Shown here piece after piece: positions 1 through 64,000 of a DNA stretch of 64,000 nucleotides. Source of the DNA: Alphaproteobacteria bacterium (GTDB taxonomy: Bacteria > Pseudomonadota > Alphaproteobacteria > UBA7887). The number at the start of each line of letters is the position of its first letter. The stretch's first letter is position 1. The stretch is from positions 448,001 through 512,000 of the forward strand of contig CBDCGL010000011.1 of assembly GCA_965216755.1 (NCBI GenBank), written 5' to 3'. The notes beneath the pieces were generated by a model. That model was given only the letters and a program-made list of their open reading frames with translations, was not told the origin of the DNA and did not search any database. Made by a program: the position numbers and the translations under genes.

Positions 1-23
1 AATAGGGGACCCATGGAGGCAGT

Positions 24-1085
24 TTAGGATGGAATAAAGCATTTTTCCAAAAAGTATTTGTCAATTATGTGGCTGTCCAGTGCCGAAACCGGCTGATATT
101 TGACTACGACCCGGTAGCTTGACCCGTTGGACTTACGACCGTTGATCAGCTCTGTTGGACCCGTGTATTTCGTCTGCCGCTCAATCATGCCGCGGCACAG
201 AGCTCTTTTTCTTCGGCCGGATATCGTGCTGCGCACTTTCAAGGTAAACGTCTCATTCGCGGGATCTGGGAAATATTTTGAAACAAACGCAAATGCTTCG
301 TTGTTGATGTCCAAGATATTCCCATAAGCAGACGTTTGTCCATTGTCGTCCGAAATAACAACGATTGCTTCTGAGGGCTTATGCCTTGGCATCAAACGCA
401 GGTTTGTTTCATTTCCTAAGATAACTTTCTGATTGGCTTTGGCACGTATGTATTTATATATCTTCGCAAACATAGTCCATGTTACCACGATAATCGTTAT
501 TACCTCTTTCCAAATGCACACTTTCCTTCGAATAAGTATTGCGTTGTATCGGGCACGCAGTTTCTTCGGCGCGCCGTGCGGCAAAAAGATTTGTGCCTGG
601 CCGATCAGCCCCGGCTTAACCCTAAATCGCTGATCATATTCGCTTATCTTTTTCGATAGCCTGTCCGCCAGCGCGCGACGCACGGGACGCGGACCGAACA
701 TGTTCATGTCGCCTTTGAGGACGTTCAGAAGTTGCGGCAGCTCATCAAGCCTGGATTCTCGCAGCAGCTTCCCGACGAGAGTCTCCATACGACTTCCTTC
801 GGGCAAGACTCTATCATGACTGATCGCATTGGCCCCGAGTTTAAGGCTTCTAAACTTATAGATTGTGAAGGGCTTGCGATGAAGACCCAGCCTTTCGCCC
901 CGGTAGAATATCGGCGGGCCGGACGTCACAAATACGATGATACATAGTAACGCAAAAAGTGGCATTGCGGACAGCAGGAGAAAAGCTGCACAACCGACGT
1001 TCCACAACCTATAAAGTCTTGATTCATTGGTACAATAACCGAAATAGAATAGTCGTATTGGAGGGTGGGATGAGTGGGATTTCAT
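24..1085 (-). CDS. Priming sugar transferase (Bac_transf family) with C-terminal PilZ-like extension
   Basis: Motifs FTIYKFRSL, LRESRLDELPQLLNVLKGDMNMFGPRP and VKPGLIGQAQI after one TM helix; C-terminus has RLMPR and DINNEAF. Start uncertain (ORF extends to 1163). Confidence 0.85.
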   Translation of the reverse strand: MKSHSSHPPIRLFYFGYCTNESRLYRLWNVGCAAFLLLSAMPLFALLCIIVFVTSGPPIFYRGERLGLHRKPFTIYKFRSLKLGANAISHDRVLPEGSRMETLVGKLLRESRLDELPQLLNVLKGDMNMFGPRPVRRALADRLSKKISEYDQRFRVKPGLIGQAQIFLPHGAPKKLRARYNAILIRRKVCIWKEVITIIVVTWTMFAKIYKYIRAKANQKVILGNETNLRLMPRHKPSEAIVVISDDNGQTSAYGNILDINNEAFAFVSKYFPDPANETFTLKVRSTISGRRKRALCRGMIERQTKYTGPTELINGRKSNGSSYRVVVKYQPVSALDSHIIDKYFLEKCFIPS

Positions 1086-1448
1086 GGTCGGCACGTCGCT
1101 GTCGCGAACCCAGCGCGTTGTCGCGTGTGCGTGTTTGAGTCCTTTTAGGATCATCAAGACCACCGAGCTCGACTATTCTACTTTCAGCGAGGAGCGCAAA
1201 CGTTTTGAGGGTGGAACGTTTGATCGAATTCGGTTCGGTGTCAAGCCATGAAGGCAACAAAATTGGTACTAACAATGCGAAAGTACTGCATACGACTCTG
1301 TTGGCGGATGCATGCGCAACGGTGCTGAGCCTTTTCCTGCGGGCTAGAATGTCTTTACTGGCACGGCGGTATAGCTGCCAATTACAGACGGTGGTCGGCG
1401 TTAGCGGGCGGCCGCGTGACCCGTCGGTGTTGGGACACGTTGATCGGT

Positions 1449-2213
1449 CTATCGGAGATCTTCGCCGTAGCGCTGACGATAGGTCGCGGCCAACGCACGC
1501 TCGCAGAGATGGTTTATGGCCACGGGAATACCTTTGGTGTTTTTATGAATGGCCGCGATGGCGCGTTCATTGAAGAGATTCGTTTTCGCTCCGGCGATAA
1601 GAAGGTGATGCCGAATGTAGGCGCGCGTGTCTTCAAGGCCCAGTGCGCTCATGGTGATATGCGTTGGTTCATAGGGATGCGCGGGATCGCTCCGCGCGCG
1701 CGACAAAGCTGATGATGTTCCCGGACGACCGATGAGCAAGATTTGGAGCAAGCTGCCGTCTTCCGTGGCAGACCCTATGCGCGTCAAAAAGTTGTCCATC
1801 ATCGACGTCGGCAGCTGCTCCGCGCGATCAACGGCCAACAGAGAACGTTTGCCGGCGGCGCGGCGGCTCTGCAAAAACACCTCTAAAGCGTCGTAACGGG
1901 CGTGGACAAATGCGTTGGGAATTTGGCAACGGAATGCGGAGAGTACCGAAAACAGGAATTCATGGGTGGTTCTATTATGGTTTTCGACGGCCGCCCATGC
2001 GATGTCCGCGCCCAATTGTTTGAGGAAACGACGCACGAGCGTTGTTTTGCCCGTGCCTGTTTCCCCGATCAGACGCGTGACGGGTGATCCGCCTGCTAGG
2101 CTGTTCTGAAGAAGCGTCAGTGTTTGAGTGTGGCTCTGACCGACGTAGAGGGCGTTGGCATCCGGCAAGATCGAAAAAGGTTTGGATCGAAGTCCAAAGT
2201 ACGCTTGATACAT
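1449..2213 (-). CDS. ExeA/GspA-like AAA ATPase (EPS/PEP-CTERM-associated type)
   Basis: N-terminal MYQAYFGLRSKPFSILPD, Walker A GETGTGKT, C-terminal KGIPVAINHLCERAL; Walker B degenerate (VDRAE). Confidence 0.8.
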   Translation of the reverse strand: MYQAYFGLRSKPFSILPDANALYVGQSHTQTLTLLQNSLAGGSPVTRLIGETGTGKTTLVRRFLKQLGADIAWAAVENHNRTTHEFLFSVLSAFRCQIPNAFVHARYDALEVFLQSRRAAGKRSLLAVDRAEQLPTSMMDNFLTRIGSATEDGSLLQILLIGRPGTSSALSRARSDPAHPYEPTHITMSALGLEDTRAYIRHHLLIAGAKTNLFNERAIAAIHKNTKGIPVAINHLCERALAATYRQRYGEDLR

Positions 2214-2372
2214 TCCAAGTTGTCCGTGTTACGCGTGCGGTTCGTCCAATTCCGCCATGCATCTCATGTGGCGACTGCGATACTGCCAATTTTGCGCAAA
2301 GGCCACCAAAGCATGACGTACAGGTGAAAGATGTGTCAACCAATGGGCGCCGCGGGCAGGGCACATCAGAGG

Positions 2373-3836
2373 TCAAGGGTTGGCTCGTGCTTTCGAGCTC
2401 TCGAGCACGTTCGCGTCTGGCAGCGGTGCAACGCTCTTAGTCGGCATTTGAGAAACGGAGCTTCGGACTGCTATGCGGGAGAGCGCGAGGGTCATGCCGA
2501 TAAAGAACCACAGATATTTGTTGAATGTGCTCGACAAAAAGGCGGCTTGAATGAGGATGCTCACGAATGAAAATTGAAGTGCTTCGGAAACCGTTTGCAA
2601 TGATTGAGATGTGCAATGCCTGCGCAATGCGCCTAGATTTTGCAAACATAGTAGTAGTAAGCTAATGAAAAGGACAAATCCCAAAATGCCAACCTCAACG
2701 GCGACCTGTAGATAGATATTGTGCAGGGGGCGATCGCTCGCGGTTCGTCCGGGAACCCAGCGGTATTCAAAATCGGAAAAGGCGCCTGGGAAATTACCGA
2801 TACCAATGCCAAAGAAACCGTTTGTTGACAAAAGGTCCAAGCCGATAACGTGGTAGCTAATCCGTCTCAACACCGTTCGGTCTTGGCCCGGGTCCAGCAA
2901 GATCTCAAATCGGTCACCAAGTGCGCCAGGTAGAACTTGTAACGTTGCGATGACAACAAGGCCGAATATGACCGTCATAAGTGCAAAACTATAGTTTTTT
3001 CGAAACTTCAACAGGAACCAGAGAAGCATGATGAAATACGTGGCGGTCGTATGCCGCGTGAGTGTAAAGAAAATGGCCATGGTTCCGAAGGCAACCGTCG
3101 GCACTGTAAGCACGCGCGTTCGTGGCTCACGAGCGGCAAGAATGAGCGCCAGCGTTGTACCGGCAAGCAGCATTGACGCGGCCAGCGTCGGGGCTTCTTT
3201 GGAGGCACCGGAAGATCGGTAGACGTTTTCCCACGTGCTGATCGCCGCGCCTTCAATGTCGGGAAGCAGTTGCGAACCTGCGACCCAATCGCCAATGACA
3301 AATAACCCAGACACGAGGGTCGAACCCATAATTGCGTATAAAAGGTACTTCAGCCGTTGTTCGGAATTGGCCAAAGCCATTATCAAGAATACCAAAATGC
3401 AAACACTCGCGAAGTTGCCAAGTGCGTCGATTGATGCGGCTGTATCGTTGGCAAACAAAGCCGAAAGTAATACAGCGATCGCAAACAATATTAGCAATTT
3501 GATTGCCGTATTGTCTGCGACTGGATGGTGGGCGGTGTTGTGGTAGCGTTCATTGCTCAGAACAAACCCTGCGAATGTCAGGCCCGCGAGGATTTCGATC
3601 CCAGATACGGGGGCCCAGGCAAACAAGAGCGCGGCGAGAGCGTCGATTTGTGTCAGAAAAGCCAGCGCCAGCAGCCCCAGAAACGGGCTTCTGATGACCC
3701 ACAGGGCGCACGCCGCCGCGATCGGCAGAACCAATAAAGATACGGCAGATATGTCGCTGTTTCGGACAAGCAGAAGCGATCCGGCGAAGGCCGTTCCGAG
3801 TCCCAATGCGAAAAACCCAGCAGAACTTCTTGACAA
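2373..3836 (-). CDS. O-antigen ligase/Wzy_C family membrane protein
   Basis: Many TM helices; FGIGIGNF and LHNIYLQVAVEVGILG motifs. Confidence 0.85.
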   Translation of the reverse strand: MSRSSAGFFALGLGTAFAGSLLLVRNSDISAVSLLVLPIAAACALWVIRSPFLGLLALAFLTQIDALAALLFAWAPVSGIEILAGLTFAGFVLSNERYHNTAHHPVADNTAIKLLILFAIAVLLSALFANDTAASIDALGNFASVCILVFLIMALANSEQRLKYLLYAIMGSTLVSGLFVIGDWVAGSQLLPDIEGAAISTWENVYRSSGASKEAPTLAASMLLAGTTLALILAAREPRTRVLTVPTVAFGTMAIFFTLTRHTTATYFIMLLWFLLKFRKNYSFALMTVIFGLVVIATLQVLPGALGDRFEILLDPGQDRTVLRRISYHVIGLDLLSTNGFFGIGIGNFPGAFSDFEYRWVPGRTASDRPLHNIYLQVAVEVGILGFVLFISLLLLCLQNLGALRRHCTSQSLQTVSEALQFSFVSILIQAAFLSSTFNKYLWFFIGMTLALSRIAVRSSVSQMPTKSVAPLPDANVLESSKARANP

Positions 3837-4084
3837 TTATGGCCTCGATCTTTGCAGCCTGTTTCCGGACGCGACTTGGCCCAGAATAAACGATCTTTCG
3901 AGAATCTCTAATGTTCATGGACACTTGTGAAAACCGGCATCGTTGTCGGCAGAATCGTTCGAGCGCTTCCGGCCATGCAGTGTGTCGCAGGTGAAGCCGC
4001 TGGACCGCCCGCGGGTAGGGATTTTCGGGCATTTCGCGATGGCGGGCTGGTTGGGTCGTCGTGATTTAGGGGCCCGATCGGGGA

Positions 4085-4350
4085 CTAGTTGCCGATCGCG
4101 CGGTATTGCCTGACGGGGTTGTAATAGCACCGCCATTTCTCGATCAGCACTTTCGCCTCGTGCGGCGTGTAGAAGATTTCGCCGTCCAACAATTCGCCCG
4201 CTATCTTGCTATTGAATGACTGGTTGTAGCCATTCTCCCATGGCAGGTCTGGCTCGATGTAGAAGGTCTTCACGCCGACCCGCGGCAACCAGTTCCGTAC
4301 CGCGGTCGCGGTGAACTCAGCGTGAATGTCCGACCGGATATGATCCGGCG
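4085..4350 (-). pseudogene. IS3-family transposase OrfB C-terminal fragment
   Basis: PDHIRSD..EFTA, IEPDLPWENGYNQSFNSK, IEKWRCYYN; N-terminal part missing. Confidence 0.8.
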
Positions 4351-4414
4351 GGCCGGTGTAGATCTGTGGGCGCTCGCGAGACATCTCTTGTGATTTTTTT
4401 TTGGGGGCGGGAAG

Positions 4415-5120
4415 ATGTCGTCGATGACCAACGATCAACGCGAGATTTGGTGGAAGCCGCGTTTTTTTCGACATGCGGAGAGCAGTGACTCGGTATCCAA
4501 GACGTGTCGATATTTCGGCGCGGGCTGCGCAAGCTTCTATCGCTGGCAAAATGCTTTTCGGGAGCGTGGCGCAGCCGGCCTGGTCAACGCCCGATCGGTA
4601 CCGCACCGACATCCGGACAAAACGCCGTCGGAGATCGCTGTCAAGTTCTCCATCTGCGGCGGATATACCGTCTTGGGCCAATTCGGAACGTCCGGTACCT
4701 GGACCGTTGTCATGGCATCAAGATCTCGGATGCTGGCGTCTATCGAATCCGCAAGCGCAACGGTCTGAATAGACTTCCCTGTGGCACACGGTTGCGCAAG
4801 GTCCACACCAAGCGATACGTCAAGCAGGTTCCGGGCCATCACATCCAATGGATGTCAAGTTTCTGACCTTCCGTGGCAAACGCGGTCAGAAGATCAAACG
4901 CTATCAGTAAACGGCCATTGACGATGCAACCTCTGTCCGCGCTCTCAAAATATGCGAGCGACATACCCAGCCCAACGCCTCCGATTTCGTTGACTATGTC
5001 ATCGACAAATTCCCGTTCAGGATCCGAGAAATCCGGGCCGATAACGGGCACGAATTACAGGCCAAGTTCCACTGGCACGTGGAGGACAAAGGCGTCAAAC
5101 ACGCCTCCATCAAAACCAGA
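4415..5120 (+). pseudogene. IS481-family transposase, frameshifted and truncated
   Basis: HTH VSKTCRYFG..SFYRW; continues in another frame with YRLGPIR and KRYVKQVPGHHIQ; broken over several frames. Confidence 0.75.
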
Positions 5121-5195
5121 TCAAACAATCACTGCCCAAACTTCTTCAGCAGCCTGCTGGTACGACCCTTCCAAAAGCGCCGTCGCACGCAAGGC

Positions 5196-7469
5196 TCATT
5201 CAGCCGCCTGGCGGGTGAGTTCCGGGGCGCGTATTCGATCGGCGCGTTTGCGGCGGGCGACAAGCGGCGGGCACACGGTGTCATCGAAGTAGTCGACCTG
5301 ACAGTCGAGGCATTGGTAGCACTCGTTCATATCGATGCCGCCGTCGACTTTGATCGCGCCGATCGGACAGGAAGCGCGGCAAACCTGGCATGGGCTGCCG
5401 CATTCGGGGCGCCGCTTGAGCCAATCCAACAAGTGGAAGCGGCCGAGGATCGCAAGGGCGCCACCCAGCGGGCACAAGAACCGACAAAAAAACCGCTCGA
5501 TGGTTAGGCCGATGGCAAGCAGCAGGCCAGCGTAAAGAAGATATGGCCAACTGCGCGCGAAACCGACCACGATCGCGGTCTTGAAGGGTTCGACTTCCGC
5601 CGCCTTGATTGCCGCCTCCATGGAAAACAATGCCAGACCGAAGACGACAAACACGACGACGTACTTGACCGCCCACAGACGTTCTTGAAGGGTTTCCGGT
5701 ACCGTGATCTGCGGCACCTTTAGCCACTGGGCAATCTTGCCGAGGATCTCTTGGAGCGCGCCAAACGGACAGAGCCAGCCGCAGAACACACCCCGTCCCC
5801 ACAGGACAAGTGTGATCGCGACGTAAAGCGACAAAAGGAAAATTAGTGGATCGAGCAGGAAAAGAACGGGATCCAAGTCGGCGAAGGCAGATTCGAAGTA
5901 CGTGATGATGTTGATGCTGGTGAGCTGGGCGTCCTTGTACCAGCCAAGCCAGACAAGAATAACGACGAGGAAGCCGAAGCGGACCGCGGCGTGAACCCGA
6001 CGATTTCGAACATATTTGTGTTGAAACACAATCAGCAGCGTGAGAACGGCAAGAATCACCGCCAAAATCGCGATATCAACGCGCCGCTCCAGCCAGATCG
6101 TCTGCCACTCATTGAGTGTGCTCACGCGCACCTGACCGAGCAGGGCATAGACCGGCTCTTTAAATCCGGCCTCTTCCAATGCGAAGTCGTTGCCCATCAC
6201 GAACGCCGCCGGAATTCGGTAGGGAACGGTAACATAAGCCGGTTCGGTCCCGGTGGGCGCGCCCACGGCATCGGGCCTGATTTCGATGCGAAGCGCCCAG
6301 GGCTCGAACGGATCGAAGCCATCGCGCGGGCGCAGCCGGAAAAGCTCCTGCTCCTTGAAGCGTGGCGCACCGTGGACCCGAACGGCGTTGTGCTTGAGCA
6401 TCTTGTCGCGTGTCAGAGCGATGGTCTTGCCATTCTGAACAATTGCGACGCGTTCGAAATTGCTCCGGACGTTCGTCCGGACTTGACCCGAGCCCAAAAC
6501 TCGATACTTGCCAAGGGCGGCGATCAGAACGATTTGATCGCCCAGGCTGACCTGCGCCATGTTGAAATTGTGCCAGCGCTGGCCGTAGACATTGCGGCCG
6601 ATACCATCCGGCGTGACCATGCCGGTGTAGACCTCGAAAAACGTGCCGTCCGGCGGTCGCTGGCGAAACGCGGTAAGATCCAAATCAGCTGGAAAAGCTG
6701 CTGCAGCGTCGGCATTGGTGATCGTAAGACGTCCGATGTCTGCGGCCGCGATCAAGTCGCGCCACCGTCGATCCTCGCGACTAACCACACTGATGGATTG
6801 ATTACCGGCGGTGAGATTCCCGGTAGGTGAGGTCGCCAGCAGACCATCGTTACCGGCAAGCTGGCTTCCAAGATCGATTGAGAGCCCGGCCTTGTTGGTT
6901 TGCGCCTGAACCAAGCCTGTTATCATGGCGACCTTGCGCGCAGAAGCGAAAGCGGCACTTCTCATCAGTTTCGAACTGACCGTCGCGCCGGAGACGCCGT
7001 CGACCGCCGCGCGTTGGGTGGCGCGGTTCGCGCGCATTGTCGGAAGATTTTTCAAGCGATCGAGAAAGGCCTGCAGCAAATCGCCGCGGATCATGCTGGG
7101 ACCGATGATCGGCTCGTAGTGCTCGAGCAATATGATGCCCTTCAGATCGGCCGCGAGATCGATGCCAACGAGAATGTCGTATGGTTCGCCGGCAAATCCG
7201 GTCGAGCGCACGGTGTCGTGGGTCGACATTAAATAGCCGACAACTTCGCCCCCAATCACCACCGGCACGGATGGTGGATCGCCGGTAACTTCGCCGATAC
7301 CTTCGGCTCCGGGGAAGGCCTGCTGCAACACCTCCGGCGTGATACGCGTACCGAGTGGATCCTCCATGCCGGCCATGGCCGCGCTGGCGGACCAGCAGGC
7401 GACAATACACAGCCACACGTAGGTGAGCGCGATTCGTGGCCCTGGCGTCACAAAATGACGTTCTGCCAT
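5196..7469 (-). CDS. nosR: NosR/NirI-family FMN-binding, Fe-S membrane protein
   Basis: Flavinylation motif DGVSGAT; CGWLCP and CRFLCP motifs; C-terminal ferredoxin motifs CGSPCQVCRASCP and CYQCLDC; TM helices. Confidence 0.85.
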   Translation of the reverse strand: MAERHFVTPGPRIALTYVWLCIVACWSASAAMAGMEDPLGTRITPEVLQQAFPGAEGIGEVTGDPPSVPVVIGGEVVGYLMSTHDTVRSTGFAGEPYDILVGIDLAADLKGIILLEHYEPIIGPSMIRGDLLQAFLDRLKNLPTMRANRATQRAAVDGVSGATVSSKLMRSAAFASARKVAMITGLVQAQTNKAGLSIDLGSQLAGNDGLLATSPTGNLTAGNQSISVVSREDRRWRDLIAAADIGRLTITNADAAAAFPADLDLTAFRQRPPDGTFFEVYTGMVTPDGIGRNVYGQRWHNFNMAQVSLGDQIVLIAALGKYRVLGSGQVRTNVRSNFERVAIVQNGKTIALTRDKMLKHNAVRVHGAPRFKEQELFRLRPRDGFDPFEPWALRIEIRPDAVGAPTGTEPAYVTVPYRIPAAFVMGNDFALEEAGFKEPVYALLGQVRVSTLNEWQTIWLERRVDIAILAVILAVLTLLIVFQHKYVRNRRVHAAVRFGFLVVILVWLGWYKDAQLTSINIITYFESAFADLDPVLFLLDPLIFLLSLYVAITLVLWGRGVFCGWLCPFGALQEILGKIAQWLKVPQITVPETLQERLWAVKYVVVFVVFGLALFSMEAAIKAAEVEPFKTAIVVGFARSWPYLLYAGLLLAIGLTIERFFCRFLCPLGGALAILGRFHLLDWLKRRPECGSPCQVCRASCPIGAIKVDGGIDMNECYQCLDCQVDYFDDTVCPPLVARRKRADRIRAPELTRQAAE

Positions 7470-7761
7470 GCGAGTCCTCGTTCAAGCTATCCACGCGGGA
7501 AGCCCGATCGAACTCGCCGCACTGCTGTTAAACACTTGGCGTACAGGGAAATCAACTGCTACCGGACGAAATACAGCGCAAATGACGCCCTAGCTAGCGC
7601 TGGGCGCGCTCTTGAGGGCTTCCTGCAAGGTTTGACCCAGTTCGGGCTGTTGATGCGGCGCGTTGCCAAAATGGGTTGAGAGCTTCGATTTCTGCCAATA
7701 GCCTTCACGCCCGTGTTCCAATTGAGGAATTTGGGGAAGTATTTTCTGATAGGGAGGTCCA

Positions 7762-8154
7762 ATGACGCGCGCGGAGTTGAGACAGCTCGTAGTAGCGTTC
7801 ACGGACGCATTCAATCGGGAGGATCTGGACGGCGTCATGGCCTATATGGCCGAAGACGCGCTCTATGACGAATTCAACGGTCATCGCACCGAGGGCGCGG
7901 CCGAAATCCGCAAGGCGTTCGAGCCGCAGTTTGCCGGCAAGTTCGGAACCATGCGCTTCCGCGGGGAAGACCTGATCGTCGACGCGGAAGCGAGGTCCGC
8001 GATGATCTCATGGACCTGTACACTTGAAACGCCAGAGCGCTTCGGCGGATGGCGCGGACTGGACCTTCTGTTCTTTAACGATGCGGGCAAGATCGTCCGC
8101 AAGGAAACTTACGCCAAGACCGAAAAACCGGCTATGCGGCGTCTTAAACGCTAG
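7762..8154 (+). CDS. SnoaL/NTF2-like protein
   Basis: FTDAFNREDLDGVMAYMAEDA...GLDLLFFNDAGKIVRKETY; RBS GGAGG upstream. Confidence 0.85.
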   Translation: MTRAELRQLVVAFTDAFNREDLDGVMAYMAEDALYDEFNGHRTEGAAEIRKAFEPQFAGKFGTMRFRGEDLIVDAEARSAMISWTCTLETPERFGGWRGLDLLFFNDAGKIVRKETYAKTEKPAMRRLKR

Positions 8155-8355
8155 CACGAAATACGCAGCGAGGATTGTGTTGCCCCGGATCTCTGAGGTT
8201 TGGCTGGCGAGGCCGCTCTCGGGGCAATTCGGACCCGCTCCACTGCGGCCCGTGAAGCTCCCTCGTGACGCGAACCGGTCATGGTGGCATTTTCGGCGGG
8301 CGCGACTCCGGAATTTGGAACCGCACGGAAAAACGACCCGGATGGGGATCCATTC

Positions 8356-9190
8356 TTACGACGTGTGGCGGTCGAGGAAGTCGAGAATTGCCGCGTTAAC
8401 CATGGGATCGTTATCCTCATGCATTAAATGCGACGCCTTGCTGATCTCGACAAAGTCGGAAGCTGGCAGTAACTCGCGCAATCGGCCAGTGCGTTTGCAG
8501 AGGAAACGCGGACTATCTTCGCCGGCTAAGAGTAAAGCTGGGGCACGCACACCGCGTACTTGTGCATCAGTGAGCGGTGGGAAGCCGGCGCCCAGAAGCT
8601 GCGCCCGGTCGGTCTTTTGATTGTCACGCACTTGCTGTTTGCGCGCCTCGCTCAACCGCTCGAAGCTTGCTTTGCCGAGCACGCCGCAACCAAATATTCG
8701 CATCGCGGCCGCGTCGTCACCGCGCCGATATGCTTTCTCAGCGGGCGCGAATGCGGTGGCCGGGCGAGTAAACAAGAGCCGAAGCAATTCCCGGGGCCGC
8801 GGGGGCGCACTTACAAACAACGGCATCACGGGCGGCTCCATCAAGACCAAGCTGCGCACCAACTCGGGATAGCGGATTGCCATGAGCAGGCTAATGAAGC
8901 CGCCCCAAAAAATGGCCGACCAAGTGCGCGTTCGTCAGATCCAACGCCTTCAGAAAAGCGGCCAAGTCCTCCACGTGCCGCAGCATTCGATCGTCCACGC
9001 CAGGTTCGATGTCGATGTTTGGCGGGGCATAGCGTCGGCTGTAGGCCATCGCTCGATAATGGGCACCCACCGCGGACACCTGATCTTGCCCAGTTTCGCG
9101 GATCGGATGCGCTTCCGTGGACGAAGACCACTGGCTCGCCGGTACCTTGCTCGTCGTAGGCGAGGCGGGTTCCGTTGGCCGAAACGTTGC
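8356..9190 (-). pseudogene. Alpha/beta hydrolase pseudogene
   Basis: Pieces in three frames: GEPVVFVHGS, HLVGH (frameshift at an A-run near 8907 destroys the GHSxG nucleophile motif), and YPELVRSLVLMEP...ASHLMHEDN. Confidence 0.75.
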
Positions 9191-9507
9191 TCAGGCTATC
9201 AAGTGAAATTGTCGTCTGGACGGACAGCGTACAAAACCCGGGACCAGCGTCAATGACCGAACTAAACTCGATTGCCGAGGCGCCTTTGATCTGGTCTCGT
9301 TCGTGGCGCCGCATCGTCGGGGTCGGGCTTCGAGCGCGAATGGCTCACAGGTCTCTTTGATGGTCGCAGTGTCCTTAATTGGGAGCTGAATCTGTAGATC
9401 GGCGTGGAATAAGGACCCCAGTATTGGGGTGATCGGCGTCCAAAAAGGCCCCTCCCTGATACGAGGGTCCATTGTGCTCCCGATTCGAATCGGGGGCCGA
9501 GTTTGGG

Positions 9508-11073
9508 ATGCTGGTAGTGGAGACGATCGCGAAGATCCGGCGGGCGTATTTTCAACAACAGAAGCCGATCAAGCAGATTTGCCGGGAGCTGAAGGTCTCG
9601 CGGAAGGTTGTCCGCAAAGTGATCCGCTCCGGGAAGACGGAATTCATTTACGAGCGGTCGGTTCAGCCCAGGCCGAAGATCGGCCCCTGGCGGAACGAGC
9701 TCGATCACATGCTCACGGAGAATGCGCGCCGTCCTAAGCGCGAGCGCTTAACACTGGTTCGTATTTTCGAAGAGCTCCGCGGTCTTGGCTATGAAGGCGG
9801 ATACGACGCGGTTCGGCGCTATGCCGCATCCTGGATCCGGCAGACATGCGCAGCGTCTGCATCGGCCTTCGTGCCGCTGAGCTTCGATCCGGGCGAAGCA
9901 TATCAGTTCGACTGGAGCCACGAGATTGTCCTGATCAACGGGGTCACCACGACGGTGAAGGCGGCACATGTTCGGCTCTGCCATAGCCGGATGCCGTTCG
10001 TCCGCGCCTACCCCCGCGAGACGCAAGAGATGGTGTTCGATGCCCACGATCGAGCTTTCGCTTTCTTCAAGGGCGCGTGTGCGCGCGGCATTTACGACAA
10101 CATGAAGACGGCGGTCGACGCAATCTTCGTCGGCCGGGAACGCGCCTACAATCGCCGGTTCCTGCAAATGTGCGGGCATTACCTTGTCGAGCCGGTGGCC
10201 TGCACGCCGGCCTCGGGTTGGGAGAAGGGACAGGTTGAGAACCAAGTCGGTGTCATACGTCGTCGGTTCTTCACGCCACGGCTGCGGTTCAAGACCTACC
10301 GGGACCTCAACGCATGGCTGCTCGATCGCTGCATCGCCTGGGCAAAGGCGCATCCACACCCGGACAGGCGCGACAAGACTGTCTGGGAAATGTTCGAGGC
10401 CGAACGCGCAAGTCTTGTCCCCTATACCGGTCCCTTCGACGGCTTCCACGCCGTGCCGGCATCAGTGTCCAAGACCTGCCTGGTCCGGTTTGATTGCAAC
10501 CGCTACTCGGTCAATGCCACAGCCGTTGGCCGGCCGGTGGAGATACGCGCCTATGCCGAACAGGTGGAGTTCTGGCAAGGCGGTCAGATTGTCGGCCGCC
10601 ATGCCCGTGTCTTCTGCCGTGACAAAACGGTCTACGATCCTTGGCATTACATCCCGGTTCTTGCTCGCAAACCCGGTGCGTTGCGCAATGGAGCACCGTT
10701 CAAGGACTGGTCGCTTCCAACCGCCATGAAGCAGGTGCGGCGGAAGCTGCGGAACATTGCAAACGGTGACCGGCAAATGGTGGACATCCTTGGCGCGGTG
10801 CTGACCGACGGTCTGCCGGCGGTGGAGGCCGCTTGCGCCGAAGCGCTTCGCGAGGGCGTGTCTTCTGCCGACGTCATTCTCAACATCCTGGCGCGGCAGA
10901 GAGAACCCGGCCCACCGGTGAGCATCGCAACGCCAGAAGCGCTGCGACTTCAGTGTGAACCTGCCGCCGATTGTGCCCGTTACGACAGCCTCAGGAGATC
11001 CAACCATGGAAAGACTGCAAGTTCTCGACGCGATGGGACAGCTCAAGCTCTACGGCATGAAGGCCGCCTATGA
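9508..11073 (+). CDS. istA: IS21 transposase IstA
   Basis: N-terminal [31 protein letters not shown]. Confidence 0.95.
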
Positions 11074-11734
11074 CGAGATTCTCGTCAGCGCTGTAAAGCG
11101 CCAGCATGAACCGCAGAAGATCATCGGTGACCTCCTTCATGCCGAGATCAGCGAAAAGCAAGCACGTTCGATCAAGTATCAGATGACCATCGCCAAGCTA
11201 CCGCTGGCCAAGGAGATCGAAGAATTCGACTTCAACGAGACGCCGGTCAACGAGACTTTGGTGCGCGATCTGGCTGGCGGCGCATTCCTGCAGCACCAGC
11301 GCAACTTGATCCTGATCGGCGGTACCGGCACAGGAAAAACCCATCTCGCTGTGGGCATCGCCCGCGCCTGCATTCGGGACGGGGCGCGGGGACGGTTCTT
11401 CAATGTCGTCGACCTCGTCAACAAGCTCGACGCCGAAGCGCGCGCCGACCGGCAAGGGCGCATGGCCGACCTTCTGTGCCGACTGGACTTTCTGATCCTC
11501 GATGAACTCGGCTATCTGCCCTTTGCACAGACCGGCGGTCAGTTGCTCTTCCATCTCATCAGCCGTCTCTACGAGCGCACGACGATCATCGTATCCACCA
11601 ACCTGACCTTCGGCGAATGGCCGAGCGTGTTCGGAGATGCAAAGATGACGACGGCACTGCTTGACCGGCTGACACATCACTGCGACATCGTCGAAACAGG
11701 CAATGAGAGCTGGCGCTTCAAAAACCGCGCCTGA
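11006..11734 (+). CDS. istB: IS21 helper ATPase IstB
   Basis: [27 protein letters not shown]; RBS AGGAG upstream. Confidence 0.95.
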
Positions 11735-12204
11735 AAAAACCTCCTCGAAGCGCCCTCCGGCAATGCACTGCGCAAACCTGATGGCTTCGCGCATCGCCTC
11801 CGGGCGTCCTCAAACACGCCAACACGGGGGTCCTCTTTGCACGCCGATTGGGGGGCCCAATTCAATGCCGGTTGACACTGAATCCGTTATTGGTTGCTTA
11901 TGCCCAGATTGCCGACATCCTGATCGGGCGAACGCGACCGCCGCAACGGACCCTCTATGGAAGCGAAGACCAACGGCACCGAGCCAATCCGATTCTTGGA
12001 TGGTCGCGTCGATTACCGAACGGGGCGCATCAATGCTGCCATCATGTGGTACTCGGTAGGTCCATGGACCTGTCAGGACGGACGCGATCACATCGGATCA
12101 AGTTGGGTGGCGACGATTTCTCGGGAATCACGGATGTACACACGGACCAAGAATTTGCTCATATAAGGAATCGCCGACAACGTGCGATCTCGGAGGGCTA
12201 AAGG

Positions 12205-13179
12205 ATGTCGGAGTTGCACCAAGACCTAATCGTTTTCGACGGCCTGAACGTTTCGAACTGGGGCCCGGCCGTGTTCGCGGATATGCGCCGCGGCGGCGTC
12301 ACGGCGGCGAACTGTACGGTCTGCGTATGGGAAGGTTTCGTGGACACCATGCGCAATATCGCGCGCTTCAAACGCTGGTTTCGCGAGCATGATGATCTGA
12401 TCGTTCAAGCGCGATCCGTGACCGATATCCGTCAAGCCAAGGACGATCATAAGACCGCAATCGTTCTCGGTTTTCAGAATGTATCGGCATTCGAAGACCA
12501 ACTTGGCTACGTGACGTTGTTTAAAGATGTTGGCGTCGGCATCGCCCAGCTGGCGTACAACACCCAGAATTTTGCTGGTTCAGGGTGCTATGAAAGCAGC
12601 GATGGCGGCCTGTCAGATTTCGGTCACGACCTGGTGGCGGAAATGAACCGTGTGGGCATCATGTGCGACCTGTCGCATGTCGGACCGAAAACGTCGGATG
12701 ATGTTATCCGGGCATCGACCCGCCCGGTTTGCTACTCGCATTGTCTGCCAGCCGGCCTAAAGGAACACCCGCGCAATAAGAGTGATGCGCAGCTTAAGGC
12801 CATGGCCGATGGCGGTGGCTTTGTTGGTGTGACCATGTTTCCAGCCTTTTTGAAGCAAGGTATCGATGCCACTGTCGACGACTATGTTGCGGCCATCGAT
12901 TATGTTGTCAATTTGATCGGCGAGGATACGGTGGGCATCGGCACTGACTTCACCCAAGATCACGATCACGCATTCTTTCAGTGGATCACTCACGACAAAG
13001 GCGATGGGCGCAGGCTCACGGACTTCGGCGCAATCATTAACCCGAAGGGCTTGCGCACGATCCGCGAGTTTCCCAATCTAACCGCGGCCATGGAACGGGC
13101 CGGCTGGGGTGAAACCAGAATCCGCAAAATCATGGGCGAGAATTGGGTGCGGGTTCTCGCCGACGTATGGGCGGGTTAG
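12205..13179 (+). CDS. Membrane dipeptidase (M19/renal dipeptidase family)
   Basis: QLAYN, DLSHVG, SHC, HPRNKSD and GIGTDF motifs. Confidence 0.9.
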   Translation: MSELHQDLIVFDGLNVSNWGPAVFADMRRGGVTAANCTVCVWEGFVDTMRNIARFKRWFREHDDLIVQARSVTDIRQAKDDHKTAIVLGFQNVSAFEDQLGYVTLFKDVGVGIAQLAYNTQNFAGSGCYESSDGGLSDFGHDLVAEMNRVGIMCDLSHVGPKTSDDVIRASTRPVCYSHCLPAGLKEHPRNKSDAQLKAMADGGGFVGVTMFPAFLKQGIDATVDDYVAAIDYVVNLIGEDTVGIGTDFTQDHDHAFFQWITHDKGDGRRLTDFGAIINPKGLRTIREFPNLTAAMERAGWGETRIRKIMGENWVRVLADVWAG

Positions 13180-13609
13180 TTCCGTGCGCCAATTCCACCA
13201 ATGGCTGTCGTTGCCACGCTGCCAGCCAACCGAACATCGCATCCATCCTGACCCGACGTTGCGGCGTCCATCGTCGGTGTTACGGCCTCCATGGCGCGTT
13301 TACATGCGCTCTTCGACGATAGAACCCGTCCCTCTGGGACGGCGGCACGACGCCAAGCTGGCCTGCGGCGGGCGCAGCGACTTTGTCCTGCATGCCGCCG
13401 CCTGGTCGAAGCAACATGCTCGTCGAGCCTATTTGATTGGCCGCCACTTTTCCGGAACAGACATTGTCGTCGGCCACAGATGTCCGATAGCCACTCATAC
13501 CCGACCTGTCAGCGACCACGATTCAAGTGTGGCTCATTTCATGGCAAAGTGAGCCACACATGCATAACTCTTTGACATGGATTGGGCTGGAGAAGCGCTC
13601 CAGCTCTGT

Positions 13610-14140
13610 TCACGACGGCCACTGGCGACGGATTGGGGCGGCGCCGTCCCAATCGATGGCGGCGGCCCGGACCGCGTCGAATATGCGCCGGCGCGTGTCT
13701 GTCATATGCGCCATCTCGATCACCGTGCCGGGATGACCTTCCTCACGCAAATAGACAAAGCGGCCGCGCGGGGTGTCGCCAGCCTGACCAAGGGAATAGC
13801 CGTTGGAGAGCGCGCGCTCAAGGCGGTCGTCGTAATCCTCCGGCCAGCTCGACCAATGCTGCATGCCCTCGTGCCCCGCGCCCAAGAATTCCTGATACAT
13901 ACTAGCCGTGTCACAACGCTGTTGAATAAGTTCAAGTTGCACCTCGCCGGAATTGGCCAGCGCGACCGAGAGGTGGATGTCATCAAATTCCTGGTCGTGA
14001 TAACGGAAAGTGGTCACCGGCAGCTTGTCGGTGTAGTACCACGGGCCAACGCCACACACCTCTATCCAGTGTTGCATGGCCGCTTCGATGTCGCGGACGA
14101 CAATGCCGATCTGGCGCAATTCGCCGAATAGACGGCTCAT
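13610..14140 (-). CDS. VOC/glyoxalase-family protein
   Basis: RQIGIVVRDIEAA, QLELIQQ, GMQHWS, VIEMA; RBS GGAGG before the ATG at 14140. Confidence 0.85.
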   Translation of the reverse strand: MSRLFGELRQIGIVVRDIEAAMQHWIEVCGVGPWYYTDKLPVTTFRYHDQEFDDIHLSVALANSGEVQLELIQQRCDTASMYQEFLGAGHEGMQHWSSWPEDYDDRLERALSNGYSLGQAGDTPRGRFVYLREEGHPGTVIEMAHMTDTRRRIFDAVRAAAIDWDGAAPIRRQWPS

Positions 14141-16117
14141 CCTCGCCTCCTCTGTGTCCAGTATTTGCTTAGTCGATACAGGACGGATCATATGCGAGCT
14201 GCCATGGAAACGGCAGCTCCCATCGAGACGAGCCAATACCTGGCGCGATCAAGCCCGGCCGGTACACGCATTGATACTGATTTCAATCCGGCGTAACATC
14301 TTGACTTAGCGGCTTGTTCAACTCGGCCGGTCTGGGTTGAAAGTGATGGCAGACCAGAAGCGCAAGCTTGCGGCGATTCTGAGTGCGGATGTGGTCGGCT
14401 ACTCGCGCTTGATGCGCGACGACGAAGCCGCGACGGTTGCGACGTTGCAAGAATACCGGGCGGCCGTTGGCCGGGTGATCGACCAGCGGGGCGGGCGCGT
14501 CGTCAACGCACCCGGCGACAATATCTTGGCCGAGTTTGTGAGCGCCGTTGAGGCAGTCCAAGCCGCCGTCGAAATCCAGAGGAATATCGAAGGTCGCAAT
14601 GCCGAGCTACCAGAGACTCGGCGCATGCAGCTACGGGTTGGGGTCAATCTTGGCGATGTGATCGAGGAAGAGGACGGCACTATTTATGGCGACGGCGTCA
14701 ACGTCGCTGCGCGCATGGAATCGTTGGCGGATAGCGCCGGCATTTGCGTCTCCAGCACAGTTTACGACGCTGTCGAAGGCAAGCTTGATTTTGGTTTTGA
14801 CTTCCTTGGCGCGCAGCCCGTCAAGGACATCGACAAGCCGGTGCGCGTCTACCGCGTGCGCGCGGAGGCTGGAAGCAGGTCTCCAAAGGGCCGGCCACGA
14901 GTCGCCCAACGCCTATCCTTGGTTGTCGGCGCCCTGGCGGGGATAGTTGCTGCAGTTGTCGTTGGTTGGTGGGTAACCCAAGGGCCAGTAGCCCTCCAAC
15001 AGGAGACAGCAGAAGGATCGTTGACCAATGATCCGATTCTCGCAATGCCGACGGGACCGGCGATTGCCGTTCTGCCATTTGAGAACATAAGTGACGACGA
15101 GAGTCAGGACTATTTTTCGGATGGCGTCACCGAAGACATCATCACGGAGCTGTCGCGCTTCGACGAAATCCACGTCATTTCCCGAAACTCGACCTTTCAG
15201 TTTAAGGATAAAGCCGTTGACGTGCGCAAAGTCGCGCAGGACCTGGGCGCCGATTACATTGTCGAAGGCAGTGTTCGCAGGGCAAGCAATCGTATTCGGG
15301 TGACGGCTCAATTGCTTGACGCCGGGGAAGGCACACATCTATGGGCCGATTCGTACGATCGCCAATTGACCGCCGACAATATCTTCGATGTTCAAGATGA
15401 GATCGTCGGCCAAGTTGTGACAACCATTGCCGACGCCTATGGCATCATCGCGACCAGCCGGCTCCAAATCGCGCAGCGTTCCGAAGCCCACGATCTGGGT
15501 GCCTATGAGTGTGTTTTGCGCGCCCACGAATATTACGGAAGTAGCGACTATACCGTGGACGCTGCGAAGCATCTGGTGGTCAGAACGTGCCTCGAAGAAG
15601 CCGTCAAAACCGATCCGACATACGCCGACGCCTGGATTTGGTTGGCGGGAATGTATCGAGATGAAGCTTGGTATGGTCACAATGCGATACCGGATCCGTG
15701 GGGCCGCATGGAAGCGGTGCTGCGGCGCGGCCTTGATTTGGATTCCAACCACCAAGCTGGACATGCGTTCCTTGCCGACCTCTATAAGGAGAGAAAACAG
15801 GAGGAATTGTTCTTCGAAGCCGCAAGACGGGCGATCGAGCTTAACCCCAATAGCGCGAATATTTTGGCATGGATGGGCGCTGCCATCGCCACATGGGGCC
15901 AATGGGACCAGGGGATTCCGCTTATGCGGAAAGGTGTCGCACTAAGCCATACGCCGCCTGCATGGATGTTTTGGACCATTTCTTGGGACCACTACAGGCG
16001 GGGTGAATACGAGGAGTCACTCTCTGTCGCAATGAAGGGGTACGTGAATTGGCCCCCATTTCGACCGGACAGTCGGCGTAAGCAGGGAGGCTTAGGCATA
16101 GCCCTAAGCATGTGCTT

Positions 16118-16507
16118 ATGTCTGATGACTTTCAGCGGATCGAAGTGATCACAGGAACCGCACGTCGACGGCATTGGTCGGCCCAACAAAAGCTGGCGAT
16201 TGTCGAGGAAACGCTTGCGCCTGGTGCGAGTGTTTCGGCTGTCGCCCGACGTCATGGGGTTGGCGCCAATTTAGTGTATCGTTGGCGGCGGTTGATGAAA
16301 GAAGGGGGCGCCGTGGCTGTGGGGGCAGACGAGACGGTGGTCGGCGAAGCGCAGGTCAAGAAGCTTGAGGCACAAGTACGTGAACTCGAGCGCTTGCTTG
16401 GCAAGAAGACCATGGAGGTGGAAATCCTGCGCGAGGCCCTTGAGCGGTCGCGGGCAAAAAAACCGATCTTGCACGTTGCCTCGCCGCTACGGGGCGATAC
16501 CCGATGA
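16118..16507 (+). CDS. IS2-group OrfA
   Basis: RRRHWSAQQKLAIVEET..SVSAVARRHGVGANLVYRWRR HTH followed by a leucine zipper. Confidence 0.9.
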   Translation: MSDDFQRIEVITGTARRRHWSAQQKLAIVEETLAPGASVSAVARRHGVGANLVYRWRRLMKEGGAVAVGADETVVGEAQVKKLEAQVRELERLLGKKTMEVEILREALERSRAKKPILHVASPLRGDTR

Positions 16508-17331
16508 GCGCCGTGGCCAGAACGCTGGGCGTGTCGCGCTCGAACCTGTACGAGCGGACACAGGGGGCCAACCGATCGCGCGGCGCTTATCGCAAACCGG
16601 GCGACGCGGCCTTGTTGGAACTGATCCGCCGTCTTGTCGATGAACGGCCGACTTACGGCTATCGCCGGATCACGGCCCTGGCGCGCCGAGAGTTAGCGCG
16701 CGTCAACGAACCCCTGCCGAACCACAAGCGCGTCTATCGGCTCATGAAGCGACATGGTTTGTTGCTGCGCAAATCGTCTGGACGTCGTGACGGCCGTGTC
16801 CATGACGGCAAAGTCGTCGTCATGAGTTCGAACTTGCGATGGTGCTCGGACGGCTTTGAGTTCGCGTGTTGGAACGGTGACATTGTCCGCGCCGCGTTTG
16901 TCATTGATGCTCACGATCGGGAGTTGATCGCCCATGTCGCCGTTTCCGGCCGGGGCATCAGCGGTTCGGACGTGCGCGACATGATGCTCGAAGCGGTTGA
17001 AACACGGTTCGCGACACTGTCCGCGCCGCGGCGGATCGAATTCCTGTCCGACAACGGATCACCCTACACCGCCAAGGACACGCGCGACTTTGCCATGGCG
17101 CTCAATTTGGAACCATGTTTCACGCCGGTCGCCAGTCCTGAAAGCAACGGCCTTGCCGAGGCTTTTGTGAAAACCATCAAGCGCGATTATGTCCGGGTCA
17201 ATCAGATCCCGGACGCCAAAACCGCGCTTGAACAAATCACCGGATGGTTCGAGGATTACAACGACAATCATCCACATTCCGGGCTCAAATGGAGATCGCC
17301 CCGCGAATTCCGAGGAGCCCAAAACACATAG
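16504..17331 (+). CDS. IS2-group OrfB (DDE integrase core)
   Basis: PTYGYRRI, WCSDGFEF, LSDNGSPY, SNGLAEAFVKTIKRDY. Confidence 0.92.
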   Translation: MSAVARTLGVSRSNLYERTQGANRSRGAYRKPGDAALLELIRRLVDERPTYGYRRITALARRELARVNEPLPNHKRVYRLMKRHGLLLRKSSGRRDGRVHDGKVVVMSSNLRWCSDGFEFACWNGDIVRAAFVIDAHDRELIAHVAVSGRGISGSDVRDMMLEAVETRFATLSAPRRIEFLSDNGSPYTAKDTRDFAMALNLEPCFTPVASPESNGLAEAFVKTIKRDYVRVNQIPDAKTALEQITGWFEDYNDNHPHSGLKWRSPREFRGAQNT

Positions 17332-17676
17332 CCGGGTGTCCGATCAAACGGGGGCAACACCAGTACGCGCCAACAGATCCATGGTTCCTCGCTCAAATCA
17401 TTCCAGTCTACGTTCAGCTCGTCGAAAGGCCGACGCTGAAGCGGCACTTCATCAAATGCTCACTCTTGACCCTAATATTGGGCGGAACGTTCGCGGGGGC
17501 TTCTCATCTTGGACATACGATGAAGAGCTTGTTGAGCGCATGGTGACCGACTTGCGAGAGGCCGGTCTCGAGGTTCCCGAGACAAGCATCGAGAATCCGT
17601 GACAAACGCCTGGGTCGAACCACCCCACCCATCATTGACAGTTTTCTAGGATCGGCCAGAATCAATTGACCGTACC

Positions 17677-20600
17677 GTGTCATGGGAGCGCTTCTTGGCC
17701 GACGGTAAAGGTCCGAAACAGAGACTTGCGGCGATTTTGGCCGCAGACGTGGCCGGTTACTCGCGCCTGATGCAGGCCGATGAACGGGCGACCATCGCCA
17801 CGCTCAACGAATATCGCAGCCTGTTCCGTGCTGAGATCGAAACCCATGACGGCCGCGTGGTCGACATGGCCGGTGACAGCGTCCTTGCCGTATTCGACTC
17901 CGCCATCGGCGCGGTCACCGCGGCGGTGCAGATCCAGGGCGAGCTGGCAAAGCGCAACGTGGCTCTGCCCGACGACCGGCGCATGGCGTTTCGCATCGGC
18001 GTTAATCTGGGCGACATTTTCGAGCAGGCTGACGGCACGATTTATGGCGATGGCGTCAATGTGGCCGCACGCCTGGAAGCCATTGCCAGCCCCAGTGGCA
18101 TCAACGTCTCGGGGAGCGTGTTCGACAGCGTGCGCTCCAAGGTTGGCGTCTCGTTTGACTTTTTGGGCGAGCAAGAGGTCAAGAACATCGCCGGCCCGGT
18201 CCGTACATATCGTGTCGCCGATGGCGAAGAGGTGCGTTCGGACACACCGCTGCGGCGATCAAAGCGCAACCTCGTTATCGGATTGGCCGCGGCGGCTTCA
18301 ATCCTTGTTGTCGGTGGTTTGTGGGGCGTCGGCCTGTTTACAGCGCAGGCCCCCGACGGGCGCGAAAAAAGCGCGAGCGCGCTGGCGGACGTCGACAGCC
18401 CGGCAGGCCGCGCGCCGCCGTCGGATAAAGCTTCGGTAGCCGTGCTACCGTTTCAGAATCTCAGCACTGACCCGGCGCATGCTTTCCTCGCCGATGGTTT
18501 GCACGAGAACATTACCTCGACACTGTCTCAGGCCCGCCGCCTGTTTGTCCCGGCCCGCTTTTCCACACTCCAATACAAAATCCCGGACGTTGACATAGGG
18601 ATCGTCGCGCGCACGCTTGGCGTTGCGCATGTGTTGGAAGGCAGCGTGCAAGTAGCGGGAGAGCAAGTTCGCATTACCATGCAGTTGATTGACGCCGCCA
18701 CCGGCGGTCACATCTGGACCGAGCGCTATGACCGACCACTCGACGACGTCTTTGTTCTGCAGGACGAAATCACACTCGACGTTGTCAGTGCACTACAGGT
18801 AAAGCTGATCGAAGGCGCGCAAGCCCTGCGATGGCGCGGCGGCACGGTCAATCTTGAGGCCTGGGCCCTAGCACAAAGCGCGCTGGTCCATATTCGCCGT
18901 TTCAACCAGGAAGACCATGCCGAGGCGCGCGCACTTGTCGAACGCGCACTCCAACTGGACCCTGACTATGCACTCGCCTGGACTTTGTTGGGCTACATCT
19001 ATCAGCAGATTTTTGATGAAGGCTGGGTTGATGATCCCTCGCTTCTCAACCAAGCACAAATCTGTGCTGAAAAGGCGATAGCACTCGACCCCAATCTGCC
19101 GCTTGCACATACGCTCATTGGCTTCGTTGCGTTGAGCAGAGGCAACGTCGATGTGGCAGTGGCCCAGGCTGAAAAGGCGATTGCGATCGATCCCAATGGC
19201 TCAATCTCGCGTATGCACCTCGCGATATTTCTCAATGTCGCCGGAGACCCGGACAAGGCCCTGAGTTTGATCGACGAGGCCATGGCGTTGAGTCCGATTT
19301 ATCCCGATTTTTATCTCTGGAATAGGGCCCACGCGCTTCTCCTGGCCGGTGAGTACGACGAGGCAGCCGATCTATTCGTCAAATACCAGCAACGTGTCCC
19401 GGGCGATTGGCCTATTTTGACAACGATTGCCTTGGCGAAGGCAGGTCGAAACGAAGACGCGGCGGCGTACATCGAGGAAATGATGGACGAGACCTCGGGC
19501 TTCTCGATCGATCTTGCACGCGATCAACTCGATCGCCGATATCCCTACAAGGATCAGTCTATCCTGGAGGGGCATCTCCACACGTTGCGAGGTCTCGGCG
19601 TGCCTGAGCATCCGCCACGTGCCGATGCCGACAAACCATCGATTGCAGTGCTACCGTTTGTGAACTTGAGCGGCGATCCGGACCAGGACTATTTTGCCAA
19701 AGGCATCAGCGAGGAATTGATCACGGCGCTGGGGCGATTCCCGGCGCTTCGGGTGGCGGCTCGGGGCACATCTCGCGAAATGACCGGACAAGACCCAAGA
19801 AGAGTCGCCGAGGCTCTCAATGTGGATTTTGTGCTCGAAGGATCGGTGCGTAAAGCCGGCGCGACCGTGCGTGTTGACGCCAGCCTTGAAGCCGCCGACG
19901 GCACGCAGGTTTGGGCGGAGCGCTTCGACCGCGACCTGACCGCAACCAACCTGTTCGCAATCCAGGATGACATCACAAGCCGCGTCGCGGCTGCGCTTGC
20001 AAGCGGTCGCGGCGCCATCAGCGCTGGTGTCGTTGCCCGGCGAGCGCGGAGCCGCACGGCCGACTTGAGTGCATATGAATGCTACTTACGTGCCTTAGCA
20101 AGTCTCCAGTCCCCGAACCCGAAACGACACACGGCAGCACGCGATTGCCTGGAAGCTGCGGTTGCGGCAAATCCAGATTTTATCGATGGCTGGTCAGCCC
20201 TTAGATGGCTCTACGAGTCAGAGCATGTGCTGGGCTTTAACCCACGTCCGCGGCCGTTAGACCGCGCGCTTGATGCTGCACGCAGGGTGGTTGCGCTTGA
20301 CCCCAATCATCCCAAAGGCTTGCACGGTCTCGCGTCAATCCATTTCATGCGACGGGACTTAGAACAGTTTTTCGACACAGCGGAGCGTGCGCTGCGCGTC
20401 AACCCCAACGATACAGAAACGTTGGCCGATCTAGGCTGGATGATCGCATATGCAGGGCGTTGGGAACGTGGCATCAAGCTGTTAGAACAGGCGAATGAAA
20501 TCAATCCATCGATTGGTAAGTGGATCTACATCGCGTATGCGATCGATAAGTACAGGCGCCGCGATTATGTCGGCGCGCTAGCTGATGCGCAGCGCGCCCA

Positions 20601-20832
20601 GATGCCGGATTTCAGGCGCGATCCATTTGTGACGACGATCGCGCTCGCGCAGGTGGGCCGTATCGATGATGCCAAAGTGAGCCTTGCGCGCATGCTTGAG
20701 CTTCATCCCGAGTTCGCCGACGATCCCTGGGGCGAATGCCGCAAGTGGAACTGGTCCGAAGATCTGATCGCCGACATCCTGGACGGCTTCGAGAAAGCCG
20801 GCCTGCAGATTCCGCCTGATCCGGCTGGGTAA
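17677..20832 (+). CDS. Class III adenylate/guanylate cyclase with TM helix and two TolB-like/TPR modules
   Basis: LAAILAADVAGYSRLM, GDGVNVAARLE; SVAVLPFQNLS and a second SIAVLPFVNLS, each followed by TPRs. Start may be the TTG at 17695. Confidence 0.9.
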   Translation: MSWERFLADGKGPKQRLAAILAADVAGYSRLMQADERATIATLNEYRSLFRAEIETHDGRVVDMAGDSVLAVFDSAIGAVTAAVQIQGELAKRNVALPDDRRMAFRIGVNLGDIFEQADGTIYGDGVNVAARLEAIASPSGINVSGSVFDSVRSKVGVSFDFLGEQEVKNIAGPVRTYRVADGEEVRSDTPLRRSKRNLVIGLAAAASILVVGGLWGVGLFTAQAPDGREKSASALADVDSPAGRAPPSDKASVAVLPFQNLSTDPAHAFLADGLHENITSTLSQARRLFVPARFSTLQYKIPDVDIGIVARTLGVAHVLEGSVQVAGEQVRITMQLIDAATGGHIWTERYDRPLDDVFVLQDEITLDVVSALQVKLIEGAQALRWRGGTVNLEAWALAQSALVHIRRFNQEDHAEARALVERALQLDPDYALAWTLLGYIYQQIFDEGWVDDPSLLNQAQICAEKAIALDPNLPLAHTLIGFVALSRGNVDVAVAQAEKAIAIDPNGSISRMHLAIFLNVAGDPDKALSLIDEAMALSPIYPDFYLWNRAHALLLAGEYDEAADLFVKYQQRVPGDWPILTTIALAKAGRNEDAAAYIEEMMDETSGFSIDLARDQLDRRYPYKDQSILEGHLHTLRGLGVPEHPPRADADKPSIAVLPFVNLSGDPDQDYFAKGISEELITALGRFPALRVAARGTSREMTGQDPRRVAEALNVDFVLEGSVRKAGATVRVDASLEAADGTQVWAERFDRDLTATNLFAIQDDITSRVAAALASGRGAISAGVVARRARSRTADLSAYECYLRALASLQSPNPKRHTAARDCLEAAVAANPDFIDGWSALRWLYESEHVLGFNPRPRPLDRALDAARRVVALDPNHPKGLHGLASIHFMRRDLEQFFDTAERALRVNPNDTETLADLGWMIAYAGRWERGIKLLEQANEINPSIGKWIYIAYAIDKYRRRDYVGALADAQRAQMPDFRRDPFVTTIALAQVGRIDDAKVSLARMLELHPEFADDPWGECRKWNWSEDLIADILDGFEKAGLQIPPDPAG

Positions 20833-20953
20833 ATTGGCGCGTTCTGGTCCGGTGAATAGTACGGATCGCCGAACAGCGAATTTGCCGAATTGGCCATGTC
20901 TAAGCTTTCCTGCTCACGCCAACTGTCCGGTCGAAATGGGGGGCAGTACATGG

Positions 20954-21385
20954 TCATTCGTAGATTTCGCCGTCGAACGTCTCTCTTGTTACACCTTCGG
21001 CCTCCGGGTTGAAACCGAGTTCGATCTGCACGCCGTTGGGGTCATTGAAGAAGACTTGTATAACTCTTCCGCCGCCCGCCAGCCTTTTTCTGTATTTCAC
21101 GCCGTTCTTTTCGAGAACAACGAGCTGTTCTGCGAGGCCCGATCCCCACATTGCGAAATGGTCGAGCCCCTTGCCCATGGCGTCTGGATTGGTCCGCGGC
21201 GGGCTGTCCCGGTCAACTGGTGATATATGGATGATCGGCATATCATCGGCGTACATCCAGTAGCCCGGCTCCGGGAACGGCGGGCGGAATCCGTTCTTGA
21301 GGCCGAGCACTTCCGCATAGAAGTCACGCGTTTCCTCAAGACTGGTCGCACGAATGTTGACGTGGTTCAAATGGTATCTCGACAT
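20954..21385 (-). CDS. VOC/glyoxalase-family protein
   Basis: LNHVNIRA..FYAEVLGL, LDHFA, FNDPNGVQIEL. Confidence 0.9.
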   Translation of the reverse strand: MSRYHLNHVNIRATSLEETRDFYAEVLGLKNGFRPPFPEPGYWMYADDMPIIHISPVDRDSPPRTNPDAMGKGLDHFAMWGSGLAEQLVVLEKNGVKYRKRLAGGGRVIQVFFNDPNGVQIELGFNPEAEGVTRETFDGEIYE

Positions 21386-21568
21386 GATGCTCTCCCCCGT
21401 GAAATTGGCCTGCCTGCTGGAGGCTGCGCGTAAACACTGAAACCAATTCGAGGCTCATTATTTCCCGGCAATTCAAGTGCTTTGCAGCGTCCCCCAGGGT
21501 CGTCGGAAACGACCCGCCGGCAAGGGCCGCTGCCGGAGTGATGCTGTTTATCTCCGACACTCGATCAC

Positions 21569-23251
21569 CTAGCCGAGCTTGATGCACAAGATCTCGGACG
21601 CGCCGCCCTCAAGCGATGCCAGCGGGAACGGATTGTTTGATGTGCAAGCCTTGCCATCCGACGTAAAACTGAAGTCCCGCGTGTAGCTGCCACGCAAGGG
21701 TACCGGATAGGCAACGAAGCGTTCTTCGGATGGGATGAACCGGTACATCCGATCGGTCATCGTCACGTTCATCCAGATCTCTTGGGTTTGCGGATGCACG
21801 CCCAAGGCGTAGGGTGCCGGCCGATAGCCTTCGGCGAACTCGGGCATCGGATAGACCTTGGTTTCAAATCCGTCATCGGTCGGTTGGATCCGCGCCAGTG
21901 TGCCTTCGGCAAATCCGGCCAGCCACAACACGCCGCTCTTGTCGAAACGCAGCCGCCGCGGCCCGCGGATTGGTGAAACGTATTCGGTGGGTTCCAAGGT
22001 TCTTGGGTCTATGCGTCCAATTTTGTCGGCGAACAGGCGACTGTACCACACCGAGCCGTCGATCGGATTAATGTCGATTCCATAGGGCCAGGTGCCGCGC
22101 GACCCGCCGAGCGGCTTCGCCCCCGGCAGGTGGATGACCTTGCTTTCGCCAGTCGCCGGGTCCAGCCGTCCGACCTGTTCCGACCCGGCGATCGTGAACC
22201 ATGCGATGCCTTGCGCATCGATCCGGATGGTGTGCGGGTAGCGCGCACCGCCGCCGATGACATGTGAAGGTTCCCATTCGTTGGTGGCTGGGTTGAACAC
22301 GCCGATCGAATTTGTCGCGGTGTTGGTTACGTAGTATTTGCCGTCGTGGCCGAGAGCCATCGAGTGTGGGGCGTTGCGGGTATACTGGCCGAAGCTGTCG
22401 ATCTCGCCGGTCGTTGACCCAGGCACCCAGAAGCGATTGCCGTTGCCGGACTGGGAGATGTATTTGGACTTACCGGTCTTGGTGTCGGTGACCGCGAAAT
22501 GCGAACCTACCTGATCCGCCGAATAGATGATGTCGGTGTCGGGATGGACAATCGCATCATGCGGGTTGCCGCGCGACAGCCTGTATTCGTAGATCTTCGC
22601 CTGGCTCAGCGACCGATCGATCGGAAAGTCAGGCCGGACCGCGATGGGTTCGCCATCGAACCCTTGCGCCAAAATCGCGGCGCGTCGCTTGCGCAATTCG
22701 ACACCGTATCTGCCACCCATATAGCTGTGCATGCGCACAATGGTCTGGTGCCACCATTCAGGGCTGCGCTGCGCGCGGGTTCGGGCATTGCCCAGCTGAT
22801 GGCAGGAAAGACAATCGCGTCGAAACTGAAACTGATTGAAGAGATCGTCGTCGCGACGCTCGAACGCGAGTTTGCCGAAGTGATAGATCGCGGGAAGACT
22901 GTCAGAGATTTCAACCGGGTCGGTCATCGCCTCCATGACCAGCGTCTGGCCGACCACCGGAGCTGACCTGAGTGCGATTTCAGTTTCCAGGTCGCGGTAG
23001 TAAGGCGTGCGCAGGCGTACCGCGAGCTTTCCCTTGAGCGCCGTGTCGAGGCGAAAGGCGCCTTGGCTGTCCGAAAACACTGACTCCGAAATTCCGGATT
23101 TCGCATCGCTGACCCGGACCATGACACCGGCCAAGGCCGCACCATCGGTATCCGTAACGGTTCCGCTAAAACTCCCGGCAAGCACAGGCTGCGCGGCGGC
23201 CGCGATCGCGCAAGCGGCGACGGTTGCGCTGATTTCGTTAAACCATTTCAT
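21569..23251 (-). CDS. Secreted protein: carboxypeptidase-regulatory-like domain, c-type heme domain and Vgb-like beta-propeller
   Basis: Signal peptide ending AQPVLA; SGTVTDTDGAALAGVMV; CLSCH; repeats PHTIRIDAQGIAWFT, PYGIDINP and PRRLRFD. Confidence 0.75.
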   Translation of the reverse strand: MKWFNEISATVAACAIAAAAQPVLAGSFSGTVTDTDGAALAGVMVRVSDAKSGISESVFSDSQGAFRLDTALKGKLAVRLRTPYYRDLETEIALRSAPVVGQTLVMEAMTDPVEISDSLPAIYHFGKLAFERRDDDLFNQFQFRRDCLSCHQLGNARTRAQRSPEWWHQTIVRMHSYMGGRYGVELRKRRAAILAQGFDGEPIAVRPDFPIDRSLSQAKIYEYRLSRGNPHDAIVHPDTDIIYSADQVGSHFAVTDTKTGKSKYISQSGNGNRFWVPGSTTGEIDSFGQYTRNAPHSMALGHDGKYYVTNTATNSIGVFNPATNEWEPSHVIGGGARYPHTIRIDAQGIAWFTIAGSEQVGRLDPATGESKVIHLPGAKPLGGSRGTWPYGIDINPIDGSVWYSRLFADKIGRIDPRTLEPTEYVSPIRGPRRLRFDKSGVLWLAGFAEGTLARIQPTDDGFETKVYPMPEFAEGYRPAPYALGVHPQTQEIWMNVTMTDRMYRFIPSEERFVAYPVPLRGSYTRDFSFTSDGKACTSNNPFPLASLEGGASEILCIKLG

Positions 23252-23439
23252 CCGACATTTCCAAGATGACCCCATTTCCAACCCGATTTGTAGTCATTCG
23301 GCGGCGCCACGGCAATTTTGGCGTTGATCGGGCACGGCGGTACGCGCCATCCGCAGGGCCGATGGGCGCCGGCCATACTATCATCGTGATCCAATACGAC
23401 TCTTCCGTCGGCGTGGCTTGTTTCGCCCTTGTGTCTCCC

Positions 23440-23670
23440 CGCATGGTCATCCGCGTATGGCGCCGGACTCAGATCTTTGAAGGGTGTCTCGCGTACGGTC
23501 CCTGACATAGATAGCCAGCGCCGGGTAATCCGGATTGAACAAGACAAGGGTCACAAACATCGTGACGCCATGTTGACTCACGAATTGCTCGATCTGGTGG
23601 CGCCCGACGCACGCGAAGAGCATCAAGGTGCCTACCGGTTGGCTCTTCCCGGGCGCCGATCCAATTGGCC
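23440..23670 (+). pseudogene. Tyrosine recombinase fragment
   Basis: AYGAGLR...DIDSQRRVIRIEQDKGHKHRDAML, then WLFPG in another frame. Confidence 0.65.
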
Positions 23671-23699
23671 CGCTCGCCACACCTCAGCTCAGTCGCATT

Positions 23700-23860
23700 T
23701 CGTTCACCATTCGGCCACAGGTGAAAATGATGCGCACCAGCGGCCGCGTGGTTTATGGCGATTGCTTTCTTGTCCCGCCAGTTGTACGGGCCATACTTTA
23801 TCGCTCCGTCACCCATCGCCCGCGACATGTGAATGAGTGCGACACGGCGCTGGTCGCGCG
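23700..23860 (-). pseudogene. Probable dATP/dGTP diphosphohydrolase (DUF5664-like) fragment
   Basis: ALIHMSRAMGDGAIKYGPYNWR...AAGAHHFHLW resembles the GAxKYxxxNW family motif. Confidence 0.5.
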
Positions 23861-23965
23861 CGATCATGTCTGGCGGTCGCGGCATTTTTCAGCCTGTCGG
23901 CGACCCGGGTATCAACTTGTAAGAGCCGGATAACTGTGCCTGAATTCCCCTATGGGAGGGGCGAT

Positions 23966-26137
23966 ATGACGTTGAAGGATTTGCGAAACGATCGTGCGAC
24001 CGAGACAGATTCCGCGCGGCGCGGCCGGGCGCACGGAGACGGCGTGGATGTCAGTCTGTCCGCGCGGTCGTGCGCCGGAGAGCCATTCAAACAGATCATG
24101 GACCGGCGTTTGGCAAGACGATCGTTTTTGAAGGGGGCCGCGGCAACGCCCGTGGTGATGGCGATCCCGACAGCGTTGCTACCCCGCGACGCCGAAGCCG
24201 AGAATCGCGATGATTACCTGAAGTTTAAACCGATTGCGCCCACCACCGCCGATGATGTGGTGACGCCCGACGGATATACCGCCCATTTGATCATCCGCTG
24301 GGGCGATTCATTATTTGCTGACACCGAAGACTTGGACACGAGTAATCTGATCGACGGTGCGTTGCTGGATGAAGGTGCGGCGGACAAGCAAGCGAAGCAA
24401 TTCGGCTACAATTGCGACCTCAACGCCTACTTTCCCTTGGCCCAAGGCGCGCAAGGTGGTCGCAACGGCGTCATCGCCGTCAATCACGAATATGTCAATC
24501 CGCCCCTGATGTTTCCGAACTATCCAGAAGAGTTCGGACCTGAAGGTCCGATCCTTGATTTTGTCAGAACAAATCCCGAAGCCGTCCGTGTGTTGAAGGC
24601 CGCACACGGGCTGACCTTGGTCGAGATCAAGAAGCACGGCCATTCGTGGGGCTATGTAAAGGGATCACCCTACAATGTGCGCATTACGGCCGACACCGAG
24701 ATGGAACTTACCGGTCCGGCGAGGGGCCACGCATTGTTCAAAACCGATGACGATCCGGAAGGCGCTCGAGTCCATGGTACGCTAAATAATTGTGCCGGCG
24801 GTAAGACCCCTTGGGGGACCGTGTTGAGTTGTGAAGAGAATATCGACCGCTATTTTGGCCGTGCCGCTGATTTGGTCGCCGCGGCAACCGGCGACGCCGC
24901 TGCTGCCAAAATCGTGCGCCGGCACGAACGCGTCGCACCGAGCGAAGGCATGAGCGATTGGGCCTGGGAAGAGGTTGACGAGCGCTTCAATGTTTCGCTG
25001 CATCCAAACGAAGCATTTCGCTTTGGTTGGGTTGTCGAAATCGATCCTTACGACCCGGGTTCGACACCTAAGAAGCGGACGGCGCTCGGCCGCTTCAAGC
25101 ATGAGGGCGCCACCACAACAATCGCCCAGAACGGCCAAGTCGTCGTGTATTCCGGCGATGATGCCCGCTTTGAATATGTCTACAAGTTCGTGTCGGACGG
25201 CAAATACAATCCGAACGACCGCAAAGCGAATATGGCGATCCTGGATGCCGGCAAGCTTTATGTGGCCAAGTTCAATGACGATGGAACGGGCAGGTGGCTA
25301 CCATTGGAATTGAGGGCGAACCCGGCCCTGGGCGATGAATTTGCGGACCAAGGCGAACTGTTGATTGACGCTCGGCGGGCCGGTGACATTGCTGGTGCCA
25401 CGCCCATGGATCGGCCAGAGGACATCGAAGTCAATCAGAAGACCGGCAAAATCTACGTCGCGCTGACAAACAACACCCGGCGCACCAACGATCCTGCGGG
25501 AACGCGCGATGCCCAGGGGCGCGCCGTGCCGACCTTCCCGAACGGCGCCAACCCTCGGAGTCCGAATCCCAGCGGTCACGTGATCGAAATTACCGAGGCC
25601 GGCGAGCAGACCGCGAACACCTTTCATTGGGAGATCTTCATGCTGTGCGGCGACCCGCGCAGCGATTCCGGGTCTTACCTGACGACGATGGAAGACCTAG
25701 ACGACCTGCCGCTAGCGTCCACGGACACCTATTTCGCAGGGTGGTCCGACGCGGCTAGCGTCAGTCCGATCGGCGCGCCCGACAATCTTGCGTTCGCTGC
25801 TGACGGCACGTTGTGGGTGGCCACCGATGGCGCCATGCGAACGACGGGCTATCACGACGGCTTTTTCGTGGTGCCTGTCGAAGGCGGAACACGTGGGCAT
25901 CTTCGGCAATTCTTGAGTGTCCCAACCGATGCCGAAGCATGTGGGCCGGAACTGACGCCAGATGGCAAAACGATATTTTGCAATGTGCAACATCCCGGCG
26001 ACAGCGGTTCCATCAGCGGCACAAAGGGCGGTACCCCGCCGTTGCCGGGCAGCGATTGGCCCGATCGAAACGGCTTGCCACCGCGACCAAGCCTTGTTGC
26101 CGTCACCAAGAACGATGGTGGTAAAATCGGGTCGTAA
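23966..26137 (+). CDS. phoX: PhoX-family alkaline phosphatase (Tat-exported)
   Basis: RRSFLKG Tat motif; VNHEY, GTLNNCAGGKTPWGTVLSCEEN, LGRFKHE, MDRPED, PDNL and VQHPG. Confidence 0.93.
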   Translation: MTLKDLRNDRATETDSARRGRAHGDGVDVSLSARSCAGEPFKQIMDRRLARRSFLKGAAATPVVMAIPTALLPRDAEAENRDDYLKFKPIAPTTADDVVTPDGYTAHLIIRWGDSLFADTEDLDTSNLIDGALLDEGAADKQAKQFGYNCDLNAYFPLAQGAQGGRNGVIAVNHEYVNPPLMFPNYPEEFGPEGPILDFVRTNPEAVRVLKAAHGLTLVEIKKHGHSWGYVKGSPYNVRITADTEMELTGPARGHALFKTDDDPEGARVHGTLNNCAGGKTPWGTVLSCEENIDRYFGRAADLVAAATGDAAAAKIVRRHERVAPSEGMSDWAWEEVDERFNVSLHPNEAFRFGWVVEIDPYDPGSTPKKRTALGRFKHEGATTTIAQNGQVVVYSGDDARFEYVYKFVSDGKYNPNDRKANMAILDAGKLYVAKFNDDGTGRWLPLELRANPALGDEFADQGELLIDARRAGDIAGATPMDRPEDIEVNQKTGKIYVALTNNTRRTNDPAGTRDAQGRAVPTFPNGANPRSPNPSGHVIEITEAGEQTANTFHWEIFMLCGDPRSDSGSYLTTMEDLDDLPLASTDTYFAGWSDAASVSPIGAPDNLAFAADGTLWVATDGAMRTTGYHDGFFVVPVEGGTRGHLRQFLSVPTDAEACGPELTPDGKTIFCNVQHPGDSGSISGTKGGTPPLPGSDWPDRNGLPPRPSLVAVTKNDGGKIGS

Positions 26138-26209
26138 CGTCAAACATGCAAACCGTGTGCTGACGTTGACGGGCCGACACCAGTCGCCGCGTCATTTCAA
26201 AGGAGAAGA

Positions 26210-26261
26210 CAGCCACGATTTCTCTCTTAGCTCAACCTCTCTTCAAACAGGGAGCGGCATA
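26210..26261 (-). repeat. Isolated IS3-type left-end copy 1
   Basis: 52-nt match (1 mismatch) to 43161-43212, which lies upstream of an IS3 orfA. Confidence 0.85.
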
Positions 26262-26436
26262 ACCATTTGCGCAAAGTCGTCGTAGGTGTCAAATTCATCG
26301 AAGGTATTAAACAGAATGATCTAAACCACACCGCCGCCTGATCATCGTCCGTCACCAAGATTCGTGCATATCTGCCGATGGCGCGCGTCCGTATTGTGTT
26401 TGAGGTGTCGCACGCAGACCCAAGACGGGACCCGCC

Positions 26437-26880
26437 CTAGCAATTTTTCACTTGTCGAGCCTTCGCCCAGTCTTTGCCGAGTCGGACCAGCGTTTCTTCG
26501 TCCACGATCCGCCGCGCGAGGGGATAGAGTATCTCTTCTTCATTTTGAAAGTGATGGCGCGCAATGGCGAAAGTCTTCCGGACTGCATCTACCGCTTGCT
26601 GCACACTTGCCGCATCCTCGATGCGCTCAAGTCCGGACCGGATCTGACGATGCTGGGCGCACATCTTGGAGATCAAGTCGTCGTCTTCCAGCAGGGGCTT
26701 GAGCACCGGAAATAGAAACTCTTCTTCGAACGCTGCATGCCAGGCTACTTCGGCCGCCAGAGCCGCCAAAGCGCCCTCGATCTGAGCAAGATCGCCGCCT
26801 GTTTCAGCCGACTGTTCGACGGTTCTTAATAGCGCTTTGAACGCGCCATGTTCACCCGCAAGTGCGTCGATCAAATTCAT
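26437..26880 (-). CDS. Hemerythrin-like (HHE) domain protein
   Basis: EH...HAAFEEEFLFP...QH...HFQNEEEILYP; paralog of 41341-41787. Confidence 0.85.
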   Translation of the reverse strand: MNLIDALAGEHGAFKALLRTVEQSAETGGDLAQIEGALAALAAEVAWHAAFEEEFLFPVLKPLLEDDDLISKMCAQHRQIRSGLERIEDAASVQQAVDAVRKTFAIARHHFQNEEEILYPLARRIVDEETLVRLGKDWAKARQVKNC

Positions 26881-27108
26881 AAACATGCTCCCGTCGCCGC
26901 ATTGATTCGACTTTTTTCCGCAGCTCTGCGCGCGCTGTCGCAAGCGGGTAGCATACATGCTGGCGTCCCTACCTGGGTCGTCTTTTGACTTCGAGACTTA
27001 GTCGCCCCTTTACGCCAAACGTGGCAAAGCGACTTGGGACACTGAGATGGCCGCGCGCCGCGGCCAGGTTCACGACTATCGGGTGGTTGTGTTGGGTCAG
27101 CGGCGCCA

Positions 27109-27122
27109 TTGATTTAGGTAAA
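27109..27122. promoter_or_regulatory. Possible FNR/DNR-type box
   Basis: TTGAT-TTAG-GTAAA (2 mismatches to TTGAT-N4-ATCAA) between the divergent hemerythrin and regulator genes. Confidence 0.35.
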
Positions 27123-27307
27123 TGCAAACGCGACGATATTAGGATACCCGGCTTAGATGGGCGTGAGCGTCACATGAGCCAAGTAACAGCAACGGTGCAG
27201 AGGCGGGGCGTGTTGTGCCAAACGACGCGCGCGAGGTCATGTGGAGGCAGTCTGGCCTTGAGAGGTCTTGGTCGGATGTATGCCTTTAGACGCTGAGGGG
27301 GAGTCCG

Positions 27308-28510
27308 ATGATGGATGCCCGCTACGTGGTCGCGTATGCGTCAGACGCGGCATTCGCTGTCGACGAAAATTTGAAGATCGTCGCTTGGAATTACGCTGCG
27401 CGGGCCCTGTTGGGTTATACCCGTCATGAAGTGATCGGCAAGCACTGTTCGGAGATCCTCCAGCTGGTCCTACCGAACGGAGAACCGCTGTGCGTTCCTG
27501 GTTGCGAGGGGGTTCGGTGTTTCGAACACTTCCGACCTTTCACGACAGCGAATTGCTTGGCGCGGCATAAGGAGTCGCACTGGATCGCCTTAGAGGTCGC
27601 ATCTGTGGTGACGCCAAAACGAGCCCGTGCCCGGGATCGGCGCAGCGCAGTGGCAACCATATTATTGCGCAGACACAACGAAATCGAGGCTTCTCAGTCG
27701 AACCAGGCGGTGCTGCAAATCTTCACGTTCGGCCGGTTTGGGCTGGCCTTCGGCGGACGCGGTCTTGTCGTAGAGAAGTGGGAACGTCAGCATGCCGTGA
27801 CGCTGTTGAAAGTGCTTGTAGCGCACGCGGGCCGCGCAATACCCCGCGAAGTACTGATCGATTACCTCTGGCCGGACGCAGACGAAAGGAACGGATGGGA
27901 ACGATTGAAGGTGACAGTCTATTTCCTACGGCGAAGGCTGCGCGTCGCCGGGGTCGCAGAGGATGTCGTCGAGACCGTCAATCGAGCGTACAGACTACGA
28001 CCCGAAGCTGTATGGATCGATGCAGAGGTCTACGAATGTTGCATCGCGGCTGGATCGACCTATCAAACACGACAACGCTGGTATGATGCGCTCGACCAAT
28101 ATCGTAAGGCGCACAGGCTCTATCGGGGGCCCTATCTCAGCGGTGACATGTATGCGGACTGGTGTGCCGAAGAGCGTGAACGACTGCGTGAAATCCACCT
28201 GGAAATGCTGACCGATTTGGCGAAATGCCATTCGGCTCTCGACGGTTACGTTGACGCGGCGAGGGTTTGCCGAGAAATCCTCGCTGACGACCCTTGTCGC
28301 GAAAGTGCGCATCGTGCGCTCATGGAAAACCTTGTGCGCCTTGGCCGCAACGATTCGGCTCTGGCCCAATATCGTCAATGTCGACAGATCTTAGCTGACG
28401 AGCTTGGTGTGGAACCAATGCTCGAGACCCAAGCTCTTCACCGACAGATCGTGGCGCGAGGAAGAGCGGCCGCGGCCGCGTCAACGGAAGCGGTTCGGGG
28501 CGCCGAATAG
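27308..28510 (+). CDS. PAS-domain, winged-helix and BTAD (SARP-like) transcriptional regulator
   Basis: PAS: AFAVDENLKIVAWNYAARALLGY; wHTH: LIDYLWPD..LKVTVYFLRRRL; BTAD: LYRGPYL..W..EERERL, DPCRESAHRALM, ELGVEP. Confidence 0.88.
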   Translation: MMDARYVVAYASDAAFAVDENLKIVAWNYAARALLGYTRHEVIGKHCSEILQLVLPNGEPLCVPGCEGVRCFEHFRPFTTANCLARHKESHWIALEVASVVTPKRARARDRRSAVATILLRRHNEIEASQSNQAVLQIFTFGRFGLAFGGRGLVVEKWERQHAVTLLKVLVAHAGRAIPREVLIDYLWPDADERNGWERLKVTVYFLRRRLRVAGVAEDVVETVNRAYRLRPEAVWIDAEVYECCIAAGSTYQTRQRWYDALDQYRKAHRLYRGPYLSGDMYADWCAEERERLREIHLEMLTDLAKCHSALDGYVDAARVCREILADDPCRESAHRALMENLVRLGRNDSALAQYRQCRQILADELGVEPMLETQALHRQIVARGRAAAAASTEAVRGAE

Positions 28511-28691
28511 ACCCGATTTTTTAGCGCGGTCGCGAACCTCCCCTAGATCGGAAACAAGACAACTCGTCTGCGCACGCGGACGTCAAATTCCATTGATGCG
28601 CACCTTCCCGTCACTGGTATGTCACCAGGCAATGTTTTTGTACGCGTCGAATGTCGTCGTGTTGGCCAGTGGTGTGGACAGGCTATGCGAG

Positions 28692-28952
28692 ATGATCAGA
28701 GAGCGAGAACTCGATTCATTCGTTGCCCGTATCTGGATGGAACGTGGCAGCAACGGGGAACCGCTTTGGCGCGGACATGTTCGACACGTCCAAGGCGACC
28801 AAGAAGCCTATTTTCAGAACCTAAAGGAGATGGGCGAGTTTCTCGAACGGGTAAGCGGGGTCCCGTGCCCGGCCGCGACTGTTCGTGCGGGCAAATCAAA
28901 AAAACGCGGCGACAAGCCGAAAGCTGCCGCCCCCCGAGGCCGCAAACGATAG
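28692..28952 (+). CDS. Small hypothetical protein
   Basis: SFVARIWMER...WRGHVRHVQGDQEAYFQNL reads as a compact folded domain; co-directional between the regulator and the cytochrome c gene. Confidence 0.6.
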   Translation: MIRERELDSFVARIWMERGSNGEPLWRGHVRHVQGDQEAYFQNLKEMGEFLERVSGVPCPAATVRAGKSKKRGDKPKAAAPRGRKR

Positions 28953-29121
28953 ATCTGAGTCACACGTTTCAGTTCCGATCCAAGACGAGCAACGTATCAT
29001 TTGCACACTCAATATCTAGGCGACATCGCTATCCCACGGTGTGTGTGCATTTACCGATTCCTACCGCCGGGGGCGGCCAAGAATTCGAAGAGGGGTCGTG
29101 CAATGTCTTGTTGTGACCAGG

Positions 29122-29135
29122 TTGTAGTGAATCAA
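29122..29135 (+). promoter_or_regulatory. Possible FNR/DNR/NnrR-type box upstream of the nar operon
   Basis: TTGTA-GTGA-ATCAA (TTG-N8-CAA with a perfect right half-site), about 90 bp before the cytochrome c start. Confidence 0.45.
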
Positions 29136-29225
29136 TGCCGGGTTCTTGAGCGCCTTTTCCGGAGCAGCGTGTCCGACTCGGCGTTTCATTCAGGCAGATC
29201 GCCCGACCGCAAAAGGTTGACACGA

Positions 29226-29720
29226 ATGACGACCCACCTTCCGAAATTATGCAGATGGCCAACTTTGGTGCTTGTTCTGATCATCCTTGGTTGGCTCGTT
29301 CCACAAACGACTTGGGCCGTTGAAGATGGCCAAGAGCTTTTCGAAAGCAATTGTGCGGCCTGTCATACGATCGGCAAAGGTAAACTCGTCGGGCCCGACC
29401 TGGCAGGTGTTACGTCACGGCGCGAAGAAAGCTGGCTCGTACGCCAAATCCAAGATCCAGAGGCACTGATTGCCGAGGAGGATCCGATCGCCTTACAGCT
29501 TCTGGCGGAGGCCGACAATGTGCCAATGCCGACTCTGGAACTGACGGACGACGATGTTGGGGCCCTGATCACCTATTTGAAAGGCTTTGAACTAGGAGCT
29601 GAAGCAGACGTTGGGCTCCCGTCTCAATACCTTCCCACCATCATAATCAGTATCGTGCTAATCGTCCTCCTAACCATCATAGGCCTTAGGGTCGGGCGTA
29701 AGCAAGTCGATGTCAATTGA
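29226..29720 (+). CDS. Monoheme cytochrome c with signal peptide and C-terminal TM anchor (NarC-like)
   Basis: Hydrophobic leader, CAACH, GPDL, distal MP, C-terminal hydrophobic helix followed by RVGRK; 43 bp before narG. Confidence 0.85.
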   Translation: MTTHLPKLCRWPTLVLVLIILGWLVPQTTWAVEDGQELFESNCAACHTIGKGKLVGPDLAGVTSRREESWLVRQIQDPEALIAEEDPIALQLLAEADNVPMPTLELTDDDVGALITYLKGFELGAEADVGLPSQYLPTIIISIVLIVLLTIIGLRVGRKQVDVN

Positions 29721-29763
29721 ACCCACGAACCCTGGCGACCAGGAAGAAAGCTAAAGGTGAGTC

Positions 29764-32700
29764 ATGAAGAATGGTAGCAAGTGGTTTAACGTGAGCGAAG
29801 ACTCTCGTTCGTGGGAAGATTTCTACAGAAAACGATGGAACTATGACTACAGCGTACGAACGGGTCATGGCGTAAATTGTTCTATGGCCTGCAGTTGGGA
29901 AGTGTTTGTCAAAGACGGCCTTATCTGCTGGGAACTCCAGAAGACAGACTATCCACAAATTGATCCTGACATCCCGAATGTCGAGCCGAGGGGCTGCCAG
30001 CGTGGTGTCACCGCGTCGTGGTACCCGTACAGCCCCCTACGGCCCAAGTTTCCATATATTCGTAAAGTATTATGGGACTTCTATGCCGAAGAACGCAAGA
30101 AAGGAAAGGACCCTGTTGAAGCGTATGCAAGTATTGTGGAGAACGAACAACGTTCAACCGCATACAAAACTGCGAGAGGCAAGGCCGGTTGGAAACGCGT
30201 GAGTTGGGACGAGTCGGTTGAACTTGTTGCCGCGGCCCAGATCTACACGATCAAGCGCTATGGGGCCGACCATATGGCCAATTTCTCGCCAATTCCGGCC
30301 ATGAGCTTGCTGAGTTTCCTTTCCGGGCATAGGTACAACAATCTGCTTGGTGGCATCTATTGTAGCTACTATGAGTGGTATCATGATTTGCCACATGTTT
30401 CGTCGTCTATGTTTGCAGATCAGACCGAGAACTGTGAAAGCTCTGACTGGTATCTGGGGACATATTGGGTCGTGGCCGGGTCCAACATAAACATGACGCG
30501 GACCGCAGACGCTCATTTCTTATCTGAGGCCAAATATCGCGGTTCGAAAATCGTAGTAATGTCTCCAAACTATTCGGACGTGACAAAGTATGCGGACACT
30601 TGGGTGCCACTTACGCCAGGAAGTGACGGCGCCTTTCTCATGGCCTGTATACACGTCATCTTAAAAGAATTCTATGCAGAGCGCGACACGCCGTATTTCA
30701 CAAAGTACGTGAAGCAATACACAAATTTGCCGTTCCTCGTCGTATTAGAAGAGGATGGCGATAACTATCAGATGGGTCGATTCCTGCGGGCATCGGACAT
30801 TTCCGAGTATTCTGGTGAGGAGAACGCCGATTGGAAGCTCATAATGACCGATGGCGACCAGAAGCTGCACGTGCCGACCGGAAGCATCGGCTTTAGATGG
30901 GAAAAAGAACCTACCGGAAACTGGAATCTTCAGCTCAAGAATGCAGTGACGGGAGAAGACTTCGATCCACTACTGACAGTGCTCGGAAACGATGACCAAA
31001 GGGCAACAGTTTCCTTTAGCGACTTCACCGATACCTTCAATATTGAAACAGGCAAAACGAACGGCAAAGGTCAGAAAGCAACCGCTCTGTTACGCGAGGT
31101 ACCCGCGAGACGGGTCAAGATCAGTAGTGGCAAGACCGTACTCGTCACGACAGCCTATGACCTCTTGATGGCACAGGCTGGTGTATCGCGCGGGCTTGGG
31201 GGCGATTACCCCAAAGACTACGATGATCCAATGCCGTACACACCGGCATGGCAGGAATCGCAGACGGGCGTCAGTCGCGATCTCGCCATACAAATCGGGC
31301 GAGAGTTTGCCGAGAACGCCGAAAAGACCAAAGGAAAGTCGCTTTTCATAACTGGCCCTGGGATCCAGCACTTTTACCATGGCGCATCCCTGTATTACCG
31401 CAGCGAAGCGGTAATGCTGGCCCTGTGTGGCTGCAATGGTGTGAATGGGGGCAACTTTAATCATTATGTTGGCACACAACATACGCGGTTGAACGCGGCG
31501 TTCGTAAACTTGAGCGGAGCTTTGGATTGGTCGCGCCCGCCACGCCTTATGAACAGCACATCTTTGTGGTACTTCCATACGGGCCAGTGGCGATATGACA
31601 ACATGCCTTTGGATACACAATGGGCGGACGGCGCCAAAAAGCTTCCTGCTTTCAACCACGCAGCTGATGTGAACGCGCTGGCCGTCCGATTGGGGTGGCT
31701 GCCATTCTTCCCGCAAGTCGACAAGAAGAACCCAATGGCTCTTTACAGGGAGGCAATCGAAGCCGGCTGCAAGTCCGACGAGGAAGTGAAGGCGTGGGTT
31801 GTCAAGCAGTTCAAAGATGGCAAGTTGGATTTTGCAATTCGCGATGTTGATGCGCCCGAAAACCGCCTGAAAATGGTGACGGTCTATCGGGGCAATCTTA
31901 TCGGCACAAGTATGCGCGGCCATGAGTTGGCGCTCAAACATTTCCTTGGTACGCATAACAACGTTCTATGGGATGAAGAACCGGCCAAGGATCTGGTTAA
32001 AGAAATCGAATGGCATGAGGATTCCCCGGTCGGCAAGCTCGACTTGTTGGTTAACCTCAATATCCGAATGGACTCGACCGCAAACTATTCGGATGTCGTG
32101 TTGCCAGCAGCGTTCTGGTACGAGAAATACGACGTGACATTTGGTGATATGCACACTTTTGTGCATCCGTTGACGCCAGCCACCCAGCCGCCTTGGGAAG
32201 CCAAACATGACTGGGACGCGTTTCGGCTAATTGCCCGGAAGTTTACGGACTTGGCGAAGAAACACTTCCCCGAGCCGGTTAAGGACATCGTGTTCAACGC
32301 ACTGTGGATGGACAGTCCCGAACAACTCGCCCAACCGCTGGGAGAGATAAAGGATTGGCGTAACGGGGACACCGAACCGGTACCAGGCAAAACGTTTCCG
32401 AGCATTAGCATTGTCGAGAGAGACTACAGCCAAGTCTACGAGAAGATGGTTTCTCTTGGCCCACTCGTATGCCAGCCTAAGGGTTATGGTTCCAAGGGAC
32501 AATATACAGACCTGACGCCGATTGTTGAAGAAGAGCTCAAGCACAATGAGGCGCTTGAGGTGCGGGATGGGCGTGTCCGCTTCGAGCGAGCCGAGCAGGC
32601 GTGCGAACTGATTCTACAGATATCACCTGAGCTTAACGGTCGGCTATCTTGGCTTTTCTTCAAGGAGATGGAGAAAAAGGTCGGGTTGCCAATGGCCGAC

Positions 32701-33522
32701 ATGGTTGAAGTCGTCAAGAACCGAAAAGTCCATTACAAGGACGTCATTTCTCAACCGAGAAGAATTCATACGACACCACAATGGAGCGCGCTGCTGCATG
32801 ACGAAAACGGCAAGCAGCGGACATTTGCGCCATGGACAATGAACGTAGAACGACTCAAGCCGTGGCACACGCTCTCGGGACGGCAAGAGGTCTACTACGA
32901 CCATCAAGGCATTCGAGAGTTGGGCGAAGCGCTGCCGACAAACAAACCACCTCTCGACATGGTGGCCATCGGTGACATCAATATGGAACGGGCCGGCCCC
33001 AAGTCGAAAGTGTTCCGGTTCATCACGCCACATGGCAAATGGCAGATACATAGTTCGTTCAGAGACCACTGGCCGATGATGCATATGTCGCGGGGCGGAC
33101 CAACAGTCTGGATTAATCCCGATGATGCAAACGAAATTGAGGTGAAAGACAACGATTGGGTGGAGATGTATTGCGAAAATGGGATCGAGGTCGTACGCGC
33201 TGTCGTCAGCCATCAAGTCCCGCGCAACATGGCGATCACCTACCACCAAGTCGAACGAAACGTAAATGTTCCGTTTTCGCCTCTTGCAAAGCAGAACGAT
33301 TGTTCGGATTTACGCGGCGGAAACAACAATGCGACCACGCGTATCCTCATGAACCCGGCTACGATGATCGGCGGCTATGCACAGTTCTCCTATTACATCA
33401 ATTATTGGGGGACAAGCCCATCGGAACGCGATCACGGTGTGATCATTCGAAAAATGCCATTGGGCGTGGGTAACAAACCCATCTACCAGGAAAGTGAACT
33501 TCACAAGGTGCCGGCAAGGTAA
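29764..33522 (+). CDS. narG: Respiratory nitrate reductase alpha subunit (divergent NarG/NxrA-like)
   Basis: FS0 motif HGVNCSMAC...EPRGCQRG; FSPIPAMS; Mo-ligand Asp in WYHDLP; TPHGKWQIHS; no Tat leader. Confidence 0.92.
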   Translation: MKNGSKWFNVSEDSRSWEDFYRKRWNYDYSVRTGHGVNCSMACSWEVFVKDGLICWELQKTDYPQIDPDIPNVEPRGCQRGVTASWYPYSPLRPKFPYIRKVLWDFYAEERKKGKDPVEAYASIVENEQRSTAYKTARGKAGWKRVSWDESVELVAAAQIYTIKRYGADHMANFSPIPAMSLLSFLSGHRYNNLLGGIYCSYYEWYHDLPHVSSSMFADQTENCESSDWYLGTYWVVAGSNINMTRTADAHFLSEAKYRGSKIVVMSPNYSDVTKYADTWVPLTPGSDGAFLMACIHVILKEFYAERDTPYFTKYVKQYTNLPFLVVLEEDGDNYQMGRFLRASDISEYSGEENADWKLIMTDGDQKLHVPTGSIGFRWEKEPTGNWNLQLKNAVTGEDFDPLLTVLGNDDQRATVSFSDFTDTFNIETGKTNGKGQKATALLREVPARRVKISSGKTVLVTTAYDLLMAQAGVSRGLGGDYPKDYDDPMPYTPAWQESQTGVSRDLAIQIGREFAENAEKTKGKSLFITGPGIQHFYHGASLYYRSEAVMLALCGCNGVNGGNFNHYVGTQHTRLNAAFVNLSGALDWSRPPRLMNSTSLWYFHTGQWRYDNMPLDTQWADGAKKLPAFNHAADVNALAVRLGWLPFFPQVDKKNPMALYREAIEAGCKSDEEVKAWVVKQFKDGKLDFAIRDVDAPENRLKMVTVYRGNLIGTSMRGHELALKHFLGTHNNVLWDEEPAKDLVKEIEWHEDSPVGKLDLLVNLNIRMDSTANYSDVVLPAAFWYEKYDVTFGDMHTFVHPLTPATQPPWEAKHDWDAFRLIARKFTDLAKKHFPEPVKDIVFNALWMDSPEQLAQPLGEIKDWRNGDTEPVPGKTFPSISIVERDYSQVYEKMVSLGPLVCQPKGYGSKGQYTDLTPIVEEELKHNEALEVRDGRVRFERAEQACELILQISPELNGRLSWLFFKEMEKKVGLPMADMVEVVKNRKVHYKDVISQPRRIHTTPQWSALLHDENGKQRTFAPWTMNVERLKPWHTLSGRQEVYYDHQGIRELGEALPTNKPPLDMVAIGDINMERAGPKSKVFRFITPHGKWQIHSSFRDHWPMMHMSRGGPTVWINPDDANEIEVKDNDWVEMYCENGIEVVRAVVSHQVPRNMAITYHQVERNVNVPFSPLAKQNDCSDLRGGNNNATTRILMNPATMIGGYAQFSYYINYWGTSPSERDHGVIIRKMPLGVGNKPIYQESELHKVPAR

Positions 33523-33533
33523 GGACAAAGACT

Positions 33534-35102
33534 ATGCAGATTAAAGCCCAGCTAAGTATGTCCTTTAATTTGGAGAAGTGCATCGGCTGCAATACGTGCA
33601 CGGTCGCCTGTAAGAACGTTTGGACGAACCGTGAGGGCGCCGAATACATGTGGTGGAACAATGTCGAAACGAAGCCCGGTATCGGTTACCCGAAGCAATG
33701 GGAAAAGCAGGAACTCTGGAAAGGCGGTTGGATAAGAAAGGGAGATAAGCTTGTACTTCGCTACGGCAACAAGTCGTACATGCTCTCGAACCTGTTTTTC
33801 AATCCGCATATGCCGGAAATGGCTGACTATTATGGCAACGGCGACGTCTATACGTTCACATATGACGATCTCCACTCCAGCGATCAATCTCAGCAACAGC
33901 CGGTCGGACGGCCGAAGTCTATGGTCACCGATGAAGAGGATGTACCGATCGATTGGGGCGTTAATTGGGAGGACAACGCTGGTGGTGCTCACGTAACTGG
34001 AAAGCATGACGTCAACTACGGTGAAATGAGCAAGTCTGAAATGGAGGCGACTCTGAAGTTTCGAGACGTGTTCTATTTCTACCTGCCGCGCATTTGTAAT
34101 CATTGCCTTAATCCCGGTTGCGTCGGCGGTTGCCCGTCGGGCGCTGCATACAAACGGGACGAGGACGGCGTCGTCTTGATCGACCAGAACAGGTGTCGAA
34201 ATTGGCGCTACTGCATTTCGTCCTGCCCCTACAAGAAGCCGTACTACAACTGGGCAAGCGGCAAAATGGAGAAGTGCATTCTCTGCTATCCGAGAGTCGA
34301 ATCAGGCCTGCCGCCAGTCTGTTTCCATTCGTGTGTTGGCAAGATTCGGTCGTTTGGTGTCATTTTCTATGACATGGATCGTGTGCACGATGCCGCGATG
34401 GCGGATGACAAGGACTTGGTCGAAGCACAGCGGGATATCATTCTGGATCCGTTCGATCCGGCAATCATCGAAGCAGCCAAGAAATCTGGCATCAGCGATG
34501 ATTGGATCGACGCCGCGCAACGTTCACCGATATACAAGATGGTCAAGAAGTGGAAGTTGGCACTTCCCCTTCATCCCGAATTCAGAACCTTGCCAAACCT
34601 TTTTTACATACCGCCGTTGGCGCCGCTAATCACCAGCGCGGGCAACGTTTCGCCTTCGGACAAGGATATATTCGATATGGCGAAGCCATCCAACGGCCCG
34701 CTTATCGGCCTGGAGGAAATCGACAAGTTTCGTGTACCCCTTAAATATCTTGCGGGCTTATTCGGCGCGGGGAATGAGGATGTAGTCAGACTGGCTCTGC
34801 TGCGTCAGTTGGCTGTTCGACATTACCAGAGAAGCATTAGGGTCGACAACGCGCCCAACGTCGAAGTGCTCAAACAAGTCGGCCTTAGCGAAGAGGACGC
34901 TAAGGGAATCGTTCGCGGCTTATCGCTGTCATTTTATAACGAACGATTTGTCGTCCCGACTACCAAACGCGAAGCTGCGGATATCAGCCCATATACCGAG
35001 CGCGGTCTCGCCGGTTTTGAGCAGATGACACCGTGGTCACCAATGAAACGGAAGAAGAGCTATCACAAGTCATACCATACCGGGTCGAAGCGCTATGAGT
35101 GA
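33534..35102 (+). CDS. narH: Nitrate reductase beta subunit
   Basis: CIGCNTCTVACKNVWTNREGAEYMWWNNVETKPG; ICNHCLNPGC; CRNWRYC; KCILCYPR; LPLHPEFRTLP. Confidence 0.95.
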   Translation: MQIKAQLSMSFNLEKCIGCNTCTVACKNVWTNREGAEYMWWNNVETKPGIGYPKQWEKQELWKGGWIRKGDKLVLRYGNKSYMLSNLFFNPHMPEMADYYGNGDVYTFTYDDLHSSDQSQQQPVGRPKSMVTDEEDVPIDWGVNWEDNAGGAHVTGKHDVNYGEMSKSEMEATLKFRDVFYFYLPRICNHCLNPGCVGGCPSGAAYKRDEDGVVLIDQNRCRNWRYCISSCPYKKPYYNWASGKMEKCILCYPRVESGLPPVCFHSCVGKIRSFGVIFYDMDRVHDAAMADDKDLVEAQRDIILDPFDPAIIEAAKKSGISDDWIDAAQRSPIYKMVKKWKLALPLHPEFRTLPNLFYIPPLAPLITSAGNVSPSDKDIFDMAKPSNGPLIGLEEIDKFRVPLKYLAGLFGAGNEDVVRLALLRQLAVRHYQRSIRVDNAPNVEVLKQVGLSEEDAKGIVRGLSLSFYNERFVVPTTKREAADISPYTERGLAGFEQMTPWSPMKRKKSYHKSYHTGSKRYE

Positions 35103-35685
35103 TAAAGCAAGATCAAAGGTTTTGAGCGAGGTGTACGGACTCATTGCCGAGTTGTGGTGCGGTCCGCCGGACACGGGCGCGAAGCGTGATGGCATTGAGA
35201 AGGATGCTGTTGCGGCGCTAGGCCACCTCGACGAACTAGAACCAGAGGGTGCAACGCTTCTCCGACGATTTCTAGCCGAAGACGCGCTAGCGGAAGAAGA
35301 TTACATCGACCTGTTCGAGTTGGAGCCCAAGTGTGCGCTCTATCTCGGCAGCCATAGCTACGACGAACCCAAAACTTGCGCTGGCGCGGCGGTGTCCGAG
35401 CGCAACGAATACATGATCGAACTTGTTGGAATTTACCGACACTTCAAGCGGGTGCCAAATGGCACAGAATTGCCTGACTATTTGCCATTGATGGTGGACT
35501 TCTTAGCTCTAACGTCGGAATCGCAAGATGATCCCGTCAGAACAAAATTTATTCGGGAATATTTCGTTCCATACCTGTCGCCAATACGATCGCGCCTTCA
35601 AGAACTCAAGACACCGTACCTCTATCTTCTCCAGGCGCTTGAACGAATTGTCAGTGTTGACCAAAGGAACACTCAATGCCACTGA
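35095..35685 (+). CDS. narJ: Nitrate reductase assembly chaperone
   Basis: YIDLFE..CALYL and ELPDYLPLMVDFLA motifs; located between narH and narI. Confidence 0.85.
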   Translation: MSDKARSKVLSEVYGLIAELWCGPPDTGAKRDGIEKDAVAALGHLDELEPEGATLLRRFLAEDALAEEDYIDLFELEPKCALYLGSHSYDEPKTCAGAAVSERNEYMIELVGIYRHFKRVPNGTELPDYLPLMVDFLALTSESQDDPVRTKFIREYFVPYLSPIRSRLQELKTPYLYLLQALERIVSVDQRNTQCH

Positions 35686-35709
35686 GCGTTGAAGGAAAGG
35701 TGGAAGAGG

Positions 35710-36408
35710 ATGTGGGATAATTTCTTTTTCGTCGGACTCCCGTACATTGCCATCATTCTGCTGATCGGCGGCACGATACATCGCGGCTTAAGTGGGACTA
35801 TGAGTGGATATCGCGGGAAATGGGATTTAAGCGCGCGCGGCGACTTTTTGTGGACAACACGTTCCACAGGCTTTTTTGGGCGTGCTTCAATCGGACCCGC
35901 TTCCTTGTGTTTACATTGGGGAGCGATAATCCTTCTTGTTGGGCATATTGCCGGTTTTATCGGCGGTGCATACAATCTCACGTCGTGGGTTGAGTTCTTT
36001 AGGTGGGCCGGGTTGGGGGGCGGCGTTCTCTTCATCTATGGCTTGGCTTGGGCCTTTGTTCGCCGGCTCAGTATCCCGCAAGTTCGCGCAATGAGCACAC
36101 CGGATGACTACATCATTCTGATTTTCCTAATCTTGATTGGGGGACTCGGTTTGTACCAATCCGGTATTGAGTTGGTTTTCGGAGTTTCATATTCGGTGGG
36201 GCCCTGGTTCGCGAGTGTGTTCAAGCTGCAACCGGACATATCAATGATTTCAGGCGCACCGCTGGTTAACAAGCTGCACATTATCCTGGCACTGCTTTTC
36301 TTTGCCTACCTGCCGTTTACAAAACTCGTGCACATTTTTAGCTATCCGTTCGGCTACATGACGCGACCGTTCATCTCAATGAGAAAGTATGTGGCGCTGA
36401 AAAAGTAA
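35710..36408 (+). CDS. narI: Nitrate reductase gamma subunit (cytochrome b)
   Basis: WTTRS; four His ligands (LHWG, GHIAG, KLHI, PFTKLVH); five TM helices. Confidence 0.92.
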   Translation: MWDNFFFVGLPYIAIILLIGGTIHRGLSGTMSGYRGKWDLSARGDFLWTTRSTGFFGRASIGPASLCLHWGAIILLVGHIAGFIGGAYNLTSWVEFFRWAGLGGGVLFIYGLAWAFVRRLSIPQVRAMSTPDDYIILIFLILIGGLGLYQSGIELVFGVSYSVGPWFASVFKLQPDISMISGAPLVNKLHIILALLFFAYLPFTKLVHIFSYPFGYMTRPFISMRKYVALKK

Positions 36409-36741
36409 GGGCGTGTTTCGGTATCCGATCGTATCGATCCGGGGCGGTGTTCGGGGCTGCAAGGTGATGACTTGCTGGGTGAAGCCGAGAGAAGTCCCGT
36501 ACCGGAAACGTGGCCGGTTCTCGACTTTGACGAGGACTTGCGGATCTGAGCACGACGCCATGTGGGCCGTAAGGATTTCAAAGAGAGTGGCACCCGAGTG
36601 CGTCGTGGATTGTTTCCCAAAGCACAGACTGCGGTGGCTGTTGCCACAACCGCGGCGATGCGATCCGGCCGTCCGGCAATGTCGGACCCGCAAGAGCGTT
36701 AAGCCATTGTGGTCGGACAATGCATATGGGGTGTGCATATA

Positions 36742-39444
36742 GTGAGCGACGACACCATAGTATACGATCGAAGGAAACAATACACCGTTCTTACCATGAA
36801 TACGGCGGCCTTTACGGTCAATTTCATGGTTTGGACGATGTTCTCGATTATTGGCATTAAAATCAAAGGCGAGCTCGGTCTCAATGAGACGGAGTTCGGG
36901 TTGTTGGTCGCCACTCCCATTCTTACCGGATCTCTCGTCCGACTGCCGTTGGGTTTGTTGACCGATCGGTACGGCGGCCGCGTCGTATATTTCTGTCAAA
37001 TGCTTTTGGTTGCTATTTCTACCTATGGATTAGCATTTGCCGACCAATACTGGCAGTACCTTCTCATTGGCCTTTGTATAGGCCTGGCCGGCGGTTCCTT
37101 TGCCATCGGGATCGCCTATACGTCAGCATGGTTTGGCAGACGCCAGCAAGGTACGGCCATGGGGATCTTCGGGGCCGGCAACGCGGGCGCTGCCGTCACC
37201 AATATGGTTGCACCGTTGATCGTTGTTGCACTCGGCTGGCGGGCCGTGCCGCAGATTTATTCGATTACAATGCTTGTGATGGCGATCATATTTTGGATGT
37301 TTACGTATCCGGATCCGTTATTGGAGGAACGCCGCAGAACGCGTAGCATACCAAGCCTTGCCGAACAACTTGTACCGCTGGGCGATCTTCGAGTTTGGCG
37401 TTTTGGTCTGGCATATTACTTTGTCTTCGGCGGATTTGTCGCGCTCGCGCTTTGGTTGCCAAAATACTATATGCAAGAGTACGGGCTTGGCCTTACTCAA
37501 GCATCATATATTGCTTTGGCATTTACGTTGCCGTCTGGCGTGATCCGGGCGCTTGGCGGATGGTTCTCCGACAAATGGGGCGGGGATACGGTTACCTGGT
37601 GGGTATTTTGGGTTTCCATAATTTGTTTGTTTTTTCTGTCGTACCCGGCGACGACATTTACTGTACACGGGATATCGGGTGACACGACTTTCGACCTCGC
37701 CGTCAGCGTCATCTTCTTCACGTTTCTTGTATTTATTGTGGGTATCGCGCAAGGCATTGGGAAGGCCAGCGTCTACCGGAGCCTCGCCGACGTGTATCCC
37801 AGAAACATGGGTGCGGTAGGCGGTTTGGTTGGTGTCATTGGCGGACTGGGTGGCTTCTCACTTCCCATCATGTTCGGCGTAGCAGCTGATGCGACCGATG
37901 TGCGTAGCAGCACGTTTATGCTGATGTATGCCGTCCTCGCAGGAATCATGTTGTGGACTTGGTTGGCGGCTAAACAAGAACGGTTGAAGATGCTTCAGGG
38001 CGACCCGGAGTATCGCGAGAAAGTCATCCGGAACGAAATTCTTGCGGCGGCCCAGCAACCGACGAGTTGGCTGCGGGACTGGCGACCGGAGGATGACGCG
38101 TTTTGGGGTCGGAGCGGTCGCAGTATCGCTTTACGCAACCTAATCTTCTCGATGCCGCCCCTGCTATTGTCATTTGCGGTGTGGATGGTTTGGAGCGTTG
38201 TCGTCGTCGAACTACCCCGCATCGGCTTTGAGTTCTCAACGAGTGAGTTGTTCTGGTTGGCAGCCGCACCGGGCCTTTCTGGTGCCGCTTTAAGGCTTCT
38301 CTACGCTTTTGTCGTCCCGATCTTCGGAGGTAGAAACTGGACAATAGTGAGTACGGCGTCTCTTTTGATACCGACGTTGTGGATGTCGTTGGCTGTTCAG
38401 AATCCCGGCACTGACTATGCTGTTTTTGTTGTTATCGCGCTGCTGTGCGGCTTAGGCGGTGGCAATTTCTCCTCCAGTATGGCCAACATAAGTTTCTTCT
38501 TTCCCAGACGAATGCAGGGTACGGCCCTGGGCTGGAACGCAGGGATCGGTAATCTCGGCGTCGGACTCGTTCAGGCGGTCGTTCCGCTGGTTATCTATGC
38601 CGGCGCATTCACAATCTTAGGGGGTGAAGCGCAATCTCATGTGAGTGGTGACGTTGTCAGCGCGGTCTGGTTGCAAAACGCAGGATTTGCTTGGATTCCA
38701 TTTATACTTGGCGCCACTTTCGCTTCGGCACTCACTCAGAACAACATCCAGGAGGCGCGTGCAACGTTTAGTCAGCAATGTGTCATTTTTGCGCGGAAGC
38801 ACGCTTGGTTACTTGCCTGGCTGTATGTCGGCACATTCGGTTCCTTCATAGGCTTCTCAGCCGCTTTTCCGGGGCTGCTCAATACCCTGTTTCCAGAAAC
38901 GGACATCGTCCGGTGGGCATTTATCGGACCATTGCTTGGTGCCCTAATTCGGCCGCTTGGCGGCTGGCTTTCGGATCGAGTTGGTGGGGCAAGGGTCACG
39001 TTTTGGAATTTTGTGGTGATGTTGGTGGCCGCGATCGCGTTGGTTTGGACGTTGCCGTCGGGACCTGCTGGCAGTGACGCATTTGGGTTCGTCCTGGCAT
39101 CTATGTTGCTTTTTGTTACGGCGGGTATCGGAAACGGATCAGTTTTCCATCTGGTGCCGACCGTATTTAGCAAGCTCCACGTCAATCGCGCCGGTGCGGC
39201 CGCGCGCGTCGGCGAAACGGCCGCCATATCAAGCAGCGAGATTGAAACATCCGTCGCGCTGGGCTTCGCTGCGTCTATTGGGGCTCTGGGTTTGTTCTTT
39301 GTGCCAGCGTTCTTCGCAATATCTATCGAGAGCACTGGCACCGCTCGGTTGGCCCTGCTTGCCTTTGTTGCATTTTGCCTTTCATGCCTGTTCGTGACTT
39401 GGTGGTGGTATCGACGTCCAGGATCGGAAGTCGAATGTGCTTGA
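36742..39444 (+). CDS. narK: Fused NarK1-NarK2 nitrate/nitrite MFS transporter
   Basis: Two MFS modules: GLAGGSF and GIFGAGNAG in the first; WRPEDDAFW, GLGGGNFSSSMANISFFFP and GIGNGS in the second. Confidence 0.9.
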   Translation: MSDDTIVYDRRKQYTVLTMNTAAFTVNFMVWTMFSIIGIKIKGELGLNETEFGLLVATPILTGSLVRLPLGLLTDRYGGRVVYFCQMLLVAISTYGLAFADQYWQYLLIGLCIGLAGGSFAIGIAYTSAWFGRRQQGTAMGIFGAGNAGAAVTNMVAPLIVVALGWRAVPQIYSITMLVMAIIFWMFTYPDPLLEERRRTRSIPSLAEQLVPLGDLRVWRFGLAYYFVFGGFVALALWLPKYYMQEYGLGLTQASYIALAFTLPSGVIRALGGWFSDKWGGDTVTWWVFWVSIICLFFLSYPATTFTVHGISGDTTFDLAVSVIFFTFLVFIVGIAQGIGKASVYRSLADVYPRNMGAVGGLVGVIGGLGGFSLPIMFGVAADATDVRSSTFMLMYAVLAGIMLWTWLAAKQERLKMLQGDPEYREKVIRNEILAAAQQPTSWLRDWRPEDDAFWGRSGRSIALRNLIFSMPPLLLSFAVWMVWSVVVVELPRIGFEFSTSELFWLAAAPGLSGAALRLLYAFVVPIFGGRNWTIVSTASLLIPTLWMSLAVQNPGTDYAVFVVIALLCGLGGGNFSSSMANISFFFPRRMQGTALGWNAGIGNLGVGLVQAVVPLVIYAGAFTILGGEAQSHVSGDVVSAVWLQNAGFAWIPFILGATFASALTQNNIQEARATFSQQCVIFARKHAWLLAWLYVGTFGSFIGFSAAFPGLLNTLFPETDIVRWAFIGPLLGALIRPLGGWLSDRVGGARVTFWNFVVMLVAAIALVWTLPSGPAGSDAFGFVLASMLLFVTAGIGNGSVFHLVPTVFSKLHVNRAGAAARVGETAAISSSEIETSVALGFAASIGALGLFFVPAFFAISIESTGTARLALLAFVAFCLSCLFVTWWWYRRPGSEVECA

Positions 39445-39604
39445 TATGTGCTATCGAAGGTCTTGGTCCCCACGGCGCTACACATACCGGAAATACGCTG
39501 GGTGTCACCGAGCCTTTTGCGCGCGCAACCGACTCGTATTCGCGGTCGAAAGAGCGTGAGGTCGGTGTGATGAGCGACACAATGCGAAGCAACGGAAAAA
39601 CGAG

Positions 39605-41221
39605 ATGACTGAAATTACAAGGTGGGATATAGAAGACGGCGCATTCTGGGACTCGACTGGAAAACGCATCGCCAACCGCAATCTTTGGATCTCTGTGCCA
39701 AGCCTTCTGTGCGGCTTTGCTGTCTGGCTATACTGGGGAATCATCTCGGTCCAGATGCTAAATTTAGGGTTCCCATTTTCCAAGTCCGAGTTGTTTACAC
39801 TAACCGCGATAGCCGGATTTACGGGCGCGACACTACGGATTCCAAGTACGTTCTTCATCAGGATTGCTGGTGGGCGCAATACAATCTTTTTTACGACAGC
39901 CCTCCTGATGATTCCTGCGATCGGCTCTGGGATTGCACTGCAAGACAAAGATACGCCGCTATGGATGTTTCAGATCTTAGCACTGCTGTCCGGCTTCGGC
40001 GGCGGCAATTTCGCTTCCTCAATGTCCAACATCAGTTTCTTCTTTCCCAAGCGCATGCAAGGTCTTGCACTTGGTCTTAATGCGGGCCTGGGCAATGCCG
40101 GTGTCACCACTATGCAGGTGTTGGTTCCTTTGGTGATGACATTTGGCGTTTTCGGTGCGTTGGGCGGTGACCCAATGATCCTGCAAAACACTTCCGGTAC
40201 TTTGGTGGGTAAGATTCCTGCCGGCTCGGAAACCTGGATCGCCAATGCCGGTTTGGTTTGGTTGGTCCTGTTAATTCCGCTCGCGCTTGCCGGTTGGTTT
40301 GGCATGAACAACATACGAACACCCGAAGTCACACCCGTGATCAGTGGAGGCGTTATTGGCGCTTTCACACGTATAACATCAATGCTATTGGTCGGGTTGA
40401 CTACAGCGGCAGTGGGTCTCTATTTCATTCTTCCGGCGCCTTTTGGATTGGGTTTGCCGAATTGGTCGAAGTGGTACGTGCTCATCGGTGTCATCGCTGC
40501 AACAGTTATCCTTCTCTACTATGTCTGCTTTTTTGTTAGGGACAATCTCCGCCGCCAATATCAGATTTTCCGCAACAAGCATACGTGGGTGATGAGCGTC
40601 ATCTACACCATGACCTTCGGTTCTTTCATCGGCTATTCTGCCGCGTTTCCACTCGCCATCAAAGTTGTCTTTGGTTTTCAGCATCTTGAAGTCGATGGCG
40701 TCATGACGCACGACACGCTCAATCCGAATGGTCCGAGCGCGCTCATGTTTGCTTGGATGGGACCCTTTATTGGCGCCCTGATCCGACCTTTTGGGGGGTG
40801 GATTTCGGACAAGGTCGGTGGTGCAAAGGTCACGCAGGTCATCACAATCATAATGATCCTTAGTGCACTTGGTGTTGCCTACTACATGCACGCGGCTTAC
40901 CAGTCTGCAACACCGGAGGATTTCTTTCTGCCGTTCTTCGTTCTATTTCTTGTGCTGTTTGCGGGGACCGGGATAGGCAACGGTTCGACGTTTCGTACGA
41001 TTGCAATGATTTTTCCCAAGGAACAGGCCGGGCCGTCTTTGGGTTGGACGTCAGCCGTGGCCGCGTACGGTGCGTTCATTATACCCCAGGTATTCGGCGA
41101 ACAGATCAAGGCTGCGACGCCGGAACACGCGCTTTACGGTTTCGCGGTATTCTATTTTATTTGCCTACTACTTAATTGGTGGTACTACTTGGGGCCGAAA
41201 AGAGAGTTCGATAACCCTTAA
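39605..41221 (+). CDS. narK: NarK2/NarU-type nitrate/nitrite antiporter
   Basis: WDIEDGAFW..IANRNLWISVP, GFGGGNFASSMSNISFFFP, GIGNGSTFR. Confidence 0.92.
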   Translation: MTEITRWDIEDGAFWDSTGKRIANRNLWISVPSLLCGFAVWLYWGIISVQMLNLGFPFSKSELFTLTAIAGFTGATLRIPSTFFIRIAGGRNTIFFTTALLMIPAIGSGIALQDKDTPLWMFQILALLSGFGGGNFASSMSNISFFFPKRMQGLALGLNAGLGNAGVTTMQVLVPLVMTFGVFGALGGDPMILQNTSGTLVGKIPAGSETWIANAGLVWLVLLIPLALAGWFGMNNIRTPEVTPVISGGVIGAFTRITSMLLVGLTTAAVGLYFILPAPFGLGLPNWSKWYVLIGVIAATVILLYYVCFFVRDNLRRQYQIFRNKHTWVMSVIYTMTFGSFIGYSAAFPLAIKVVFGFQHLEVDGVMTHDTLNPNGPSALMFAWMGPFIGALIRPFGGWISDKVGGAKVTQVITIIMILSALGVAYYMHAAYQSATPEDFFLPFFVLFLVLFAGTGIGNGSTFRTIAMIFPKEQAGPSLGWTSAVAAYGAFIIPQVFGEQIKAATPEHALYGFAVFYFICLLLNWWYYLGPKREFDNP

Positions 41222-41340
41222 GAGTTTTGTTCGATGCGGCTGATCCTAGTGGTAAACGGCGAGGGTTCCATTTTATCGAAATCCGGTTAGGTCTAGAGAA
41301 CGGATGGAAGTCAAGCTCTGAGCGCAGGTAACAAATCGGT

Positions 41341-41787
41341 TCAGACTATACAAACTTTCCGAGTTCGGGCCCAATCCGTCCCGAGCTTGGTCAATGCGTC
41401 AGCGCCCAAAATTCGTCGCGCCATGGGAAACAGGACCTCTTCTTCCTTACGAAAATGGCTGCGCGCGGCGCTTAATGCGTCGGCCACCCAATAAACCGCT
41501 TGCTCGACTTCGTCTACGTCTTCGATTTGACCAAGTAGCTGCTCCATTTCGCGGTGTTCCGCAGTCATAACGGCTAGCGGACCGGCGTCCTGTCCCAAGT
41601 AAGGGGAGAGCGCGGTGAAAAGAAGGTCCTCCTCAATCTTGGCGTGCGAATCTACCATTGTCGCCAATACAGTTGTGGCGGCACGGATCTGAGCCATGGC
41701 ACCCTCAATAGTGGCGATGTCTTCAACTTGATTAAATAACATGTAAAACGCACCGTGTTCGCCAAGTAATGCGTCAGTCAATTGCAT
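41341..41787 (-). CDS. Hemerythrin-like (HHE) domain protein
   Basis: EHGAF...HAKIEEDLLF...EH...HFRKEEEVLFP. Confidence 0.85.
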   Translation of the reverse strand: MQLTDALLGEHGAFYMLFNQVEDIATIEGAMAQIRAATTVLATMVDSHAKIEEDLLFTALSPYLGQDAGPLAVMTAEHREMEQLLGQIEDVDEVEQAVYWVADALSAARSHFRKEEEVLFPMARRILGADALTKLGTDWARTRKVCIV

Positions 41788-42846
41788 GAGGTGAAACTCC
41801 CGAGCATTGTTTCAAGAGACACTACTACACATGCAATGTGACAGCAACTTGGAACTGATACACATGACTATTTGTCGAGGGTGCATTTATCGAGAAATGA
41901 CGTGTGTGAGATTACAGGCGCGCAGGACTTTCGGTGATGCTTGTCGGGAAGTTGCGATGGAGGTTAGGCGGCGCTTCACAACGCCGACTGGGTGTTAATT
42001 GAGAGGGCAACCTGACGTGTCGCGAGGAATGTCGCATTCGAGATCATGCTCGGATGCCGTTAATCGTGGCAACCGACGAATTTGGTCGAGTGAATGTAAC
42101 GATGGGAGAGGCACACATGACGCTAGGGCGGCACCCGACAGTCGTGAACCAAATTCGTTGATTGCTCGGCGGGGGCGGCCAGCAGGGCGGGGCGCTTGCT
42201 CGGCAATTCCGATGCTTAGTCGCCCTTTGTTCAAACGGAGTCGTTTGAACGAAGCTAAATTGATCGATTTCAGTTAGATAGAGCGTGTCATGCGAACGCA
42301 TGTGAGCGTGAGGTGCTCCAGTGCCCTGGGGCTGATGAAGGTTGGGGTGGGAAGGCAAGGTGGAAGTCGAGATGCATTGGCACTTTAGCATTTCGATGGC
42401 ACGTCGTTGGCTGGCTGCCACAATATCGTTTCACAGTTTTACATTTTGATACAATCTGTTTCTGGATTGGTGTGCCTACCGGGCGTAGGATGAATTGCTG
42501 AACTTTGCATTCTGCGAGCATTTGTATAATTAGGAGACCATGCTAATTACACTTCGATAGACGTAATCGTTTCGAAAATGGGCTGGATATGAACTCTAGT
42601 AACGGCGGTTCCATCTAAAGGGTTTGCGCGCGCGTAGGAACCGTCGACGGCGTCGGTGTGCTGAGCCGCCGTCGATTGTTGGGCGTTTCCTTGGTCTTTG
42701 TGTTTGCAGCTTAGTTATTTGGCGGCGTTTTGTACGCGGATTCTTTCGATTTTGTCGACGGTAAACCGGCTTTTCTGGTCCATTGGTCTCACTGCCACGG
42801 TCCGCAAGGCATAGGGGCCTACGGGCGCAATCTCACGGATGGCGAA

Positions 42847-43212
42847 TCAAGGCACCGCGCATAATACCCACACCTCGTCGCCTTTTTTCAGCTCCAAGGT
42901 CAATTCGCCGACCAGTGTTTTCAGGCGCGCGTTTTTCCGTTCGAGCCGGCCTTGGCGCTGTTGATCGCCGGCCGTCTCGAAGGCATGTGCGGCGTTCCCC
43001 ATAAATTGATCACGCCATTGATAATATTGCGATTGCGCGATGCCGTGCTCATTGCACAACTCAGCAACAGGCCGGCCTCTCAGCCCCTCCAACACGATCA
43101 GCGCCTTCTGCGCCGACGTCCATTTTCGTCGTTTCATAGCTGCAACCCCCCTTCTTCATGCAGCCACGATTTCTCTCTTAGCTCAACCTCTCTTCAAACA
43201 GGGAGCGGTATA
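42847..43212 (-). mobile_element. Truncated IS3-family element (left end plus orfA at 42847-43137)
   Basis: orfA MKRRKWTSAQKALIVLEGL..HGI..QYYQWR with an A6G slippery site; orfB absent. Confidence 0.8.
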
Positions 43213-43990
43213 AATGTTTGAATTGTTAAATAACCGCTCGACATGATTGCGATAGCGATACAGGAAGGTACTGAAGGCGGGGATCCTGATCCGGCGCGGC
43301 ATCGGTTTGATGTTTGCCCAGGCATCGCGGTCCGCCATCTGTTGGCGCAGCGCGTCGCTGTCATAGGCGCGATCGGCGAGCAGAATGTTGCTGGCGCCTA
43401 GGCTGTCCAGCATGTCGGCCGCGCTCCTGCCATCGCGGGCTTGCCCTTCAGTGAGCTTGAGGTCGATGGCCAAACCGTTCGCGTCGACCAGGGCGTGGAT
43501 CTTGGTCGTCAACCCACCTCGTGAGCGCCCCATGCATCGGGCTCGAGCGTCGTTCCCGGAGGCGGCCGGCGCCGTTTCCCAGGCCCCCCATTTACGTTCG
43601 CGGCATGTTGATGAACCCGCACAGACGGTGAGTCGATCATTTGTGGGTCGCCCTCGTAGGCCTCTGAAATGGCGTCGAAAACACGATCCCAGACGCCTAT
43701 TTTCCGCCACCGGACAAACCGGTTGTCGCAGGTCGTCGGCGGACCATACCGTTCCGGAATGTCCGCCTAAGGTAACCTTGTGCGTCGACGCCGATAGATG
43801 CCGTTCAACACTTTCCGGTCGTCGGCGCGCGCGACACCGCGTGGTTTGTTGGGCAGCAAAGGTTCAATGATCGACCATTCGAAGTCTGATAGTTCGTACG
43901 GTCTTGGTGACATCGTGGGTCCCCGTCCTTGATTGAGCCCTTGACTCACGGTTCGACCAAAATTGGAACCCCTTTTATGAGTTCATGGCC
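43213..43990 (-). pseudogene. IS5-family transposase relic, cut at its 3' end by the IS3 relic
   Basis: ELSDFEWSIIEPLLP, GRSRGGLTTKIHALVD, LLADRAYDSD, YRYRNHVERLFN; frameshifted; end abuts CTAG near 43990. Confidence 0.8.
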
Positions 43991-44099
43991 TAGTCCATGT
44001 TGATTGTCAGTTCATAAGCGGCCTCTGGTCCATTGGGATGATGGTTTCCGGAGCCGGGCGCTGCCCAGGTTAATGATGCGACTACCTGCAAGCGGCGCC

Positions 44100-46364
44100 T
44101 CAGCCATGGCGCTTGTCGGAGACCGGGCGCAACCGCGCAGGAACGAACTTGTGCCACGGCGTACCGGCGAAAGCATCGCGATCCTCGCTCGCCGTAAGCT
44201 CGTTGGGCGGGGTTCCAGTGACCCGCCCGACGCCGACGGCGTCCGGATAGGTGAGCCCAAGGCCGTTGGGCAACGAGATGTGGCCCGGACGCATGCGCTC
44301 GTCGCAGCGCACCATCACAGTCACGGCACCGCGTTTGGTCGACAGCTCGGCGCTACCACCGTCTACGAGACCAAGCTCCGTCGCGTCTGCAGGACTGACC
44401 GCGAGGGCTGTGGCGTCGTTGCGTTTCAGCCAGCGCGGATCGCGGATGTTAGTTTGGGCGGTATAGTCGCGCCGCTCTCCCGCCTCGAGCACGAGCGGGA
44501 AAGCGTCGCGGTCACCGGGCAGAATGTCTTCGCTGAGCGAGGTCAGCTCATCGATCATCTCTGGCAGCCAGAGATTGGCTTTGCCGCGCATGCGCTGCAA
44601 GCTGTCCTCGGGCGCGTCGATGCTGAAGATAAAACCCGAGGGATTGTCGAGGGCGGCACGGAAAAGCGCTTCCCCCGCTGTCGGCCCGGAGAATCCGGCG
44701 CGAGCCACGGAGTCTGGATACTTGCGGGCGCAAATGTGTGCCGATAGCCAGAGGCCTACGGCGGTATCCGCTCCGTCAGCCAGGGTCGGGCCGAGCGTGC
44801 GCTGGAGAGCATGAATCGGGAAGGCGGCGATGCGCGGGTTCTCTTTCATTGCCGTGAAGAAGGCGCCGGCGAAGGCATCGCGATCGTTCGCCGCGGTCTC
44901 CGCAAGGGCGTCGAGGTCGCTGTCTTCGAAGACACCGATTGCCTGTAGCAGACTCGAATGGATTTCTGCCTCCGACAAGGTGCCCGGCAGCGGCGCAATG
45001 ATGGGGCGGCGCAGCTGGAAGAAATTTCGCGGAAACTCGAAATTAAAGAACGCTGCCTCCCACTTTTCGTATTGCGACGAAGCGGGCAGAACGTAGTGCG
45101 CGAGCTTCGCCGTCTCCGTCATCGCCACGTCGACGACTACGAGCAGCTCAAGCGCCGAGAGCGCCTCGCGCATGCGCTGGGAATCGGCCAGCGAGTGAGC
45201 GGGGTTTGCGCTCTCGACGAATGCCGCGCGCAGCCGGGCGGGGTGATCACCGAGAATTTCGTCCGGCAAAAGGTTGCACGGGATCATGTCGCCAAGCAAA
45301 CGCGTGCCCGTGACCGGGGAAGCCGGAAAAGCGCCGTCCGCCTCCCGGGTTCTGGCATAAATCGGCACGAAGTGGCTCGGGATGTTGGCGGCACCCAGCT
45401 TTGCGAAATGGCCCGTCACCAGGATCAGCAATCCGTTGAGGTAGCTGTTGAGGGTAGAGTTGGGCGACATCTCGACACCGAGATCCTCGTACATCGCCAT
45501 GCTCTCGGCTGCGACAATGCGGCGCGCGGCGGCACGAATGAGCGCGGCGTCCACGCCGCAGATACGGGCATAGTCGTCAACGTCGATCTCGGCAAAGAGG
45601 GCAAGGGTCTGATCCACGCCTTCCGCATGCGCGGCGAGGAAATCGTGATCGGCCAGACCCTCCTGCACGATCACGGCAACCAGCGCCGAAAGGCACCAAG
45701 CGTCGCGGCCCGGTTTCACTTGCAGGTGGAAATCGGCGAGTTCGGCTGTTTCGGTGCGCTTCGGGTCGAGCACGATCATCGAGCGAGCCTCGTCGCGCCA
45801 GATTTGGCGCAAGGTCGCCCGAGCCCGCTGAATGCCGTTCGAATGCCAAGGATTCTTGCCAACGAACACTGCGACCTCGCAATTCTCGAAATCGCCATGC
45901 CAATTGTTGCCGAACATTCGCTGGTTGACCCAGGCCATGCCCGTCTTCTCCTGCGCCAGGGCACTGGAGCGATAGGTGATGCCAAGCGCCTGGCGCAGCC
46001 CGGTGGCGTAGAGGCCAGGCAAGTGGTTGCCCTGGCCGCCGCCGCCGTAATAAAGAATCTTGTCGCCGCCGTGCCCGTCGCGAATGGCGAGGAGCTTGGC
46101 CGCGACCTCGGCAATGGCGGTGTCCCAGTCGATCGTCTCGAAACTGCCGTCGGCGCGCCGGCGCAACGGCGCGGTCAACCGGTCGCGGCCGTTCTGGTAG
46201 TAGTCGATCTGCAACGCCTTGTTGCAGGTGTAGCCCTTCGAGGCGGGATGATCTTTGTCTCCCTTGACACGCGCCATATGCCGCCCGCTTTCATCCAGCT
46301 GCACCGCAAGGCCGCAATTTGTGTAGCACAGCATGCACGCCGTCTTGAGCCACTGGTCCGTCAT
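44100..46364 (-). CDS. Molybdopterin-dependent oxidoreductase (DMSO reductase superfamily), substrate unknown
   Basis: CMLCYTNC...GYTCNK Fe-S motif; VDVAMTETAKLAHYVLPASSQYEK; C-terminal molydopterin-binding domain; no Tat leader. Confidence 0.85.
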   Translation of the reverse strand: MTDQWLKTACMLCYTNCGLAVQLDESGRHMARVKGDKDHPASKGYTCNKALQIDYYQNGRDRLTAPLRRRADGSFETIDWDTAIAEVAAKLLAIRDGHGGDKILYYGGGGQGNHLPGLYATGLRQALGITYRSSALAQEKTGMAWVNQRMFGNNWHGDFENCEVAVFVGKNPWHSNGIQRARATLRQIWRDEARSMIVLDPKRTETAELADFHLQVKPGRDAWCLSALVAVIVQEGLADHDFLAAHAEGVDQTLALFAEIDVDDYARICGVDAALIRAAARRIVAAESMAMYEDLGVEMSPNSTLNSYLNGLLILVTGHFAKLGAANIPSHFVPIYARTREADGAFPASPVTGTRLLGDMIPCNLLPDEILGDHPARLRAAFVESANPAHSLADSQRMREALSALELLVVVDVAMTETAKLAHYVLPASSQYEKWEAAFFNFEFPRNFFQLRRPIIAPLPGTLSEAEIHSSLLQAIGVFEDSDLDALAETAANDRDAFAGAFFTAMKENPRIAAFPIHALQRTLGPTLADGADTAVGLWLSAHICARKYPDSVARAGFSGPTAGEALFRAALDNPSGFIFSIDAPEDSLQRMRGKANLWLPEMIDELTSLSEDILPGDRDAFPLVLEAGERRDYTAQTNIRDPRWLKRNDATALAVSPADATELGLVDGGSAELSTKRGAVTVMVRCDERMRPGHISLPNGLGLTYPDAVGVGRVTGTPPNELTASEDRDAFAGTPWHKFVPARLRPVSDKRHG

Positions 46365-46715
46365 TGCCCGCCCTCCTTAACCAATCTCGCGTGAGGATCG
46401 TAACCGACAAGACGGCGCGGCACCAGATTCGGCACGACAACCTTTATGCGCGGTCGCGCGATCACTTGCTGCCGAACTGCCCGGTTGCCTCGACCGGATT
46501 GTGCACGGCTGCTAGGGATTGGGGCGGCTCAGAGGCGCTGCCCACGACCTTCTCCGATATCATTCTCTTCCTGCCTTCGCTACTGGAGCGAGGCGCTGCG
46601 CCAGGTGAGATCCGTTACGGTTTCAATCGAAACATCGCAAGAGAGGAAGAAAGGATACGGAAAAGCAGCGCGAAACGATCATCTTCCCCAATGCCAGCGC
46701 AGGGATGAAAGGCTA

Positions 46716-46802
46716 TATACCGCTTCCTGTTTGAAAGACGGTTGAGCTAAGAGAGAAATCGTGGCTGCATGAAGAAGGGGGTTGCAGCTATGAAACGACG
46801 AA
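46716..46802 (+). repeat. IS3-type left-end copy 3 (inverted), including the orfA start
   Basis: TATACCGCTTCCTGTTTGAA...GCAGCTATGAAACGACGAA matches the reverse complement of ~43125-43212. Confidence 0.85.
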
Positions 46803-47455
46803 TTTCTTGGTTGGCTGGTCGATGAGGGCATTGCACCGCATGTCGTTGTTCGCGATCAAAGCAAACGCAAGGACGGCACCTTTGCCAAAGCTGATTTCCA
46901 GTACGATGACGAAAGAGATCTCTACGACTGTCAGGATGGAAAATATCTCAAACGGTACCGATTGGCCGGGCGGTTGCCAAAAGCTAAGCCACCTAAGGAT
47001 TGTCTGCACAAATATCGAACGCCAAAGGCCGGCTGTGATGCCCGCCCGCTGAAGATACAGTGTTGCCCCAATCAACCGCTGCGTCAAGTATCGCGCAGCA
47101 CCCACGAAACAACCCGAGACATTGCTCATTCCCTTGTCGGCACTGACGAATTCCAGCGGTCATGGGACGACCGTAAGAAGGTCGAGATGCGCTTTGGGCA
47201 TCTCAAGACCTATCATCGCTTCGAGCGAATGAGATTGCGTGGGTTGTCCGGCGACAGGGACGAATTTCACCTCGCTGCCATCGTCCAGAACCTCAAAACC
47301 ATTGCCTTGATGCTGAACAAACTGCGGCCGACCCCGCGCGGCGTAATCGCTCACACTATGGCACTGCCCTTGCCGTAAGCTACCTCAAAGCGATGTATCA
47401 GACGATGCGACGGACGCCAGTGATCGCCCGTTTCTCCACTTTTTCAACAGCATCG
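46803..47455 (+). pseudogene. IS1182-family transposase C-terminal relic
   Basis: CDARPLKIQCC, RKKVEMRFGHLK, RLRGLSG..DEFHLAAIVQNLK; end-like TTTTTCAACAGCATC. Confidence 0.75.
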
Positions 47456-47615
47456 ACCCCTTTCGGCCCTGAGCGGTTGCAACATCTGCGGTCTCGGTGA
47501 CAGCCGCTTCGATCAAGCCGGGGTGTCTTGGGAACTTTCTTATGTCGATGCGCGGACTATTGGTCCATGCGAGCGTGATGTCGGGCGAGGCTGATACCGC
47601 TGGCCGAAGTCTCCG

Positions 47616-48548
47616 TCACGCAGCCGCAACGGGCAGGCGTAAATGCACCGTCGGCGGATCAATTCCTTCCTGTTCGCAGCTATTAGCGATGTCGAGGACG
47701 GTGGCGCGTTGCATGTCGCGGCGGAAGCGCAAGTCGTCAAAGGGCACGCCGCGATGCAGCGTGCAGCGATTGTCCCACATGACGAGATCACCAACACGCC
47801 AACGGTGGACGTAAGTGAACTGCGGTTGCGTGGCATGCGCAAGCATTTCGTCGACTAGCGCTTTGGCCCCTGCGTCGTCCATTCCGACGATGTAGCCGGC
47901 ATGCGATGCAACGAACAAGTTCTTGCGCCCCGTCTGCGGCATCTGACGAATCATAACATGCGGCACGGCACCGACAGCCAAGCGTTCGCCTTCCTCCCAG
48001 TCGGCATAACCTGTGCGCTCGCGCGAATAGACCAAAGAGTGTTCCGCAACCAGACCGTCGAGGTGCGCTTTTTGAGTCTCCGGCAAGGTATCATACGCCG
48101 CGCGCAAATCAGCAAAGGCGGTCTGGCCACCAACCGGCGGGATCTCACGGGCATAGAGCAACGAGACGAATGCCGGCACGTATTTGAACGAGCTGTCGGT
48201 GTGCCACAGACGGTTGCCGAGATGGAGGCCGCGCAGCCGACTGCTCTTCTCAAGAATTTTGCCATTGGCATCGAGATTCGATACATCCGTAATATCCTCG
48301 CGAAGGCGCAACTTTTGATCGGCGACCGCGTTCTTGACTACGCTGTGATCCATCGGCCCAAAATTCTTGGCAAATGAAACGTGCTCGTCCTGAGACAGCT
48401 TCTGGTCCGGGAAGATTAGGACGGCATATGTCCACAGTGCCTGCTTAATTTCTTCAAGATTCCCAGGCGTTAGGGACGCCAGATCCACGTCGCACACTTC
48501 AGCGACGAAGTCTTCGTTGACAGGACGAATCGTAACGCCCACGGCCAT
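47616..48548 (-). CDS. TauD/TfdA-family 2-oxoglutarate dioxygenase
   Basis: WHTDSS (HxD), FADLRAAYD, WDNRCTLHRG. Confidence 0.92.
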   Translation of the reverse strand: MAVGVTIRPVNEDFVAEVCDVDLASLTPGNLEEIKQALWTYAVLIFPDQKLSQDEHVSFAKNFGPMDHSVVKNAVADQKLRLREDITDVSNLDANGKILEKSSRLRGLHLGNRLWHTDSSFKYVPAFVSLLYAREIPPVGGQTAFADLRAAYDTLPETQKAHLDGLVAEHSLVYSRERTGYADWEEGERLAVGAVPHVMIRQMPQTGRKNLFVASHAGYIVGMDDAGAKALVDEMLAHATQPQFTYVHRWRVGDLVMWDNRCTLHRGVPFDDLRFRRDMQRATVLDIANSCEQEGIDPPTVHLRLPVAAA

Positions 48549-48899
48549 TCCCTCCATCTTCCAAGCCTTGCAGCTGGCCAATGCGCGCGCGTCAAATGAG
48601 GCTGCTTGACTAGGCTTTACCTGAACTCTGGGAATCTATGGCAACCGCCGGCCCAAAGACAGGGTCATACTTGCAATGCTGGCCCGCGAGCCACGACCTG
48701 CACCGAAGATTTGCCTCGCGTTCACTGCCGAAATTGACGCCGGACGACGTCATGGGCTTCGAGGCCTGACAACGGTGTCGCGTCACGTTCCGATGGATGA
48801 GCTGCGTTTTCTAAGGCATCTGCCTGTCAATCATTGCCATTGATTGCGGTCGGCAAACGCTCATGCTCGCGAATTGGCATCGTTACAAGTGCGCGCTGC

Positions 48900-49303
48900 G
48901 GACCTTTCACCGTTAGTAGTTGCCGGATGATCAAAAGGCGGTTGTCAGTTGCGCAATCCGAACGACAACCGCACGCAGTGACCGCCATTCAAAGGTCGCC
49001 GACGTTCTCAATGTGCGGCGCCCTGTCTGGCGAATGGCAGGTCTTGGCTATCAGGCTTGGCCATATCCAGGGTAAGCGAACGCTTATTCCGGTTGGTGCT
49101 CAGAAAGTATGCCGCCTGACCGCTGTCTTCGCCGTGCGCATCCTTCATGTACGGTGGTCCGCAGCCACGCGTATCGTCGCCGCGACCTAGTTGTTCGACC
49201 TTGATCACGTCCGCGCCTAGATCGCCGAGCAACTGCGTGCCGCTCGGCCCGGCCAGAAACCGGGTCCGAACGAATACCCGGAATTCGTCGAGTGCGCTTG
49301 CGA
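48900..49303 (-). pseudogene. CaiB/BaiF CoA-transferase fragment
   Basis: LAGP..TQLLGDLGADVIKVE and STNRNKRSLTLD; frame lost afterwards. Boundaries approximate. Confidence 0.75.
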
Positions 49304-50920
49304 TTATGCCGGCAACGGCACGACGACGCCGGGATTCATTATGCCGGCGGGATCGACCGTCTGCTTGGCGGCTGCGAGAATGTCGCCGAACAAGTCAGGG
49401 CGCTGTTTCTGGTACCAAGGCATGTGCATTCGGCCGATGGCGTGGTGATGGGTCACCGTTCCGCCTGCGCCAACCATGGCGTCATAGGCGGCAGCCTTGA
49501 TCGCCATATCGGTTTCAACCATGGCGTGGGGGTCACAAAAGAAGTGAAACGTGAAATAGGGTGCCGGTCCGTCTGGGTAGAGGTGGGTGAATCGGCAGGT
49601 CACCGTCCCATCTCGCCCGGTCGCCTCGCGGATCGCGGCCTTCGTCTTTTCCATGACCGCGGCGTGCAGCGACGGAAATTGCGACCAGCTGATCGCGGTT
49701 TCGACCGTATCGCGGCCAATGCCGCGCGCCGTTTTTATCTCGCGATAGTATGGCTCTCTCAAGAATGCAGTGCGCCAGCGCACAGCGGCGTCCTCGCCTT
49801 CCGACGTATCGCCGACGGAGACGCCGCCATGATCTCGGCACGCCTGCAGCGCCAATTCCAGCCAATGTTCGACCGGATGATGGGCGGACTCGAAGCCGAG
49901 CACGAGTATGGCCGCCGCGCCGACAAAGGCGCCCGTGTAGTGTGCCTCATTGCCGTCAACTAACCGGCAATTTGCCGGATTGAGGCCGGCCTGCATGATC
50001 TCGCGCACCGTCGCGACGCCTTGTTCATAATCGTCAAAAGTCACCGTTGCGCCGGCGCGGTGGATTGGTGTTTGTGGCAGCTTGAGCCAGACATCAGTGA
50101 TGATGCCGAGGGCGCCCTCCGAGCCCATCACGAACCGATCCGGACTCGGCCCGGCACCAGAGGCTGGCAGGCGTCGCGATTCCATCGTGCCCTTCGGCGT
50201 GACGATACGGATGCTCTCGACAAAATCGTCGATATGGGTGGTCGTGCTGACGAAGTGACCCGCTGCTCGGGTTGCGACCCAACCGCCTAATGTCGAGAAG
50301 TTATAGGCTTGCATGAAAAACCGCATGGTAAGCTCGTGGGGCTTGAGCTGGCGATCGAGCTCGGGGCCAAAAATGCCCGCCTGCACCCGGGCGGCGCGTG
50401 ACACTTTATCGACCTCAAGAACCTGATCCATCGCCGACATGTCGATACTGACCACGGCCTTGAACCGATCGCCGACGGCCGGATTGACGCCGAGCACTGC
50501 GCTCGAGCCGCCACCAAAGGGAATTGCCGCGGCCTCGATCTCGCCGCACCAGTCGATCAGCGCGGCCACTTGCTGTTCGGTGCGCGGATAAGCAACGATG
50601 TCGGGTGCCTCGGCAAAGTCGCGGGCGAACATGCGTGCAGTTTCGATGGTAGTCTTGCCGTAGGTGTGCAGCGCCCGACGATAAACGTCTTCATGACAAA
50701 TGTCGGTCAGCGTGTCCGGAATCTTGGTGATTCGCGATTGCCTAAGAGTCAACTCGTCGAGCGTTGGTGCCGGCAGCGCTTCAAACTGATCGATCCCGAA
50801 TACACCGCCCCAAACGCGTTCGATCTCGGCGACCTCGGCATCGCTCGCGTGTTCGTCCTCAAATCCCCAGGCATAGAACTTCCGGCGCCTTTGCCGATGT
50901 TGCTGAGACACTGCCGTCAT
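49304..50920 (-). CDS. FAD-binding oxidoreductase (alkyl-DHAP synthase-like)
   Basis: IPFGGGSS, STLGGWVATR, GSEGALGIIT, THHHAIGR, DPAGIMNPG. Confidence 0.88.
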   Translation of the reverse strand: MTAVSQQHRQRRRKFYAWGFEDEHASDAEVAEIERVWGGVFGIDQFEALPAPTLDELTLRQSRITKIPDTLTDICHEDVYRRALHTYGKTTIETARMFARDFAEAPDIVAYPRTEQQVAALIDWCGEIEAAAIPFGGGSSAVLGVNPAVGDRFKAVVSIDMSAMDQVLEVDKVSRAARVQAGIFGPELDRQLKPHELTMRFFMQAYNFSTLGGWVATRAAGHFVSTTTHIDDFVESIRIVTPKGTMESRRLPASGAGPSPDRFVMGSEGALGIITDVWLKLPQTPIHRAGATVTFDDYEQGVATVREIMQAGLNPANCRLVDGNEAHYTGAFVGAAAILVLGFESAHHPVEHWLELALQACRDHGGVSVGDTSEGEDAAVRWRTAFLREPYYREIKTARGIGRDTVETAISWSQFPSLHAAVMEKTKAAIREATGRDGTVTCRFTHLYPDGPAPYFTFHFFCDPHAMVETDMAIKAAAYDAMVGAGGTVTHHHAIGRMHMPWYQKQRPDLFGDILAAAKQTVDPAGIMNPGVVVPLPA

Positions 50921-50958
50921 TTGCCGCCTCCCCGCTTTGAGATTACCGAACCGCCGGG

Positions 50959-51422
50959 CTAGAGCCGTGTCCGACAATATTGAATCAATTCTGTTCGCGG
51001 CCCGGCGTGGCGATCCACGCGAAGGGCGGTGCCGCGCGATGCTCGTGTCCCGAAACCGAAGTTCGTCACGTCTGACCCCAGGCGCCTTACGAACTTCGGC
51101 TTCGTCAGGACACGAGCCGATTGTTCGCATCTCGTGCGGTTCACGGATCGGACGTTCGCTCTGGTGCTCGATGCGAGATCAAGCGAACGTCCGATCCACC
51201 GCACGAGCGCATCGGGCAAGTCGGCCGACCAATGTGGTCGTCCACATGGATCCCCATCGGGGGTCGCCCGCCGGTTGCGAACCCGCAGGGCCGGGCGCCT
51301 TTTCGCCAATCTCGGCGGCGCTGTCCTTGGCCGTATTCCCGATACGGCCCGCGGACAGCAATTTGATCTTGGCGAAAATGCACGCCGGTAGAATGGTTCA
51401 GTATTGTCGGACAGTGCTCTAG
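50959..51422. mobile_element. MITE-like element with ~33-bp terminal inverted repeats and a highly structured interior
   Basis: Left arm CTAGAGCCGTGTCCGACAATATTGAATCAATTCT; right arm (reverse complement) CTAGAGCACTGTCCGACAATACTGAACCATTCT; CTAG at both ends; no credible ORF inside. Confidence 0.75.
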
Positions 51423-51724
51423 TCATCTTGAGGCTATCGATAAGTCGTCCACAATATAGGATTTCGACGATAGCGGCATGTCTCATCCTGGCTATTCCCG
51501 GCTGTCCAAGAATGCCCGCGAGTACGGTGAAACTTGGGTGGTTAGCGGACCAAGTCGGTCATAACGATAGGCAGGGGATCGGCAAAGCGACACCGCCTCA
51601 TTTTTCACGGCGTGGGGACGCGATAGCCTGCCGAATGTTGCAAATTAGGTGATGTTTCGGTGGGGATTTCGTGGGGTGAGATTTCCGCCCAGGCAGCAAA
51701 TCAGCCGCAACTTCTTGATTTATA

Positions 51725-51799
51725 TGGTGGGCGCGACTGGGATTGAACCAGTGACCCCCGCCGTGTGAAGACGGTGCTCTCCCGCTGAGCTACGCGCCC
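51725..51799 (-). tRNA. tRNA-Val(CAC)
   Basis: GGGCGCGTAGCTCAGCGGGAGAGCACCGTCTT-CAC-ACGGCGGGGGTCACTGGTTCAATCCCAGTCGCGCCCACCA folds as a cloverleaf with encoded CCA. Confidence 0.97.
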
Positions 51800-51885
51800 A
51801 TCCGCACAAGACCACCCCGGCCGATATTTAGGGGCGCGGACAGGCTGCTCATTAAATCCCCTTCGCACGCCCTGTCAAGCACGGG

Positions 51886-52566
51886 TCAGGCGATATTGCC
51901 GACCGACTCCAACGTGGCAAGCAACTGATCGAAGTGATCAATCAATGCATCGGCGCCCAGGTCACCGGGTGGAATGCGTGTGTATCCAAAAGAAACCAAA
52001 ACGATCGGCACACCGGCTGCCCTCGCCGTGCAGACATCCGTGCTGCTGTCGCCAACCATCACCGCACGCGTCAATCGGCCACCGGCACCGCCGACCGCGG
52101 CGGCCAGCGGAGCGGGGTCAGGTTTGCGGGTTGGCAAGGTGTCACCACCAATCACGGCGCCAAAGAACCGCGCCAAATCCAACTCGGCCAGTATTTCGTG
52201 GCTGAGACCCTCTGGTTTGTTGGTGCACACAGCCAACGGGCAACCGCGCGTCGCCAGCAGCTCCAGCGCGTCTACAACGCCCGGATACGGCTGCGTCGTC
52301 GCCGTCAACATCTGTTCATAATGGGCGAGGAAGCGAAGGCGTAGGGGCTCGACTTGGTCTTCGCCTAGCTCCCGACCGACTGTCGCCAAACCCCGTTCGA
52401 TCAACTTGACAGCGCCTTCGCCCACCATATGGCGAACGTCGGTCACGGAAACAGGCGCGATGTCTTCCTCTGCCAACAAGGCGTTTAGGGCGCCAGCCAA
52501 GTCCGGCGCGCTGTCGATCAACGTGCCATCAAGGTCGAATACGACGGAAATATGGGCATTGGGCAT
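51886..52566 (-). CDS. gph: Phosphoglycolate phosphatase (HAD)
   Basis: FDLDGTLIDSAPDL, CTNKP, RKPDP, MVGDS..D. Confidence 0.9.
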   Translation of the reverse strand: MPNAHISVVFDLDGTLIDSAPDLAGALNALLAEEDIAPVSVTDVRHMVGEGAVKLIERGLATVGRELGEDQVEPLRLRFLAHYEQMLTATTQPYPGVVDALELLATRGCPLAVCTNKPEGLSHEILAELDLARFFGAVIGGDTLPTRKPDPAPLAAAVGGAGGRLTRAVMVGDSSTDVCTARAAGVPIVLVSFGYTRIPPGDLGADALIDHFDQLLATLESVGNIA

Positions 52567-52745
52567 CAGCGATCCATCGCCGTCTGAGCGGATTCGGATG
52601 AGGGACGGCGGCGCGGCGCTACCGCACATCCCCCTGGTTACGCGACTCTACGCGACGGATAGGTAGGAATTGTTAAAACGTCGAACTGTGCCGCGCCGCA
52701 GCGAAGACGGTCGACGCCAGCCGTCCACGTTGCGCCACAAGCGTA

Positions 52746-53453
52746 CTATTGGACCATCGTCAGGAATTCATCCACCGTCCGCACCGCATGCGCGATTCGC
52801 GGATAATCCAGCTCGATCGCGGCATTCTGTTCCTCATGACTAAACGTAGCGACCGCGTCTTTGAGGAATGTTGTGTGATAGCCCATCTCAACAGCGTAGC
52901 GACCCGTCGACTCAACGCAGGTATTGGTGGCCAATCCGACAACGATGACATGATCAACGCCGCGCTTGCGAAGCTTGTAGTCAAGATCGGTGTTGGCAAA
53001 CCCACTCGACAGCCAGTGTTCCTCGGCGACCCCATCGCCGGCGCGCGGCGCCAGGTCAGGATGAAATTCGCCGCCCCAAGTCCCATCGGCGAAGACCTGT
53101 GATCTGGCAACGGCTTGATGCACAGGGTGCGGAAACTTCCAGGTTTCGAAGTCGCCCTCGCGCCAGCGCCGATGAGGGGCATAGACGACGTGCACGCCTT
53201 TGGCACGGGCGCCGTCGAGCAGCTTGCGGAGGTTTGGGACCAAGTTGACATCTTCGGCCACTGGCTGGACACGACTCCAGATCTTGCCGCCCTCCGAGAT
53301 AAAATCGTTATAGGGGTCAACCATGATGACGGCCGTCGATTCAGCCGGATAGGCGGCGTCTTCTGCGACCGAAGCCCGCATGTCTGCGCCGACAGTTCCC
53401 GCAAGGATAAGGCCGGCACAGAGAAACTTTGGAACGATGGGATGAATCGACAT
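52746..53453 (-). CDS. Isochorismatase-family cysteine hydrolase with apparent signal peptide
   Basis: VDPYNDF, SGFANTDLD, GLATNTCVESTGR; hydrophobic N-terminal leader. Confidence 0.85.
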   Translation of the reverse strand: MSIHPIVPKFLCAGLILAGTVGADMRASVAEDAAYPAESTAVIMVDPYNDFISEGGKIWSRVQPVAEDVNLVPNLRKLLDGARAKGVHVVYAPHRRWREGDFETWKFPHPVHQAVARSQVFADGTWGGEFHPDLAPRAGDGVAEEHWLSSGFANTDLDYKLRKRGVDHVIVVGLATNTCVESTGRYAVEMGYHTTFLKDAVATFSHEEQNAAIELDYPRIAHAVRTVDEFLTMVQ

Positions 53454-53682
53454 GAGCGCCTCCAGCGGTAAATTGAAACAACATATGTGGTGCGCGCAAA
53501 GGTTGGCATTGACCACCACAATCTTCAAATTCGTATTTGGTCTGGGACCTATGCCGGTATGCGGGTGCGATGCGTTATGATGCTTGATCCGCGCGGCCGC
53601 TGGCCTTGACTGGTCGCCAAAGGTCCCAACCTTGTCATCAAAAGCTGTTGAATATTAATGAATTTGGGCGAAAACCCTCAGA

Positions 53683-55044
53683 ATGAACGCTGACATATCC
53701 CAAAGAATCGGCGAGCGCATTGCTGTCGTTGTGTTGGCTGCCGGCAAAGGCACACGCATGCGTTCGCGTCTGCCAAAAGTCATGCACGCCATTGCTGGCC
53801 GTCCGATGATTGCGCAGGTGGTGGAAACCGCCGCCGCTCTGGAGCCTGCCATGGGCGTTGTTGTTGTCGGGCCAGACATGGAGGTGGTTGGCGCCGCCGC
53901 GGCGCCCTTCGATATTGTGCTCCAGCCGACGCAACGTGGCACGGGCGATGCCGTTATATGCGCCCGCGATCAGTTGGACGGGTTCGCCGGCGATGTGCTG
54001 GTGGTTTACGGTGATACGCCTCTGATCACGGCTGATACGTTGGCGGCATTGGTGGCGGCGCGGCGCGGCAATGGGGGGCATGCACTGGCGGTGCTGGGCT
54101 TTCGGCCGGCGGATCCCGCCGAGTACGGCAGGCTTGTCACCACCGATGACGGCGCCCTGGAAGCCATCGTCGAATATAAGGACGCTGACGCGGAAACGCG
54201 CGCGCTGGGTCTGTGTAATGCCGGGGCAATGGCAATTGACGGCAGTTTGCTGTTTTCGTTGCTCGACCAACTCGACGACAACAATGCCAAGGGCGAGTTA
54301 TATCTCACCGACCTGGTGAAGTTGGCGCGTGCGGCTGGCCGTCGGTGCACGGTGGCAGAGGCCGATCCGGTCGAGGTCGCCGGCATCAACACCCGCGCGC
54401 AGTTGGCCGAAGCAGAAGCGGCCATGCAGATACGGCTACGTCGGCGCGCGATGCAAAACGGTGTGACCTTGGTCGATCCGACGACGGTGTGGCTGGCCTA
54501 CGATACCCAGCTGGGTACGGACGTGATCGTCGGCCCTCACGTATTTTTCGGACCTGGTGTCTCGATTGGCGATGACGTCGAGATTTTGCCTTTTTGTCAC
54601 TTGGAACAGGCGCGCGTTGCCGCGCGGGCGCGGATTGGGCCGTACGCGCGCTTGCGCCCCGGCGCCAACATTGGCGATGGGGCCCGCATTGGCAATTTTG
54701 TCGAAGTGAAAGCGGCGACCGTCGAGCCGGGCGCCAAAGTCAACCACTTGACTTATATCGGCGATGCCCGGGTCGGCGCGCACGCCAATGTTGGCGCGGG
54801 AACGATCACCTGCAACTACGATGGCTTTCGGAAGTCCCATACCGATATTGGTGTCGGGGCGTTCATCGGCTCAAATTCGGCGCTCATTGCACCAGTGGCC
54901 GTCGGCGATGGCGCGATCGTCGGCGCCGGTAGCGTTATCACGCACGATGTACCCAAGGATGGGCTTTCGATCGCCCGTGGAGACCAAAGCAATATTGCGG
55001 GCGGCGCCGAGCGATGGCGATCCCGACGGCGGAAATCCGACTAG
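53683..55044 (+). CDS. glmU: Bifunctional UDP-GlcNAc pyrophosphorylase/acetyltransferase
   Basis: LAAGKGTRMRSRLPKVMH, ELYLTD, GNFVEVK, GAGTITCNYDG. Confidence 0.97.
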   Translation: MNADISQRIGERIAVVVLAAGKGTRMRSRLPKVMHAIAGRPMIAQVVETAAALEPAMGVVVVGPDMEVVGAAAAPFDIVLQPTQRGTGDAVICARDQLDGFAGDVLVVYGDTPLITADTLAALVAARRGNGGHALAVLGFRPADPAEYGRLVTTDDGALEAIVEYKDADAETRALGLCNAGAMAIDGSLLFSLLDQLDDNNAKGELYLTDLVKLARAAGRRCTVAEADPVEVAGINTRAQLAEAEAAMQIRLRRRAMQNGVTLVDPTTVWLAYDTQLGTDVIVGPHVFFGPGVSIGDDVEILPFCHLEQARVAARARIGPYARLRPGANIGDGARIGNFVEVKAATVEPGAKVNHLTYIGDARVGAHANVGAGTITCNYDGFRKSHTDIGVGAFIGSNSALIAPVAVGDGAIVGAGSVITHDVPKDGLSIARGDQSNIAGGAERWRSRRRKSD

Positions 55045-55068
55045 CGTGCCTACGGCAGGGAGCGGCGC

Positions 55069-56892
55069 ATGTGCGGTATCATTGGCGTCTTAGGCACCAA
55101 CCAAGCGACGCCGCTCATTTTTGACGGACTTAAGCGGCTGGAATATCGCGGCTATGATTCAGCCGGCGTCGCGACATTGGTCGACGGCCGCATCGACCGT
55201 CGTCGTGCCGAAGGGAAACTGCAGAATCTTCAAGCGGTTCTGGAGAATGAACCGCTGCCTGGCACAATCGGTATCGGTCACACCCGGTGGGCCACCCACG
55301 GCGTGCCGTCGACCGAAAACGCCCATCCCCATGCCACTGCGCGAGTTGCCGTGGTTCACAACGGTATCATCGAGAACTTCCAGCCCTTGCGCGCAGAACT
55401 GACCGACTTGGGTCACAAATTTGAGAACGACACCGATACTGAGGTCGTTGTTCACCTGGTGACCCATTTTTTTGACCAGGGCATGAGTCCACAAAATGCC
55501 ACGGTTGCCATGTTGGCGAAGGTCCAAGGGGCTTTCGCGCTGGGCCTTTTGTTCGCCGGCGAGGATGATCTCCTGATCGGGGCGCGCCGTGGCTGCCCTT
55601 TGGCCGTGGGGGTCGGCGAAGGCGAGATGTATTTGGCCTCTGATGCCATCGCCTTGGCACCGATGACCCGACAGATTGTGTACTTGGAAGAGGGCGATTG
55701 GGCGGAGATTAGCCGTCGTGGAGTCGTCGTCCATGATAACGAGGGCGCGGTCATCGACCGGCCGGTACGCACGACCATGCATACCGGGGCCGCCATCGGT
55801 AAAGGCAACTACCGCCACTTCATGGAAAAGGAAATTCATGAGCAACCGACAGTCATCGGCGATACAGTTCATAGTTTCTTTAATCCGGTCGAGCGCACAC
55901 TGAAAATTGCCGATTTGCCGATTGATTTGGCACAGATAAGCCGGCTGAGCATTGTCGCGTGTGGCACGTCATTCTATGCGGGGCTGGTGGCGAAATATTG
56001 GTTCGAAACCATTGCGCGAATCCCGGTGGATATCGATATCGCCTCGGAGTATCGTTACCGTGAGGCGCCGATCACCAATGGCAGCCTTGGTCTATTTATA
56101 TCCCAAAGCGGCGAAACCGCAGATACGTTGGCGGCATTGCGGCACGCACGTGTCGGTGGTCAGCCGGCGCTGAGTGTTGTTAACGTGCCGGAAAGCACGA
56201 TGGCGCGTGAGTCCGATGCGGTCATGTGCACTTTGGCGGGGCCAGAGATTGGTGTTGCGTCGACCAAAGCATTCACCACGCAATTGGCGACGTTGGCATG
56301 TCTCGCCATAGTCTGTGCCCGTCAACGTGGCATGATCGATGCCGCGCGCGAGGCCCGCCTGGCGTCGGCGTTGACCGAAGTGCCGTCGCGTACGGTCGAG
56401 GTTCTGAATCATGACGAACACCTGCATGCCATTGCCGACGCCATCCACGACGTGCGTGATGTTCTCTATATCGGTCGGGGGACCTCATATCCGATCGCCA
56501 TGGAAGGTGCGCTGAAACTCAAAGAAATCTCGTATATTCACGCTGAGGGATACGCCGCCGGAGAATTGAAGCATGGTCCGATCGCCCTGATCGACGAAGG
56601 TGTTCCCGTCATTGTGATCGCCCCAACCGATGGTTTGTTCGAAAAAACAAAATCGAATGTGGAAGAGGTCATGGCTCGGGGCGGCCGTGTGGTAATGATG
56701 AGCGATCAGGCGGGCGTCGACGCTGTATCGGACCGCGCGTTTGCGACTGTTGCGCTGCCCAAGGTCGATCCTTTTGTTGCACCAATTCTTTATGCCATTC
56801 CGGTACAATTGCTTGCCTATCATGTTGCCGTTCTTAAAGGCACCGATGTCGACCAACCGCGCAACCTGGCAAAATCGGTCACTGTGGAATAA
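55069..56892 (+). CDS. glmS: Glutamine-fructose-6-phosphate aminotransferase
   Basis: MCGI, LEYRGYDSAG, GHTRWATHG, SQSGETADT, PRNLAKSVTVE. Confidence 0.98.
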   Translation: MCGIIGVLGTNQATPLIFDGLKRLEYRGYDSAGVATLVDGRIDRRRAEGKLQNLQAVLENEPLPGTIGIGHTRWATHGVPSTENAHPHATARVAVVHNGIIENFQPLRAELTDLGHKFENDTDTEVVVHLVTHFFDQGMSPQNATVAMLAKVQGAFALGLLFAGEDDLLIGARRGCPLAVGVGEGEMYLASDAIALAPMTRQIVYLEEGDWAEISRRGVVVHDNEGAVIDRPVRTTMHTGAAIGKGNYRHFMEKEIHEQPTVIGDTVHSFFNPVERTLKIADLPIDLAQISRLSIVACGTSFYAGLVAKYWFETIARIPVDIDIASEYRYREAPITNGSLGLFISQSGETADTLAALRHARVGGQPALSVVNVPESTMARESDAVMCTLAGPEIGVASTKAFTTQLATLACLAIVCARQRGMIDAAREARLASALTEVPSRTVEVLNHDEHLHAIADAIHDVRDVLYIGRGTSYPIAMEGALKLKEISYIHAEGYAAGELKHGPIALIDEGVPVIVIAPTDGLFEKTKSNVEEVMARGGRVVMMSDQAGVDAVSDRAFATVALPKVDPFVAPILYAIPVQLLAYHVAVLKGTDVDQPRNLAKSVTVE

Positions 56893-56946
56893 CGACCGCG
56901 AGGCCAGAGGTTCATTCCGGACCGGAGCGTCGACGTGCGAGGGACG

Positions 56947-57588
56947 ATGACTGTGTATCCGCCGGAATTGTTCTCGAACCATGATCTTTCACAGGCTTTG
57001 CATATCGCGGCGCAAGTCAAGTTTGCGACGATATGTTTCGCCGAAACGCCCGACCAGGATGTGGTGTTTGCGCCATTCGTGCTTGGCGGTCACCCTGACG
57101 CGCCGGTCTTCTTTGGCCACCTGGCGCGCGCAAACCCACTTAACGAAATCCTTTCTCGTGGCGATAAGAACGCCCGGCTCATATTTCAGGCGGCCGACGC
57201 CTACGTTTCGCCCGCGGTCTACTCGGAGAAAGCCCGATCCGGAAAAGTCGTGCCGACGTGGAACTATGTCGCCTCACAGTTTGCTGGCGCGCTTGGGTGC
57301 GTTCCGAATGAACAATTGATGGATATTCTTTGTCAGCAAGTCGATGACTTCGAACGTGCCGTCGATTCAAACTGGAAACTAGACGATGCGCCGGCGGATT
57401 TCTTGGATCACATGGCCAACGGTATCTTCGGCATAAAATTTGTGCCGCGTACTTGGACCGTTCACAAGAAGCTCAGCCAAAATCGTCAGGAAGATCGCCT
57501 GATAGTGTTGTCTTGGTTGGAAAAGCGGGACACGCCCAAGACATCATTGTCCACTTGGATGAAGTTGGATCTCGGCGGCGACGGCTGA
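56947..57588 (+). CDS. PaiB-like FMN-binding protein
   Basis: YPPELF, GHLARANP, YVSP, VPTWNY, KLSQNR. Confidence 0.85.
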   Translation: MTVYPPELFSNHDLSQALHIAAQVKFATICFAETPDQDVVFAPFVLGGHPDAPVFFGHLARANPLNEILSRGDKNARLIFQAADAYVSPAVYSEKARSGKVVPTWNYVASQFAGALGCVPNEQLMDILCQQVDDFERAVDSNWKLDDAPADFLDHMANGIFGIKFVPRTWTVHKKLSQNRQEDRLIVLSWLEKRDTPKTSLSTWMKLDLGGDG

Positions 57589-57606
57589 CGGCATGCGGGG
57601 CACAAG

Positions 57607-58137
57607 ATGCACATCGTTCAGGTCGGACGAGATGGCGTCGACGAGGCATTTAGACAAGACGTTCGTGGTGTCTTCGTATTGTCGTCGGCCACCGCGAGAC
57701 GGCTCGTTGGCGGGGCGCAGGACACATTTTTTGCCGATTGGGCGGGTTGTTACCTGGACAATTGGCCGGACTGTGTCTATGCGGCACGTTCGCGGACCGG
57801 TCGCCTGGTCGGCTATTTGACGGGCTGTCCTGACACCACTGCGTCCGCGGCGCAGCTCGCGCACATTGACTACATGGCCGCGTTCGCCGACTGGTACAGC
57901 GCCTACCCGGCGCATTTTCACGTCAACTGCCATCCCAATGACCGTGGTCATGGCCTCGGCACAGCATTGGTCGGAGTGTTTGTTGAGTCCTGCCGCGCCC
58001 ATAGACTTTCGGGTGTCCATGTGGTCACCGCATCCGAGTCGCGTAATCGCAGTTTTTATCGCCGCTGCGGTTTTGAGTTGGTTGAGTCGGCCAAAGTCGG
58101 TGGGCGCGCTCTTGTTCTGCTCGGTCTTGCCCTATGA
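57607..58137 (+). CDS. GNAT-family acetyltransferase
   Basis: YPAHFHVNCHPNDRGHGLGTAL and FYRRCGF. Confidence 0.8.
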   Translation: MHIVQVGRDGVDEAFRQDVRGVFVLSSATARRLVGGAQDTFFADWAGCYLDNWPDCVYAARSRTGRLVGYLTGCPDTTASAAQLAHIDYMAAFADWYSAYPAHFHVNCHPNDRGHGLGTALVGVFVESCRAHRLSGVHVVTASESRNRSFYRRCGFELVESAKVGGRALVLLGLAL

Positions 58138-58168
58138 TGAGGGAATGACAGGCGAAGGAGCGACAAAG

Positions 58169-59107
58169 ATGCGCATTGCGGTGATCGGCGCCGGCGGCGT
58201 CGGTGGATATTTCGGTGGCCGGTTGGCGGCGGATGGGCACGACGTCGTGTTTGTTCAACGCGGCGCCCATTTGGACGCCATGCGCGATAGCGGCCTTCGG
58301 GTAACCAGCGCGCTCGGCGATATTGTGCTCGACAGTGTGCATGCGACTGACAATCCGGACGCCATAGGTCCCGTTGATATTGTGTTGATTGCCGTGAAAA
58401 GCGGCGGCACGGAAGAGGCGGGTTGGGCCGCGCGGACGATGCTTGGGCCCGAGACAGGGGTCATCTCACTTCAGAATGGTGTCGAGAATGAAGATCGTTT
58501 GGTGCCCATTGTCGGCACCGACCATGTCATGGGCGGGGTCGCCTATATCTTGTCGCTGATTGAAGAGCCTGGCCACGTTGCCCACAAAGGGCCCTTTGCG
58601 CGCTTGATATTTGGCGAGCGCGACGGCGCACGTAGCGCCCGCGCCGGTGCTTTTCTGACTGCGTGCCTTAATGCGGGCATCGACGCAGAGTTGTCTGAGA
58701 ATATTGAACAAGCGCTTTGGGTCAAATTCGTCGGCCTTTGCCCCCATAACGGCATGACTGCGCTGACTCGCGCGCCGATTGGCGCTGTTCGAACCGACTC
58801 TCATTGTCGTGCGTTGCTAGAACAAGCGACTTTGGAAGCGATTGCCGTCGCGCATGCAAGCGGTATCGTTTTACCGGCCGACTTTACGGACTCGCCGATG
58901 TTGGTCCATGACGAAAAGCCGCCCAATATGACATCGTCGATGCACTACGACATTACGCATGGCAAACCGCTTGAGCTTGAGTGGCTCAACGGTGCAGTTA
59001 TCCGCTTGGGGCGCCAATTGACAGTCGCGACACCTGTAAACGCATTCATCTATGCGGCACTGAAGCTCAGTATGAACGGTCCACCCATGGAACTTGATGG
59101 CGCATAG
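58169..59107 (+). CDS. panE: 2-dehydropantoate 2-reductase family protein
   Basis: MRIAVIGAGGVGG, IAVKS, SLQNG, SSMHYD, ELEWLNG. Confidence 0.85.
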   Translation: MRIAVIGAGGVGGYFGGRLAADGHDVVFVQRGAHLDAMRDSGLRVTSALGDIVLDSVHATDNPDAIGPVDIVLIAVKSGGTEEAGWAARTMLGPETGVISLQNGVENEDRLVPIVGTDHVMGGVAYILSLIEEPGHVAHKGPFARLIFGERDGARSARAGAFLTACLNAGIDAELSENIEQALWVKFVGLCPHNGMTALTRAPIGAVRTDSHCRALLEQATLEAIAVAHASGIVLPADFTDSPMLVHDEKPPNMTSSMHYDITHGKPLELEWLNGAVIRLGRQLTVATPVNAFIYAALKLSMNGPPMELDGA

Positions 59108-59303
59108 GAATAGGGACGGCGGCCAAGGCCGCCGCCCCCGGGGGTGAGAGGGCCCCAAAGGGGCTACCCCTCCCGGGCGGTGAATGTGGCTGATCACCGC
59201 CCGGTGGATCCCGTCGACGACGAGAAAGGATCCGATCGCCGGCGGGGAGCCGATAGTGATGTGCTGGGGCCGCGTTGTGGCGGCCCCAGCCGGAACCGGC
59301 GCG

Positions 59304-60473
59304 CTATCGACGATACTCTTCGGGCAGCAAGAACATGTGGTCTTGGTCTTCGCCAACGACATTGTGGCAATCGGCACAGAACTTGACCTTGTCTGAACCG
59401 TCGGCATTGGTTTCGCCGAACACGGAACCATTAGGCATAATCATCGTGTACTTCCAGTCTCCCGTCTCGCCATTGAAACCGGCGTCCATTTTTTCCATAA
59501 GGAACAGCGGGCCGATTGTCACCTGGCCCTTTTTGTTGACGCCAAAGCTGTCCTTGGCCAAGACCGATCCGGCTGGCATCGTGCCGAGGTCTTCATAGCG
59601 ACTGTAAGCATCGGTGCCGATGTCGTTGGAGAAGTTGTTCACATAACGATTGCCATGGGTGCCTGAAACATAAGGATTGGTCGCGAAATTTGTCCACGAT
59701 GTGTAGGTCTGGGCGGTGGCATTCCCGGAACCTGCATAGGCGGCCGCGATCGTGCCTTGGGCGCAATCGTAGGCAGCCTTGGCTTCGGCATCGGTGAGTT
59801 CGACACCTCCACCAGCGCCGCATGGGCCGCACGGGTTGCAAGCACCGCACGGATTGCACGGGTTGGCGGCCGCGCAGGGATTGCACGGATTGCAGGCGCC
59901 ACAAGCCGCTGCGCAGGGATTGCACGGATTGCAGGCGCCACAAGCCGCTGCGCAGGGATTACACGGGTTGCAGGCGCCACAGGCCGCCGCGCAGGGATTG
60001 CACGGGTTGCAAGCGCCACAGGCCGCTGCACAGGGATTGCACGGATTGCAAGCGCCACAGGCGGCTGCGCAAGGATTACAAGGATTACACGCACCGCAGG
60101 GATTGCACGGATTGCAGGCGCCACAGGCCGCTGCGCAGGGATTACACGCGATCCGGGGCACCACGCACTCGGTCACGGCGCCGCCACCAGCGCCGCAGGG
60201 GTTACAGGCGCCACAGGGATTGCAAGCGCCGCAGGGGTTACACGCGCCGCACGGATTGCAGGCACCACAGGCCGCGGCGCAGGGGTTGCACCCACCACAG
60301 GGGTTACAGGCACCGCAGGCTTTGCAAGGTCTGCAGGCTTGTGCGACTTGGGTCGCCTGGCCGGACTGCCCAGACTGAGCAATATCCGCACAGGCCGTCG
60401 CCGCTAAGCCCACGCCCACAAACATCGGAATAAACGTAGTACTCAGCAGGCGATTCTTTGTCTGCTCATTCAT
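59304..60473 (-). CDS. Cytochrome P460-family protein with N-terminal Cys-rich repeats
   Basis: Leader with possible lipobox ATAC; CNPC/CGAC repeats; C-terminal domain with [21 protein letters not shown] and a terminal CADCH. Confidence 0.8.
59865..60098 (-). repeat. 39-bp intragenic tandem repeat x6 encoding [13 protein letters not shown]
   Basis: Period-39 units with synonymous variation in the minus-strand frame. Confidence 0.9.
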
Positions 60474-60691
60474 TTCCCTTCTCTCCCTCCGACAGGATCC
60501 ATTTATCGCTCGCCATTACAGGGACTTGCCTAACTGTTTCCGAGTCAATTCTTTTCACGGGATTGTGACGGCACTGAATGCGTCATCGCCGACCCTGAGT
60601 TGGGCCGTGGCTCGCACCGTCTTGTCACGTGCTATAGTCCCGGCGCGGGCGACCGGCGGCGTCAGGTTCGCTGCGCCAAAGGGGGGTGCGC

Positions 60692-62206
60692 ATGAGTCAG
60701 AAGTCTGATGGTGAGGCGCTATCGGACGATACGTATTGCGAGTCGGCAGAGCAGTTCTTTGAACGACCGGCCCGCACGACGATGGTGCGTTTGTGTGCCG
60801 AAGCTCTGGGGCCGCACCATCTCACCCCTGTTGAATTTCTTCATTCGCCGTTTTATCAGCGTCAGATCTACGGCGGCGGCGATCTGCTCAACGCATTTCA
60901 GAAAACCGCGTTGGCACAGTCCAGCGGCAAGGAGCTGACGCCTCAGGAGCGTCTTAAGCAACTGGTTAGGTTGGCGGACCAAGTTACTGAGAGCGTGAGA
61001 GAAAACGCCGCGGCTTGCCCTCAAATACGATTTAAGGCAGCTGAATTTCCGTCGGTTGTCGCCGATCTGCGCAAGCGTTTGGCGAAGACTCGCCAGCGGT
61101 TCGCGATCATCTACTTGCTTGGGCAGCATCTCGACAACAGCAGCTCTTGGATTACAAAAATCCACAAGGTCGCTTGCTTGTATAGTCCAGATTTAGACCC
61201 ATATGCCGTTGAATGTATTGATGAAATCCTGTCTGAGATCCTTCTGACAAGTGCCGCCTTGACCGAGTTGCTCGGCGTCGAAGGTGGCCTGCAGGATACG
61301 GTGCCGGTCCTGGTTGGGCTTCACGACGCGCCAGGCGCTGAACCTTCCGGTCAAACGAAACAGGCGCCGCGCCCAGCGTTGAGCGATGTGGTGACGCAAG
61401 ATGGGACGCTGGAACATGTCCGTTGGCTCATTGGTACCGGGGCTTTTCCGCTGGGTCGTGCTTCGATTGCGGCGGTGATCCAGCGGGTCGTTGAAGGACC
61501 GCGCCGATTCCGCAAGGAAGAAGACGAATCCGAACTGCTCGCCTTGATGGACGTGTATCAAATGTTCGATGGCGTCTCTGACACTTTGCTTGAGACGGCG
61601 GTCGTCGCCGCTTTCCGCAAACGGGTCGCGTGGGCAGTGAGCGAGACGCACCTGGAGCGCTTGCGCGAAGTCGACACAAGCCCTGCGACGCGGCTCGAAA
61701 AACTGTTGTTTTTCCGCGGCTTGGCGGAGAGCGAATACCAAATCGGCATCGTCGAGACGGAAATCGAAAGGGCCTTTCGCCACAAGGATTTGTATGACGA
61801 AGTGGCAAACCAGGGGACGACCCTGGTCGAGAAGCTAGTTGCATTCGCGCGTCTGTATCGAATCATCGAGGAGACGCCGCTCGATGCATTCCGCAAGCTA
61901 ACAATCCTCGACCATATTTCCGATCTGCAGGGCCGGTTCATACGCGATAACGACTTCTTCCAAAGCCTCACCTGGATCCACCAGGATGTCGTCGAGCGCG
62001 CCATGGCTTTGATCGACCTTTGTGAGCAACGCGCGTTCGTCCAAGGCACCGCCGATCGCGCGGCGCGCCACGTCGTGCGCGAGACGATTGCCGGTAAACT
62101 TTTCAGGACGCTCTATCTGAAGGGCTCGGCGGACGACAAAGAGGCGGCCGAGCGCATGGGGTACTTAAAGACAAAGCTGGAGACCGCCGGATTCCTGGAG
62201 GAATAG
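60692..62206 (+). CDS. Hypothetical helical protein
   Basis: Long ORF with protein-like composition; no motif recognised. Confidence 0.7.
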   Translation: MSQKSDGEALSDDTYCESAEQFFERPARTTMVRLCAEALGPHHLTPVEFLHSPFYQRQIYGGGDLLNAFQKTALAQSSGKELTPQERLKQLVRLADQVTESVRENAAACPQIRFKAAEFPSVVADLRKRLAKTRQRFAIIYLLGQHLDNSSSWITKIHKVACLYSPDLDPYAVECIDEILSEILLTSAALTELLGVEGGLQDTVPVLVGLHDAPGAEPSGQTKQAPRPALSDVVTQDGTLEHVRWLIGTGAFPLGRASIAAVIQRVVEGPRRFRKEEDESELLALMDVYQMFDGVSDTLLETAVVAAFRKRVAWAVSETHLERLREVDTSPATRLEKLLFFRGLAESEYQIGIVETEIERAFRHKDLYDEVANQGTTLVEKLVAFARLYRIIEETPLDAFRKLTILDHISDLQGRFIRDNDFFQSLTWIHQDVVERAMALIDLCEQRAFVQGTADRAARHVVRETIAGKLFRTLYLKGSADDKEAAERMGYLKTKLETAGFLEE

Positions 62207-62329
62207 GCGGGAGCATGGCCTCGTGAGCGGTTGCTGTGCTTTTCAGTGTTTCTATACTGCACGACCTGACCAAGGCTATGTGGGGCGTGTCGGCACGGCC
62301 GTCCGTTTCAGAAATGCGGGAGTTTTGTT

Positions 62330-63787
62330 ATGCAGCTCAAGGATCAGAGCTTATTTCGCACGCAATGCTACATTGATGGCGTGTGGGTCAACGCCGACTC
62401 CGGCGCGACAATCGAGATCGTAAATCCCGCCGACGGGTCTCTCCTAGGCACCATGCCAAAGATGGGCGGCAGCGAAACCCGCCGCGCAATAGAAGCGGCC
62501 GAGCGTGCGTGGCCAGCCTGGCGCGCCTTGACGGGCAAGGAACGCGGGGCCTTTCTGCGGCGTTGGCACGACCTGATTTTGGAGAATGCCGACGATCTCG
62601 CCATGATCATGACCCTGGAACAGGGCAAGCCGCTGGCGGAAGCCAAGGGCGAGATCATCTATGCGTCTTGGTTTGTCGAGTGGTTCGCCGAAGAAGGCAA
62701 ACGCGCCTATGGCGAAGTGATCCCGCAGACCTTGTCGGATCGCCGGATCGTTGTGATCAAGGAACCTGTCGGCGTAGTCGCGGCCATCACGCCGTGGAAC
62801 TTTCCCGCCGCGATGATCACCCGCAAAGCCGCACCGGGCCTCGCTGCCGGTTGTCCGATCATTATCAAACCGGCCAGCGCCACGCCATTTACCGCAACCG
62901 CGCTGATCGAACTCGCTGAACGGGCCGGTTTCCCAAAGGGCATTATCAGTCTGGTCACCGGATCGGCGAGCGCGATCGGCAAGGAGATGACCGAAAATCC
63001 GATCGTACGCAAGCTGTCATTCACTGGGTCCACCGAAATCGGCAAAGTGCTGATGGCGCAATGCGCCGGAACAGTGAAAAAAGTGTCATTGGAGTTGGGT
63101 GGCAATGCGCCGCTGATCGTTTTCGATGATTGCAACATCGACGAGGCGGTCCGCGGTGCCATGGCGTCCAAATACCGCAACGCCGGCCAGACCTGTGTTT
63201 GTGCCAATCGGATTTTGGTGCAAGACGGTGTCTACGACAAATTCGCCGACGCCTTCGGTACAGAAGTGCGAAAATTGAAAGTGGGTTCGGGCCTCGAAGA
63301 CGGGGTCAGCCAAGGGCCATTGATCGACATGGCGGCGGTCGAGAAGGTCGAGGAACACATCAACGATGCGGTCACCAAAGGCGCTAAGGTGGTCGTAGGT
63401 GGTGGCCGGCATGATCTAGGTGGGCAGTATTTTCAGCCGACAGTGCTCACAGATGTCGATACCCAGATGAAGGTGGCGCGCGAGGAAACTTTCGGGCCCT
63501 TGGCGCCGCTGTTCCGCTTTTCGGATGAGCGCCAAGCGATCGAGATGGCGAACAACACCGAATACGGTCTGGCAGCTTACTTCTTCAGCCGCGATATCGG
63601 CCGAATCTGGCGTGTGGCGGAGGCGCTGGAATACGGCATGGTCGGCATCAACGAGGGTATTATTTCAACAGAGGTTGCGCCATTCGGCGGTGTGAAGGAA
63701 TCAGGCCTGGGCCGCGAGGGTGCGCGGCAAGGCCTGGATGAATTCATGGAAACCAAGTATCTGTGCATGGGTAGTATCACCAGCTAG
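62330..63787 (+). CDS. gabD: NAD(P)-dependent succinate-semialdehyde dehydrogenase
   Basis: [35 protein letters not shown]. Confidence 0.93.
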
Positions 63788-63834
63788 GGATCAGACCACG
63801 CCACGACGCGGCTGGATTCGACGGAAGACCGACC

Positions 63835-64000
63835 TTGTACGATTACGACCTGTTTACGATTGGCGCCGGATCCGGTGGTGTCGCCGCAACCCGGCGCGCC
63901 GGCGGCTATGGTGCGCGTGCGGCAATTTGCGAGGACATGCGGGTCGGTGGTACCTGCGTGTTGCGCGGCTGCATACCGAAGAAACTGTTGGTCTATGCTG
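63835..64000 (+). CDS. gor: Glutathione-disulfide reductase, 5' part (runs off the window)
   Basis: Manual translation [14 protein letters not shown]...[15 protein letters not shown]. Confidence 0.85.

Follow-up and report, generated by a model that had tools for sequence, protein, structure and literature searches.

Respiratory nitrate reductases of the E. coli and Paracoccus type are cytoplasm-facing NarGHJI enzymes with linked NarK transporters, controlled by NarXL, NarR or FNR and lacking a cytochrome c subunit. Their narK gene lies upstream in E. coli, and Paracoccus has a fused NarK1–NarK2. The element of Thermus thermophilus (dnrST, narCGHJIK(T), drpAB) is described as having a nar operon headed by a c-type cytochrome gene, narC, whose product carries two haems (PMC7694296). 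The BTAD/winged-helix activator DnrS is encoded just upstream in place of NarXL or FNR, and the cluster spreads horizontally (PMC7694296, PMC5748679, PMC6282519); DnrS is reported to be needed for nar transcription and to shift conformation in oxygen (PMC5748679, PMC6282519).

We analysed a 64-kb stretch of alphaproteobacterial DNA (the window) in which positions 26437–41787 hold a nar module resembling the Thermus element in gene layout and regulator. The module runs HemA (minus strand), regulator, small gene, cytochrome c, narGHJI, fused narK–narK, narK3 and HemB (minus strand). Every gene of the original prediction was recovered in place by open reading frame (ORF) and Pfam/NCBIfam profile checks, which also brought out a conserved 86-aa gene between regulator and cytochrome (28692–28952) that was absent from that earlier reading. 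The predicted lack of narXL, narR, FNR and Moco genes is valid for the ORFs scanned, given that no Pfam match to histidine kinase, response regulator, Crp/Fnr or Moco-synthesis families was found in 47 window ORFs (18 + 29, mostly at least 90 aa). The features are as follows.

26210–26262, plus strand: left copy of a repeat of about 50 nt bracketing the module, in direct orientation with 43161–43213
26437–26880, minus strand: hemerythrin HemA, 147 aa (Pfam PF01814 (HHE), E 2.7e-25)
27308–28510, plus strand: regulator, 'mini-DnrS', with four-cysteine PAS, OmpR-type winged helix and BTAD (Pfam BTAD, 3.1e-30; Trans_reg_C; PAS)
28610–28628, plus strand: candidate operator, a GTYACYRG pair with 11-nt spacing, followed by TG and a −10-like hexamer
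28692–28952, plus strand: conserved 86-aa protein outside known families (137 homologues)
29226–29720, plus strand: single-haem c-type cytochrome, 164 aa (Pfam Cytochrom_C; one CxxCH)
29764–33522, plus strand: NarG, catalytic subunit (TIGR01580, 1330 bits; cut-off 1084)
33534–35102, plus strand: NarH, iron-sulfur subunit (TIGR01660, 647 bits; cut-off 524)
35095–35685, plus strand: NarJ chaperone (TIGR00684, 61.7 bits; cut-off 59.35)
35689–36408, plus strand: NarI, di-haem b membrane subunit (Pfam PF02665, 140 bits)
36709–39444, plus strand: fused NarK–NarK, 911 aa (two TIGR00886 stretches, 505 bits)
39605–41221, plus strand: third NarK-family transporter, 538 aa (TIGR00886, 283 bits, below the cut-off of 311.7)
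41341–41787, minus strand: hemerythrin HemB, a paralogue of HemA (Pfam E 2.2e-17)
42847–43710, minus strand: transposase remnants (HTH_Tnp_1, 96 aa; DDE_Tnp_1, 175 aa)
43161–43213, plus strand: right copy of the repeat of about 50 nt

The predicted Thermus-type architecture stands for the gene layout and the DnrS-homologous regulator, and fails for NarG ancestry, the two-haem NarC, DrpA and DnrT. A DnrT-like Crp gene, the DUF2249 proteins DrpA and DrpB, the nrc genes and the GAF domain of the regulator are all missing here, and the module instead has the small protein, the hemerythrins and the fused NarK pair; its narK genes lie downstream of the enzyme genes, opposite to the arrangement in E. 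coli.

NarG of the window is 41–45% identical to NarG of E. coli, Ralstonia, Azospirillum and two further loci (L065 and L066), and 46% identical to that of Thermus, which is no nearer than the proteobacterial type. A search with this NarG returned 67 loci, 62 of them at 74–91% identity over the best segment; among the loci found, four lay at 57–60% and two, of the ordinary type, at 45%. In a 57-row tree, which contains no named NxrA, the window sequence falls inside a 43-row clade on a stem of 0.42 (SH-aLRT 100), with Thermus, Bacillus, Streptomyces and proteobacterial NarG all across that stem, and a 50%-identity library of 1.84 billion proteins represents the lineage by one sequence (84%), the next full-length matches being at 41–42%. 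Judged by sequence, this NarG belongs to a deep lineage separate from the E. coli type and the Thermus type alike, which bears out its description as non-proteobacterial in style and speaks against Thermus-like ancestry. Its close relatives, at 75–89% identity, come from metagenome-assembled genomes (MAGs) assigned to over 15 phyla, assignments that may be wrong, so the cross-phylum spread could be overstated.

This lineage seems to correspond to the non-gamma (OP1/OP3-type) variant known from SAR11 of oxygen-minimum zones (PMC5723336, PMC12374537): two Pelagibacter MAG loci (L037, L039) have it at 83–87% identity, together with the cytochrome gene, and the 43% identity between the two NarG copies of locus L013 fits the roughly 45% reported between the two SAR11 variants (PMC12374537). 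The module had been proposed as an undescribed system; its NarG lineage is apparently known already, and for the accessory and regulatory genes no description was found in the literature searched, the available text of the SAR11 reports making no mention of the cytochrome, regulator, small protein or hemerythrin (PMC5723336, PMC12374537).

The N-terminal region of NarG has an H-x3-C-x3-C motif and, on inspection for one, no twin-arginine signal. NarI scores 96.2 bits under TIGR00351, below the cut-off of 105.55, and retains four histidines invariant in the 35 sequences compared. NarGHI would act as a quinol:nitrate oxidoreductase facing the cytoplasm, matured by NarJ, and the three NarK units (the fused pair and the single protein) would bring nitrate in and carry nitrite out. 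Counterparts in L001, L003, L041, L050 and the same-family genome G009 are 72–78% identical for the fused NarK–NarK and 85–87% for the third NarK.

The predicted association of the cytochrome with narG proved general, a full copy lying immediately 5′ of narG in 46 of 51 usable loci (a partial copy in three, none in two), with spacing that ranges from an overlap up to a gap of 125 nt; the gene is absent from all four sister loci, E. coli, L065 and L066. Homologues favour the ATG at 29226 within an ORF spanning 29001–29720, giving a protein with an N-terminal signal or anchor, a C-terminal membrane helix, and a CxxCH and a methionine that are invariant across homologues. It matches the first haem domain of Thermus NarC at 28% over 92 aa (E 2e-7), a homology that depends on this single pairwise match because the family model missed Thermus NarC at E 1e-5. 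This membrane-anchored, periplasm-facing cytochrome would dock on NarI as Thermus NarC does, connecting the NarI haems with periplasmic redox partners, aiding assembly, or both.

As predicted, the regulator is genuinely homologous to DnrS: its output domain and that of Thermus DnrS share 28% identity over 214 aa (E 4e-16). The two proteins also have three N-terminal cysteines in common. The regulator is shorter, having no GAF domain, and also aligns with a long Chloroflexota form. Its C47, C62 and C66 are kept in 120 of 120 sequences and C71 in 119. Its expected co-occurrence with narG was only partial (21 of 51 loci). The OmpR-type winged helix followed by BTAD is also the architecture of Streptomyces SARPs such as AfsR, which serve actinobacterial secondary metabolism, whereas the type found here has a four-cysteine PAS and heads operons for respiration, both in proteobacteria and in other phyla. 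SARP sites are described as direct-repeat pairs one helical turn apart, 5′ of the −10 and in place of the −35, the layout of the candidate operator (PMC11301090). Allowing up to one mismatch, the operator pattern has a single match in the 64-kb window (0.02 expected); allowing up to two, 14 of 16 loci have it 5′ of the small gene, and loci linked to idr genes have related repeats.

From these patterns we infer the binding, sensing and electron-transfer steps of the following scheme. The regulator would be a cluster-encoded activator whose PAS cysteines hold a metal centre labile to O2 or redox change, with an Fe-S cluster the likeliest candidate; the cysteines could instead ligate a structural zinc, with no sensing cluster. 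Its winged helix would bind the GTYACYRG pair, replacing the −35 of a promoter 5′ of the small gene, and under anoxia that promoter would activate the genes from the small gene through narC and narGHJI to the narK genes. The operon probably begins with the small gene. In the window itself the −10-like hexamer is poor, the gap between small gene and cytochrome is 273 nt versus 40–140 nt in relatives, and a second promoter is possible. The 137 homologues of the small protein are all unnamed, and it matched no Pfam family; its AF2 core of three strands and a helix (pLDDT >90 at residues 10–55) had no significant structural match. It is an obligate companion of the regulator and, at a guess, a co-regulator or nucleic-acid-binding adaptor.

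The hemerythrins are less constant. Homologues favour a start at 26880 for HemA (ORF 26437–26958), which falls short of the NCBIfam RIC/YtfE and PA2171 cut-offs; HemB is 46% identical to it. HemA is divergent from the regulator also in L003, L014, L041, L046 and G009, so the predicted hemerythrin linkage extends to five other genomes, and a close hemerythrin is present in only 4 of 51 loci (4 of the 21 with the regulator) plus G009. None was found in L002, L004, L008, L025, L043 or L067 despite ample upstream sequence, and no HemB counterpart lies 3′ of narK3 in G009, L001, L003 or L041. The parallel drawn with a hemerythrin-like DrpA does not hold, DrpA being a DUF2249 protein. The hemerythrins are optional extras that may act as buffers or sensors of O2 or NO, or shield Fe-S clusters.

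Horizontal acquisition is indicated by the module's scattered occurrence, its lower G+C and insertion-sequence (IS) remnants. Among 22 same-family genomes, two have this narG type and one the ordinary type; the NarG matches are at 88% in G009, which has identical gene order between unrelated flanks, and at 91% over a 267-aa fragment in G015. G+C is 0.533 in the module versus 0.592 in the contig. IS remnants bracket the module along with the repeats of about 50 nt. The two bracketing repeats are identical over their first 48 nt, a third copy lies inverted at 46716–46796, and five copies occur genome-wide. The predicted mobility therefore survives as an acquired island but not as a self-transferring element, no integrase or transfer genes having been seen. 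An ordinary, vertically inherited nar operon with the hemerythrins, regulator and cytochrome as chance neighbours might be expected in a denitrifying host, and HemB indeed has no counterpart in relatives. This account is nevertheless extremely improbable: it is contradicted by the family patchiness (2 of 22), by a NarG tree whose nearest sequences come from many phyla, and by locus synteny, narG being repeatedly accompanied by the cytochrome (46 of 51), the regulator, the small gene and the operator.

Two further alternatives concern function. The enzyme might work mainly in reverse or bidirectionally, as a cytoplasm-facing nitrite oxidoreductase passing electrons through cytochrome c to an oxidase, the route suggested for Nitrobacter-type NXR; Nitrobacter is reported to have a c-type cytochrome gene before its catalytic gene (PMC7694296), cytoplasmic NXRs are closely related to NarG (PMC6050957), and the lineage abounds at sites with measured nitrite oxidation at very low oxygen (PMC10359470). 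We regard this as quite unlikely, as NarG, NarH and NarJ exceed the NCBI nitrate-reductase cut-offs, the enzyme genes are linked to three NarK transporters, nirS and nosZ are present in the host, and the regulator pair heads other reductase operons too. The signal read by the regulator might also be nitrate, nitrite or NO instead of oxygen, with hemerythrin as sensory partner. RIC/YtfE-type hemerythrin-like di-iron proteins respond to NO, the window hemerythrin is a weak RIC/YtfE match divergent from the regulator here and in L003, L041, L046 and G009, and NO also reacts with cysteine-bound Fe-S clusters. Yet most regulator-bearing loci have no close hemerythrin, and the pair's presence at iodate-reductase-like and cytochrome operons argues for a signal shared by anaerobic respirations, which makes N-oxide sensing unlikely.

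That wider linkage came from a sample of 401 alphaproteobacterial genomes, nine of which, this one included, have the regulator. The small gene lies directly 3′ of it in all eight others, where the pair is followed by narC, with narG where the locus reaches that far, in three, by an iodate-reductase-like gene set in three (two from one genus), by other cytochrome genes in one and by a contig end in one. In G260, G386 and G401, relatives of the pair precede genes for an AioA-like Mo subunit, a Tat-Rieske subunit and two di-haem peroxidases, the gene content described for the idrABP1P2 iodate island (PMC8692401), which makes these sets idr-like. That island shares with the nar module its horizontal spread and oxygen-minimum-zone ties and differs in its terminal reductase. 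Because the pair also heads such other respiratory operons, regulator and small gene together probably sense anoxia rather than nitrate. The host carries a single narG, with nirS and nosZ outside the module, and, regulation and proposed roles included, we consider it likely that 26437–41787 is a horizontally acquired nitrate-respiration module in an alphaproteobacterial denitrifier.

We annotated the nar module by combining an ORF listing with Pfam and NCBIfam scans, and found all of the genes named in the original prediction at their predicted positions and in the predicted order, together with a small conserved gene that had been overlooked. The proposed lack of narXL, narR, FNR and molybdenum-cofactor (Moco) genes was likewise upheld, with no match to histidine kinase, response regulator, Crp/Fnr or Moco-synthesis families among the 47 window ORFs scanned with Pfam; a tRNA was the sole match in an Rfam scan of the window for non-coding RNAs.

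Genes of the nar module
26437–26958, minus strand: hemerythrin HemA (ORF listing and Pfam; homologue-based start at 26880, giving 147 aa)
27308–28510, plus strand: PAS/winged-helix/BTAD regulator (Pfam/NCBIfam scan)
28692–28952, plus strand: small conserved gene, 86 aa
29001–29720, plus strand: c-type cytochrome ORF (homologue-based start at ATG 29226, giving 164 aa)
29764–33522, plus strand: NarG (TIGR01580, 1330 bits; cut-off 1084)
33534–35102, plus strand: NarH (TIGR01660, 647 bits; cut-off 524)
35095–35685, plus strand: NarJ (TIGR00684, 61.7 bits; cut-off 59.35)
35689–36408, plus strand: NarI (Pfam PF02665, 140 bits; TIGR00351, 96.2 bits; cut-off 105.55)
36709–39444, plus strand: fused NarK pair, 911 aa (ORF listing, Pfam/NCBIfam scan)
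39605–41221, plus strand: third NarK (ORF listing, Pfam/NCBIfam scan)
41341–41787, minus strand: hemerythrin HemB (ORF listing, Pfam/NCBIfam scan)

NarG, NarH and NarJ each scored above the curated NCBIfam equivalog cut-offs. NarI fell short of its TIGR00351 cut-off and carries four candidate haem-ligand histidines, invariant across 35 sequences. The first 120 residues of NarG contain an H-x3-C-x3-C motif and no twin-arginine signal, and the subunit is therefore cytoplasm-facing. NarG is 41% identical to E. coli NarG, 43–45% identical to NarG of Ralstonia, Azospirillum, Streptomyces, Bacillus and two ordinary proteobacterial loci, and 46% identical to Thermus NarG. A NarG scan covering one genome per species returned 67 loci, which by best segment comprised 62 at 74–91% identity, 4 at 57–60% (hereafter sister loci) and 2 at 45%. 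The close loci come from metagenome-assembled genomes (MAGs) labelled Rhodospirillaceae, Woeseiaceae, Pelagibacteraceae, Marinimicrobia, Myxococcota, Bacteroidota, Planctomycetota, Verrucomicrobiota, Chloroflexota, Gemmatimonadota, Aquificaceae, Thermotogae and others. In a 50%-identity library of 1.84 billion representatives, the entire lineage was represented by one protein (84% identical), and the next full-length matches reached only 41–42%.

We then placed NarG in a maximum-likelihood tree of 57 rows, which omitted two window copies, rows shorter than 1000 aa, matches covering fewer than 1000 residues and three rows with ambiguous letters or stops. The window NarG fell inside a clade of 43 rows whose stem measures 0.42 substitutions per site (SH-aLRT 100) and, within it, in a 14-row marine subclade (SH-aLRT 100), with Thermus, Bacillus, Streptomyces and proteobacterial NarG on the other side of the tree. 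The original prediction had cast the module as non-proteobacterial in style, and the tree bears this out, NarG lying outside ordinary proteobacterial NarG. Taxon labels within the 43-row clade are scrambled, with the caveat that MAG labels can be wrong. SAR11 bacteria of oxygen-minimum zones are described as carrying two NarG variants, gamma-type and OP1/OP3-type, mutually about 45% identical (available text of PMC5723336 and PMC12374537). Two Pelagibacter MAG loci (L037, included in the tree, and L039) belong to the present lineage, and one contig (L013:2282-16034) carries both NarG types in convergent orientation, 86% and 43% identical to the window NarG and 43% identical to each other. Because the lineage occurs in these Pelagibacter loci and both types co-occur at 43% identity on L013, we infer that it probably corresponds to the non-gamma (OP1/OP3-type) SAR11 variant.

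To follow the cytochrome across this lineage, we searched all six-frame ORFs of the loci with profile models built from our own alignments. In a usable set of 51 close-lineage loci with a NarG N-terminus and at least 500 nt of upstream sequence, a full-length cytochrome homologue preceded narG in 46, ending between 125 nt before and 12 nt past the narG start; the gap in the window is 44 nt. Three further loci (L026, L030 and L055) gave partial matches, and two (L015 and L036, both labelled Verrucomicrobia) had no homologue. The same profile search found none in the four sister loci, in E. coli or in the two ordinary proteobacterial loci. All of the full-length cytochromes listed have one CxxCH site, a hydrophobic N-terminus and a C-terminal membrane helix, and the CxxCH and one methionine are invariant in 38 sequences. 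A database search returned 675 relatives, with generic names throughout. Thermus NarC is described as a di-haem membrane cytochrome (in the accessible part of PMC7694296), and the 262-aa protein showed two CxxCH sites in a BLASTP alignment in which the module cytochrome matched the first haem domain only (28% over 92 aa). We take the module cytochrome as a putative single-haem functional counterpart of NarC. The proposed Thermus-like, cytochrome c-first gene order stands as to position and departs from Thermus in having one haem rather than two. Two local features were also observed: the small gene and the cytochrome lie 273 nt apart here (28953–29225) versus about 40–140 nt in relatives, and the intervening sequence may hold an insertion or a second promoter; and in a Chloroflexota locus (L023:9186-9998) the small protein and cytochrome share one 270-aa open frame, which may reflect a fusion or a missing stop that is read through.

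The regulator is a short homologue of DnrS, the BTAD activator of the Thermus nar element. Its output half, made up of the winged helix and BTAD, shares 28% identity with DnrS over 214 aa (E 4e-16), and Pfam found BTAD in both proteins. A domain scan of DnrS returned GAF plus BTAD, in line with its published description (PMC5748679, as far as the text was accessible), whereas the regulator gave no Pfam match to GAF; when it was aligned with DnrS and with a Chloroflexota form of 739 aa (L023), a gap stood opposite the GAF region of both. No DnrT-like partner lay next to it, with no Crp/Fnr match in the 47 scanned ORFs. The regulator family numbers 424 members at E ≤1e-10, under generic names only. 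C47, C62 and C66 are invariant in all 13 aligned sequences, DnrS included, and occur in 120 of 120 homologues (C71 in 119 of the 120), forming a C-x14-C-x3-C-x4-C pattern within the PAS fold. The oxygen sensitivity of DnrS has been placed in its GAF domain, as a hypothesis (portions of PMC5748679 and PMC6282519). Judging from sequence conservation, we offer the regulator's cysteines as a candidate alternative site for oxygen sensing, and we infer that the four would hold an Fe–S cluster. NreB of staphylococci senses oxygen via a four-cysteine PAS Fe–S cluster.

When the intergenic sequence separating the regulator from the small gene was aligned across loci, two GTYACYRG repeats emerged, spaced 11 nt apart and followed 4 nt downstream by TG and then a −10-like hexamer. 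This pattern occurs once in the 64-kb window, at 28610–28628 (0.02 expected by chance at ≤1 mismatch). At ≤2 mismatches, 14 of 16 loci have it 41–79 nt ahead of the small gene; the two that do not are L014, with a degraded regulator, and L023, with the long form. Sites of SARP activators are described as direct repeats that sit 8 nt upstream of the −10 and overlap the −35 (available excerpt of PMC11301090), and the candidate operator shares this layout, with direct repeats one helical turn apart next to a −10. A candidate operator of SARP-site layout ahead of the small gene suggests that this gene is probably the first of the activated operon. The small protein has 137 homologues, all unnamed, with no Pfam family and no Pfam match at E values up to 10. 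In its predicted structure, a confidently modelled core with one helix and three strands leads into a basic tail that is disordered. Among ESM Atlas clusters the best (score 0.88) is unnamed, a Foldseek search against the PDB gave no match at E ≤0.001 and the best VIA-align hit (Z 5.1) lay inside the background range; with no informative structural neighbour, the fold suggests no function.

We next surveyed 401 genomes sampled across the class, nine of which, this one included, encode a full-length regulator homologue. The small gene directly follows the regulator in all eight other genomes, and the pair precedes different operons.

Genes downstream of the regulator–small gene pair in the eight other genomes
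G185, G009, G121: cytochrome, then narG in G009, the sole locus of the three that reaches that far
G103: contig end
G260 (L100:1501-9922), G386 (L102:2084-7920), G401 (L103:6120-13348): two di-haem peroxidase/MauG-like proteins, a Tat-Rieske subunit and an AioA-like molybdoenzyme
G119 (L101:3682-12862): EB_dh-type haem-b, c-type cytochrome and cytochrome-bd-subunit-I-like genes

The AioA-like molybdoenzymes of G260, G386 and G401 (the first two from the same genus) score about 400 bits against TIGR02693. The gene content of these three sets matches that described for the iodate reductase island idrABP1P2 (accessible text of PMC8692401), and hence we call them iodate-reductase-like. Related TGTYAC repeats at the same spacing lie between the regulator pair and the reductase set in these loci, and in G119 the upstream sequence holds the repeat box in four tandem copies. 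Because the regulator pair is common to different terminal reductases, it would most simply sense lack of oxygen rather than nitrate.

The hemerythrins showed a looser association with the module. HemA and HemB are paralogues that share 46% identity over 145 aa. A close HemA homologue (E ≤1e-60) lies divergently upstream of the regulator in L003, L041, L046 and the same-family genome G009, and L014, with its degraded regulator, has two copies; such a homologue is missing in six loci whose regulator is intact and whose upstream sequence is ample. No HemB counterpart follows the third narK in G009, L001, L003 or L041. Against RIC/YtfE models, both proteins scored 24.6–33.6 bits (cut-offs 204–300), and only the generic hemerythrin HHE domain was matched at threshold. 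Elements shared by the HemA and HemB promoters are limited to an unproven 19-nt inverted and 19-nt direct match. The hemerythrins look like optional additions to the module, and their proposed likeness to DrpA did not survive: Thermus DrpA and DrpB match PF10006 (DUF2249), a domain with no match among the 47 window ORFs scanned.

The host genome is 99.8% complete in 11 contigs, a level that suggests a culture as its possible source. It encodes a single-copy narG and, far from the window, nosZ and two nirS genes. Because its 16S is 89.5% identical to Skermanella and Azospirillum sequences (from a plasmid collection), the host is an alphaproteobacterium, probably positioned near Rhodospirillales. 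The present NarG type occurs in 2 of 22 same-family genomes (G009, 88% identical; G015, 91% over a 267-aa fragment at a contig end) and the ordinary type in one (G013); in the 18 genomes that represent the class's other families, NarG pieces turned up in G031 alone (43%). In G009 the order is conserved from hemerythrin to third narK, the second hemerythrin is absent and the flanks are unrelated housekeeping genes. G+C is 0.533 for the module versus 0.592 for the contig, and insertion-sequence (IS) features adjoin it.

Repeats and transposase remnants around the module
26210 and 43161: element of about 50 nt, direct repeat bracketing the module
42847–43710: transposase remnants (Pfam)
46716–46796: third copy of the element of about 50 nt, inverted

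The patchy distribution of the NarG type, the unrelated flanks in G009, the low G+C, the transposase remnants and the bracketing repeat together point to an island acquired by horizontal transfer. We considered whether the repeats could be integrase attachment sites; with two further copies elsewhere in the genome, five in total, and transposase remnants adjoining, this was ruled out, and they look like IS-end relics instead. No integrase or transfer genes were seen and self-mobility is not demonstrable, so the description of the module as mobile holds in the sense of an acquired island and not of a self-mobile one. Beyond the module, inverted copies of the repeat (43161–46796) flank a DDE transposase remnant and a molybdopterin oxidoreductase gene (44100–46364, minus strand; Fdh/NasC-like, carrying an Fe4S4 domain), an arrangement that resembles a composite-transposon relic. 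IS genes upstream of the module comprise an rve_3 fragment, an IS21-type istA/istB pair and an IS3-type integrase (4085–4681, 9472–11734 and 16504–17331). A 757-aa NosR/NirI-like protein with Fer4_5 and FMN_bind domains (5196–7469, minus strand) lies in an IS-rich stretch far from nosZ, two neighbouring adenylate/guanylate cyclases with long TPR regions (14337–16148 and 17677–20832) have an IS3-type gene between them, and a 389-aa protein (59304–60473, minus strand) has a C-terminal cytochrome P460 domain (27.4 bits; cut-off 27).

Taken together, the module works like the Thermus nar element (dnrST, narCGHJIK(T) and drpAB) but outside its lineage. The Thermus architecture put forward in the original prediction is shared in that the cytochrome gene leads, a DnrS-type activator lies alongside and NarXL/FNR is not needed; it is not shared in NarG ancestry (46% identity, opposite side of the tree), haem count (one in the cytochrome versus two in NarC), the regulator's GAF domain, DnrT or DrpAB. 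The suggestion of an undescribed system was also partly right: the NarG lineage appears already known from ocean surveys, whereas the open-access literature searched held no description of the fourth subunit, four-cysteine mini-DnrS, operator, small partner or operon reuse. We advance one joint reading tentatively, judging it on balance doubtful: a PAS-SARP activator with four cysteines, its obligate 86-aa partner and a TGTYAC-type tandem operator would form an unrecognised portable ‘anoxia switch’ that moves with nitrate, iodate-like and other respiratory islands across phyla, while the single-haem cytochrome c would give the nitrate reductase, abundant in oxygen-minimum zones, a fourth subunit through which it trades electrons with the periplasm, either bypassing the bc1 complex or operating in reverse.

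In oxygen-deficient waters, narG is reported as the most abundant nitrogen-cycle gene (available text of PMC5723336 and PMC10359470), and the present lineage includes loci of SAR11, Marinimicrobia, Rhodospirillaceae and Woeseia MAGs. Should a periplasmic cytochrome c be a regular part of the enzyme, the enzyme's position in electron flow needs to be reconsidered, a question that bears on nitrite accumulation and the reversibility of the reaction. If one compact oxygen-sensing activator controls the enzyme, the switch between aerobic and nitrate respiration in oxygen-deficient waters becomes testable. With the regulator pair also in front of iodate-reductase-like operons, two redox cycles of the ocean would come under a single control device.
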